Notes: generated from the letters alone by a model not told the origin. Shown: positions 1-35,448, counted from the stretch's first letter. The stretch: DNA of 35,448 nucleotides from an uncultured Candidatus Saccharibacteria bacterium (GCA_964413615.1 CAYPSL010000004.1:1-35448), one strand, 5' to 3'. Made by a program: numbers and translations.

Positions 1-14
1 CGTAGAAGGAGTAT

Positions 15-626
15 GTGATGAAAGTCTTTTTGTTTTTGTATCCGATTGAAGAGTGCTTTGCGCACGGATCAATTGCAAGCGCACTTACGCGATTTCGAAA
101 GCGCGGGCTTGATCCTGATTATTTGAATGAGATTATCCGTGCTCGGTATCGAGAAAAAGGGTATCGGATTACATGGCTGTTATTTAGTGACCCGTGCGAT
201 GAAAGCATTCCGGATTTTTCTTCGCTTTCTTCACGCATGCGCACAACAGATGGCGATACTTTTTTGCCGTGTGGGATTGATGCGGAGCGTCATTATAAAG
301 AAAAGCTTTACCCTGACCCTACTGCTATACTCTCCCAGTTGCCCAAGGGTATTACGAGCCTTGTGCTGGGAGGGTTTCATCAGTGGGATTGCGTGAGCAA
401 AATTGGCGAGGCTGCGCACAAGCACGGAATGCCCGTTGTTGTAGACGAAGACACCACGGACCATTTCTTTTTAAGTATGCTTGCACGCGGTACTATTCCG
501 ATTGTTCGCCCATTGTGCTGCGCAGTTGATGATGTGCTAAAGGAGGCAACATCTCAAGCTATGCACGAGATGATTTGCGAACTACGAAAAGACAAGCCTT
601 GGTTTTCTCAACCAAGCACCCGCTAA
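15..626 (+). CDS. hypothetical protein (weak resemblance to the isochorismatase/cysteine-hydrolase fold)
   Basis: 203-aa ORF. AAGGAG at 6-11 precedes GTG15/ATG18. The stop codon lies inside a strong hairpin terminator. The segment LVLGGFHQWDCV...GMPVVVDEDTT loosely resembles the strand-helix-strand around the catalytic Cys of isochorismatase-like hydrolases. No firm family assignment. Confidence 0.6.
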   Translation: MMKVFLFLYPIEECFAHGSIASALTRFRKRGLDPDYLNEIIRARYREKGYRITWLLFSDPCDESIPDFSSLSSRMRTTDGDTFLPCGIDAERHYKEKLYPDPTAILSQLPKGITSLVLGGFHQWDCVSKIGEAAHKHGMPVVVDEDTTDHFFLSMLARGTIPIVRPLCCAVDDVLKEATSQAMHEMICELRKDKPWFSQPSTR

Positions 627-654
627 GCGCATGTATGCGTTTAGCGGTTTTTTT
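620..654 (+). terminator. rho-independent terminator
   Basis: CCGCTAAGCGCAT ... ATGCGTTTAGCGG forms an imperfect hairpin of about 12 bp (620-647), followed by a run of 7 T (648-654). It lies between convergent genes ending at 626 (+) and 658 (-). Confidence 0.85.
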
Positions 655-657
655 ATA

Positions 658-960
658 TTATGCTTTTCCTCGTTCGAGTTTATACAACGTATGGAAAGGC
701 TGCTGCATCCTGTGTTGCGCAAGAGTGTAGCTAACCTGATTGCGGTCAAATTTTAACGATATGATCCCTGCGTGGACCAATGAATTAAGATCGGCGGATA
801 ATTTTTCTTCATCGTTTTCTTCTAGGTATTCAGAGAGTTCCTGAAACGATAATTTTTTATTGCGCAAGACGTCCACTATTTGCAGGTAGAGCGGATCGAA
901 ATGAAGCCTCTTGTTTGGAGTAGTGTTTATTTTATGTTGAGTAAATGTTGCTGTGCTCAT
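658..960 (-). CDS. small winged-helix (MarR/ArsR-like) DNA-binding protein, putative
   Basis: 100-aa ORF. The pattern LYLQIVDVLRNKKLSFQELSEYL...LNSLVHAGIISLKFDRNQVSYTL matches the helix-turn-helix plus wing layout of small wHTH regulators. It is one of only two minus-strand genes in the window. Confidence 0.6.
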   Translation of the reverse strand: MSTATFTQHKINTTPNKRLHFDPLYLQIVDVLRNKKLSFQELSEYLEENDEEKLSADLNSLVHAGIISLKFDRNQVSYTLAQHRMQQPFHTLYKLERGKA

Positions 961-1164
961 ACATAAGATTATTAAAAAGTTAACACTTTCTCTTTATATA
1001 AAGCATTACGATAACTCTCGGCTGCCGCAAGGGTTTCTTGGTTCTTTGTTGGGAGTAAAGATATGCACTTTGCAACGTAATATGCGAGGAGCATACTTCT
1101 ATGTAGGTGAGTGGTTCATTCGCCAATTTACCGAACATTGTTCTTGTGTGTGGAGGTATGGGCC

Positions 1165-1488
1165 ATGAACGAATGGAAGGTTGGAATTGCGCTTTTGGGT
1201 TGTTTGATTTTACTGGTATTTGTAGGAGCTTCCCTTTGGTTTCCTCGAAGGCGTTGCCGGAAGGATTTAGGTTTGTATACCTTGCCCTTTGAGGTATACG
1301 CAGCGGAAAAAAGATCGTTGGCATGCATACAGCGGGCGCGTGGAAATGCTCCGGATAGTGCGGAGGATTTATCTACCGAGCATTTGCTGTTGCGCTTCAT
1401 GATTGAGCATCCGGGAGCATCTCCTTTTTATGGAGATACCACTCGTGGTCGGGCAAAAAAGTTTTTGCAACATAGGCACATGGCGTAA
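1165..1488 (+). CDS. hypothetical membrane-anchored protein
   Basis: I prefer the internal ATG at 1165 because GGAGG at 1152-1156 sits 8 nt upstream. The N-terminus MNEWKVGIALLGCLILLVFVGASLWF is a single TM helix followed by RRRCRK. No recognisable family. Confidence 0.55.
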   Translation: MNEWKVGIALLGCLILLVFVGASLWFPRRRCRKDLGLYTLPFEVYAAEKRSLACIQRARGNAPDSAEDLSTEHLLLRFMIEHPGASPFYGDTTRGRAKKFLQHRHMA

Positions 1489-1508
1489 TCAATGGAAGGA
1501 GTCGTGCT

Positions 1509-1718
1509 ATGGAGTCTCGCTCAAGTCTAAGCATACTGGCTATTATGAAGACCTCGGGAGAGAAATACATTTTTTATTACGATGATCAAAGCGGTGAAAC
1601 GGTAAGAAAGGTAGCTGATTCTTTTGCCGCAAATCCAAGTCTTAGTTTTACAAGCGAAGACGCCGGAGCTATTAAAGAGCGGATCCGTGAAATTTTCCCA
1701 AAAACCACCATTTTATAA
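1509..1718 (+). CDS. hypothetical small protein
   Basis: 69-aa ORF. AAGGAG at 1496-1501 lies 7 nt upstream of ATG 1509. A strong terminator follows. Confidence 0.55.
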   Translation: MESRSSLSILAIMKTSGEKYIFYYDDQSGETVRKVADSFAANPSLSFTSEDAGAIKERIREIFPKTTIL

Positions 1719-1728
1719 GAAATTCTTT

Positions 1729-1758
1729 CCTGCTGTTACGCATAACAGCAGGTTTTTT
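1729..1758 (+). terminator. rho-independent terminator
   Basis: CCTGCTGTTA-cgca-TAACAGCAGG is a perfect 10-bp stem (1729-1752), followed by TTTTTT (1753-1758). Confidence 0.9.
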
Positions 1759-1854
1759 AATACTACGAGTTTCCTTGACGTGGCCCTTGCGTAATGTAAC
1801 GGTTGGAAGAGAGGTTGCTCATTTTTTCAATTCTTAATACATCATATCTATTCT

Positions 1855-2148
1855 ATGAACAAGGAAATGGGTAAAAAATATGAAGAGATTAAGAAGAGTG
1901 TAGAGCAATTACGCCAGCAGCTTGCCGAGATGGCAAGCGATGCGAGCGAGGACTTGCAAGAGGTAGGGGAGGGGATAATGCAAGAAGTAGCGCCGCGCGT
2001 TGGTAAAGCTATTGATGCCGCAAAGCAGAAAACAAAAGAAGTGGATGAATTTGTGTCGGAGAACCCTTGGGCTACCATCGCGGTTGTTTCTCTTGCCGCC
2101 CTTGCGCTCGGGTATGTGGTAAGCCAAGCAAAGGCGAAGCAAAAATAA
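1855..2148 (+). CDS. DUF883 family (ElaB/YqjD/YgaM-like) tail-anchored membrane protein
   Basis: 97 aa. A charged coiled N-terminal part is followed by the family-typical C-terminal ENPWATIAVVSLAALALGYVV transmembrane anchor. Confidence 0.8.
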   Translation: MNKEMGKKYEEIKKSVEQLRQQLAEMASDASEDLQEVGEGIMQEVAPRVGKAIDAAKQKTKEVDEFVSENPWATIAVVSLAALALGYVVSQAKAKQK

Positions 2149-2149
2149 T

Positions 2150-2410
2150 ATGAAAGCGTTTCTTCCCCTGTTGCTTACACTGGGGACTGCATTGTTTGAG
2201 CGCCGCTTGAAGAGAGTTGCATCCGGTATAGGGCTCCTGGTTTTTGGCGCATTCTTTGCGATGGTTGCAATTGTGTTTTTGCTGATGAGTATATTTTTCG
2301 GATTTGCCGATATGGATACGCTCATTATGCCGAGCTTGGTAACAGGAGGCATTATTCTCTTGATAGCATTCTTGGTTGCGTTTGAAGGCTTGCGATTTAT
2401 ACGAAAATAA
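2150..2410 (+). CDS. small two-TM membrane protein, YqjE / holin-superfamily-III-like (tentative)
   Basis: 86 aa. It starts 1 nt after the DUF883 stop codon. An amphipathic ERRLKRV segment is followed by two hydrophobic helices. It has the same position relative to a DUF883 gene as yqjE has to yqjD in E. coli. Confidence 0.6.
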   Translation: MKAFLPLLLTLGTALFERRLKRVASGIGLLVFGAFFAMVAIVFLLMSIFFGFADMDTLIMPSLVTGGIILLIAFLVAFEGLRFIRK

Positions 2411-2456
2411 ATACCTTCACATTTCATTCTATGTATACAAAGGAGGTGGAGCTAGT

Positions 2457-2720
2457 ATGAACATTCTATTTCTCTTAATCTTTGGCGCTATCGTCGGATG
2501 GCTTGCGTCAATTATTATGAAAACCAACCATAAGCAAGGGCTCTTCATGGATATTATTCTCGGAGTTGCCGGTTCTATTCTCGGGGGGTGGCTTATGGAT
2601 ATGATGGGTGGAACAGGCGTTACTGGATTTAATCTCTACAGTATTTTTGTAGGGGTTGTGGGCGCAGTTGTACTCATTGCGCTTGGCCGTATGTTTACGG
2701 GATCATCCGCACGAGCATAG
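2457..2720 (+). CDS. GlsB/YeaQ/YmgE family (transglycosylase-associated) stress membrane protein
   Basis: The sequence MNILFLLIFGAIVGWLASIIM...GLFMDIILGVAGSILGGWL is characteristic of the family. AGGAGG at 2441-2446 supports ATG 2457 over the upstream start at 2376. Confidence 0.85.
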   Translation: MNILFLLIFGAIVGWLASIIMKTNHKQGLFMDIILGVAGSILGGWLMDMMGGTGVTGFNLYSIFVGVVGAVVLIALGRMFTGSSARA

Positions 2721-2738
2721 GCTTTCGCCTAGGGGAAT

Positions 2739-2772
2739 CCCACGCGTCCTTAGCGGGAGTGCGTGGGCTTTT
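2739..2772 (+). terminator. probable intrinsic terminator
   Basis: CCCACGC (2739-2745) pairs with GCGTGGG (2761-2767), followed by CTTTT. The loop is long (15 nt) and the T-tract is short, so confidence is moderate. Confidence 0.5.
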
Positions 2773-2799
2773 GCTGTAAAAAGTTATCTAGCGTAGTAT
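2771..2799 (+). promoter_or_regulatory. sigma70-type promoter for argS giving a near-leaderless mRNA
   Basis: -35 TTGCTG (2771-2776), 17-nt spacer, -10 TAGTAT (2794-2799). The overlapping TATGAT hexamer is at 2797-2802. ATG is at 2809 and there is no Shine-Dalgarno sequence between. Confidence 0.5.
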
Positions 2800-2808
2800 G
2801 ATACGGCT

Positions 2809-4512
2809 ATGGTGAATATACGAAGATTGCTTATTAAAGATATTACGGAAGCGATATCTGCTGCGCGCGCAGCGGGGGCGCTTCCTGATTTTGAAATGAA
2901 GGCGACAGTCGTTGTGAAGCGCACAGAAGATGCCTCTCATGGGCATTATTCTAGCCCGATTGCGCTTTCTCTTGCGAAGGCGGTTCAAAAAAATCCTCTG
3001 GAAGTAGCGGAAATTATCGCATCTCACATGCCGGTGCGTGAGTATATTGAAGGCCATGCAGTCGCGGCGCCGGGCTTTATTAACATGACTCTTAGCAGTA
3101 AATATTTGGCTGCTCGAATTGATGATTTGCCGCAAGATGATTATTGCTCTGCCTGCAACGTTGGAAATAATAAGACCATTAATATGGAGTTTATTTCCGC
3201 AAATCCTACCGGGCCGCTTACGCTCGGGAATGCGCGAACAGCATTTTCTGCGGATACGCTGGCAAATGTGTTTGAATGTGCCGGATATAATGTGGTTCGT
3301 GAATACTATATTAATGACGCAGGGGAACAAGTCGGAAGGTTGGGGCAGTCTGTGTTGCGCAGAATATTGCAGCAGCAGGGGGCCCAAGTAGATTTTCCGG
3401 AGGATTTGTATCAAGGAGAGTACGTTTTAGATATTGCTACTCGCATTGCAGAAGAATACGAAGAGACTCACGGGAAAAAATTTGAGGTAGCAGATCTTGA
3501 AAACGCGGAGTTGTGCGCAGAGGTTAGTACGAAAGCGATGCTGCTATGTCTTACTGCTATTAAGAAAACGGTTGAGGAGGATCTTCATATTTCATTTGAT
3601 GTGTGGACTTCTGAGCGAGAAGTGCGAAACAGCGGCGCTATTGAACGAGTGTTGGAGCAGTTGCGAGAGAAAGGGTTGATGTATAAAAAAGAAGATGCAG
3701 AATTTTTGAAAACTACGCAGTTTGGTGACGATAAGGATCGCGTGATGGTAAAAAGCGGCGGTGCGTATGCGTACATAACTCCTGATGTTGCGTATCATCA
3801 GGAAAAGTTTGATCGCGGATTCGATATCATTTTCACGTATTTGGGCGCGGATCATCAGGGGCATATTCCAAAATTAAAAGCGGCATTGCAAGCACTCGGG
3901 AACGATACTTCAAAGCTTCGCATGGTGGTGGCGCAGTTTCTTGCTATTGTGCGCAGCGGCGAGCAGGTAGCGCTTTCAAAGCGAAAGGGTAATGTGTATT
4001 CCCCGAATGATTTGATTAATGAAATCGGCTACGATGCGGCGAGATTCTTTATGGTTCAGCATGCGCTTGATGGGCACATGGTGCTTGATATTGATATTGC
4101 AAAAGAAAAAAGTGATCGCAACCCGGTGTATTACGTGCAGTATGCGTATGTGCGATTGCAGTCCATTCTTCGAAAGGCGCAGGAGCAGGGGATTTTACCG
4201 CTTGAATATATGAACGGCGAGATTGCTTCGCAGGTTATATTTTCCGAAGAAGCGGAAAAAAATCTCGCGTTAGAATTATTTAGATTTCCTGAAGTGATTG
4301 AAGATATTGCAACGTCGTACAATGTTCACCAGTTGGCATATTTTTCTTACGATATTGCTCGTGCGGTGAATGCGTTTTATCGAGACGTGAAGGTGCTAAG
4401 CGAGGATGATCCAACATTGCGAATGAGCAGGCTTCAGATGGCAATTTCTGCCCGTGCCGTGCTAGGTAAAGTGCTCGATTTGCTTGGAATCGGTAAACCT
4501 GATGTAATGTAG
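2809..4512 (+). CDS. argS: arginyl-tRNA synthetase
   Basis: 567 aa. Class I core SANPTGPL-TLGN-AR, YINDAGEQV, GADHQGH, ALSKRKGN (KMSKS-like), and C-terminal anticodon-binding (DALR-type) region ending in VM. The HIGH position reads TLGN. Confidence 0.96.
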   Translation: MVNIRRLLIKDITEAISAARAAGALPDFEMKATVVVKRTEDASHGHYSSPIALSLAKAVQKNPLEVAEIIASHMPVREYIEGHAVAAPGFINMTLSSKYLAARIDDLPQDDYCSACNVGNNKTINMEFISANPTGPLTLGNARTAFSADTLANVFECAGYNVVREYYINDAGEQVGRLGQSVLRRILQQQGAQVDFPEDLYQGEYVLDIATRIAEEYEETHGKKFEVADLENAELCAEVSTKAMLLCLTAIKKTVEEDLHISFDVWTSEREVRNSGAIERVLEQLREKGLMYKKEDAEFLKTTQFGDDKDRVMVKSGGAYAYITPDVAYHQEKFDRGFDIIFTYLGADHQGHIPKLKAALQALGNDTSKLRMVVAQFLAIVRSGEQVALSKRKGNVYSPNDLINEIGYDAARFFMVQHALDGHMVLDIDIAKEKSDRNPVYYVQYAYVRLQSILRKAQEQGILPLEYMNGEIASQVIFSEEAEKNLALELFRFPEVIEDIATSYNVHQLAYFSYDIARAVNAFYRDVKVLSEDDPTLRMSRLQMAISARAVLGKVLDLLGIGKPDVM

Positions 4513-4514
4513 GT

Positions 4515-5126
4515 ATGAGGATAGGAATCGACGCACATATAATATTGAAGGAACACAAGCGGTACGATCGCCGAATTGCGCAGTATACCGAGGATTTAAT
4601 TATGAATCTTTTGGATGCCGACACGAAGCAAGAGCATACGTGGGTGTTGTTTTTCGATAGTCGCATGAAGAATACGAAAAAGTTTGAACGAAAAAATGTA
4701 GAAATAAAGCATTTTCCGTTTGTGCAATATAGAAAATATATGCCTGTGCTGTATTCGCACATGCTTATTTCATCATTCTTAACGGCTGCGCGGTTAGATG
4801 TATTCCATTCGCCGGAAGGGTTGATCCCATTTCTGTATCCGGGAAATATTATTACAACATTTCATTATGTTCCTCGAGGAGAAAGCGAAAGTAACGTATT
4901 TGTTCGTACGTTCATGCTTGGTGCGCGCGTTGCGTTTGCCACGTTGTGCGCTCGCGCACAGCGAATTATTGTAAGCAAGCGTTCTGATAAAGATTTGCTC
5001 CATAAGAAGCATAGCTATCCACTATCTCGTATTGTACTCATGGAGGATGACGACTTGAACCAGATTGATTGGGGTAAGCGAGTTAAAGAGCTGCACAAAC
5101 TCTACGCTTCGGTAGTAAAAAAATAA
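4515..5126 (+). CDS. hypothetical protein resembling only the N-terminal Rossmann half of GT-B (GT4-like) glycosyltransferases
   Basis: 203 aa. MRIGIDAHII..., ...LDVFHSPEG... and ...IITTFHYV... ARAQRIIVSKRSDKDL follow the N-domain pattern of GT4 enzymes. The C-terminal nucleotide-sugar domain (EX7E) is absent. Gaps are 2 nt after argS and 1 nt before ileS. Confidence 0.6.
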   Translation: MRIGIDAHIILKEHKRYDRRIAQYTEDLIMNLLDADTKQEHTWVLFFDSRMKNTKKFERKNVEIKHFPFVQYRKYMPVLYSHMLISSFLTAARLDVFHSPEGLIPFLYPGNIITTFHYVPRGESESNVFVRTFMLGARVAFATLCARAQRIIVSKRSDKDLLHKKHSYPLSRIVLMEDDDLNQIDWGKRVKELHKLYASVVKK

Positions 5127-5127
5127 T

Positions 5128-8004
5128 ATGGAAGAGGTTTCTTCGCACGTACAGAGTAACGAGCTGGAGCGTGAAGTGCTTGCGTACTGGGACGAAAACG
5201 CTATTTTTGAAAAATCTCTCGAGCAGCATAAAGAAAAAGAACTATTTACATTTTATGACGGCCCTCCGTATGCAACAGGAAAGCCGCATTATGGCCACGT
5301 GCTCCAGTCCGCAGTAAAGGATACGATTTTGCGATACAAGACCATGCAGGGGTACTATGTGCCTCGCAGGGTCGGGTGGGATACTCACGGGTTACCGATT
5401 GAAAATTTGGTAGAAAAAGAGCTTGGGATTACGTCAAAAAAACAAATTGAGGACGATATTGCTGCATTTAATGCAAAATGCAGAGAAACCGTGTATCTGC
5501 ATGTTGATTCTTTTCGCGAGACACTCAAGCGAATTGGTAGATGGGCTGATTATGGAAACGAATATTCTACGCTCGATCGGAATTACATGGAATCGGAATG
5601 GTGGGTGTTTAAAAATTTATGGGATCAGGGGCTTATTTATAAATCGTTCCGTTCCACTCCGTACTGCATTCGCTGTGCAACGCCTCTCTCAAATTTTGAG
5701 GTAACCAGCAGTTATAAGGATACGAGGGATATGAGCGTGTATGTTGGTTTGCGACAGGCTCCAGATGGCGATGCAGCTCCGCGAATATTGATTTGGACCA
5801 CTACTCCCTGGACGCTGCCTGCAAACGTGGCGGTTGCGTATAGTCCTGACCTTGCGTATGTTGTGGCGCGCATAGAGGGCGGGGAATATATTCTGGCGAA
5901 AGATAGGGTTGAAGTGGTGCTTGGCAGCGATGCCGAAATTGTCCGCGAAATTTCATCAGAAGAACTATCGGCCCTTTCGTACGAGCCTATGTATGCGTCG
6001 AATATAGCCGAAGAAGAAAAGCAAAAAGCATTTCGTTTGGTTGCAAGCGATCATGTTACGGCAACTGACGGAACAGGGCTTGTGCATATAGCGCCTGCGT
6101 TTGGCGAAGAAGATTACGAGCTTGCAAAGCGCTTGGATCTTCCGGTAGTTCGTACCGTGAATACTACCGGGCTTTTTGTTGAAGATGTTCCGGTGTGGGC
6201 AGGAAGAAATATTTTTGAATCACAGAAAGATATTATTAAAGACTTGAAAGAGCGGCAGCTACTCTTAAAGCAGGAGCTCGTGTTACATAGCTATCCGTTT
6301 TGTTGGAGGTGCGATACTCCGCTTATTTATTTCGCACTTGATTCCTGGTTTGTGAAAATTTCAGCAATGAAAGATAGAATGCTTGCCAGCAATGAAGGTA
6401 TTACGTGGGTTCCTGACCATGTAAAGCATGGGCGGTTCCAAAAAGGTATTGAGTCGGCTCCCGATTGGTCCATTTCTCGCAATAGATTCTGGAGTGTTCC
6501 TATGCCCATATGGGAGTGTGATACTTGTGAGGAGCGAATATGTATTGGTAGTGTTGCGGATCTTCAGAAGCAATCAGGCGCAACGGATGAACAGGTGGCA
6601 GATATTCATCGACCGTACGTAGATGATATTACGTGGCCGCATGCTGCCTGCGGGGGAACGCTCAAGCGCATTCCTGAAGTGCTAGATGTGTGGTTTGATT
6701 CCGGAAGTATGCCGTATAGTCAGTGGCATTATCCGTTTGAAAATAAGGACCTAGTTGAAAAAGGGTATCCTGCAGATTTTATTGCAGAGAGTATCGAAAT
6801 GACCAGGGCATGGTTTTATGTACTTCATGCGCTCGCAACGGCTCTTACGACGGAAGATGTTGGGCTTGGGAAAGATAAGCCAGCATTTTTACACGCTATT
6901 GCGTCCGGATTAATTTTTGCGGAAGATGGGCAGAAGCTTTCCAAGAAATTGAAGAATTATCCAGAAATAGACCCGACACTTGAAAAATATGGCGCTGATG
7001 TATTGAGGTTATATTTACTATCGAGCACAACGCTTGGTGAACCGTATCGATTTTCCGAAAAAGATATGAGGCATGTACAGCGCAACTGCTATATGACGCT
7101 TTGGAACGTGTACAGCATGTTTACTCGATACGCGAAGGTGCACAACTGGACTCCAAAGGATGTTACGTCTGCGAATTCTCTTGATCGCTGGATTATTGCT
7201 CGAACACAGCAGCTCGTGGGCGATGTTACCGCTCAGACTGATGCGTATCGTATCGATGCTGGTGCGAGGCTATTTATTGAATATGTTGATGACCTAAGTA
7301 ATTGGTATGTGCGCCGATCTCGCGGAAGGCTGCAGCATCCGGAAAGTGATACAGAGCGAGATGAAGTATTTGGTACGTTGCATGGCGTATTGGTTACCGT
7401 AAGTACGGTTCTCGCTCCATATATGCCGTTTGTATCTGAAAAAATATATCGGAACATAACAGGGGGCAGCTCTGTGCATCTTGCGCCATGGCCGAAGGCG
7501 GAGCTATTTGATGAAGAAATTTTACAACGAATGCAGGCTGTTCGAGATGCAGTATCGCAAGGACTGGCGCTTCGTGCGGACGCAAAAATAAAAGTGCGTC
7601 AGGTATTGTCTTCTCTTACGGTGCCGAAGGGGCAATTTGATGCGGAGGATATGGCCATGATTGCAGAAGAGGTGAATGTAAAAGAAGTGAAAACTACAGA
7701 CGATGCGTCATACACTCTTGATACAAAGATTACGCCAGAACTGCTTTCCGAGGGTATGGCACGAGATATTATTCGATACGGACAAAGCTTGCGGCGCACT
7801 GCTGGGTATGCGCTTGATGATCGAATTACTTTACTATTCGCAACTGATTCCAAGGAAATTTCGCTTGCGTTTACTACTCATAAAGACATGATAGTAGCAG
7901 CGCTTCAGGCAGATAGTGTAACTGAAAAGAACGAATCCTTCGACGCAGTAGAGGAAGTTAGCCTTCAGGGCGCCCTAGTTACAATTGGAGTGAAAAAGGT
8001 ATAA
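5128..8004 (+). CDS. ileS: isoleucyl-tRNA synthetase
   Basis: 958 aa. HIGH motif PHYGHVL. Editing (CP1) region TTTPWTLPANVAVA. WCISRQR-like WSISRNRFW. KMSKS motif KLSKKLKN. Confidence 0.97.
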   Translation: MEEVSSHVQSNELEREVLAYWDENAIFEKSLEQHKEKELFTFYDGPPYATGKPHYGHVLQSAVKDTILRYKTMQGYYVPRRVGWDTHGLPIENLVEKELGITSKKQIEDDIAAFNAKCRETVYLHVDSFRETLKRIGRWADYGNEYSTLDRNYMESEWWVFKNLWDQGLIYKSFRSTPYCIRCATPLSNFEVTSSYKDTRDMSVYVGLRQAPDGDAAPRILIWTTTPWTLPANVAVAYSPDLAYVVARIEGGEYILAKDRVEVVLGSDAEIVREISSEELSALSYEPMYASNIAEEEKQKAFRLVASDHVTATDGTGLVHIAPAFGEEDYELAKRLDLPVVRTVNTTGLFVEDVPVWAGRNIFESQKDIIKDLKERQLLLKQELVLHSYPFCWRCDTPLIYFALDSWFVKISAMKDRMLASNEGITWVPDHVKHGRFQKGIESAPDWSISRNRFWSVPMPIWECDTCEERICIGSVADLQKQSGATDEQVADIHRPYVDDITWPHAACGGTLKRIPEVLDVWFDSGSMPYSQWHYPFENKDLVEKGYPADFIAESIEMTRAWFYVLHALATALTTEDVGLGKDKPAFLHAIASGLIFAEDGQKLSKKLKNYPEIDPTLEKYGADVLRLYLLSSTTLGEPYRFSEKDMRHVQRNCYMTLWNVYSMFTRYAKVHNWTPKDVTSANSLDRWIIARTQQLVGDVTAQTDAYRIDAGARLFIEYVDDLSNWYVRRSRGRLQHPESDTERDEVFGTLHGVLVTVSTVLAPYMPFVSEKIYRNITGGSSVHLAPWPKAELFDEEILQRMQAVRDAVSQGLALRADAKIKVRQVLSSLTVPKGQFDAEDMAMIAEEVNVKEVKTTDDASYTLDTKITPELLSEGMARDIIRYGQSLRRTAGYALDDRITLLFATDSKEISLAFTTHKDMIVAALQADSVTEKNESFDAVEEVSLQGALVTIGVKKV

Positions 8005-8019
8005 TAGCTTGGCAATAAT

Positions 8020-8748
8020 ATGCCACATGCCAAGAGAGTTCAGGCGCTTGTATTTTCTCGAAAAAACATCGGAGAGGCTGATAGGCTTGTGACATTTTTT
8101 ACAAAAGAGCAGGGGCTTGTTCGTGCTATTGCAAAGGGTGTTCGAAAAATTCCGTCTTCACGAGGAGGCCACTTGGAACCATTTACGAGCGTGCAGGTGC
8201 TTTTGCAAGAAAGTCGCGCAGGCGTATATGTGGGAGGGATAGAGACGGAACACTATTTTCAGGAGTTGCATGCGGATGCAGACGCTATAGCCCGAGTGCG
8301 TAGGGTTATATATGTATTTACGAAGCTGTTTGATGTAGGGCAGGCATTACCGGATGTTTTTGAGGCTATGGTATTGGCATGGAGCGCGTTTCCTCAAGTA
8401 TCTATAGAGAAGCGCAGGCTTGTAGAATCGTCGATGTATCTTCGGATTATGCAATATGCTGGTATTCTTCCTGAATTTCGTGCTTGTGCGGAGTGCGGGA
8501 AGTCTCGCCCAGAAGAAGCCGTAGTACTTTCTTCCCGCGAAGGGTTGTGGAGATGCTTGCCGTGCCACCCTACACTCCATGATGCAGTAAACTCTCTTTC
8601 TGTGCGTCAGTTTTCTGTATTAAGGTACATTGTTGATAAGCCGGACCATGCGCGCCGAATTGCGCTTTCGGATGAGGATGCGATGCATGTAGAAAGAACG
8701 GTTCATACTATTGTTGCGCATGCAATTGAAGAGCCCACACTTGCGTAG
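8020..8748 (+). CDS. recO: DNA repair protein RecO
   Basis: 242 aa. The N-terminal OB-fold pattern ALVFSRKNIGEADRLVTFFTKEQGLVRAIAKGVRK is typical of RecO. The zinc motif is C-AE-C ... C-LP-C. Confidence 0.9.
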   Translation: MPHAKRVQALVFSRKNIGEADRLVTFFTKEQGLVRAIAKGVRKIPSSRGGHLEPFTSVQVLLQESRAGVYVGGIETEHYFQELHADADAIARVRRVIYVFTKLFDVGQALPDVFEAMVLAWSAFPQVSIEKRRLVESSMYLRIMQYAGILPEFRACAECGKSRPEEAVVLSSREGLWRCLPCHPTLHDAVNSLSVRQFSVLRYIVDKPDHARRIALSDEDAMHVERTVHTIVAHAIEEPTLA

Positions 8749-8757
8749 CGGCAAGCG

Positions 8758-8766
8758 TGCTATACT
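8758..8766 (+). promoter_or_regulatory. extended -10 promoter element (TGcTATACT)
   Basis: TGC TATACT at 8758-8766 lies exactly 9 nt upstream of ATG 8776. There is no SD in between. Confidence 0.45.
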
Positions 8767-8775
8767 TATAGGTAA

Positions 8776-10740
8776 ATGGAAGAGGATATTACAAAGAAGA
8801 AGCCAGAGAATCAGGACGATGGTATTTCAATGCTGCGTCGGAATTTGTATGCAAAGGAAGAGTCTGAAGAATTAAAGAAGCGCACGCAAGAGTTATTGCT
8901 TCCAAAGCAGCCCAAAGTTCGCCCAGAGGCAACGGTAAAGGATCATCCAGAGCTTACGAACCTTATGGCAGAAAAAGCTGCCCAGCGAAAAAAGATTCTT
9001 ACCCGGTCCGGAATAGCGATTATAGCTTTATTGATATTTTCTGCCGGTGTTGCGCTTACGTTTTGGTATCGAAGCACTCGCCAAGTGCAACAGTCTCAGG
9101 TGCAGATAGAAATAGGGGCTCCTACTCGATTTACCGCGGGGGGGACGATTTCGTATGCGGTGAATATTACAAACAAAAGCAATGTTGATTGGGGAACGGT
9201 TGATGTGAGGTTTACTTCTCCGAGCGGCTTTGTGTACGAATCCTCATCTCCTAATGGTCGTGCGAGCGATAAAATTGTAGAAGCTTCGCTCCCTGCGCTT
9301 TCGTCTGGAGACTCTGAAACTTTTACCGTTTCTGGGAGGTTGGTTGGCGAAGAGGGGGCAACTGCACTTGCAAGCGCGGAAGTTACAATCAGCCCGAAGA
9401 ATTTTCCTAAAGAAAAAATCGTACAATCACAAACTGCAAATACGGTAATTTCTGCAATTCCACTTGATATATCCATAGAAGCGGGAAAGAGCGCCGCAGT
9501 TGGAGAGCGTGTTGCTGCAATTATTCATGTTCGCAATTTAAGCGATACTCCTATTGAGGGCGCGGTGTTAAAGCTTACCCCTGCTCCCGGCATGCAGCTT
9601 GCTATTGAAGACACTGGGTTTAGCGCAGAGTTTTCGGTTGTGGACTCTTTCTGGAGGCTTCCAACGATTGCGCCGCTCGATGAAGTTGTTCGATATTCTG
9701 TGCTGTATGTAAGCGGTAATTCAGGAGATCGAAGAGAGTTAGAAGTTGCAGTTATGCAGCAGCAAAAAGAAGAAACCTTTACGCTTCGCAAGATTGCTCA
9801 TGTTGTTTCTGTTACATCTTCTCAGCTTACCGTTGCTCAAGCATTTAATAATAGTTCCGAGGGAAAGCTTACCGTTGCTGCCGAACAGCGCGTCGATGGT
9901 GTTGTGCAATATAAGAATACGGGGACTACGGGGCTTACCGATGCGATTGTAAAAGTAAAATTTGAAGGAACGGGCCTTGATATATCCACGCTTAAGTTGA
10001 ATTCAGGAGCATACGACCCAACTACAAATACGCTTACATGGACGGCCGCTTCGCTCCCTGCGCTAAAAAGTATTCTGCCGGGAACAGAGGGCAAGATTAC
10101 ATATTCGTTTAATATTCTTCCGTTTGCGAAATTCCCGCTTCAGCCAAATGGAAAAAACCAGCAATTAATCGCAACAGCTTCCGTGGATAGTCCGGATCTT
10201 CCGAAACCTACAGGACAGACTCGGCAAGTTATTTCGGATCGATTCTTTTTGCCAGTTACCACAGGGGTTCTCCTGGGAATGGATGCGTTTTATGACGATG
10301 GCCGACTTGGCATTACCAGTACGGGACCTATTCCTCCGCGCGTAGGCGAGCAAACCACATACACACTTCGTACAAGAATCGGATCTTCGTTAAATGATGT
10401 GGAAAATGCTCAGATCGTTATTGTCCTGCCTGATGGAGTTTCGTATACCAATAAGTTTTACAAGACTGCAGGAGATATTGATTTTAATGCTCGTACAAAT
10501 ACCATGACCTGGACAATTCCGTTGTTGGAAGGCTTGGTGGGACGAGCTGTTCCTTCTCATGAATTAAACATGCAAATTGCAATTACTCCGGGCGGAAATG
10601 TGCGCGGGCAAGTTGTTCCTTTTGTAAAAAGTATCCAGGTACGAGGTACGGATTCCTTTACGGATGTGCTTACGCAAGCGTCACTTACAGAATATCCGAA
10701 TACGCGGAGCGCATCTCCACAAAACGGAGACGTTCAGTAA
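8776..10740 (+). CDS. membrane-anchored surface protein with DUF11/CARDB-like Ig-fold repeats
   Basis: 654 aa. A charged N-terminal tail of about 75 aa is followed by one TM helix (IAIIALLIFSAGVALTFWY). Then come at least four repeats of the type ...Y.V.I.N.S....V.V....P.G..., for example ISYAVNITNKSNVDWGTVDV and VAAIIHVRNLSDTPIEGAVLKL. Confidence 0.75.
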   Translation: MEEDITKKKPENQDDGISMLRRNLYAKEESEELKKRTQELLLPKQPKVRPEATVKDHPELTNLMAEKAAQRKKILTRSGIAIIALLIFSAGVALTFWYRSTRQVQQSQVQIEIGAPTRFTAGGTISYAVNITNKSNVDWGTVDVRFTSPSGFVYESSSPNGRASDKIVEASLPALSSGDSETFTVSGRLVGEEGATALASAEVTISPKNFPKEKIVQSQTANTVISAIPLDISIEAGKSAAVGERVAAIIHVRNLSDTPIEGAVLKLTPAPGMQLAIEDTGFSAEFSVVDSFWRLPTIAPLDEVVRYSVLYVSGNSGDRRELEVAVMQQQKEETFTLRKIAHVVSVTSSQLTVAQAFNNSSEGKLTVAAEQRVDGVVQYKNTGTTGLTDAIVKVKFEGTGLDISTLKLNSGAYDPTTNTLTWTAASLPALKSILPGTEGKITYSFNILPFAKFPLQPNGKNQQLIATASVDSPDLPKPTGQTRQVISDRFFLPVTTGVLLGMDAFYDDGRLGITSTGPIPPRVGEQTTYTLRTRIGSSLNDVENAQIVIVLPDGVSYTNKFYKTAGDIDFNARTNTMTWTIPLLEGLVGRAVPSHELNMQIAITPGGNVRGQVVPFVKSIQVRGTDSFTDVLTQASLTEYPNTRSASPQNGDVQ

Positions 10741-10770
10741 TTCTTGCGTATACAGGAGGGAAGCCCTACT

Positions 10771-11907
10771 ATGCCAAGCATGTTTTCATTTACTGTTGAA
10801 AAGAAACTTCATAACGCTCGCCTTTCTACTCTTGTAACTCCTCATGGAGCAATTCCTGGTCCATTTTTTCAATTTGTTGCTACGCAGGGTGCTATTAGGG
10901 GTCAGGTAATGAGCGAAGATATGGAAGCGTTGGGTGCAGATATTCTGCTTGCTAATACGTACCACCTTCATTTGCGCCCAGGGGAAGACCGGGTTGAGCG
11001 ATTGGGCGGTTTGCATGGAATGATGCATTGGAATAAGCCGATGACTACTGATTCTGGAGGGTATCAGGTATTTAGTTTGGGGAATCACGTAAAAATAGAT
11101 CCCGATGGCGTAACATTCCAAAGTCAGTTGGATGGCAGCTCTCATCGATTTACTCCGGAAATTGTGATGCAAATTGAAGCAAAGCTAGGGCCCGATATTA
11201 TTATGCCGCTTGATGTATGCACTCCGTTTTCCGCTTCACGAGAAGAGGTTGAGCGGGCAATTTTACTTTCTACGCAGTGGGCAAAACGTTCAAAGGAAGA
11301 GCAGGAGCGCATAGGTAGCCCTCAGGCACTCTATGGAATCGTGCAGGGCGGGCTGTTTCCAGATCTTCGCGATAAAGCTGCGGCAGCGCTGCGGGAGATT
11401 GGATTTTTTGGATATAGTATTGGTGGCGAACTGCAGGAAAAAGGAGAAAAAGAATTAGGGCCTATTGTGCGCGCTACTGTCTCCCATCTCCCGGAAGATG
11501 CGCCTCGATATTTAATGGGGTACGGAAAGCCGGAAGATATTGTAGAGGCTGTTCGATTCGGAGTTGATCAGTTTGATTGCGTGTTGCCTATTCGCAATGC
11601 TCGCCATGGGCAGGTGTTTTCTGAATTGAACGAAGAGGAGCTTGCAAAATGCCTGCGCGATCCTGAATATCCTGTTGATTCAAAAAAGCTATATAAGGTA
11701 ATTGATATTACAAAAGCAATGTATGCGGATGACGATACTGTATTCGCACCAAATAACGCCGTGCTTGTGCATCCGTATACTCGTTCGTATGTACACCATT
11801 TAATGCGTGCGGAAGCTCCGTCTGGAATGAGGATGGCAGTGCTTGCGAATATTGCATTCTATGTGCAGCTTATGAAATCAATTCGAAGCATTATTGCACA
11901 GGGATAG
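10771..11907 (+). CDS. tgt: tRNA-guanine transglycosylase family protein (divergent; Zn-site ligands absent)
   Basis: TIM-barrel TGT motifs are present: TDSGGYQV, PLDVCT, RYLMGYGKPEDIVEAV..VDQFDCVLPIRNARHG. AGGAGGG at 10754-10760 supports ATG 10771 over TTG 10744. Confidence 0.88.
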   Translation: MPSMFSFTVEKKLHNARLSTLVTPHGAIPGPFFQFVATQGAIRGQVMSEDMEALGADILLANTYHLHLRPGEDRVERLGGLHGMMHWNKPMTTDSGGYQVFSLGNHVKIDPDGVTFQSQLDGSSHRFTPEIVMQIEAKLGPDIIMPLDVCTPFSASREEVERAILLSTQWAKRSKEEQERIGSPQALYGIVQGGLFPDLRDKAAAALREIGFFGYSIGGELQEKGEKELGPIVRATVSHLPEDAPRYLMGYGKPEDIVEAVRFGVDQFDCVLPIRNARHGQVFSELNEEELAKCLRDPEYPVDSKKLYKVIDITKAMYADDDTVFAPNNAVLVHPYTRSYVHHLMRAEAPSGMRMAVLANIAFYVQLMKSIRSIIAQG

Positions 11908-11910
11908 GCG

Positions 11911-11919
11911 TGTTATACT
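11911..11919 (+). promoter_or_regulatory. extended -10 promoter element (TGtTATACT)
   Basis: TGT TATACT at 11911-11919 lies exactly 9 nt upstream of ATG 11929, with no SD. The geometry is the same as at 8758. Confidence 0.45.
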
Positions 11920-11928
11920 GAAAAAACG

Positions 11929-12345
11929 ATGGGGATTTTTTCTGACATCTTATTTGGCCCTTCAAAAAAGAAGAAGGGTCCGGAAGAGCTGCAGCGCATA
12001 GCGCAAAGCAGTTCGATTTTAGGTAATCTTACTGGTTCCAGCGCATATAGCCGCGAATGGGTGCGCCAGCGAAAAGAAATAGTACAGGAAGCTAAAAAGC
12101 AAGAACGAAGCATGCGGAAGAGGTGGTCGAAAGAGGATCGCCACGTGGACCGGTACTTAGAAAAAACAAAAGCCCGATACGAAAGGCGCATGAAGCCAGA
12201 AAAGGCAGAAGTGTTTTTCGGAAAGCATGAGCGCGAAGAGCGCCGCAGGCTTCAGCGCGAGCGCGATCGGGCGCTTGCGGAACATGAACGGGAAAAGAAC
12301 GAAAAGATTCGTGCTATTGCACGAGGGATTTCGGAGTGGAAATAG
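11929..12345 (+). CDS. hypothetical highly charged (K/R/E-rich) protein
   Basis: 138-aa ORF filling the tgt-glyQS gap. Predicted long charged helices (RRRLQRERDRALAEHEREKNEK). No family recognised. Confidence 0.55.
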   Translation: MGIFSDILFGPSKKKKGPEELQRIAQSSSILGNLTGSSAYSREWVRQRKEIVQEAKKQERSMRKRWSKEDRHVDRYLEKTKARYERRMKPEKAEVFFGKHEREERRRLQRERDRALAEHEREKNEKIRAIARGISEWK

Positions 12346-12371
12346 ATTCGCAGGTAGTATAGGGTAGGTAT

Positions 12372-13682
12372 ATGAACGAAACTCCAAGCATGGAAACGAT
12401 TGTAAATCTCGCAAAGCGCAGAGGGTTTATTTTTGCAGGGTCTGAAATATATGGAGGGTTAGCCAATAGCTGGGATTACGGACCGCTCGGAGTTGAGCTA
12501 AAAAACAACATCAAGCAGGCATGGTGGAAGAAATTTGTGCGCGGCAGGCAGGATGTGGTTGGTATAGATGCTGCAGTTATTATGAATCCGAAAGTATGGG
12601 AAGCTTCTGGGCATGTGGCGACATTCCATGATCCATTAGTTGAATGTTCGAATTGTCATGGGCGTTTTCGGGCAGACCATATTGATGCTGCAAAACCTTG
12701 CCCGACGTGTGGTGAAAAAGCGACATTTACCCAGCCGCAGCAATTTAATTTAATGTTTAAGACGCATCTTGGTCCTTCGGAAGCAACCGCAAACGAAGTG
12801 TACCTTCGCCCAGAAACAGCGCAGGCAATGTTTGTAGATTTTCCGCAGGTGTTAGCATCTACGCGCAAAAAACTTCCGTTCGGTATTGCGCAAATCGGCC
12901 GCGCCTTTCGAAATGAAATAACTCCCGGAAACTTTATTTTCCGAACTCGAGAATTTGAGCAAATGGAAATTGAATATTTTGTAAAGGAGTCTGACTGGGA
13001 GAATCAGTTCGATGCATGGCTTACTCTCATGCACGACTGGATTGCAGAATGTGGAATTGATACATCAAAAGTTCATGATCTTGAGATTCCAGCAGAGGAC
13101 CGTGCCCACTATTCTAGCCGCACTACTGACATTGAATTTGATTTTCCGTTCGGCCGCGGAGAATTGTATGGAATTGCATACCGTAGCGATTTTGATTTGA
13201 AGAGCCACGCGGCATCTTCTGGAAAAGAGCTTTCGTATTTGGATCCGGAAACAAATGAAAAATTTGTTCCCCATGTAATCGAGCCTACGTTCGGGGTGGA
13301 TCGCACGGTGCTTGCGGTGCTCGCGTCTGCGTATAAGGAAGAAGAAGTAAAAGGAGAAAAGCGCGTGGTACTCGCATTCCCCGCTCACCTCGCGCCCTAT
13401 CAGGCCGCCGTACTGCCCTTGATGAAAAAGCCGGAACTTACAGAGGTTGCAAAAGCTATTGTGGGCGAACTTTCGGGGCATATGTCTGTGGAGTACGACG
13501 AAACGCAATCAATCGGAAAGCGCTATCGCAGGCAAGATGAAATTGGAACGCCGTTCTGCATCACCGTGGATTACGATTCTTTGGAAGATAAAAGTGTTAC
13601 AGTCCGGGATCGAGATTCAATGGCCCAAGAGCGTATTGCGATAGAAAAATTGTCCGAATACTTGAAAGGGAAGATTAAATAG
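12372..13682 (+). CDS. glyQS: glycyl-tRNA synthetase, dimeric (alpha2) class II type
   Basis: 436 aa. The N-terminus IVNLAKRRGFIFAGSEIYGGLANSWDYGPLGVELKNNIK is diagnostic. Also present are class II motifs FRNEITPGNFIFRTREFEQMEIEYF and GVDRTVLA, and a C-terminal anticodon-binding domain. Confidence 0.96.
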   Translation: MNETPSMETIVNLAKRRGFIFAGSEIYGGLANSWDYGPLGVELKNNIKQAWWKKFVRGRQDVVGIDAAVIMNPKVWEASGHVATFHDPLVECSNCHGRFRADHIDAAKPCPTCGEKATFTQPQQFNLMFKTHLGPSEATANEVYLRPETAQAMFVDFPQVLASTRKKLPFGIAQIGRAFRNEITPGNFIFRTREFEQMEIEYFVKESDWENQFDAWLTLMHDWIAECGIDTSKVHDLEIPAEDRAHYSSRTTDIEFDFPFGRGELYGIAYRSDFDLKSHAASSGKELSYLDPETNEKFVPHVIEPTFGVDRTVLAVLASAYKEEEVKGEKRVVLAFPAHLAPYQAAVLPLMKKPELTEVAKAIVGELSGHMSVEYDETQSIGKRYRRQDEIGTPFCITVDYDSLEDKSVTVRDRDSMAQERIAIEKLSEYLKGKIK

Positions 13683-13690
13683 TCGTTATC

Positions 13691-13714
13691 CCCTCTCCCC
13701 AATTGGGGAGAGGG
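13691..13714. repeat. 24-bp perfect palindrome CCCTCTCCCCAATTGGGGAGAGGG (left flank of the DUF559 gene)
   Basis: 10-bp GC-rich arms around AATT, 9 nt after the glyQS stop codon. There is no T-tract behind it. A 23/24-identical copy lies at 14119-14142. Confidence 0.9.
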
Positions 13715-13740
13715 AGGGGGTGAGGGCTGCCCAATAGGAA

Positions 13741-13746
13741 TATACT
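13741..13746 (+). promoter_or_regulatory. -10-like hexamer TATACT, 9 nt upstream of the DUF559 ATG
   Basis: TATACT at 13741-13746 is followed by 9 nt, then ATG 13756, with no SD. Confidence 0.4.
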
Positions 13747-13755
13747 TACCCATAT

Positions 13756-14118
13756 ATGGGTATTGTTCGCAACCGGAAAAAATCCACTCCTATGCGTCGT
13801 CTCCTCCGCACAGCCATATCCGAACCAGAACAAAAACTCTGGTATTTCTTACGGAGAAAACAATTGAAAGGCCTCAAGTTTAAACGACAATATTCAGTCG
13901 GACGATACGTCGTAGATTTCTACTGCCATGCCGGAAGACTAGCTATCGAAGTAGATGGAGATTCTCACTACACAACCCAGGGTGAAACCTATGATCAAGA
14001 ACGCACGGAATATCTGAATGCATGTGGTATACAAGTAATGCGTTTTACTAACAAAGAGGTCATGGAAAACATCGAAGGAGTGTTGGGTGCAATTGCATCA
14101 ATGCTGCCCTCTCCCTAA
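13756..14118 (+). CDS. DUF559 domain protein (Vsr/restriction-endonuclease-like fold)
   Basis: 120 aa. Family pattern: E..LW..LR..QL.G.KFKRQ...G.Y.VDFYC....LAIEVDGDSH.....YD..R...L...GI.V+RF.N.EV. The last codons (LPSP*) run into the right-hand repeat. Confidence 0.88.
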   Translation: MGIVRNRKKSTPMRRLLRTAISEPEQKLWYFLRRKQLKGLKFKRQYSVGRYVVDFYCHAGRLAIEVDGDSHYTTQGETYDQERTEYLNACGIQVMRFTNKEVMENIEGVLGAIASMLPSP

Positions 14119-14142
14119 CCCTCTCCCCAATTAGGGAGAGGG
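14119..14142. repeat. 24-bp near-palindrome CCCTCTCCCCAATTAGGGAGAGGG (right flank of the DUF559 gene)
   Basis: 23/24 identical to 13691-13714 and in direct orientation. It is preceded by a partial extra copy (GCCCTCTCCC at 14106-14115) that overlaps the end of the DUF559 ORF. Confidence 0.9.
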
Positions 14143-14188
14143 GAGCGCTAAGCTTTTCTTTTTTGTATTTGTTCTGTACTGTATTTGT

Positions 14189-15466
14189 ATGTCACAATTT
14201 TCTTTAATCAAAAAAACATTGCCTTCGGGTCTTCGAACTATCATTATGCCGCGCGCTGAAATGGCGTCGGCTACTATCTTAGTATTAATTGGAGTTGGGT
14301 CCAGATACGAAACTCCAAAACAATCCGGACTGTCTCATTTTTTGGAACACATGTTTTTTAAAGGAACGGAAACTCGCCCAACAACGAAAGAAATTGCAGA
14401 GGCGGTAGATAATGTGGGCGGAGAATTTAATGCGTTTACTACAGAAGAGTTTACCGGGTACTACGTAAAGGTTGCCTCTGAGCATTTAGAGCGAGGCGCT
14501 GATGTAGTTTCCGATATTTTATTGCGACCGCTATTTCCGGTAGAGGAAATTGAGCGCGAACGAGGCGTTATTCAGGAAGAAATTAAAATGTATACCGACA
14601 ATCCGATGCGCCATATTAATAATCTGTGGCAGAAGATGATGTTTGGCGAACATGGGCTTGGTCGTAGAGTGGATGGGTACAAAGAAACGGTAGGCGCAAT
14701 GAAGCGCAAAGATTTCTTGGCGTATGTAAAATCCCATTACCATACCGGCAATGCGATCGTGGTTGTAGCTGGGAATGTTGATGTAAAGAAAACTCAAAAA
14801 ATGCTTGCGAAGCTATTTGCTCCGCTTGCAGTTGGATCGGAAACGGCCCCAAAGCCTGCTCCAAAGAAATTGCCTGCGCAGCAATTTATTCATGAGTATC
14901 GAAAAACATTAGACCAGACCCACATGATGGTCGGTGTTCCTGGCGTATCAAATACTGATCCGCGAAGATACGCAGTAAGCTTGTTGGCCGCAATATTAGG
15001 TGGTGGCATGAGCAGCAGATTATTCTTGAATGTTCGGGAGCGGAACGGGCTTGCATACATGGTTCGTACGTCTTCTGAATCGTATGTAGATGCAGGAAGC
15101 TTTGTAACCCAAACGGGCGTACGCACAGAAAAGGCAGAAGATGCACTCAAGATTATTTTGGAAGAATATGACCGAATTATGGAAGAGCCGGTATCGGAAG
15201 AAGAGCTGTATAAAGTAAAGCAGATGACCCAAGGAAATTTAGTTCTTGACCTAGAAGAAACAAACGCTCTCGCGCTCTTTACCAGCGTGCAGGAGCTCAC
15301 AGAGCACAGAATTCTTACTCCTGATCAGATTATGAAGCATATTGATGCGGTTACCCCTGAAGATATCCAGCAGGTTGCCCAAGAGCTTCTTCGTAAGGAT
15401 AAGCGAGCTGTTGCATTGCTTGGTCCGCAAAAATCCTCCAAGGCATTTGAAAAATTGCTCAAGTAA
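14189..15466 (+). CDS. M16 family (insulinase/pitrilysin-like) zinc peptidase
   Basis: 425 aa. Inverted zinc motif HFLEHMFFKG (HxxEH), then the downstream REREVIQEE-like segment (ERERGVIQEEIKMY). Two-domain M16 length. Confidence 0.9.
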   Translation: MSQFSLIKKTLPSGLRTIIMPRAEMASATILVLIGVGSRYETPKQSGLSHFLEHMFFKGTETRPTTKEIAEAVDNVGGEFNAFTTEEFTGYYVKVASEHLERGADVVSDILLRPLFPVEEIERERGVIQEEIKMYTDNPMRHINNLWQKMMFGEHGLGRRVDGYKETVGAMKRKDFLAYVKSHYHTGNAIVVVAGNVDVKKTQKMLAKLFAPLAVGSETAPKPAPKKLPAQQFIHEYRKTLDQTHMMVGVPGVSNTDPRRYAVSLLAAILGGGMSSRLFLNVRERNGLAYMVRTSSESYVDAGSFVTQTGVRTEKAEDALKIILEEYDRIMEEPVSEEELYKVKQMTQGNLVLDLEETNALALFTSVQELTEHRILTPDQIMKHIDAVTPEDIQQVAQELLRKDKRAVALLGPQKSSKAFEKLLK

Positions 15467-15481
15467 GCGTATTGTGGATAT

Positions 15482-16522
15482 ATGCCACGAACTGCACCGA
15501 TAGATATATCATCGTCTACAATTATTCGCGTTATTCTTTTCTGTATCCTGTTCTGGGTTCTATTCCTGGTTACGGACGTCCTCTTAATGCTTATTGGTGC
15601 GATTATTATTTCGTTTGCCATTGAGCCTATTGCGCATAAGCTTCGTACATACCACATACCGAGAGCAATTTCTGTAGTATCTGTATATTTGGTGTTTCTT
15701 GGGCTGATTGCCGCGGCAGTCACTATTATCCTCCCTGCGCTTGCCGAACAGACAAGCCAGCTTGCCTCTCAGGTGCCGCAGTTGGTGTTGAATATCGAGG
15801 AAAAGATTGGTCGCGTTCCTGGGTTTAATCCAGAATTTGCAATTCCTCAATTACAGCAAAGTTTGAGCTCTATTGGGGATAATCTTGCTAACTTAAGCAC
15901 AACAATATTCCAACAAACAAAATCTATTTTCTCGAGCATATTCTCGTTAGTGTTTGTGTTTATTATTGCGTTTTACTTAGTTATCGAAGAGGACGCTTTG
16001 AAAAAAGTATTTCGATTTGTGATTCCGCGCCAGCACATGGCATACGTTGAATTGATGATCGATAGGATTCAGAAAAAGCTCGGCAGGTGGGTGTTGGCAC
16101 AACTGTTCTTAGGCTTGGTTGTGGGCGTATGCGTTGGATTGCTGCTTTGGTTGTTCGGAGTAAAGTACGCGCTTGCGTTGGGATTAGTTGCAGGTTTGCT
16201 CGAAGTATTTCCTTTTATTGGCCCGCTTATATCTGGAGTTATTGGTACATTGCTCGCATTATCACAGTCCTTTACTCTCGGAATTGCTGCGCTTGCGGTC
16301 TACATCTTAATTCAGCAGGCGGAAAACAACATCTTGATTCCGAATATTATGCGTAAGGCAACAGGGCTTAACCCCTTGGTTACATTAATTGCTATCTTGC
16401 TTGGCGGAAGGCTTGCGGGGATCGTTGGAGTTATTCTGTCGGTGCCGATTGCTACTATTATCAGTATTATCCTTTCGGATTTCTTTTCTACTGCAGCCTC
16501 TGACGACGAACTTGCGGGGTAG
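15482..16522 (+). CDS. AI-2E family transporter (PerM/UPF0118)
   Basis: 346 aa and polytopic. The C-terminal signature region is ENNILIPNIMRKATGLNPLVTLIAILLGGRLAGIVGVILSVPIA. Confidence 0.9.
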   Translation: MPRTAPIDISSSTIIRVILFCILFWVLFLVTDVLLMLIGAIIISFAIEPIAHKLRTYHIPRAISVVSVYLVFLGLIAAAVTIILPALAEQTSQLASQVPQLVLNIEEKIGRVPGFNPEFAIPQLQQSLSSIGDNLANLSTTIFQQTKSIFSSIFSLVFVFIIAFYLVIEEDALKKVFRFVIPRQHMAYVELMIDRIQKKLGRWVLAQLFLGLVVGVCVGLLLWLFGVKYALALGLVAGLLEVFPFIGPLISGVIGTLLALSQSFTLGIAALAVYILIQQAENNILIPNIMRKATGLNPLVTLIAILLGGRLAGIVGVILSVPIATIISIILSDFFSTAASDDELAG

Positions 16523-16527
16523 GCTCT

Positions 16528-16980
16528 TTATTTCCACAACAGCACGAGGATTGCTGCTATTCCTCCAACAATAATTTGAGAGATAAGCCCAAGCGATGGG
16601 CTTTCTGTTTCTCGTTGAATTTTTTCATGGAATGCAAATGCATGGCGAATCCAAGCAGGCGCCTTTTTTCTTGTAGGTTCTTGTAAAAAACTCCAAAACG
16701 CGTGCAGTACATCGGGGGCGTTTCCGCCTGCAATTGCGGCAAGGATTGATAGGCTTAGTACGTGATTACCAAGCAATGCATACGAAATTGCAATTCCGCC
16801 CAATACATCGAGCGCTACAAGCCCAAACGGATATTTTTTATAGTGATGGGGGTAGATGTTCCAGTGCAGGAGCGTATCGGAGAATAGATGCGCAACGAAT
16901 GCGCATACAAAAATAAGAAACGGATTATAGAGCGCAAGCCCGAATGGCAGGCTTATTATGGTATGAAAAGTAGATAGCAT
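16528..16980 (-). CDS. polytopic membrane protein, possibly DUF457/YdjM-like metal-dependent hydrolase (tentative)
   Basis: I prefer the ATG at 16980 (MLSTFHTII...), which avoids overlap with tatD. His-rich motifs (FHT, AHLFSDTLLHWN, HAF..FHEK) sit within 4-5 hydrophobic helices. Family assignment is weak. Confidence 0.6.
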   Translation of the reverse strand: MLSTFHTIISLPFGLALYNPFLIFVCAFVAHLFSDTLLHWNIYPHHYKKYPFGLVALDVLGGIAISYALLGNHVLSLSILAAIAGGNAPDVLHAFWSFLQEPTRKKAPAWIRHAFAFHEKIQRETESPSLGLISQIIVGGIAAILVLLWK

Positions 16981-17013
16981 ATAGAAAGAGTATATCGTAT
17001 TATGCAAAGCAAT

Positions 17014-17793
17014 ATGATAGATACTCATGCACATGTAAACGCATCGGAATTTGATGATGATCGAGACGATGTTATGCGTCGCGCACGGGAATCCGGGGTT
17101 GGTGCATGGATTGAGGTTGGTACAGACATTGCAAGCAGCAGGGCTGCAATTGAGCTAGCCAAAAAAACACCGGGAGTGTATGCATCTATTGGCGTGCATC
17201 CAGATGAAATTGCTGATTTGAATGAAGTGGATTGGAAAACGTTAGAATCATACGCATTGCACCATACCGTGTGCGCAATCGGGGAAGTGGGCTTTGATAC
17301 CTTTCGAGATGGTGTTATTGCTGATCAAGAAGTTGTGTTGCGCCGGTTTATAGCGCTTGCGCAGGCAGCTTGTAAGCCTATGATCTTTCATGTGCGTAGT
17401 GGAAATAGCGTAGACGCGCATTTTGAATTGCTTCGCGTACTTGCCTCGTATCCAAAATCAGAGCTTCCGCGGGGAGTTATCCATACATTTAGCGGAAATA
17501 CAGCTCAAGCAAAGCAGTATATTGAACTTGGCATGATGATCTCTTTTTCCGGAGTTATTACATTTAAAAATGCGGGCGAGTTGCCAGAAATTGCAAAGAG
17601 CATCCCACTTGATTCTGTGCTCGTAGAAACTGATTGCCCGTTTTTAACTCCCGAGCCCCACAGGGGAAAGAGGAACGAAATGGCATACGTAAAACATGTT
17701 ATCGAGAAGATTGCAGATATTCGAGCTGTGCCTTTTGCAGATGTGGAAAAGGCAACGGAAGAAAACGCAAAAAACCTATTTATTTTGGGATAA
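17014..17793 (+). CDS. tatD: TatD family metal-dependent hydrolase/DNase
   Basis: Canonical N-terminus MIDTHAH. Also GEVGFD, HVRS, IHTFSG and ETDCPFLTP. An upstream in-frame ATG at 17002 is possible. TATTAT at 16998-17003 lies 10 nt before ATG 17014. Confidence 0.9.
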   Translation: MIDTHAHVNASEFDDDRDDVMRRARESGVGAWIEVGTDIASSRAAIELAKKTPGVYASIGVHPDEIADLNEVDWKTLESYALHHTVCAIGEVGFDTFRDGVIADQEVVLRRFIALAQAACKPMIFHVRSGNSVDAHFELLRVLASYPKSELPRGVIHTFSGNTAQAKQYIELGMMISFSGVITFKNAGELPEIAKSIPLDSVLVETDCPFLTPEPHRGKRNEMAYVKHVIEKIADIRAVPFADVEKATEENAKNLFILG

Positions 17794-17818
17794 ATAAGGA
17801 TATTTTGGTTAGAAAACA

Positions 17819-17827
17819 TGCTACAAT
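17819..17827 (+). promoter_or_regulatory. extended -10 promoter element TGcTACAAT upstream of the giant gene
   Basis: TGC TACAAT at 17819-17827. GGAGAAGG (17866-17873) precedes the GTG start at 17881, so this gene, unlike its neighbours, has a leader of about 45-50 nt with an SD. Confidence 0.5.
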
Positions 17828-17880
17828 GTATGTATGCCTGTATATAAGGACGTAGTCTTATTTGTGGAGAAGGTTTTTCT

Positions 17881-20800
17881 GTGCCTGTAATTCAGTTCTC
17901 GCGATTTTTTAGAGGAGATGCATTTCGGTTCGGCCTTGCTCGCGCTCTTCCGTTCACTATTATTTTCACTCTTGTCTTTAGCGGACTCGGGTTGTTTTAT
18001 CCGGAGAAAGCTTTAGCTGCGACTACTACCTATAATTCTGGTTCTGGTAATTTCGTCGTTCCTGCTGGGGTTACAAGCTTGCAGATTGAGGGTTGGGGTG
18101 CCGGCGGTGGCGGAGGTTCTGGAGAAACGGGTGCAGGATCGGGCGATGATGGTGGTGGAGGTGGTGGAGGTGGGTACTTTATAGAAACTGCCGCTTCGGT
18201 TACCCCTGGGCAAAACGTAGCATATAGCGTAGGTGCCGGAGGTGCTGGGCGTGCGCTTGATAGTGCAACAAACGGAGGTAATGGGGGCGCAACTACGGTA
18301 TCAACATTTTCATTAACGGCAAATGGCGGTACGGGCGGACAGGCTATTGATAATGGCGGCGCAGGAGGCGCAGGAGGAACGGCGAGCGGAGGAGACACAA
18401 ACACTACCGGAAGCGCGGGTACATCTACTGCTGCCGGAGGTAACGGTGGAGCTTCTCCAAACGGTGGCGCTGCGCAAACAACGGATGGCGCTGCTGGTAA
18501 TGCGCCGGGTGGCGGAGGTGCGAGTTCCGATGAAAGCCCTGGAGATTCAGGCGCTGGTGCTGCGGGGCGGGTTACATTTACATACACAGCGAGCTTAAGT
18601 ATTTCTGGTACGGTGTATTCCGATGAAGGAAGCACTACACTTGGAAGTAAGGGAATCGCTCTTTCGGTAAACGGCGCAGCTGCATCTTCAACTACAACAG
18701 CTGCGGCAAACGGAACATACACCCTTACAGGCGTAACTGCAGTTGCGGGGGATGTTCTTACAATCTATTTAGATGGCGAAACGGAGGATGCAGTTACGGT
18801 AACTGTTGCAAACGGCTCAGATTTAACGGGTATAAATTTATATCAGGATCGATTAATTACTCGCCATGATAATTCCAGCTCTCTTACGAATACGAATTTG
18901 GATACTGCGGACAATAACGCAGATGCAGATATTACCGCTATTTACGGAGTAAGCGGAGGCACGCTTACGTTAGCTGCTGACAAGCATTTATATATCCCTG
19001 CAAGTAATACGTATGCTCCTGGAGGGAACATTTCTCTCTCCGGAAATTTTACGAATGCAGGAACATTTACAAAGGGTACAGGCACCGTCACGTTTACCAA
19101 GGGGTCTTCAACTCAAACAGTAAACGGAGGAAGTAGTAGTTTTTATAATCTTACCCACTCTGGCGCTGGTACGCTGCAGCTTGCAACCAGCACGCTTACG
19201 GTGAGCAATGCTCTTACCAATAGTGCGGGCATACTCGACCTTGCAGGAATAAACCTCACAACAACGGGAGCTACTATTAGCAATACCGCAACAATTCAGC
19301 TACAGGGAGGGGAAACGGTTACCGGTTTTACGAACGATACCGATTCCGGAACGGTTAATTATAACGGTACAACAAGTTATGCGAGCTTAGCTGCAGGAGC
19401 TACCTATTACAACCTTACCTTTAACGGAAGCGGGGGAACATGGGCTTCTGCTGCTTCTACTGCAGTATATGGCGCCCTTACAGTTACAACGGGCACATAC
19501 AATGCCAATGGGCAAACCACAGCCGTAACCGGCCTTACCACCGTATCTGGCGGAACCTACAGCGCGTCTACTGCAACACAAACATTAACCGGAGGGTTAA
19601 CTATTTCTTCAGGAACGTTTACAGCGTCAACGGGATTAGTTGGAATTACGGATAATCTTTTAGTATCCGGAGGAACATTTACGGGGTCTTCGGGAACAGT
19701 AGATGTTTTGGGCAATGTTACCCTTTCAAGCGGTACACTCACCGCTCCATCGGGAACATTCACCGTTGCAGGTAACTGGAGTAAGAGCGGAGGAACGTTT
19801 ACCCCGGGAACCGGCACGGTTACGTTTAACAGGGCGACGTCTATGTCCACGAGCGCAACTGCACCAACTTCAGCGGCAACAGTGACTATTCCCGCGAGGG
19901 GTATTTTTCCAGGAAGCGTAGTGCCTTGGACAAATCCATCGAATGCGCTTGCGCAAGATGGCGTGTATGCAACAGCTACAATTAATGACAGTGATGATAC
20001 TGAAGCGCTCTGGCTTAGAGGGTTTAATTTTCGCGTTCCATCAAATGCAACAATCGTAGGAGTAACTGCGGCTGTTCGACGTAGTGGAGGCTCTGTTGTT
20101 GATGATTACCTTATTCAACTTATTGTGAATGGCGTATCTACGGGGGATAATAAAGCAGATACAGCAACTTCATGGGATCCTCTTGCAACAGTAAGTTACG
20201 GAGGAGCTGCGGATGGATGGGGGGCTTCCCTTACCCCGGCGCTTGTAAAAGATAGTTCAAATTTTGGAATTGCTATTGCTGCAAACGGTGGGAGTAATGG
20301 TGATAACGCAACAGCGAGTATTGATAATGCTACGCTCGATATTGCATATACTCTTGCGTCGGGTGATCAAACAATTGATTCCGGAGGTAGTAGCTTCTAC
20401 AACGTCACTCACTCTGGCGCAGGTACACTGCAACTCTCTACAAGCGCCCTTACTGTTACCAACAACTTTGTTAACTCCGCTGGTACCTATGACGCAAACG
20501 GACTTGCAACAACCGTAACCGGCCTTACCACCGTATCTGGCGGAACCTACAGCGCATCAACTGCAACACAAACCTTTACTGGAGGCCTCACTGTTAGTGG
20601 AGGAACGCTCACCGGAAGCTCTGGCGCAATTGACGTAGATGGAGATGTTACCCTTTCAAGCGGTACACTCACCGCTCCATCAGGAACATTCACCGTTGCA
20701 GGTAACTGGGCAAAGAGCGGAGGAACGTTTACTCCGGGAACGAATACCGTAACGTTCGACAAAGGTTCCTCAACCCAAACCCTTAACTCTGGTTCTTCTA

Positions 20801-23800
20801 GCTTCTACAACGTCACCCACTCTGGTGCTGGTACGCTGCAGCTTGCAACCAGTACGCTCACAATTACGAATGCTCTTACAAATAGCGGAGGGATATTTGA
20901 TCTTGCGGGAGTAAACCTTACAACAACAGGAGCTACTATTAGTAATACTGCAATTATTCGGCTTCAGGGCGGAGAAACTCTTACAGGGTTTACGAACGAT
21001 ACTGATTCGGGAACAGTTACCTATAATGGAACAAGTACATATGCTAGCCTTGTTGCGGGAAATTCGTATTACAACCTTACTTTTGACGGAAGTGGAGGAA
21101 CCTGGACGCTTGCAGCTACTCTTGATGTAAACGCAAACCTTACGATTACTACCGGAACACTTGCTGCGGGAAGCAATGCTATTACGCTTGCGGGAAATTG
21201 GAGTAATGCAGCTTCTTTCACAGAAGGCACGGGAACGGTTACGTTTGATGGTACTGGAGCACAAACGCTTACCGGCGAAACATTTTACAACTTAACAATT
21301 AACAATACGGCTGCATCTCCGGATGACAGTACTGATGTTGATAGTAGTGCTGCGGTAACGGTTTCAAACACGTTAACGGTAACAGATGGCCAGTTCCAGC
21401 CTACGACGGCTTCAGATTTTTCTGCAGTTACTATTTCAACGAACGGTATTTTAAAGCCTGATAGTGGAGCAGCTATTACGGTATCGGGAGCATGGAGTAA
21501 TTCAGGAACATTTACTGCAAATTCTGGAACGGTAACGTTGGATGGCGTAACGCAAACTGTTACTGGTGCTACAACCTTTTATAATCTTTCCAAAACAGAG
21601 GCAACGGATAATTCAACGGATGAAACAGTTACCTTTACTGCCAGCACGACATATACGATTACCAATACCCTTACCTTAAACGGAAGAGACACAAACGATA
21701 GAATTAATATCTTGTCGAGCAGTGGAGGGTCGAGATTTACTTTGGATGTAACAGGCGCTGCGCAATCGGGAGACTATTTGGATGTTACAGATTCCCAAGC
21801 TTCTACAAACAATATTACGTGTACGGATTGTGTGAATGGCGGAGGGAATGATGATGGAGAAGCTGCGCCTCATTGGATATTTATTACATCTTCTTCTATT
21901 GCGGGTACGGTATATTCCGATGAAGGGACAACTCCTCTTGGAAGTATGGGAATTGCCGTTTCTGTTAACGGTGCTGCTGCAGCCGCCACTACAACGAGTG
22001 CAGGGGATGGAACGTATACACTCTCTAACGTTGCGGTAGCGGCAGGGGATATTCTTACAATTTACCTTGATGGGAATACAGAAAAAGCAGTTACGGTCAC
22101 CGCAGCTACGGGGAATAACCTTACCGGAATCAATCTGTATCAGGATCGATTAATTACTCGGCATGATAATTCAGGTTCGCTCACGAATGCTAATCTTGAA
22201 ACGGCGGAAACAAATGCTGATTCGGATATCTCTAGTATTTACGCAGTAAGCGGAGGCACGCTTACGTTAGCCGCTGATAAGCATTTATATATTCCAGCTA
22301 GCCATACCTATGCTCCGGGAGGCGATATTTCTCTTTCGGGGAATTTTACGAATATTGGAACATATACAACAGGAACAAACACTGTAACGTTCACAAAGGG
22401 TGCGAGCACTCAAACGCTAAGGTCCGGCGGCTCCTCTTTCTACAACGTCACTCACTCTGGCGCAGGTACACTGCAACTCTCTACAAGCGCCCTTACTGTT
22501 ACCAACAACTTTGTTAACTCCGCTGGTACCTATGACGCAAACGGACTTGCAACAACCGTAACCGGCCTTACCACCGTATCTGGCGGAACCTACAGCGCAT
22601 CAACTGCAACACAAACCTTTACTGGAGGCCTCACTGTTAGTGGAGGAACGCTCACCGGAAGCTCTGGCGCAATTGACGTAGATGGAGATGTTACCCTTTC
22701 AAGCGGTACACTCACCGCTCCATCAGGAACATTCACCGTTGCAGGTAACTGGGCAAAGAGCGGAGGAACGTTTACTCCGGGAACGAATACCGTAACGTTC
22801 GACAAAGGTTCCTCAACCCAAACCCTTAACTCTGGTTCTTCTAGCTTCTACAACGTCACCCACTCTGGTGCTGGTACGCTGCAGCTTTCTACTAATGCCC
22901 TTACTGTTACAAATAACTTTACGAGTTCTGCAGGTACTTATGATGCAAACGGACTTGCAACGAGTGTAACCGCAACTACAACTGTTACTGATAGTACATA
23001 TACCGGCTCAACTGCTGCACAAACATTTTCCGGTACACTTTCATTAACAGGCGCAACTCTTACCACTACGGGTGCAGGGTCTTTCATACTAGGAAGCAAT
23101 GTTACGGGAAATTCTTCTGCCACTTCTTCTACAATCAGTGGCTCGCTTGATCTTGGCGGTTCAACAAGGACATTTACCATTGCGGATGGCGCCGCAACCA
23201 ATGACATTAGTATTTCCGCTGTTATTAGTAATGGCGGTGTTACAAAAGCAGGCGCTGGCAAAATGGTGCTATCTGGGACAAATACCTACACAGGAGCCAC
23301 TACTGTTTCTGCGGGTATTCTTAATATTCAAAATGTTAACGCAACAGGAACAACTGCAGGGGGAGTATCGGTAACAAGCGGAGCTGCGCTTGAAGTGCAG
23401 GGTGGAATTGCAGTCGGAGCCGAAGCTATTACATTAAACGGAACGGGAATATCTTCCGGAGGTGCACTTCGCAACATTAGCGGCGCAAACTCATTCTCGG
23501 GAACAATTACGTTAGGTTCGGCATCTTCTGTTGCGGTTGATGCAGGAAGCTTGGCCTTAAGCGGAGTTATTAGCGGGGGAAGCAACAGCTTCACAAAGAC
23601 TGGGCCTGAGACCCTCACCTTAAGCAATACGGCAACGGTCGGGAACTTTACTATATCTGCCGGTACAGTAGCTGCGGCAAGCAATACTATTAATGTGGGA
23701 GGAACTTGGAGTAACTCGGGAACGTTTACTCCAAGCACAAGCACGCTTACATTAACGGGTACATCTACATTTGCTGATACTACGTCGCTCTACAATCTCA

Positions 23801-26655
23801 CGATAAATGGAGTAGGGATTACGGTTACGCTCGGGGCTACTTTGAACGTGAGCAATAACCTTACGATTACTGCGGGTACGTTGGATGTATCTGCATCAAA
23901 CTATGCAATGAACATTGGTGGTAATTTCAGTAATGCAGGAACGCTTACTTCGCGATCTGGAACGACAACCTTTAATGGAACGAACCAAACTATTTTAGGG
24001 TCAGTAACATTTTATAATTTTGTAAAAACTGTCGTATCCGCTGCAACATTAACATTTGAGGCGGGATCAACGCAGACAATAAACGGAACGCTTACGCTGC
24101 AGGGCGCAGTTGGGCAACTATTAAGCTTAGTTTCTTCTGTTACGAATTCCGTATGGCATATTAACCCGATATCTTCACGAGTTGTTTCGTATTTGAATGT
24201 AAAAGACTCAACGAATGATGATGCGACAGAGATTGATTGTACGAATAACTGTACCGATTCGTTGAATAACACCAGGTGGTTATTCTCTATTCCTGATACT
24301 ACTGATCCTACGGTTTCCACATTTAGCCCAGCAGACAATGCAACGGGAGTATCTCAAACGGCAAATCTTGTAATTACGTTTGATGAATCAGTAACTGCTG
24401 TGGCTGCCAAGAACTTAACAATCAAAAAAACATCTGATAATTCCACCGTAGAAACAATAGCTGTAACGGGAGGCCTTGTGTCGGGAAGCGGAAGTGCGAC
24501 AATTACCGTAAACCCATCAACTACTCTTGATTTAAGTACTGAGTACTACATTCTTATTGATTCCGGTGCGTTCATTGATGGAGCTTCCAATGAATACGCG
24601 GGAATTGCGAGCACTACTACATGGAACTTTACTACTGCTGCATCTGATTCTACTGCCCCAACAGTTATAACTCTTGATCCAGAAGATGGTGAGACGGGCG
24701 TATCTCCGACAGCAAATCTTGTTATTACGTTTAGTGAAAATGTAAGCGCAGTTTCTGGCAAGAATATATACATTAAGAAGAATTCGGATGATTCTACGGT
24801 AGAAACTATCGCTGCGGACGCTTCGAAAGTAACAATAAGCGGAGACGAAGTAACTATTAATCCCGGAATTACACTTGACGATACTACTGCGTATTATGTG
24901 CTTATTGATTCCGGCGCGTTTATTGATGGAGCTAGCAATGCATATACCGGAATGAATTCTGATGAGAATTGGAATTTTACAACAGCGGATACAACAGCTC
25001 CTACTCTTTCTAGTGTGAATCCGGCTGATAACTCAACAGGAGTATCTGTAACCACGAACCTTGTACTTACATTTAATGAGGCAGTGACAAGGGTTTCGGG
25101 AAAATACGTTACGATTAGGAAGACTTCTGATAACAGTCTTGTTGAAGCAATCTTGGTAACGGGCAGTAATGTGTCAGGAAATGGAACTTCTATTATTACT
25201 TTGAACCCTGCTGTAACGCTTGATCAGAATGAAGGGTACTACATTACTATTAATTCCGGCGCGTTTATAGATGCTGCAAGTAACGAATACGCAGGGGTAT
25301 CTAGTGCAACTGCTTGGAATTTTACAACAGCGGATACAACTCCCACTCCAACTCCTGATCCAAGCGCAACGCCGACTCCTGGCCCTACGAGCGACCCCAC
25401 TCCAACACCTGATCCAACTCCGACAATCACCCCATGCTCATTCTGGGACATCTTGTGCTCAACTCCCACTCCAACTCCTGATCCAAGCGCAACGCCGACT
25501 CCTATAGTTCTCACTACTACCCCTACGCCAACCCCGCCAGTTAGTGTTGAGCAGAGGGTCACAAGGTTTATTACTGGTCTTTCTGGATTGAGTAGGGAAG
25601 ATATCGTGAAGTTTGCTCAAGAGCAGGGACCTACTATTGCGGCAACTGCCGTTGGGGCAACAGTAGCTTCTAGTATTCCGCTTCTGGCAAATATTTTCCC
25701 GCAACTTGCAAATGTTCTTCAGTTCTTAGGAGCTGCGCTTTCGCTCCATCGCCGGAAGACTCGATGGGGAATTGTAGTTGATAGCGATCTTGGTCGGCCT
25801 ATTGCTCATGCGGTTGTGCAAGTATTTGATGCAAAGTTTCATCAATTAAAAGACACGCAAGTAACAAATGCTGATGGGCAATTTGGATTCCTTCTGCCTC
25901 CCGGGAAATATTATGTTGTGGTTAATCAGCCCGGGTTCGTTTTCCCTGCACGTAAAAAACCTCCAACTGTGCTTCATTCCGGGGAGCGTATTTACTTGGG
26001 GGAAGAATTTGAGTGTGATGCTCGCGATCCGAATAAAATCCCGCGACTTATTGTGCCTATGGATCGTGAAGAGAAAACTCCACTCGCAAATATGTTGATT
26101 TGGAGATATGTAGAAAGATTCCTCGCATTTGTAGACGGGCTCGGAATTGTTCTCCTTATTGTGGGCGCAACTATTAACACGTTCTTCCTACTAACTGTTC
26201 CTGGTTACCTTAATATTTTGTTCGAAATTATTTATCTGCTGTTGTTTAGCGTGAAGATGTACATTTTAGTTTCTCATCAGCAAGGCCTTGGCGATGTTGT
26301 GGATGCAAAAACAAAATTACCGATCGATCTTGCAATTATGAGGTTGTATAACGCAAAAACAAATCGAATTGTTCAAACAAGAGTAACGAATATTCATGGT
26401 AAATTCTTCGTATTAGTACCAAAGGGTATATACACCGCGTCTGTTTCTAAGCAAGGGTACAAAACGATTACACAAGAAAATCTTTCTATCTCTGGAAAGA
26501 AATCTCAAGCACTGGAACTTCATTTCAAGCTTGAACAAGAGGGTGCAAAAAAAGAAGAAGTAGTATTTCCGAATATTGAAGACACAGAAAACATCGCGGT
26601 ACTAAAAAATAATTCCAACGGAATACAACTTCCTGGCAAGAAAAATAAAATTTAA
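17881..26655 (+). CDS. giant (2,924 aa) secreted/surface protein
   Basis: Uninterrupted 8.8-kb ORF with a GTG start behind an SD. Signal peptide ...PEKALA|A (cleavage after 18018). Domain order: Gly-rich domain, two duplicated beta-helix arms, PATR repeats, 3 Ig-like (Big_5/SbsA-type) domains, PT linker, C-terminal TM/CarboxypepD_reg module. Sub-regions are listed separately. Confidence 0.93.
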   Translation: MPVIQFSRFFRGDAFRFGLARALPFTIIFTLVFSGLGLFYPEKALAATTTYNSGSGNFVVPAGVTSLQIEGWGAGGGGGSGETGAGSGDDGGGGGGGGYFIETAASVTPGQNVAYSVGAGGAGRALDSATNGGNGGATTVSTFSLTANGGTGGQAIDNGGAGGAGGTASGGDTNTTGSAGTSTAAGGNGGASPNGGAAQTTDGAAGNAPGGGGASSDESPGDSGAGAAGRVTFTYTASLSISGTVYSDEGSTTLGSKGIALSVNGAAASSTTTAAANGTYTLTGVTAVAGDVLTIYLDGETEDAVTVTVANGSDLTGINLYQDRLITRHDNSSSLTNTNLDTADNNADADITAIYGVSGGTLTLAADKHLYIPASNTYAPGGNISLSGNFTNAGTFTKGTGTVTFTKGSSTQTVNGGSSSFYNLTHSGAGTLQLATSTLTVSNALTNSAGILDLAGINLTTTGATISNTATIQLQGGETVTGFTNDTDSGTVNYNGTTSYASLAAGATYYNLTFNGSGGTWASAASTAVYGALTVTTGTYNANGQTTAVTGLTTVSGGTYSASTATQTLTGGLTISSGTFTASTGLVGITDNLLVSGGTFTGSSGTVDVLGNVTLSSGTLTAPSGTFTVAGNWSKSGGTFTPGTGTVTFNRATSMSTSATAPTSAATVTIPARGIFPGSVVPWTNPSNALAQDGVYATATINDSDDTEALWLRGFNFRVPSNATIVGVTAAVRRSGGSVVDDYLIQLIVNGVSTGDNKADTATSWDPLATVSYGGAADGWGASLTPALVKDSSNFGIAIAANGGSNGDNATASIDNATLDIAYTLASGDQTIDSGGSSFYNVTHSGAGTLQLSTSALTVTNNFVNSAGTYDANGLATTVTGLTTVSGGTYSASTATQTFTGGLTVSGGTLTGSSGAIDVDGDVTLSSGTLTAPSGTFTVAGNWAKSGGTFTPGTNTVTFDKGSSTQTLNSGSSSFYNVTHSGAGTLQLATSTLTITNALTNSGGIFDLAGVNLTTTGATISNTAIIRLQGGETLTGFTNDTDSGTVTYNGTSTYASLVAGNSYYNLTFDGSGGTWTLAATLDVNANLTITTGTLAAGSNAITLAGNWSNAASFTEGTGTVTFDGTGAQTLTGETFYNLTINNTAASPDDSTDVDSSAAVTVSNTLTVTDGQFQPTTASDFSAVTISTNGILKPDSGAAITVSGAWSNSGTFTANSGTVTLDGVTQTVTGATTFYNLSKTEATDNSTDETVTFTASTTYTITNTLTLNGRDTNDRINILSSSGGSRFTLDVTGAAQSGDYLDVTDSQASTNNITCTDCVNGGGNDDGEAAPHWIFITSSSIAGTVYSDEGTTPLGSMGIAVSVNGAAAAATTTSAGDGTYTLSNVAVAAGDILTIYLDGNTEKAVTVTAATGNNLTGINLYQDRLITRHDNSGSLTNANLETAETNADSDISSIYAVSGGTLTLAADKHLYIPASHTYAPGGDISLSGNFTNIGTYTTGTNTVTFTKGASTQTLRSGGSSFYNVTHSGAGTLQLSTSALTVTNNFVNSAGTYDANGLATTVTGLTTVSGGTYSASTATQTFTGGLTVSGGTLTGSSGAIDVDGDVTLSSGTLTAPSGTFTVAGNWAKSGGTFTPGTNTVTFDKGSSTQTLNSGSSSFYNVTHSGAGTLQLSTNALTVTNNFTSSAGTYDANGLATSVTATTTVTDSTYTGSTAAQTFSGTLSLTGATLTTTGAGSFILGSNVTGNSSATSSTISGSLDLGGSTRTFTIADGAATNDISISAVISNGGVTKAGAGKMVLSGTNTYTGATTVSAGILNIQNVNATGTTAGGVSVTSGAALEVQGGIAVGAEAITLNGTGISSGGALRNISGANSFSGTITLGSASSVAVDAGSLALSGVISGGSNSFTKTGPETLTLSNTATVGNFTISAGTVAAASNTINVGGTWSNSGTFTPSTSTLTLTGTSTFADTTSLYNLTINGVGITVTLGATLNVSNNLTITAGTLDVSASNYAMNIGGNFSNAGTLTSRSGTTTFNGTNQTILGSVTFYNFVKTVVSAATLTFEAGSTQTINGTLTLQGAVGQLLSLVSSVTNSVWHINPISSRVVSYLNVKDSTNDDATEIDCTNNCTDSLNNTRWLFSIPDTTDPTVSTFSPADNATGVSQTANLVITFDESVTAVAAKNLTIKKTSDNSTVETIAVTGGLVSGSGSATITVNPSTTLDLSTEYYILIDSGAFIDGASNEYAGIASTTTWNFTTAASDSTAPTVITLDPEDGETGVSPTANLVITFSENVSAVSGKNIYIKKNSDDSTVETIAADASKVTISGDEVTINPGITLDDTTAYYVLIDSGAFIDGASNAYTGMNSDENWNFTTADTTAPTLSSVNPADNSTGVSVTTNLVLTFNEAVTRVSGKYVTIRKTSDNSLVEAILVTGSNVSGNGTSIITLNPAVTLDQNEGYYITINSGAFIDAASNEYAGVSSATAWNFTTADTTPTPTPDPSATPTPGPTSDPTPTPDPTPTITPCSFWDILCSTPTPTPDPSATPTPIVLTTTPTPTPPVSVEQRVTRFITGLSGLSREDIVKFAQEQGPTIAATAVGATVASSIPLLANIFPQLANVLQFLGAALSLHRRKTRWGIVVDSDLGRPIAHAVVQVFDAKFHQLKDTQVTNADGQFGFLLPPGKYYVVVNQPGFVFPARKKPPTVLHSGERIYLGEEFECDARDPNKIPRLIVPMDREEKTPLANMLIWRYVERFLAFVDGLGIVLLIVGATINTFFLLTVPGYLNILFEIIYLLLFSVKMYILVSHQQGLGDVVDAKTKLPIDLAIMRLYNAKTNRIVQTRVTNIHGKFFVLVPKGIYTASVSKQGYKTITQENLSISGKKSQALELHFKLEQEGAKKEEVVFPNIEDTENIAVLKNNSNGIQLPGKKNKI
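18019..18591 (+). other. N-terminal glycine-rich domain of the giant protein
   Basis: TYNSGSGNFVVPAGVTSLQIEGWGAGGGGGSG...GGGGGGGGYF...PGQNVAYSVGAGGAG...GGNGG...GGTGG...GRVTFTY. It resembles the Y-x-G-x-F-x-VP-x-GV...WGAGGGG glycine-rich domains seen in phage-tail-fibre-like and other surface proteins. Confidence 0.6.
18598..19140 (+). repeat. module A, copy 1 (small beta-sandwich + first beta-helix rungs)
   Basis: SISGTVYSDEG...LTIYLDGETEDAVTVT...INLYQDRLITRHDN...LAADKHLYIPAS. The paralogous copy lies exactly 3,297 nt (1,099 codons) downstream and is roughly four-fifths identical at protein level by eye. Confidence 0.85.
19141..19443 (+). repeat. module B, copy 1
   Basis: FYNLTHSGAGTLQLATSTLTVSNALTNSAGILDLAGINLTTTGATISNTATIQLQGGETVTGFTNDTDSGTVNYNGT...YYNLTFNGSGGTW. 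The paralogue lies 1,662 nt (554 codons) downstream. Confidence 0.85.
19831..20394 (+). other. single-copy insertion domain between duplicated beta-helix modules
   Basis: ...VVPWTNPSNALAQDGVYATATINDSDDTEALWLRGFNFRVPSNATIVGVTAAVRRSG...YLIQLIVNGVSTGDNKA...SWDPLATVSYGGAADGWGASLTPALVKDSSNFGIAIAA...ASIDNATLDIAY. It has alternating beta-strand character, is not repeated elsewhere in the protein, and matches no family I recognise. Confidence 0.6.
20395..20844 (+). repeat. 450-bp direct repeat, copy 1 (identical to 22438-22887 on base-by-base reading)
   Basis: I compared the two copies line by line and found no mismatch from TTCTACAACGTCACTCAC... to ...GGTACGCTGCAGCTT. The antisense ORFs 20547-20762 and 22590-22805 in the supplied track are 100% identical. 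The offset is 2,043 nt, or 681 codons. Confidence 0.92.
20803..21105 (+). repeat. module B, copy 2
   Basis: FYNVTHSGAGTLQLATSTLTITNALTNSGGIFDLAGVNLTTTGATISNTAIIRLQGGETLTGFTNDTDSGTVTYNGT...YYNLTFDGSGGTW. Confidence 0.85.
21895..22437 (+). repeat. module A, copy 2
   Basis: SIAGTVYSDEG...LTIYLDGNTEKAVTVT...INLYQDRLITRHDN...LAADKHLYIPAS. In-frame paralogue of 18598-19140. Confidence 0.85.
22438..22887 (+). repeat. 450-bp direct repeat, copy 2
   Basis: Same as 20395-20844. A third, diverged copy of the core (with one extra 20-aa rung) lies at about 19523-19830. Confidence 0.92.
23100..23700 (+). other. autotransporter-associated beta-strand (PATR-type) repeat region
   Basis: NGGVTKAGAGKMVLSGTNTYTGATTVSAGILNIQN, GGALRNISGANSFSGTITLGS, SGGSNSFTKTGPETLTLSNTATVGNFTISAGTV. 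These match the G-x-L-x-K-x-G-x-G-x-L-x-L-x-G-x-N-x-YTG-x-T-x-V-x-x-G-x-L consensus of PATR repeats. Confidence 0.75.
24295..25335 (+). repeat. three tandem Ig-like domains (SbsA/Big_5-type), about 115 aa each
   Basis: The unit D(T/S)T(D/A)PTV..(F/L)(S/D)P.D..TGVS.TANLVITF.E.V......K.+.IKK.SD.S.VE.I...........+T+NP...L...T.YY+LIDSGAFIDGASN.Y.G......WNFTTA occurs three times, starting near 24295, 24643 and 24988. Confidence 0.85.
25338..25503 (+). repeat. Pro/Thr-rich linker containing two identical 43-bp direct repeats (25338-25380 and 25461-25503)
   Basis: AACTCCCACTCCAACTCCTGATCCAAGCGCAACGCCGACTCCT occurs twice, 123 nt apart, and encodes TPTPTPDPSATPTP. The copies flank the only Cys pair of the linker (C-SFWDIL-C). 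Confidence 0.85.
25546..26655 (+). other. C-terminal membrane module of the giant protein
   Basis: Layout: hydrophobic segment, CarboxypepD_reg-like domain, hydrophobic helices, second CarboxypepD_reg-like domain. Hydrophobic GPTIAATAVGATVASSIPLLANIF..VLQFLGAALSL then HRRKTR. Beta-sandwich 1: WGIVVDSDLGRPIAHAVVQVFD...TNADGQFGFLLPPGKYYVVVNQPGFVF. Helices: GLGIVLLIVGATINTFFLL and NILFEIIYLLLFSVKMYILV. Beta-sandwich 2: GDVVDAKTKLPIDLAIMRLYNAKTNRIVQTRVTNIHGKFFVLVPKGIYTASVSKQGYKT. It is collinear with and homologous to 34063-35047. Confidence 0.8.
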
Positions 26656-26784
26656 AAATTATTTTTCAAAAATTTATTTATTTTTTTATTTGTGCACAGC
26701 ATGAAATATTTTTCTTTGTGTTACACTAGAGTTTCAAGTTACGAATTGAACATTTAAAAAATTAAAATAACAAGGAGAATTCCA

Positions 26785-27540
26785 ATGGATGAAATGAGGG
26801 ATACGCATATTCCTCCATCCGGAGGAATATCTAACGATCAAATTGCTGTAGCAATTATGCTGTTGAATCAGAATGTTAAAGCTATTAAAGACCAGCTTTC
26901 TTCTCGGGACCATGTAGTATCTTCGGATCGGCCGAGAAAGTATTTCAAGAAAAAGATTGTAGCTCCGCCAACGACAAAGCTTTCCACTGTTTTTGTTTCT
27001 GATGATAGGGACCCGCACATTGGCAGCTCTGACGGAGTAAGCGTTCTTGAAGTAGAATTGGGCTTTGTGTGTTTTCATCGTCAAATGAAATTCAGACAAG
27101 TGCTTCATGCGTTTACGAGAGGGGTGCTTGTTCAGGGGAAGTCTCTTCAAATTCAGAACGGATGCGGGAGGGATCATCTTGAGGCTCTGCTTTTGCAAAA
27201 TCCAGAAATCGTAGAACAGTGCAGAGCGATTGTTTGCGTAGGAGAGTCTAAGACCTTAGCTGATGGCACCCTTCGCGTACCTTGTTTGGATTCGAAAGGA
27301 GCGTTCTTTTTTCCTGCAACGAATGTATGGTCTGAAGATGTGTGGTTTATGGGAATTGTGAGGCCGATTGTTCGATCAAGTGAAGAACATTCAGTTCCTC
27401 TTGAATTGCTTCATCTCTATGAACAGACATACGTTCCTTTTGCGCCGGATATAGAATCTCCCAAAACAGTTGTTCCTTGTAAGGTTGATACTGTCGTTGC
27501 TTGTGGCGATGATACGAAAACAACCGAAAACTTACCTTAA
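26785..27540 (+). CDS. hypothetical protein (no recognisable family)
   Basis: 251-aa ORF. AAGGAG at 26772-26777 lies 7 nt before the ATG. It is preceded by a 129-nt very AT-rich spacer and followed by an intrinsic terminator. Cys-rich, with no TM helix or signal peptide evident. Confidence 0.65.
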   Translation: MDEMRDTHIPPSGGISNDQIAVAIMLLNQNVKAIKDQLSSRDHVVSSDRPRKYFKKKIVAPPTTKLSTVFVSDDRDPHIGSSDGVSVLEVELGFVCFHRQMKFRQVLHAFTRGVLVQGKSLQIQNGCGRDHLEALLLQNPEIVEQCRAIVCVGESKTLADGTLRVPCLDSKGAFFFPATNVWSEDVWFMGIVRPIVRSSEEHSVPLELLHLYEQTYVPFAPDIESPKTVVPCKVDTVVACGDDTKTTENLP

Positions 27541-27541
27541 T

Positions 27542-27584
27542 CTCCCCCTTCGCTACGCGTGGCGTATTGAAAGGGGAGTTTTTT
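27542..27584 (+). terminator. rho-independent terminator
   Basis: CTCCCCCTT ... AAGGGGAG (27542-27578, one bulged C, inner CGC/GCG pairing), followed by TTTTTT (27579-27584). Confidence 0.75.
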
Positions 27585-27598
27585 CTTGTCAGAAAAAG

Positions 27599-27626
27599 TT
27601 GACATATTTATTGAAAAGAGTATTTT
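27599..27626 (+). promoter_or_regulatory. sigma70-type promoter (TTGACA-16 nt-TATTTT)
   Basis: Perfect -35 TTGACA at 27599-27604, 16-nt spacer, TATTTT at 27621-27626 (TTTAAT at 27624-27629 is an alternative). It lies in a non-coding gap directly after a terminator. Confidence 0.6.
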
Positions 27627-27718
27627 AATGTCAGTGTTCTTTGACAGATTTTAGGGAAAAGCGAAGCAGTGTGCTTTGTTTTACATATTTCAAACGGTAC
27701 GGAAAAGTAAGAGGTGTC

Positions 27719-27874
27719 ATGATGACTGGATTAATGCTAGCCGTGGAAGCTGTAAAAGCATTGGAGGTGGGGAGAAGGAAACGGCGTCGGCGACGTAAGA
27801 ATCAGGAGAGGTTTGAGTCCAGTTTGGTGTTAATGGGACTCAAGAAGCCTCGCAAGTCGACCCTGCTCTCGTAA
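27719..27874 (+). CDS. candidate 51-aa arginine-rich microprotein (alternatively part of a non-coding RNA)
   Basis: AAGAGG at 27709-27714 lies 4 nt before ATGATG 27719. Product: MMTGLMLAVEAVKALEVGRRKRRRRRKNQERFESSLVLMGLKKPRKSTLLS. The track's TTG start at 27641 is unsupported. No homologue recognised. Confidence 0.35.
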   Translation: MMTGLMLAVEAVKALEVGRRKRRRRRKNQERFESSLVLMGLKKPRKSTLLS

Positions 27875-27907
27875 CACTGCTAAGGGCATGTTCTTTTTTG
27901 AGCACAT

Positions 27908-27947
27908 GAGCCATGTACAGAATTATCTGTCATGGCTCTCTTTTTTT
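27908..27947 (+). terminator. rho-independent terminator
   Basis: GAGCCATG(T)ACAG-aattat-CTGTCATGGCTC forms a 12-bp stem with one bulge (27908-27938), followed by TCTTTTTTT (27939-27947). It lies inside the track's N-terminal extension of rarA (27913) and therefore argues against that start. Confidence 0.85.
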
Positions 27948-27950
27948 ATG

Positions 27951-27956
27951 TATACT
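27951..27956 (+). promoter_or_regulatory. -10-like hexamer TATACT, 7 nt upstream of the rarA ATG
   Basis: TATACT at 27951-27956, then 7 nt (taaattt), then ATG 27964, with no SD. Confidence 0.4.
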
Positions 27957-27963
27957 TAAATTT

Positions 27964-29250
27964 ATGAAACGAACAGAATCCAAACAAGAGGGATTATATA
28001 CGCCGCTTGCTGCTCGTTTACGGCCCAAAACTCTGGACGATTTTCGTGGCCATGTGGAAGTGTTGGGAAAAGGAAAATCACTTCGGCGAGCCATTGAGCG
28101 CGGCGCTGTTGGGTCGTTGATTCTATGGGGGCCGCCAGGGGTTGGAAAGACTACGCTTGCTGAGCTTATTGCGCGCAATATGAGTGCTGCTATCGAGCGA
28201 GTAAGTGCGGTAACGGCAGGAGTAAAAGACCTACGCGACGTACTTGCTCGTGCAGCGGAGTGGAGAAAGATACAAAAACCTACCGTGCTGATTGTGGATG
28301 AAATTCATCGGTTCAATAAAAGCCAGCAAGATGTTCTGCTGCCTGCCGTTGAGGAGGGGCTTGTTATTATGATTGGCGCTACTACGGAAAACCCGTATTT
28401 CGAAGTAGTCTCTGCGTTGTTATCTCGCGCACAGGTAGTGCGAATGGAAATACTGAAAGACAAAGATATGAAGACAATACTGAAGCGCGCAGAGGCAGAA
28501 TATCCAATGCTTCATATATTACCTGATGCAATAGATGCAATTGTGAAGCGCGCTGGGGGCGATGCACGCCGTGCGCTTAATATATTGGAGCGTGCAACAG
28601 GCGGTAAGAAGCGAGGCGATATATCTGCTGCTGACGTAGAGTCTGCTGCGCATGGCAGCGCGATTCATTACGATAAAACGGGAGACATTCATTACGATAC
28701 AATTTCCGCTTTTATTAAAAGCTTAAGAGGGTCCGATGCTGATGCGGCGCTGTTTTATTTGTTTCGCATGTTGGCCGCGGGGGAAGATCCAAAGTTTATA
28801 GTTCGTCGGATGTTTATATTTGCCTCCGAAGATATTGGGAATGCAGATCCCCATGCGCTTATGGTGGCATCTGCTGCAGGGCATGGGCTTGAATGGGTGG
28901 GATTGCCGGAAGCGGAATATATACTTGCGCATGCTGCGTGCTATTTAGCAGCAGCGCCAAAAAGCGATAGTGTGAAAAATGCGATGTATGCGGTAAAAAA
29001 CGACGTTGCACTTCATGGGAATGATACTCCTCCCGGGCACATTACAAACGCTCCTATTGAAGGGATGAAAACGCACGGAAGAGGGGTTGGGTATAAAAAT
29101 CCTCACGAGTTTCCTTCGCATGTAGCGCCCCAGCAGTATCGTCCATCTTCCGTTCAGTCGCACATATATTACATTCCTGGCGAGGAAGGCTTTGAAAAGG
29201 AGGTAAAACGCAGGATAGAGGCTGCTCGCAAGGTGATATACGGGGAATAA
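27964..29250 (+). CDS. rarA: replication-associated recombination protein A (MgsA/RarA AAA+ ATPase)
   Basis: MKRTESKQEGLYTPLAARLRPKTLDDFRGH is the canonical RarA N-terminus. Walker A GPPGVGKTTLA. Walker B VLIVDEIHRFNK. Also GATTENPYFEV, then the MgsA C-terminal domain (DAALFYLFRMLAAGEDPKFIVRR, GNADP). Confidence 0.93.
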   Translation: MKRTESKQEGLYTPLAARLRPKTLDDFRGHVEVLGKGKSLRRAIERGAVGSLILWGPPGVGKTTLAELIARNMSAAIERVSAVTAGVKDLRDVLARAAEWRKIQKPTVLIVDEIHRFNKSQQDVLLPAVEEGLVIMIGATTENPYFEVVSALLSRAQVVRMEILKDKDMKTILKRAEAEYPMLHILPDAIDAIVKRAGGDARRALNILERATGGKKRGDISAADVESAAHGSAIHYDKTGDIHYDTISAFIKSLRGSDADAALFYLFRMLAAGEDPKFIVRRMFIFASEDIGNADPHALMVASAAGHGLEWVGLPEAEYILAHAACYLAAAPKSDSVKNAMYAVKNDVALHGNDTPPGHITNAPIEGMKTHGRGVGYKNPHEFPSHVAPQQYRPSSVQSHIYYIPGEEGFEKEVKRRIEAARKVIYGE

Positions 29251-29258
29251 AATCTGTG

Positions 29259-29264
29259 TATACT
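29259..29264 (+). promoter_or_regulatory. -10-like hexamer TATACT, 8 nt upstream of the leuS ATG
   Basis: TATACT at 29259-29264, then 8 nt (aacctaat), then ATG 29273, with no SD. Confidence 0.4.
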
Positions 29265-29272
29265 AACCTAAT

Positions 29273-31672
29273 ATGGCAGATAATAAGTACAATCATGCAG
29301 AAATAGAGCAAAAATGGCAGAAGATTTGGGCTGAAAAAAAAGCGTTTGAAACTCCGGAAATTGCATCTGAAAAAAAGTGTTACGTGCTCGATATGTTCCC
29401 GTATCCTTCTGGCGATGGGCTTCATGTTGGGCACCCGAAAGGGTACATTGCAACGGATGTGTATGCCCGTATGAAGATGATGCAGGGGTATGACGTGCTC
29501 CACCCAATGGGTTGGGATGCGTTTGGTCTTCCTGCAGAAAATTACGCAATTAAAAATAAAGTGCATCCGAAAGTTGCAGTTGAGAAAAATATTGCGCGGT
29601 TTAAGGATCAGCTTTCGAAGATTGGATTTACGTATGATTGGAATCGGGAAATAAATACGACAGATCCGGAATACTATAGATGGACGCAGTGGATTTTTTT
29701 ACAGCTATATAAAAAAGGATTGGCATACGAATCGTTTGAACCGATTAACTGGTGCCCTTCCTGCCAAACAGGGCTTGCGAATGAAGACTTGGAGCAGGGA
29801 AAGTGTGAACGATGCGGATCTGTCGTAGAAAAGCGCCCCATGCGGCAATGGATGTTGAAGATTACGGAGTATGCGGATAAGCTTTTGCGCGGGCTTCCGG
29901 ATTTGCAGTGGCCGGAATCTATTAAGGAAAGTCAGCGGAATTGGATTGGAAAAAGCGAAGGTGCGGAAATTAGCTTTCCTATTATATTTGATTCAATGGG
30001 TGCCAAAGAGGGATTGATTCCTGTATTTACCACGCGGCCAGATACACTATTTGGCGCAACGTACCTTGTGTTATCTCCAGAACACCCATGGGTGCAGCTT
30101 GCGATAGATGATGATCATGATGTGCTTGCTAATAAGGAAGAGGTGCGTGCATATATAAAGCGTGCAAGCGAGAAAACAGAGATAGATCGAACCGATGCTA
30201 CAAAAGAAAAAACAGGCGTAGCGGTGCAAGGTGTTATGGCAAAAAATCCTGCAACCGGAAAAGAAATTCCTGTATGGGTGGCCGATTATGTATTTGCTGA
30301 TTATGGCACGGGCGCAATCATGGCAGTACCTGCTCACGATGAGCGAGATAAGCAATTTGCAGAAAAGTTTGGACTACCAATTATTTCTGTTGTGGGAGAA
30401 GATGATGTTCTCGTTGATTCTGGGGAATATACAGGGATGCGACCTGCGGCAGCTAGAGAAAAAATCACAGAAGCGTTTGGAAAGAAGGCAACGCAATACA
30501 AGCTCCGCGATTGGGTGTTTTCTAGGCAGCGATACTGGGGTGAGCCAATTCCGATCATTCATTGCGAAAAGGACGGCGTTGTTCCTGTCCCTGAAAGTGA
30601 TCTGCCTGTTCGGCTTCCAGAAGTTGAAATGTATGAGCCTACGGGAACCGGGGAGTCTCCGCTTGCTGGTATAGAAGAGTGGGTGCATGTGTTGTGCCCA
30701 ACCTGCGGAGGCCCAGCAAAGCGCGAAACAAATACAATGCCTCAATGGGCTGGATCAAGCTGGTATTACATGAGGTATATTGATCCGAAGAATTCAAAGG
30801 AATTCGTTTCTCTGGAAAAAGAAAAATCTTGGATGCCTATTGATGTATACGTGGGCGGTGCAGAGCATGCAACTCGGCATTTGATTTATGCGCGCTTCTG
30901 GCACATTGTGCTGCATGAAATGGGGCATGTGAGTACTCTAGAACCATTTCATACGCTTGAACACGTAGGGCTTATTCTAGCTGAGGATGGAAAGAAAATG
31001 AGCAAGCGATGGGGCAATGTGGTAAATCCGGATGATATTGTTGCGTCTGCCGGAGCTGATACGTTGCGGTTGTATGAAATGTTTATGGGGCCGTTTAATC
31101 AAGCGGTTGCGTGGAGTACGGCAGGCATGCAGGGTCCGCGAAGATTTATTGAGCGAGTGTGGAGAATGGGTACTGCGGGCGCAATATCGGGTACAGCGCA
31201 AGATTCGGAAGGGGTAATTGTAGCGCTTCATAAGACTATTTCTCGGGTAACAACCGACACGCAGTCATTCCGATTTAATACGGCTGTTTCTTCTCTTATG
31301 GAGTGCTTGAATGCAATGGAGAAAGAAAAAAGCATATCGAAAAAAACATTCGAAACATTTTTATTATTACTTGCTCCGTATGCTCCCCATGTAGCAGAAG
31401 AGTTATGGGAGTATCTTGGGAATACTTCGCTTATATCGCGTAGTTCGTGGCCAGAATTTGATGCGAGCCTTGTAGTGGAAAAAACAGTTTCTATTGCCGT
31501 GCAGGTCAATGGAAAAGTTCGCGGAGAGTTATCTGTTGATCCTGCTGCTGCCCAAGCGGAAGTAGAAAGCGCTGCTCGTGCGCTTGAGAATGTGGAAAAA
31601 TACCTGGAGGGAAAAACGGAGAAAAAAGTTATCTACGTTCCTGGCCGATTGATTAACTTTGTCTGCATTTAA
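29273..31672 (+). CDS. leuS: leucyl-tRNA synthetase
   Basis: 799 aa. HIGH motif HVGHPKGY. The CP1 editing region TTRPDTLFGATYLVLSPEHP is diagnostic. KMSKS motif KMSKRWGN. Confidence 0.97.
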   Translation: MADNKYNHAEIEQKWQKIWAEKKAFETPEIASEKKCYVLDMFPYPSGDGLHVGHPKGYIATDVYARMKMMQGYDVLHPMGWDAFGLPAENYAIKNKVHPKVAVEKNIARFKDQLSKIGFTYDWNREINTTDPEYYRWTQWIFLQLYKKGLAYESFEPINWCPSCQTGLANEDLEQGKCERCGSVVEKRPMRQWMLKITEYADKLLRGLPDLQWPESIKESQRNWIGKSEGAEISFPIIFDSMGAKEGLIPVFTTRPDTLFGATYLVLSPEHPWVQLAIDDDHDVLANKEEVRAYIKRASEKTEIDRTDATKEKTGVAVQGVMAKNPATGKEIPVWVADYVFADYGTGAIMAVPAHDERDKQFAEKFGLPIISVVGEDDVLVDSGEYTGMRPAAAREKITEAFGKKATQYKLRDWVFSRQRYWGEPIPIIHCEKDGVVPVPESDLPVRLPEVEMYEPTGTGESPLAGIEEWVHVLCPTCGGPAKRETNTMPQWAGSSWYYMRYIDPKNSKEFVSLEKEKSWMPIDVYVGGAEHATRHLIYARFWHIVLHEMGHVSTLEPFHTLEHVGLILAEDGKKMSKRWGNVVNPDDIVASAGADTLRLYEMFMGPFNQAVAWSTAGMQGPRRFIERVWRMGTAGAISGTAQDSEGVIVALHKTISRVTTDTQSFRFNTAVSSLMECLNAMEKEKSISKKTFETFLLLLAPYAPHVAEELWEYLGNTSLISRSSWPEFDASLVVEKTVSIAVQVNGKVRGELSVDPAAAQAEVESAARALENVEKYLEGKTEKKVIYVPGRLINFVCI

Positions 31673-31690
31673 GTAGTATCATTGAAGGGT

Positions 31691-34600
31691 ATGCATATAC
31701 CCCGTGCTACTATTCGAATTCGCCGGAAAATCCTTCCGCTTGCATGGCTTTTTGAGCTCGGAAGGCTTGCTATTATTACGCTCCTGATAAGCGTGGCTGG
31801 CATTGGAATTGTTCGATATGTACAGCATTCTTCTGAAGTTTCCGCGCTTGAGTTTACCCAAAGAATTGTTGGAGAGTTGGGCGCTGCAGAGGGCGTTCTT
31901 AGTGTTGCAGTTGCAGATATGCAGCGCGATGGTCGGCAAGATATTGTATCTGCCGGAAGGGACGGAGTGAATGTGTATATCCGGCAAGGAAACGGAACGT
32001 TTAAAAAGAAGATTATTGACGAGGTCCGGGGAGAACGCATTATTATCCGAGATTTTAATAAAGATGGATTGCAGGACATGCTGGTGAGCGTTGATGCAAA
32101 CCCGAGCGTAAAACTGTATCTAAATAATGGAGATACGGAATTTTCAAAAACCTGGATAGGAACCGGTTCCCGTGCTGCAATTGCGGCAGGCGATATTGAT
32201 GGCGATGGCGCTGTGGATATTGTCACTTCTACAGAGCAGGGCGGAGAATTTGTTCTGCAGCGATGGATGAATAACGGAACGGGAACATTTACGGCAACTA
32301 CGCTTGCCACAAATACGGGAGTGCGTGCGATTGCTATTGCGGATATTAACGACAACCGTTACCAGGATATTATTATTGGGGGAAGCCAAGGGCTTCAGCA
32401 TTACGATACTTCCAATGGATATTCTTGGAGTCGAGCAGATATTGATGATACTGATCAAACGACGTTTTCTACTATTTCTGTTGGCGATGTGAACGGTGAT
32501 AGTGATACAGACATTGTGATAGGCGATCAGTCTAGCGATACGGTTGCGTATTACCGCCATCTCCAGCATTCATCGTTTGAACGAATTGAGGTCTCAACTG
32601 ATACGGATGCTGCCGCAACACACATCATCGACTTTAATGAGGATGGGTATACGGATATTATTGCAACGTCTCAGGACGAAGATAGTGTGTACTGGTTTCA
32701 AAATGACGGAAAAGATTCTTTTACAAGGCACACTATTGCAACAAACCTTCAAAGCGTATTTGGGTTTTTTGCTTCAGATATTGATGGGGATAATGATTTT
32801 GACTTTGTAGCAGGTGACCACTTCCGCGGGACGATTTATTGGTATGAGAGAACTCACGCCAAGCCAACTGCAAGCGCTCCTTCTGAAATTGCACAGATGA
32901 CTGACGGTTCGGGCAGGATTATATTTACAACTTCAGTTGCTCAGCAGGATTCGTTTCGAACAAGTCTGCGGGTTCAATATTCGCTTGATGGGACTACTTG
33001 GTATAAGGCATACATTTCTAATGCAAAAACAGATAAAGGGAAAATAGATGTTAATCACGATAATGCCTATCAGATCGGAACAAGTAATCCGATTGATACA
33101 GACATCTATTCGGCGGTAAAACTTACCTTAACGTGGGATACGAAATCTACAAAAAATTTAGGAAATCCGATCGTGAGCGATCTTTCCAATGTTCGTATTC
33201 GCCTTACTCCGAAAGATTCTGTGGGGCTTGGGGTTGCTACTTCTAGTCAGGATTTGCGAATTGATAACGGGGCACCTCGGGTGAGTGGTGGACTTACGGC
33301 AACGAGCTCAAACAATGGTTCTGTGGAGTTGTCTTGGAGTAAACCGCAGGACAGGTCATCGATTTCGTATCGAGTGTACTACGGGACAGACTCTGAAGAT
33401 GTGCGCAATCAAAGTTCCCATGCTTGGGACGACTCGAACGATGCGCCTTTAAATGAAAGTGACACAACAAGTACGACTATTACCGGGCTTTCTTCTGGGA
33501 GCGAGTATACATTTAAGCTTGTTGCAAAGGATAGTTTTGGAAATGAAAGCGCATGGCCGTCTACATCGATGACGGCAACATCATCCTCTGCTGGGGAAAG
33601 TCCTACGCCAACAGTAAGCCCTACTCCTACGGGGAGCCCGGACTTAGGTGCTATTGTAGGTGAAAATTCAACGCCTAGCCCCACCCCTGTTCCGACCATT
33701 CAATCAAGGCCGCCTATTGCTGATGCGGGGCCTAATCAAATTGTGAACCCTTCTGCGCTTGTTATTCTCGATGGGTCTGCTTCGAGCGATTTTGGGGGCG
33801 GCAGCGTTTCGTATATATGGAAGCAGCTGGCGGGCCCAGGGGTGGAATTACTTTCTGATCGCACCGCAACTCCATCGTTTTCTGCCGGTGCGGATGGGGG
33901 AACATATATTTTTCAGCTTACAGTGAAAGATACCCTAGGTGCTTCTGCGCTCGATTTAGTTACTGTTTCTGTGAAGCCTCTACCAGAAGTTTCTGCCGCC
34001 CCTATTGTAAGCAGTGCTCCGCTCGCATCTGTTGTGCCGAATGCCCTTGTAGAGCAGCGGTCGGAATTTTCGCTTATTGCTTCAGGATTTTTGAAACCTA
34101 TAAATACGTTTTTGTTTATTGTCGCACTTATCCTAACTTCCTTTTCTGTAGTAGAGAGGGTTATGCATGGGCTTTCCTCTGGATCTAGGGGCGGTGCACG
34201 GGCTTTGGGCTTTGATGCAAGCGCTTCGCATGGCAAAGTTGCTCATTATAAGACGGGTGTCCCAATTGCGGGCGCTCAAGTGATGATATATGGTCCGGAC
34301 GGAAAACTTCGGTCCACGGAGCGCACAAATGAAAAAGGGGAGTTTCCTTCTTCCCTGCCCGTTGGCGAGTATACGTTTGGGGTACATGCGCCAGGATTTA
34401 TTTTTTCGACCAGTGCTTCCGCAACCGTAAAGCCATCAAAGGGGATTGTGTACACGGGGGGTAAAGTTTCCATAACAGACCCCTCAAAACCGATCTCTCT
34501 TATTATTCCAATGAAGCCTTCTCGGCAAGAAGTTACCTCTCTCGCGTCTAGCGGTATTCATCTGTGGCAGTTAATACAGTGGTTTACTCGAATTATTTCT

Positions 34601-35047
34601 TGGCCAATATTTATTGTGGGGTCTCTTTGTAATACGGTGCTCGTATTTTTGGAGCCAGGGTTTCTCTTGCTGGGGTTAGAGGTTATGTATGTGGTTTTGA
34701 TTATCGTGAAATTGGTACTTGAGGTGCGTGTCGGCCCAGCCTACGGCCTTGTTCGCAACGCAATAACTCATATTCCTTTAGACTTGGCTATTGTGCGGCT
34801 ATTTGATCAATCTACGAATCGACTCGTGATGACTCGTATTGCAAATGCAGAGGGGAAGTTTTTCGCCCTTCCGTCTTCCGGTACGTATATGATATCTGTA
34901 ACAAAGCCAGGGTACGCGCCTTTTTCTCGAGAGAATGTTGTGATTAATTCGGGTAGTGATTCCGTGTTGCAAATAACAGCAGACTTAATGCCATTGGTTC
35001 CTTTGGCTGGGGATAGGCTCGCAAGCGTACAGACGGGCGTTATTTGA
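31691..35047 (+). CDS. large surface protein
   Basis: ATG 31691; the track gives TTG 31682. Domain order: N-terminal TM anchor, 7-bladed FG-GAP/VCBS beta-propeller, beta-sandwich, FN3, PT linker, PKD-like domain, and a C-terminal TM/CarboxypepD_reg module. TM: LAIITLLISVAGIGIV. There are seven D-x-(D/N)-x-D-G/x..D+V loops: DMQRDGRQDIV, DFNKDGLQDML, DIDGDGAVDIV, DINDNRYQDII, DVNGDSDTDIV, DFNEDGYTDII, DIDGDNDFDFV. FN3: SVELSWSKP...YRVYYG...TITGLSSGSEYTFKLVAKDSFGNES. PKD-like: PIADAGPNQIV...LDGSASSD...YIWKQLAGPGV...TYIFQLTVKD. Confidence 0.9.
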   Translation: MHIPRATIRIRRKILPLAWLFELGRLAIITLLISVAGIGIVRYVQHSSEVSALEFTQRIVGELGAAEGVLSVAVADMQRDGRQDIVSAGRDGVNVYIRQGNGTFKKKIIDEVRGERIIIRDFNKDGLQDMLVSVDANPSVKLYLNNGDTEFSKTWIGTGSRAAIAAGDIDGDGAVDIVTSTEQGGEFVLQRWMNNGTGTFTATTLATNTGVRAIAIADINDNRYQDIIIGGSQGLQHYDTSNGYSWSRADIDDTDQTTFSTISVGDVNGDSDTDIVIGDQSSDTVAYYRHLQHSSFERIEVSTDTDAAATHIIDFNEDGYTDIIATSQDEDSVYWFQNDGKDSFTRHTIATNLQSVFGFFASDIDGDNDFDFVAGDHFRGTIYWYERTHAKPTASAPSEIAQMTDGSGRIIFTTSVAQQDSFRTSLRVQYSLDGTTWYKAYISNAKTDKGKIDVNHDNAYQIGTSNPIDTDIYSAVKLTLTWDTKSTKNLGNPIVSDLSNVRIRLTPKDSVGLGVATSSQDLRIDNGAPRVSGGLTATSSNNGSVELSWSKPQDRSSISYRVYYGTDSEDVRNQSSHAWDDSNDAPLNESDTTSTTITGLSSGSEYTFKLVAKDSFGNESAWPSTSMTATSSSAGESPTPTVSPTPTGSPDLGAIVGENSTPSPTPVPTIQSRPPIADAGPNQIVNPSALVILDGSASSDFGGGSVSYIWKQLAGPGVELLSDRTATPSFSAGADGGTYIFQLTVKDTLGASALDLVTVSVKPLPEVSAAPIVSSAPLASVVPNALVEQRSEFSLIASGFLKPINTFLFIVALILTSFSVVERVMHGLSSGSRGGARALGFDASASHGKVAHYKTGVPIAGAQVMIYGPDGKLRSTERTNEKGEFPSSLPVGEYTFGVHAPGFIFSTSASATVKPSKGIVYTGGKVSITDPSKPISLIIPMKPSRQEVTSLASSGIHLWQLIQWFTRIISWPIFIVGSLCNTVLVFLEPGFLLLGLEVMYVVLIIVKLVLEVRVGPAYGLVRNAITHIPLDLAIVRLFDQSTNRLVMTRIANAEGKFFALPSSGTYMISVTKPGYAPFSRENVVINSGSDSVLQITADLMPLVPLAGDRLASVQTGVI
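34063..35047 (+). other. C-terminal membrane module, homologous to 25546-26655
   Basis: FLFIVALILTSFSVV. Then GKVAHYKTGVPIAGAQVMIYGPDGKLRSTERTNEKGEFPSSLPVGEYTFGVHAPGFIF. Then helices WPIFIVGSLCNTVLVFL and LLLGLEVMYVVLIIVKLVL. Then GLVRNAITHIPLDLAIVRLFDQSTNRLVMTRIANAEGKFFALPSSGTYMISVTKPGYAPF. Confidence 0.8.
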
Positions 35048-35084
35048 GCAGAAAAAAGAAGGGCTGGAATTTTTTTCGTAACAA

Positions 35085-35093
35085 TGCTACAAA
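35085..35093 (+). promoter_or_regulatory. extended -10-like element TGcTACAAA, 7 nt upstream of ATG 35101
   Basis: TGC TACAAA at 35085-35093, then 7 nt (catacct), then ATG, with no SD. The geometry is consistent with a leaderless transcript. Confidence 0.4.
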
Positions 35094-35100
35094 CATACCT

Positions 35101-35448
35101 ATGCAAGCAATTATCTTAATGGCGGGGAAGGGCACCCGCATGGCAAAGTACTATGAAGGCCCAAAGCAATTATTGCCTGTTGCAGGCAAGCCGGTGGTTC
35201 ACTATCTCTTAGATAGTTTGCCTTCTGAAATAACGGAACTTATTTTTATTGTTGGCGGTCCGCACGAAGAAAAGATTCGCACTCATTTTGCGAGCGGAGA
35301 ATATAACGGCAGACCGATTACGTTTATTCGCCAAGATGAGCAGCTGGGCTTGCCCCATGCGTTTGGCATGGCAAAAGATGTTATTCGCGATAAATGGTTT
35401 GGAAGCGTTGCGGATGATATTTTTGATCCAGTTGCAATTCAAAAGCTC
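35101..35448 (+). CDS. sugar-phosphate nucleotidyltransferase (glucose-1-phosphate thymidylyl/uridylyltransferase-like), 5' partial at the window edge
   Basis: My own translation of an ORF absent from the track because it has no stop inside the window: MQAIILMAGKGTRMAKYYEGPKQLLPVAGKPVVHYLLDSL...FIRQDEQLGLPHAFGMAKD. It carries the G-x-G-T-R-x signature and the (K)QLLPV motif of the NTP_transferase family. Confidence 0.85.
   Translation, partial: MQAIILMAGKGTRMAKYYEGPKQLLPVAGKPVVHYLLDSLPSEITELIFIVGGPHEEKIRTHFASGEYNGRPITFIRQDEQLGLPHAFGMAKDVIRDKWFGSVADDIFDPVAIQKL

Follow-up and report, generated by a model that had tools for sequence, protein, structure and literature searches.

A gene for a giant surface protein carries two copies of a 450-bp segment that agree at every base. 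The pair is probably a real and very recent product of homologous recombination within one gene, in which a cassette bounded by the junction motif J was copied between the two arms of the protein. Recent copying between modules is an ordinary event in repetitive adhesin genes. The window, i.e. the whole stretch of DNA analysed (35,448 nt), is the entire contig C4 of a metagenome-assembled genome (MAG) of 57 contigs and 642 kb with 100-N scaffolding gaps, and the repeat structure is known from this one contig, which was probably assembled from short reads. A LeuRS comparison with genome contigs placed the organism among Patescibacteria of the Parcubacteria/Paceibacteria type, at identities of at most 63%. 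As a patescibacterium, it probably lives attached to host cells. The genes near the giant ORF are housekeeping genes (tRNA synthetases, RecO, TGT, M16 peptidase, TatD and RarA). Exact-protein matches were found for neither of the two genes adjoining it. RecO is located at 8020-8748 of the window, and RecA was found at G000:C18:3607-4386.

The features of the gene are listed in Table 1. The encoded protein begins with a signal-like hydrophobic segment, followed by a Gly-rich domain, two beta-solenoid arms, PATR repeats, three Big_5 Ig-like domains, a Thr/Pro linker and a C-terminal TM/CarboxypepD_reg anchor. Pfam matches comprised Big_5, CarboxypepD_reg and PATR, the last at aa 1787-1816 and at one further site. 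The hydrophobic segment at the N-terminus and the TM/CarboxypepD_reg region at the C-terminus suggest a single-chain surface protein attached to the cell. An autotransporter passenger of the PATR beta-helix type was rejected, because the C-terminal beta-barrel translocator is absent and the C-terminus consists of a helical TM segment with CarboxypepD_reg. The AlphaFold model containing R (pLDDT 89.1, pTM 0.85) is a confident, continuous beta-solenoid; R1, at model residues 25-174, is all-beta and part of this solenoid, with pLDDT 90-97 per 10-residue block. Because R lies within a confidently modelled continuous solenoid, an in-register copy would be structurally tolerable. Foldseek returned no significant solved structural homologue; its beta-helix matches were non-significant, with IgA1 protease as the best (E 0.14). 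In the protein collection the giant protein formed a singleton cluster at 90% identity, on one contig. Candidate antisense genes at 20770-21264 and 18030-18722 matched no family and were discarded.

Table 1. Features of the giant surface-protein gene and its repeated modules (coordinates in the window).
Feature	Coordinates	Strand	Description	Basis
Giant gene	17881..26655	+	Surface-protein gene, 2,924 aa	ORF list, translation, Pfam
A1 + B1	18600..19497	+	Older paralogues of A2 and B2; set the background divergence	Self-BLAST, dS
C1	19492..19831	+	Third R-type module, arm 1; mosaic	Alignment, patch statistics
U	19831..20394	+	Single-copy domain immediately upstream of R1	No paralogue in self-BLAST
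R1	20395..20844	+	First perfect copy, aa 839-988; R-type body with a J motif at either end	Repeat finding, direct comparison, self-BLAST
J_a	20395..20436	+	Junction motif FYNVTHSGAGTLQL, start of R1	Identical to J_c, 22438-22479
J_b	20803..20844	+	Junction motif, end of R1	Identical to J_d, 22846-22887
Y	20845..22437	+	Single-copy spacer, 1,593 nt: B2 body (to ~21159), further rungs, arm-1 cap (~21577-21882), A2 (21897-22437)	Self-BLAST
R2	22438..22887	+	Second perfect copy, aa 1520-1669; second arm, directly after A2	450/450 vs R1
R3'	22888..23145	+	Diverged R-type body directly after R2	Repeat finding, self-BLAST, dS

A sequence-only reading of this DNA had reported that 20395-20844 and 22438-22887 are free of mismatches. 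Base comparison and self-BLAST confirmed this at all 450 positions, and repeat finding agreed that the exact match runs for 450 nt and no further. The two copies are offset by 2,043 nt, or 681 codons, and start in frame 0 of the ORF. No other internal repeat above 120 bp in the whole MAG is 100% identical. The edges of the match are sharp: the two Ser codons that precede it read AGT AGC at R1 and TCC TCT at R2, and the sequences that follow R1 and R2 differ. None of the 122.7 synonymous sites differs between the copies (95% upper bound ~2.4%), as against pS 0.55-0.63 and dS 0.99-1.40 in the older pairs A1/A2, B1/B2 and R/R3'. This contrast excludes chance identity, and protein-level selection cannot explain a complete lack of change at ~123 synonymous sites. 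Either the event took place recently, or differences between copies that are at least ~99% alike were lost in assembly.

The repeat consists of one 408-nt module period plus an extra copy of the conserved 42-nt motif J (FYNVTHSGAGTLQL), so that both of its edges fall on a J motif. These edges coincide with the limits of J-based paralogy. J_a and J_b match at 36 of 42 positions, their longest common exact run being 14 nt, and self-BLAST aligned 20391-20435 with 20799-20843 at 89% identity and an offset of 408; J_B1 lies at 19141-19182. The earlier statement that all offsets are multiples of 3 was correct for all 16 self-BLAST offsets. However, an in-frame offset is uninformative by itself, because copies that encode the same peptide within one ORF are necessarily a multiple of 3 apart.

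The remaining modules are visibly diverged, as the sequence-only reading had described. A1 and A2 (18600-19208 versus 21897-22505; offset 3,297) are 72.9% identical with a dS of 1.40, and B1 and B2 (19059-19497 versus 20721-21159; offset 1,662) are 74.5% identical with a dS of 0.99. R3' shares 62% nucleotide identity with R over 22846-23145 (dS ~1.2); since it is diverged and directly follows R2, the two form a tandem, but an old one. The arm-1 cap within Y is homologous to a second cap at 24010-24315 (31% identity, E 2e-6). The proposed third copy was also found, as the mosaic module C1, ~79-80% identical overall with patches of 86-95%. Its near-identical patches at 19523-19584 (2 mismatches in 62 nt) and 19715-19811 (5 in 97) have a pS of 0.10-0.20 and sit in diverged sequence with a pS of 0.87-0.98 and a 60-nt indel; at 25% divergence, the probability of five or fewer mismatches in 97 nt is 2e-7. 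These patches carry mismatches and therefore cannot be assembler products. Read as conversion footprints independent of R1/R2, they show real conversion in this gene. Together with the contrast between 0 of ~123 synonymous changes and a dS of 1.0-1.4, they support the earlier proposal of recent duplication, gene conversion or ongoing homogenisation. The direct repeats of the gene comprise a single 450-nt perfect pair, two patches 62-97 nt long that are 95-97% identical, the 42-nt J motifs (86% identical) and, for the rest, modules that are 62-77% identical. The literature on recombination rate versus homology length offered nothing directly usable.

The mechanism and direction of copying, like the occurrence of rearrangements in the first place, are inferred. 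A 136-aa beta-solenoid cassette with J on each side would have been copied from one arm into the other. This could have happened by gene conversion that overwrote an older R-type module, or by templated repair of a break: a J that had been broken would have aligned out of register with the pair of Js on either side of the donor, so that one 408-nt period was inserted. The presence of RecA and RecO supports copying by recombination. The event would belong to a concerted evolution of the gene's R-type modules that is still under way. That the 2,043-bp unit was duplicated in tandem was rejected, because Y is single-copy; moreover, the sequence after R2 is unlike that after R1. As a by-product, the copying would have left a 450-bp perfect direct repeat that RecA-type recombination could use. 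The unit exchangeable between R1 and R2 is Y plus one R, so an exchange would remove exactly 681 codons (B2, cap 1, A2 and one R) or add them again in tandem, and the resulting proteins of 2,243 or 3,605 aa would retain the frame and the anchor.

An error of assembly is a less probable explanation, but one of appreciable weight. The repeat structure could be wrong in detail in one of three forms: two copies ~99% alike may have been merged by bubble-popping and used twice, which would overstate their identity; the R-Y loop may occur more than once, or in part of the population, with the minimal path emitted; or the contig may be chimeric, built from co-occurring strains with different module orders. 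Giant genes are known to be fragmented by repeats in short-read assemblies (bioRxiv 10.1101/2023.11.21.568195; PMC9704523), congener contigs often stop within homologous genes, and an exact repeat of 450 bp is longer than usual short reads. Assemblers can turn copies that are ~99% identical into 100% identical ones, and they traverse simple loops the minimum number of times. The many contigs and scaffolding gaps of the MAG are in keeping with such errors, and its contig ends elsewhere overlap one another at only 92-99% identity, which suggests a mixture of strains. The topology, however, argues for a real repeat: Y both enters and leaves R, so that some molecule contains R-Y-R, unless Y is chimeric. 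With 6 differences in 42 positions and no shared exact run above 14 nt, J_a and J_b are too dissimilar for a de Bruijn graph with k >=21 to have joined an R body into one J; these differences and the loop topology argue against a small-k chimeric insertion of R2, which was rejected. Furthermore, the other contigs of the MAG contain no portion of the giant gene, the C1 mosaic is evidence of real conversion in the same gene, and merged copies would still mean a very recent biological event.

The sequence-only reading had also proposed a contingency locus. Its arithmetic holds, in that an exchange would involve 681 codons and keep the frame and the C-terminal anchor, but there is no sign of a selected switch, and the comparison with relatives went against it. 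We consider it rather unlikely that selection maintains the pair as a switch of length or valency like that of Periscope proteins or cagY, by which a population would keep the repeats identical and toggle between a two-arm form of 2,924 aa, a fused one-arm form of 2,243 aa and longer forms, varying reach or antigenicity on the host cell. Each possible exchange would indeed be in frame and keep the signal peptide, the unit that would be deleted forms a neat structural block (B2 rungs, arm-1 cap and A2), and the protein is exposed at the surface of a bacterium that, from what is generally known of Patescibacteria, is probably host-attached. A precedent is provided by cagY (PMC2194252), and others by Periscope proteins, including a beta-helical PATR case (PMC9704523). 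Yet there are just two copies, which are not in tandem, while the tandem neighbour R3' is old. A comparable repeat was absent from 12 giant-gene loci of relatives, where many contigs break inside these genes, and no matching repeat was seen in 13 congeners. Nothing in the sequence appears to point to a programmed switch, be it simple-sequence tracts, inverted repeats, a recombinase gene or repeats in congeners. TRF gave only two tiny 9-nt Gly-codon repeats and no array, and 17601-26800 contains no homopolymer of 8 or more, so a simple-sequence-repeat contingency locus was rejected. A site-specific inversion or excision switch was likewise discarded, with no inverted repeats in 20000-23300, no recombinase nearby and housekeeping genes as neighbours. 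One recent conversion accounts for the data without selection. It is still far less credible that the identity is kept by selection on protein or RNA, or that the pair is a mobile element or the template and variable repeat of a DGR. DGRs are common in CPR genomes, but the only support for these explanations is the existence of the repeat itself. All ~123 synonymous sites are identical where similarly constrained modules have a pS of at least 0.55, and R is an ordinary in-frame solenoid module with the diverged paralogues C1 and R3'. With no mismatches at all, A-specific ones are lacking too, and the window ORFs scanned included no reverse transcriptase, transposase or integrase. The synonymous-site, paralogue-alignment and inverted-repeat results effectively refute this whole group of explanations.

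Recombinational copying of a cassette, the explanation that we favour, has parallels in known systems. In cagY of Helicobacter pylori, intragenic direct repeats rearrange (Aras et al. 2003, PMC2194252). [quoted passage not shown] However, cagY has very many repeats and size variants shown within hosts, as opposed to one long perfect pair and short patches here, and its protein family and organism are unrelated. Periscope proteins (SasG/Aap, Rib/alpha C, SHIRT, and ShdA as the PATR beta-helix example; PMC9704523) resemble the giant protein as single-chain surface proteins with an anchor at one end and high DNA identity between modules, and recombination has been proposed to lengthen or shorten their stalks. 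They consist of tandem arrays of highly identical domains (>50 residues each), with copy numbers varying between close strains, whereas here two non-adjacent copies flank the unique spacer and the adjacent R3' is only 62% identical. Streptococcal M protein, as described in PMC9704523 (citing Hollingshead et al. 1987), varies in size via recombination between intragenic repeats, which likewise makes a surface protein longer or shorter in frame; in that account the repeats are short tandem coiled-coil repeats and the variants were observed experimentally, in contrast to a 136-aa solenoid cassette known from sequence. A further parallel is the concerted evolution, by ectopic gene conversion between paralogous modules, of giant repetitive bacterial surface proteins, including giant genes of Omnitrophota and CPR (bioRxiv 10.1101/2023.11.21.568195 for the gene class), in which near-identical tracts are likewise patchworked within diverged in-frame modules; the beta-helix repeat family of the present gene also occurs in Omnitrophota, Andersenbacteria and other MAGs. 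The tract found here is unusually long, perfect and exactly one junction-to-junction cassette.

Provided that the pair is genuine, it shows the copying of modules within a giant CPR surface protein almost as it happens, with the joints placed at a conserved solenoid junction motif. This would help to explain how huge, fast-evolving host-contact proteins are assembled and remain partly homogeneous, and it makes the locus a concrete target for asking about within-population variation in adhesin length in ultra-small episymbionts. Protein lengths derived from MAGs are untrustworthy at this site without long reads.

Neither the 13 congeners nor 27 further relatives contain DNA that matches the R body; the highest identity, 75%, was to B2 only, and no genome or contig more than 75% DNA-identical to this region was found. 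In the nearest congener (G003; TatD 88% identical), the syntenic orthologue ends at a contig end after 207 aa, and a second giant gene begins at a contig end, on a rung-J motif. Contig ends also fell within homologous genes at both ends of G003:C45, at the start of G001:C15, and at the ends of G001:C37 and G011:C44.

A scan of JGI metagenomes yielded 76 loci, of which the best was only 66-68% identical in amino acids. Direct repeats of >=100 bp and >=90% identity occurred in 11 of 77 metagenomic loci with homologous beta-helix genes (743 kb). In at least two of these 11 (L022 and L036) the repeats lie within the beta-helix genes themselves, and the L022 repeat has its edges at the same rung-FYN motif; this habit of the family supports the copying explanation that we favour. 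We think it improbable that the rung-plus-FYN junction motif is a general recombination joint in the beta-helix giants of Patescibacteria and Omnitrophota and that, in addition, the pair switches a two-arm to a one-arm adhesin. If true, solenoid cassettes would be copied, inserted and removed via this joint, giving a Periscope-like switch built from dispersed repeats in an episymbiont.

R1 and R2, the two repeats in the giant gene, were identical at 450 of 450 positions in a direct comparison within the assembled contig. The match stopped sharply, with not one further base at either edge; the copies were offset by 2,043 nt, and the repeat started at a codon boundary of the open reading frame. 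The sequence-only reading had described this in-frame pair among older, diverged modules, and self-alignment bore out that description as well. A1/A2 (offset 3,297 nt) shared 72.9% identity over 612 nt, B1/B2 (offset 1,662 nt) shared 74.5% over 439 nt, and the third copy of the R-type module was recovered as C1. When the whole MAG (642 kb, 57 contigs, approximately 89% completeness; the window is its complete contig C4) was compared with itself, R1/R2 was the sole internal repeat above 120 bp with 100% identity. No parts of the giant gene were found on the remaining MAG contigs. LeuRS comparison placed the organism among the Patescibacteria.

Positions of features in the window and the sequences to which they correspond
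Feature	Position (nt)	Description
recO	8020-8748
Giant gene	17881-26655 (+)	2,924-aa surface protein
C1	19492-19831	R-type module
C1 patch	19523-19584	2 mismatches to R in 62 nt
C1 patch	19715-19811	5 mismatches to R in 97 nt
AlphaFold model m71c52e75f6a5	20323-21915	aa 815-1345 (U tail, R1, B2, cap 1)
R1	20395-20844	perfect repeat, copy 1
Y	20845-22437	segment between R1 and R2
Cap 1 module	21577-21900	arm-1 terminal module
R2	22438-22887	perfect repeat, copy 2
Cap 1 homologue	24010-24315	31% identity to cap 1, E 2e-6
Big_5 domains	24293-25340	three, in tandem
44-nt repeat	25337-25380 and 25460-25503	exact, in frame, offset 123
Orphan gene	26785-27540	251-aa protein
rarA (mgsA)	27913-29250
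Contig end	35138-35448	overlaps C41:1-311

Both ends of R (either copy) carry a 42-nt junction motif, J, which encodes FYNVTHSGAGTLQL. Within R, the initial 45 nt match the final 45 nt at 89% identity (offset 408), and the two J cores agree at 36 of 42 positions. Hence, the 450 nt consist of one 408-nt module period and one extra J. Upstream of the two copies the encoded peptide is still alike (...QT.(D/R)SGGSS); the DNA is unlike, with Ser-Ser codons AGT AGC before R1 and TCC TCT before R2. Downstream, R1 is followed by a B-type body paralogous to B1, and R2 by R3', a diverged R-type body (62% nucleotide identity to R over 300 nt; 73-77% over the 187-268 nt aligned by BLAST). From its sequence, the pair appears to be one J-to-J cassette copied into a second location. 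A fresh tandem duplication of a 2,043-nt unit is ruled out, because Y is single-copy.

Synonymous and non-synonymous changes were counted by the Nei-Gojobori method. Values of dS and dN were 1.40 and 0.17 for A1/A2, 0.99 and 0.15 for B1/B2, and about 1.2 and 0.375 for R/R3', whereas both were 0 for R1/R2 (0 of 122.7 synonymous and 0 of 327.3 non-synonymous sites changed). For R1/R2, synonymous divergence was at most approximately 2.4% (95% upper bound), against 55-63% in the other module pairs. Protein-level constraint can therefore not explain the identity, since the synonymous sites are unchanged too, unlike in the other pairs. Set against a dS of 0.99-1.40 in the older pairs, these counts support the earlier suggestion of recent conversion or homogenisation.

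Aligned to R, C1 is a mosaic, with two nearly matching patches set in diverged sequence. In wider C1 patches pS was 0.10-0.20, compared with 0.87-0.98 and a 60-nt indel in the surrounding sequence. Because the patches carry mismatches, they cannot be assembler products. C1 provides independent evidence that copying among R-type modules is habitual in the giant gene. The most economical explanation is that a J-bounded cassette was copied by homologous recombination. This could have occurred by conversion over an older R-type unit. Alternatively, one J may have broken and been repaired by misaligned pairing with the two Js on either side of the donor; such a repair would add exactly one period. 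The MAG encodes RecA, and the window RecO and RarA. The genes for the latter two, which serve recombination and replication restart, share the 35-kb contig of the giant gene, amid tRNA synthetase genes, which is probably a coincidence.

The sequence-only reading had also raised an assembly problem, and this caveat stands. The assembly may misstate the pair, in that identity is about 99% rather than 100%, or that the loop is present several times or in part of the population. Some MAG contigs contain 100-N gaps, several contig ends overlap imperfectly, which suggests co-assembled strain variants, and congener contigs often end within homologous genes; giant genes in short-read assemblies are known to be broken up by repeats (bioRxiv 10.1101/2023.11.21.568195; PMC9704523). 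An outright artefact is nevertheless argued against by two observations: Y leads out of R and back into it, so that some molecule must hold R-Y-R, and the J copies that start and end R1 have no exact run longer than 14 bases in common, so that no k of at least 21 could have spliced the R body into a single J. The contig-end overlaps span 90-336 bp at 92-99% identity (C4-C41-C17, with C41:4817-5152 against C17:12395-12060; C3-C38, C1-C11, C15-C22, C25-C44 and C47-C50). Such overlaps suggest that the contigs could be joined into chains, and that closely related strains are mixed in the bin where contigs break.

The giant protein consists of a hydrophobic, signal-like N-terminus, a Gly-rich domain, two long repetitive arms rich in Thr, Gly and Ser, PATR repeats, three Big_5 Ig-like domains, a Thr/Pro linker, and a C-terminal segment with membrane helices and CarboxypepD_reg domains. 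Homology between the cap 1 module and a later module supports the two-arm layout. We modelled part of the first arm with AlphaFold, using a 45-row alignment of in-frame segments from related loci. The model was confident (mean pLDDT 89.1, pTM 0.85) and consisted of beta structure throughout, its short strands recurring as in a solenoid; R1 occupied residues 25-174 (pLDDT 90-97 per 10-residue block). Foldseek found no significant match to this model in the PDB (best: IgA1 protease, E 0.14), and the non-significant matches listed included many beta-helix proteins (autotransporter passengers, HMW1, Ag43, VacA, tailspikes). Hence, no solved structure seems to represent this repeat family, which is found in giant proteins of CPR and Omnitrophota. 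It also seems to lack a Pfam model; only PATR matched, in another part of the protein. Members of the family occur widely in giant proteins of Omnitrophota, Andersenbacteria, Bacteroidota and others, none of them a close relative (local identity 30-70%, partial coverage). The Big_5 domains form an older, diverged repeat block (period approximately 345-351 nt, DNA identity only 67-77%), unlike the perfect R pair. A second exact direct repeat, of 44 nt, lies in the Thr/Pro-rich linker (TPTPTPDPSATPTP) between these domains and the C-terminal anchor.

The proposal of a length switch held in its arithmetic: exchange between R1 and R2 would lose or duplicate 681 codons, comprising the B2 body, further rungs, the arm-1 cap, A2 and one R. 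The computed products of 2,243 or 3,605 aa retain signal and anchor, and their join would sit in register within solenoid rungs. In-frame offsets are not evidence of design, however, because they are automatic for copies in one reading frame. A contingency device was unsupported. There were no simple-sequence tracts or homopolymers of at least 8 nt at the giant-gene locus, no inverted repeats around the R pair, and no recombinase gene among the neighbours (tRNA synthetases, RecO, TGT, a peptidase, a transporter, TatD and RarA); antisense reading frames matched no families. The perfect copies number only two and are non-adjacent. From E. coli genetics, deletion between passive direct repeats of 450 bp that lie 1.6 kb apart would be expected at approximately 1e-5 to 1e-4 per generation in RecA+ cells. 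Given such a rate, rare length variants would be likely here, whether important or not.

The closest mechanistic precedents are H. pylori cagY, in which recombination between dispersed direct repeats always preserves the frame and yields size variants in hosts (PMC2194252), Periscope proteins, whose highly identical tandem repeats grow and shrink by homologous recombination and which include a beta-helical PATR example (PMC9704523), and streptococcal M protein, for which size variation is cited in the latter paper. The R pair is alike in principle, but the tandem array of near-identical domains that defines Periscope proteins is absent. Moreover, cagY and Periscope proteins are both defined by population-level variation, whereas the R pair is known from one assembled contig. 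The giant gene joins the known class of recombination-shaped, repetitive surface-protein genes, with a neat cassette geometry.

In the giant genes of relatives (12 loci, 144 kb), no repeats of at least 100 bp above 90% identity were found, and the R body had no DNA match in 13 other species of the genus. The nearest congener, G003, has a TatD gene (88% identical) followed by a syntenic giant gene with an 88% identical N-terminus. Its contig ends after 207 aa, which makes a comparison of architecture impossible. In this locus (L011; G003:C45, 1-6239, against window 17002-18500), the TatD alignment (88% at the amino acid level) begins at residue 48 of the window protein, leaving the first 47 residues unaligned. 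G003 also carries, upstream of TatD, an additional giant gene and a distant homologue (27%) of the window's orphan protein, so that local gene order differs between the two species.

Of 77 loci that contain related beta-helix genes (743 kb in all), 11 had direct repeats of at least 100 bp and at least 90% identity. Three of these had repeats of at least 98% identity (L087, L029, L038), apparently outside beta-helix modules. At least two of the 11 (L022, L036) carried repeats inside such modules, with edges at the rung-FYN motif in L022. Recent intragenic copying is thus recurrent, though not universal, in this class of proteins. Among metagenomic homologues of the R1-B2 segment, the best-scoring one (L016:2096-3238, Ga0209542_10002160; 53% identity) contains one in-frame TAA, which could reflect a pseudogene, a sequencing error or a pair of adjacent genes. 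Locus L015 on a JGI metagenome contig (Ga0209542_10000122) and L098 of congener G001 (G001:C7) gave identical tblastn statistics for the same segments; hence, both probably derive from one organism or from two nearly identical ones.

What the first reader, a model, noticed from the sequence alone, without database searches (positions are those of the whole stretch)
25546..26655. The two largest surface proteins share a C-terminal membrane module that could be an uncharacterised anchor or export device
The last roughly 330 aa of the 2,924-aa protein and the last roughly 320 aa of the FG-GAP protein (34063-35047) are collinear and clearly homologous. Their passenger regions are otherwise unrelated.

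Both modules have the same order. A Pro/Thr-rich linker is followed by a hydrophobic segment and a basic patch. Next comes a CarboxypepD_reg-like beta-sandwich (G.V.....G.PIA.A.V.+.......TN..G.F...LP.G.Y...V..PGF+F), then a conserved LI+PM stretch and two or three hydrophobic helices (..I+VG...NT....L.PG+L.L..E++Y+++..VK). A second beta-sandwich carries a strongly conserved core (G.V.+A.T..P+DLAI+RL++..TNR+V.TR+.N..GKFF.L...G.Y..SV.K.GY).

I see no LPXTG, PEP-CTERM, T9SS C-terminal domain, S-layer homology domain or autotransporter barrel. Beta-sandwich domains interleaved with TM helices at the C-terminus are not a sorting or anchoring architecture I can name. The topology is also puzzling, because at least one sandwich domain would seem to face the cytoplasm unless the first hydrophobic segment is re-entrant.

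My inference is that this is a dedicated C-terminal anchoring, sorting or self-export module for large adhesin-like proteins in this lineage.
Basis: partly seen in the sequence, partly recalled or inferred. Interest (0 to 1): 0.78.

Follow-up and report, generated by a model that had tools for sequence, protein, structure and literature searches.

The report
Shared membrane anchor of giant adhesins
Two unrelated giant surface proteins of an uncultured ultra-small (Patescibacteria) bacterium end in the same ~300-residue module of three membrane helices and two small beta-sandwich domains. The module is undescribed, sits at the C-terminus of hundreds of different surface proteins in metagenomes, and most likely fastens them to the cell membrane.

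Summary
The C-termini of the 2,924-aa protein (17881-26655) and the 1,121-aa FG-GAP protein (31682-35047) are homologous (BLASTP E 3e-42, 35% identity over 259 aa). Both have the same layout: TM1, basic collar, CarboxypepD_reg sandwich, TM2-TM3 hairpin, second sandwich.

The module arose by internal duplication of a [helix-basic-(W)G-sandwich] unit (hhalign E 1e-34). No Pfam, NCBIfam or PDB entry covers more than the sandwiches.

A profile search of 1.84 billion representatives gives 806 hits below 1e-30. It ends a median of 12 residues from the C-terminus, behind passengers of 0-3,400 aa made of extracellular domain types.

Charge bias and single-TM1 statistics predict passenger outside and both sandwiches cytoplasmic.

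No sortase-like or other enzyme is a conserved neighbour. In a sister subfamily the module gene follows a WxLIP-like gene, so the locus resembles a surface-complex operon.

Best reading: a Sec-inserted, three-helix C-terminal membrane anchor with cytoplasmic stopper domains. It is not a sorting signal or a self-export device. It is a new variant of a known kind. Sidedness and the role of the sandwiches are inferred, not shown.

The parts
17881..18021 (+). Protein A: N-terminal Sec-type signal sequence (basic n-region, hydrophobic core ALPFTIIFTLVFSGLGLF, ALA/A site)
   Evidence: Translation; hydropathy segment aa 14-41. No dedicated signal-peptide predictor was run.
18022..25335 (+). Protein A: passenger of about 2,440 aa (Gly-rich N-terminus, beta-strand/PATR repeats, three Big_5 Ig-like domains)
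   Evidence: Pfam Big_5 1.4e-39, PATR 1.8e-10; TIGR02601.
25336..25545 (+). Protein A: Pro/Thr-rich linker with a Cys pair (CSFWDILC, nt 25435-25458); presumed wall-spanning spacer
   Evidence: Translation. The C-x-x-W-D-I-L-C motif recurs in P0007, P0008, P0010, P0012 and P0013.
25546..25632 (+). Protein A module: extracellular juxtamembrane helices (module residues 1-29)
   Evidence: AF2 helices 2-13 and 17-27. Conserved in A-type homologues.
25633..25698 (+). Protein A module: TM1 (residues 30-51, TIAATAVGATVASSIPLLANIF); predicted stop-transfer, out to in
   Evidence: Hydropathy. Family-wide this is the one TM-grade window upstream of sandwich 1, although A's own segment does not reach the dG<=3 cut-off (modA scored 0 windows). 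AF2 helix has low confidence.
25699..25767 (+). Protein A module: amphipathic juxtamembrane helix plus basic collar HRRKTRW ending in the conserved W-G
   Evidence: K+R 3.66 per 8 residues, net +3.4, across 152 modules. W74 is 81% and G75 is 94% conserved.
25768..26067 (+). Protein A module: beta-sandwich 1 (CarboxypepD_reg / transthyretin-like) with beta extension ending in LIVPMDRE
   Evidence: Pfam PF13620; AF2 strands 75-174, pLDDT 81-94; Foldseek hits to carboxypeptidase D TTL domain, TM 0.85.
26083..26196 (+). Protein A module: TM2 (AF2 helix 180-217, membrane core about 191-216)
   Evidence: Hydropathy 2743-2777; AF2; conserved G207 at 95%.
26206..26280 (+). Protein A module: TM3 (helix 221-245) after a 3-5 residue P-G turn
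   Evidence: Hydropathy; AF2; P219 71% and Y230 91% conserved.
26290..26532 (+). Protein A module: beta-sandwich 2 (CarboxypepD_reg-like), the best conserved part
   Evidence: Pfam PF13715/PF13620; AF2 pLDDT 90-96; G249 99% and G285 100% conserved.
26533..26655 (+). Protein A: low-complexity charged C-terminal tail and stop codon
   Evidence: AF2 pLDDT below 50. Not conserved.
31682..34003 (+). Protein B: signal sequence or anchor (aa 16-49) and passenger (FG-GAP/VCBS propeller, fn3, PKD)
   Evidence: Pfam FG-GAP_3 1.1e-33, K319L-like PKD 4.8e-18, fn3 2.5e-9; hydropathy.
34094..34177 (+). Protein B module: single TM1 (core INTFLFIVALILTSFSVV) followed by ERVMH..SRGGAR
   Evidence: Hydropathy; one dG window of 1.8; AF2 single helix 31-58.
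34232..34519 (+). Protein B module: beta-sandwich 1
   Evidence: Pfam PF13620 1.8e-21; AF2 strands 77-172; BLASTP alignment to A.
34538..34729 (+). Protein B module: TM2-TM3 helical hairpin (helices 179-216 and 220-242)
   Evidence: Hydropathy 970-1024; AF2.
34745..34987 (+). Protein B module: beta-sandwich 2
   Evidence: Pfam; AF2 strands 248-328, pLDDT 85-93; BLASTP.
34988..35047 (+). Protein B: short C-terminal tail and stop codon
   Evidence: Translation; AF2 low confidence.

Best explanation
The shared region is a modular C-terminal integral-membrane anchor.

Proposed mechanism (inferred unless marked):
1. Each protein is exported by its N-terminal Sec signal.
2. TM1 stops translocation, leaving the passenger and the Pro/Thr-rich spacer outside.
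3. An arginine/lysine collar and beta-sandwich 1 stay in the cytoplasm.
4. TM2 and TM3 insert as a tight hairpin.
5. A second basic junction and beta-sandwich 2 also stay in the cytoplasm.

The result is a three-helix anchor with two folded cytoplasmic domains pressed against the inner leaflet. I propose these act as stoppers, or 'rivets', that keep very large, load-bearing adhesins from being pulled out of the membrane. They may also offer a cytoplasmic docking surface.

The module arose by duplication of a [helix-basic-(W)G-sandwich] unit. It is a portable cassette fused behind many different extracellular passengers in Candidatus Andersenbacteria and in more distant uncultured relatives.

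Shown: homology, domain order, C-terminal position, passenger diversity, internal duplication, charge bias.
Inferred: sidedness, Sec/stop-transfer insertion, stopper function.
For: - Homology between A and B.
- Two CarboxypepD_reg domains in each module.
- Same secondary-structure order in both AF2 models.
- Family size: 806 representatives below 1e-30.
- Position: 152 of the 162 family sequences collected (top 150 representatives plus earlier hits) are full modules, ending a median of 12 aa from the C-terminus. Passengers run from 0 to 3,411 aa.
- Passenger content in 43 representatives is extracellular domain types only: fn3, PKD, FG-GAP, Big_5, BNR, cohesin.
- Signal sequences: 72 of 101 full-length proteins have an N-terminal hydrophobic segment.
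- Charge bias over 152 modules: net +3.4 just after TM1, +1.3 before TM2, +1.1 after TM3; -0.2 before TM1; about 0 in the 5-residue TM2-TM3 loop.
- Number of passes: the stretch before sandwich 1 has one TM-grade window in 94 of 144 proteins and two in 1 of 144. With the same method, the TM2/3 stretch has two windows in 84 of 144. B and its orthologue P0019 have room for only one helix.
- P0006 has a short acidic N-tail with no Lys or Arg, then TM1, then RRRKDRW.
- Internal duplication: hhalign 99.9%, E 1.2e-34; the second BLASTP HSP has E 2e-8.
- No known anchor or sorting family matches.
- No conserved enzyme neighbour.
- In 11-14 of 69 sister loci the module gene closes a cassette with a WxLIP-like membrane-anchored surface protein. 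This fits a role in surface-complex anchoring.
Against: - CarboxypepD_reg / transthyretin-like sandwiches are normally extracytoplasmic. Cytoplasmic copies would be unusual.
- Sidedness rests only on the positive-inside rule and simple hydrophobicity scales. No dedicated topology predictor or experiment was available.
- AF2 confidence for TM1 is low and pTM is only 0.38-0.41, so the relative domain arrangement is unknown.
- In many members a second, weaker hydrophobic helix follows TM1, and hhalign aligns it with TM3. A symmetric [hairpin+sandwich] x2 layout with the sandwiches outside therefore cannot be formally excluded.
- The 'rivet' role is an inference from architecture alone.
- The taxonomic range beyond Andersenbacteria could not be named.
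Confidence: 0.6

Rival explanations
1. Sandwiches outside. The first hydrophobic block is a helical or re-entrant hairpin, so the chain returns to the outside. The module is then two [hairpin+sandwich] units whose beta-sandwiches sit between membrane and wall, acting as wall-binding or spacer domains at the base of the adhesin.
For: - CarboxypepD_reg-like, SdrD-B and CnaB folds are typical extracellular stalk domains (Foldseek hits).
- Many members have two consecutive hydrophobic helices with a Pro/Asn hinge before the basic cluster.
- hhalign aligns the second of these helices with TM3.
- Such sandwiches also occur in passengers (P0126, L033).
Against: - All Lys/Arg clusters would lie outside and both turns inside would be uncharged, a strong violation of the positive-inside rule.
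- The second helix reaches TM-grade hydrophobicity in only 1-6 of 144 members.
- B-type modules have only about 29 uncharged residues there, enough for one pass.
Confidence: 0.15
2. Transmembrane coupling device. The anchor is not passive. The cytoplasmic sandwich pair binds a cytoplasmic partner, or the hairpins oligomerise, so that adhesin engagement outside is linked to events inside. This would resemble an integrin or a motility adhesin.
For: - The sandwiches, especially the second, are the best conserved part of the proteins. That is more than a simple stopper would seem to need.
- B has an FG-GAP, integrin-alpha-like propeller outside.
- G207 and Y230 in the hairpin are conserved, which suggests specific helix packing.
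- A small cytoplasmic-type unknown protein follows module genes in three loci.
Against: - No partner was identified.
- No conserved neighbour is found across the family.
- Most conserved residues are the generic CarboxypepD_reg core (G..F, G.Y).
- The C-terminal tails are low-complexity and carry no Pfam domains.
Confidence: 0.15
3. Sorting signal. TM1 plus the basic cluster acts like an LPXTG or PEP-CTERM-type tripartite signal recognised by a dedicated transpeptidase or protease. The enzyme would detach the passenger, and the rest of the module serves as a recognition handle.
For: The order of linker, hydrophobic helix and basic cluster resembles tripartite sorting signals.
Against: - There is no conserved motif N-terminal to TM1 across the family.
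- There is no LPXTG or PEP motif.
- About 260 conserved residues follow the basic cluster, unlike any known sorting signal.
- No sortase-, exosortase- or rhombosortase-like neighbour was found in 87 loci.
Confidence: 0.05
4. Self-export or pore module. The module forms a channel that translocates its own passenger or other cargo.
For: Only a weak HlyIII hit (E 0.098) and the presence of PATR 'autotransporter' repeats in passenger A.
Against: - There is no beta-barrel and there are only three helices.
- N-terminal Sec signals are present.
- The lineage is assumed to be monoderm (own knowledge), so no outer membrane has to be crossed.
- The HlyIII hit is far below the cut-off (12.7 against 26.2 bits).
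Confidence: 0.03

Closest known systems
C-terminal transmembrane anchors of monoderm surface proteins (e.g. Listeria ActA; the TM helix of WxLIP)
   Same: An N-terminal Sec signal, an extracellular functional part, a disordered or proline-rich wall-spanning spacer, then a hydrophobic helix followed by basic residues that retains the protein in the cytoplasmic membrane (bioRxiv 10.1101/2020.11.24.396366; PMC10599100). The WxLIP-like neighbours in the sister loci end in just such a TM plus basic tail.
   Different: Those anchors are one helix with a short tail. Here there are three helices and two conserved folded domains (about 300 aa), duplicated internally and conserved as a family across hundreds of proteins.
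Sortase (LPXTG) and exosortase / archaeosortase (PEP-CTERM, PGF-CTERM) sorting signals
   Same: A portable C-terminal element shared by many otherwise unrelated surface proteins of one lineage. The order is linker, hydrophobic helix, basic cluster.
   Different: No signature motif. The element is not at the extreme C-terminus, because about 260 residues follow it. No dedicated enzyme gene lies nearby. Anchoring is presumably non-covalent.
WxL surface-protein clusters of Firmicutes (small WxL, large WxL, WxLIP = DUF916+DUF3324+TM)
   Same: In 11-14 of 69 sister loci the order is one to three small secreted proteins, then a WxLIP-like protein, then a large multi-domain surface protein with its anchoring element at the C-terminus. 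This mirrors the cluster logic described in PMC10599100.
   Different: No WxL domain is detectable. WxLIP similarity is below Pfam's cut-off, although PDB EfmWxLIP1 scores 7e-8. The large protein ends in the TM/sandwich module rather than a peptidoglycan-binding WxL domain. No such cassette is present in this window.
CarboxypepD_reg / transthyretin-like and CnaB / SdrD-B beta-sandwich domains
   Same: Both sandwiches score above Pfam's gathering threshold. They superpose on the carboxypeptidase D TTL domain (TM 0.85, rmsd 1.6 A).
   Different: Known examples are soluble extracytoplasmic domains in enzymes, TonB-dependent receptors and adhesin stalks. Here each one is fused directly behind a membrane helix and a basic collar, and is predicted to be cytoplasmic.
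Retention modules of type 1-secreted RTX adhesins (LapA, MpIBP) and integrins (analogy from my own knowledge, not tested)
   Same: The principle is similar: a folded domain on the cell side that cannot pass the translocation path retains a giant adhesin. For B, an FG-GAP propeller outside is joined through the membrane to an intracellular part.
   Different: No sequence or fold relationship. Those systems plug an outer-membrane channel or signal through single-pass heterodimers.

Membership tests
Pfam CarboxypepD_reg (PF13620) / CarbopepD_reg_2 (PF13715) | HMM score above the gathering cut-off (32.3 / 32.2 bits) | tested here: met
   A module scores 69.2 and 43.2 bits; B module scores 76.7 bits. 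Two stretches in each. This applies to the sandwiches only, not to the module as a whole.
Sortase substrate (LPXTG cell-wall sorting signal) | LPXTG-type motif followed by a hydrophobic helix and basic tail at the extreme C-terminus | tested here: not met
   No LP.TG in either protein. The relaxed-pattern hits lie inside sandwiches or the tail. About 260 residues follow the basic cluster.
Sortase substrate (LPXTG cell-wall sorting signal) | Sortase gene in the genome, often adjacent | tested here: inconclusive
   None in the 35-kb window or in 87 related loci. Whole genomes could not be searched.
Exosortase / archaeosortase substrates (PEP-CTERM, PGF-CTERM and similar) | Signature tripeptide immediately before a terminal TM helix and Arg-rich end | tested here: not met
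   No PEP motif. PGF occurs only inside the sandwich cores (PGF[VI]F). No NCBIfam sorting-domain model hit the modules.
T9SS C-terminal domain | Por_Secre_tail-type beta-sandwich at the extreme C-terminus, in a diderm with T9SS | tested here: not met
   No such Pfam or NCBIfam hit at E<=1. The terminal sandwich is CarboxypepD_reg and is preceded by TM helices.
S-layer homology (SLH) anchoring | SLH domains | tested here: not met
   No SLH hit in either full-length protein at E<=1.
Type 5 autotransporter | C-terminal 12-stranded beta-barrel translocator | tested here: not met
   No autotransporter beta-domain hit. AF2 shows helices plus two small sandwiches. Only the PATR passenger repeats are present in A.
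WxL surface-protein cluster | [quoted passage not shown] | tested here: not met
   Window and Andersenbacteria loci: no WxLIP-like or c0-like gene. Sister loci: a WxLIP-like gene is present (PDB 7e-8; Pfam below cut-off), but no WxL domain.
Simple C-terminal TM-anchored surface protein (ActA type) | Single TM helix close to the C-terminus with a short cytoplasmic tail | tested here: not met
   Three helices and two folded domains. It works like this class but is not a member of it.
New family defined here ([TM-basic-(W)G-sandwich] x2 C-terminal module) | Full-length match to the module profile at the C-terminus of a signal-peptide-bearing protein | tested here: met
   A: profile positions 14-345 at residues 2555-2891 of 2,924. 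B: 406 bits, residues 780-1113 of 1,124.
New family defined here ([TM-basic-(W)G-sandwich] x2 C-terminal module) | Membrane topology (passenger out, sandwiches in) | not testable with these tools
   Only charge-bias and hydrophobicity statistics are available. No topology predictor, model coordinates or experiment.

The most novel reading that the evidence does not exclude
The module is an active transmembrane coupler rather than a passive anchor. The paired cytoplasmic beta-sandwiches would dock a cytoplasmic partner, or cluster through the conserved hairpin, so that binding of the giant adhesins to a host cell is transmitted into the symbiont or is controlled from inside. This would be a bacterial, integrin-like inside-out/outside-in adhesion system specific to ultra-small episymbiotic bacteria.
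Probability: 0.15. Interest if true: 0.85.

Novelty: new variant of a known kind. Interest (0 to 1): 0.6.

Why it matters
Patescibacteria (the Candidate Phyla Radiation) are thought to live attached to other cells, but how they display and hold their giant adhesins is essentially unknown.

A recognisable C-terminal anchor cassette gives a sequence handle for cataloguing the surface proteome of these uncultured lineages, much as LPXTG, PEP-CTERM or the T9SS C-terminal domain do for other phyla. At least about 145 clusters at 50% identity carry the full module among the 150 best hits, and 806 hits fall below 1e-30.

The module also defines a candidate new Pfam/NCBIfam family. If the predicted topology holds, it would be an unusual case of transthyretin-like sandwiches working on the cytoplasmic face of the membrane.

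The link to WxLIP-like genes in a sister subfamily suggests that WxL-type surface-complex logic extends beyond Firmicutes. This is a lead only, because the lineage of those metagenomic loci was not determined.

Tried and rejected
- Literature: five full-text searches for the module, for CarboxypepD_reg in CPR, or for CPR adhesin anchors found nothing relevant. Only the ActA paper was useful, as an analogy.
- Protein search with a diverse alignment: the word-indexed search with A3 returned almost only Andersenbacteria sequences already seen.
- Organism names: two cluster look-ups of 20 representatives named only Andersenbacteria. The wider taxonomic range stays unknown.
- C-terminal extensions: I scanned the 15 members with tails longer than 60 aa for domains that would reveal sidedness. 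They are only low-complexity acidic or proline-rich tails.
- Weak hits treated as chance or fold-level noise: HlyIII (E 0.098), NikL-family ECF subunit (E 0.004, sandwich only) and CHU_0125 OmpA-like (21 bits against a cut-off of 620).
- Multi-repeat giants in the profile hit list (P0025, P0027, P0028, P0035, P0117, P0146): these are arrays of CarboxypepD_reg repeats without the TM module and were excluded.
- The small secreted proteins ('c0') tested as possible WxL domains: no Pfam or PDB support.
- My first attempt to measure the uncharged stretch before the basic cluster was confounded by scattered charges. A window-based count replaced it.

Full report
**Setting.** All long ORFs in the window lie on the + strand. 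Most are housekeeping genes: ArgRS, IleRS, RecO, TGT, a class II aaRS, an M16 peptidase, an AI-2E transporter, TatD, MgsA and LeuRS. Close homologues of the two large proteins and of their neighbours come from MAGs named Candidatus Andersenbacteria / Anderseniibacteriota, which belong to the Parcubacteria within the Patescibacteria. One such locus, L001, carries a TatD with 74% identity and the N-terminus of the giant protein with 88% identity. The window is therefore from an Andersenbacteria-type genome.

**The observation.** Protein A (17881-26655, 2,924 aa) and protein B (31682-35047, 1,121 aa) have unrelated passengers. A has a Gly-rich region, PATR repeats and three Big_5 domains. B has an FG-GAP propeller, fn3 and PKD domains.
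- Their C-termini align collinearly with E 3e-42 and 35% identity over 259 residues.
- Each has two CarboxypepD_reg domains above Pfam's cut-off.
- Hydropathy shows an N-terminal signal-type segment in both, one hydrophobic segment before the first sandwich, and a double-length hydrophobic block between the sandwiches.
- AlphaFold2 on 22- and 19-sequence alignments gives the same order for both: helix or helices, sandwich (about 100 aa), a helical hairpin with a 3-residue turn, sandwich (about 80 aa), disordered tail. Mean pLDDT is 76 and 72, the sandwiches reach 85-96, and pTM is only about 0.4.

The central block is two helices, not three. The B start coordinate is one base out of frame.

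**Anatomy and origin.** Profile-profile comparison of the first unit (TM1 region plus sandwich 1) with the second (TM3 plus sandwich 2) gives probability 99.9% and E 1.2e-34 over 91 columns. The alignment runs from the preceding helix through the basic junction and the conserved (W)G into the sandwich. BLASTP also pairs sandwich 1 of A with sandwich 2 of B (E 2e-8). The module is therefore an internal duplication of a [helix-basic cluster-(W)G-sandwich] unit joined by one extra helix. The duplication is even clearer in a divergent subfamily, where both units read [RK]n-PWG-x-V-[YF]-D ... NIP-x-D. The family-wide conserved positions are W74/G75, G249, the generic sandwich core (G111, G120-x-Y122, G285-x-F287, G294-x-Y296) and, in the hairpin, G207, P219 and Y230.

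**Distribution.** A profile of eight modules, searched against 1.84 billion cluster representatives, found 8,897 hits at E<=1e-3, 3,937 at <=1e-10 and 806 at <=1e-30.
It ends a median of 12 residues from the C-terminus. Fifteen have longer tails, and these are low-complexity.
- The N-terminal part ranges from 0 to 3,411 residues, with a median of 386.
- Of 101 full-length proteins with passengers longer than 120 aa, 72 have an N-terminal hydrophobic segment.
- Passengers of 43 representatives contain only extracellular domain types: fn3 in 13, PKD in 8, FG-GAP in 7, Big_5 in 4, plus BNR, cohesin, Big_9/13 and LDL-receptor class B.
- A GTDB genome scan returned 16 loci, all of Andersenbacteria type. 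A metagenome scan with a divergent subfamily returned 69 more loci, again with the module at the C-terminus of proteins of 300-3,038 aa.
- Source annotations call these proteins 'hypothetical', 'carboxypeptidase-like regulatory domain-containing' or 'VCBS repeat-containing'. The module is not recognised as an entity.

**Topology.** Across 152 modules I measured net charge for each segment:

| Segment | Net charge |
|---|---|
| 15 residues before TM1 | -0.2 |
| 8 residues after TM1 (3.7 Lys/Arg) | +3.4 |
| Stretch before TM2 | +1.3 |
| 5-residue TM2-TM3 turn | about 0 |
| 6 residues after TM3 | +1.1 |

On a Hessa-type scale, the 70 residues before sandwich 1 contain exactly one TM-grade window in 94 of 144 proteins and two in only one. 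The same method finds two windows in the TM2/3 stretch in 84 of 144. In B and its orthologue P0019 there is physically room for one helix only.

P0006 starts with a 30-residue acidic tail lacking Lys or Arg, followed by TM1 and RRRKDRW. This is a classic N-out/C-in arrangement. By the positive-inside rule (established knowledge), the passenger is outside and both sandwiches are cytoplasmic.

This is a prediction. The alternative is a four-pass layout with the sandwiches outside. It is suggested by the weaker second helix after TM1 in many members and by the usual extracellular location of this fold. It would put all basic clusters outside, and I rate it at about 0.15.

**What it is not.**
- No LPXTG or PEP motif is present, and PGF occurs only inside the sandwich cores.
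- No T9SS C-terminal domain, SLH, WxL or autotransporter barrel hit appears at E<=1.
- No NCBIfam sorting-domain model matches.
- PDB sequence and Foldseek searches hit only single transthyretin-like, CnaB or SdrD-B domains.
- No conserved enzyme neighbour exists. A lies between TatD and an unknown 251-aa protein. B lies between LeuRS and a nucleotidyltransferase, and this order is conserved in four to five related loci and looks like plain synteny. The distant homologue P0020 lies between rpsP and enolase.

Sorting by a dedicated enzyme and self-export are therefore unsupported.

**Context in a sister subfamily.** I clustered 657 neighbour ORFs from all loci. This revealed a same-strand cassette in 11-14 of the 69 metagenomic loci: one to three small secreted proteins ('c0'), then a protein of about 310 aa ('c1'), then the module gene.
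- c1 has a signal peptide, two Ig-like domains and a C-terminal TM plus basic tail.
- Nine of eleven c1 members hit Pfam WxLIP_PGBD (DUF916), though below the cut-off. The c1 profile hits the solved Enterococcus faecium WxLIP1 at E 7e-8.
- WxLIP is the membrane-anchored partner in Firmicutes WxL surface-protein clusters, where a large WxL protein carries host-binding domains N-terminally and its anchoring domain C-terminally (PMC10599100). In these loci the module-bearing protein occupies that position.
- c0 has no detectable WxL domain, but its profile also matches the passengers of two module proteins.
- No c0 or c1 gene is in this window or in the Andersenbacteria loci.

This context supports a surface-anchoring role by analogy only.

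**Mechanism proposed.** Sec export proceeds through the N-terminal signal. TM1 acts as a stop-transfer anchor. The Pro/Thr-rich spacer reaches through the wall, as in ActA-type membrane-anchored proteins of monoderms (bioRxiv 10.1101/2020.11.24.396366). The TM2-TM3 hairpin adds two more helices. The two basic-collared sandwiches sit under the membrane as folded stoppers. The homology, order, position, duplication and charge bias are shown. The insertion route, sidedness and stopper role are inferred. A docking or signalling role for the sandwiches is not excluded.

**Verdict.** This is a real, statistically solid and widespread but undescribed C-terminal anchor module. It is a new variant of the known class of C-terminal membrane anchors, with an unusual predicted cytoplasmic pair of transthyretin-like domains. 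'Sorting' and 'self-export' are not.

Noticed in passing
window 26785-27540 (+); L001:3390-4214; L013:4012-4659: A 251-aa protein with no Pfam hit and no TM segment lies directly downstream of protein A. Homologues lie directly downstream of module-bearing genes in two other Andersenbacteria loci (phmmer E 3e-12 and 4e-6). They share the motif HL..L...HPE...I.C.G.S...G..VPCL. It could be a partner or just synteny.
   Followed up: partly
L019, L020, L033, L035, L047, L052, L059, L062, L064, L066, L082 (e.g. L047:38-9140): In a sister subfamily there is a conserved cassette: one to three small secreted 'c0' proteins, a WxLIP-like (DUF916/DUF3324-type) membrane-anchored protein, then the module-bearing large protein. 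It resembles Firmicutes WxL clusters, but no WxL domain is detectable.
   Followed up: partly
L033:3416-4129, L047:1032-2210, L064:2903-3991 and others; also passengers L070:6594-8933 and L051:7554-8804: The 'c0' family consists of secreted proteins of 230-430 aa with the N-terminal motif MSS.NY.I..DSIN.GG..S.S..Y...DT.GE.A.G. It has no Pfam or PDB match. It occurs both free-standing and fused in front of the anchor module.
   Followed up: partly
window 20395-20844 and 22438-22887: A perfect 450-nt direct repeat lies inside the giant gene, with further copies at 60-80% identity. This is either a very recent internal duplication of a beta-strand repeat block or a possible assembly collapse or expansion point.
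   Followed up: partly
window 25435-25458 (aa 2519-2526 of protein A): A Cys pair, C-S-F-W-D-I-L-C, is embedded in the Pro/Thr-rich linker. The C-x-[FW]-W-D-I-[LF]-C motif recurs in the linkers of several Andersenbacteria homologues (P0007, P0008, P0010, P0012, P0013). Some of these have a second pair (ICN.LGC) just before TM1. It may be a disulfide-closed loop at the wall or membrane interface.
   Followed up: no
P0001, P0002, P0008, P0010, P0012-P0014 (homologues, not in the window): Many A-type homologues share a passenger domain of about 150 aa with no Pfam hit (FP.DPGP..C...T.V.FYY....AVR.G.VPFRIL.N ... W.C.G..GYD). It appears to be another lineage-specific extracellular domain.
   Followed up: no
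window 8776-10740 (+): A 654-aa DUF11-domain protein has an N-terminal TM segment (aa about 74-100) and a charged N-terminal tail. It is a third putative surface protein in the window, but it is anchored N-terminally and lacks the module.
   Followed up: partly
window 13756-14118 (+): A small DUF559 / MTES_1575 endonuclease-like gene (Vsr-like fold family) sits between a class II aminoacyl-tRNA synthetase and an M16 peptidase.
   Followed up: no
window 35080-35448 (+): The window ends in the start of a nucleotidyltransferase gene (MQAIILMAGKGTRM...). The order LeuRS, FG-GAP module protein, NTP-transferase, then UDP-glucose dehydrogenase on the opposite strand is conserved in related loci L011 and L016.
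   Followed up: partly
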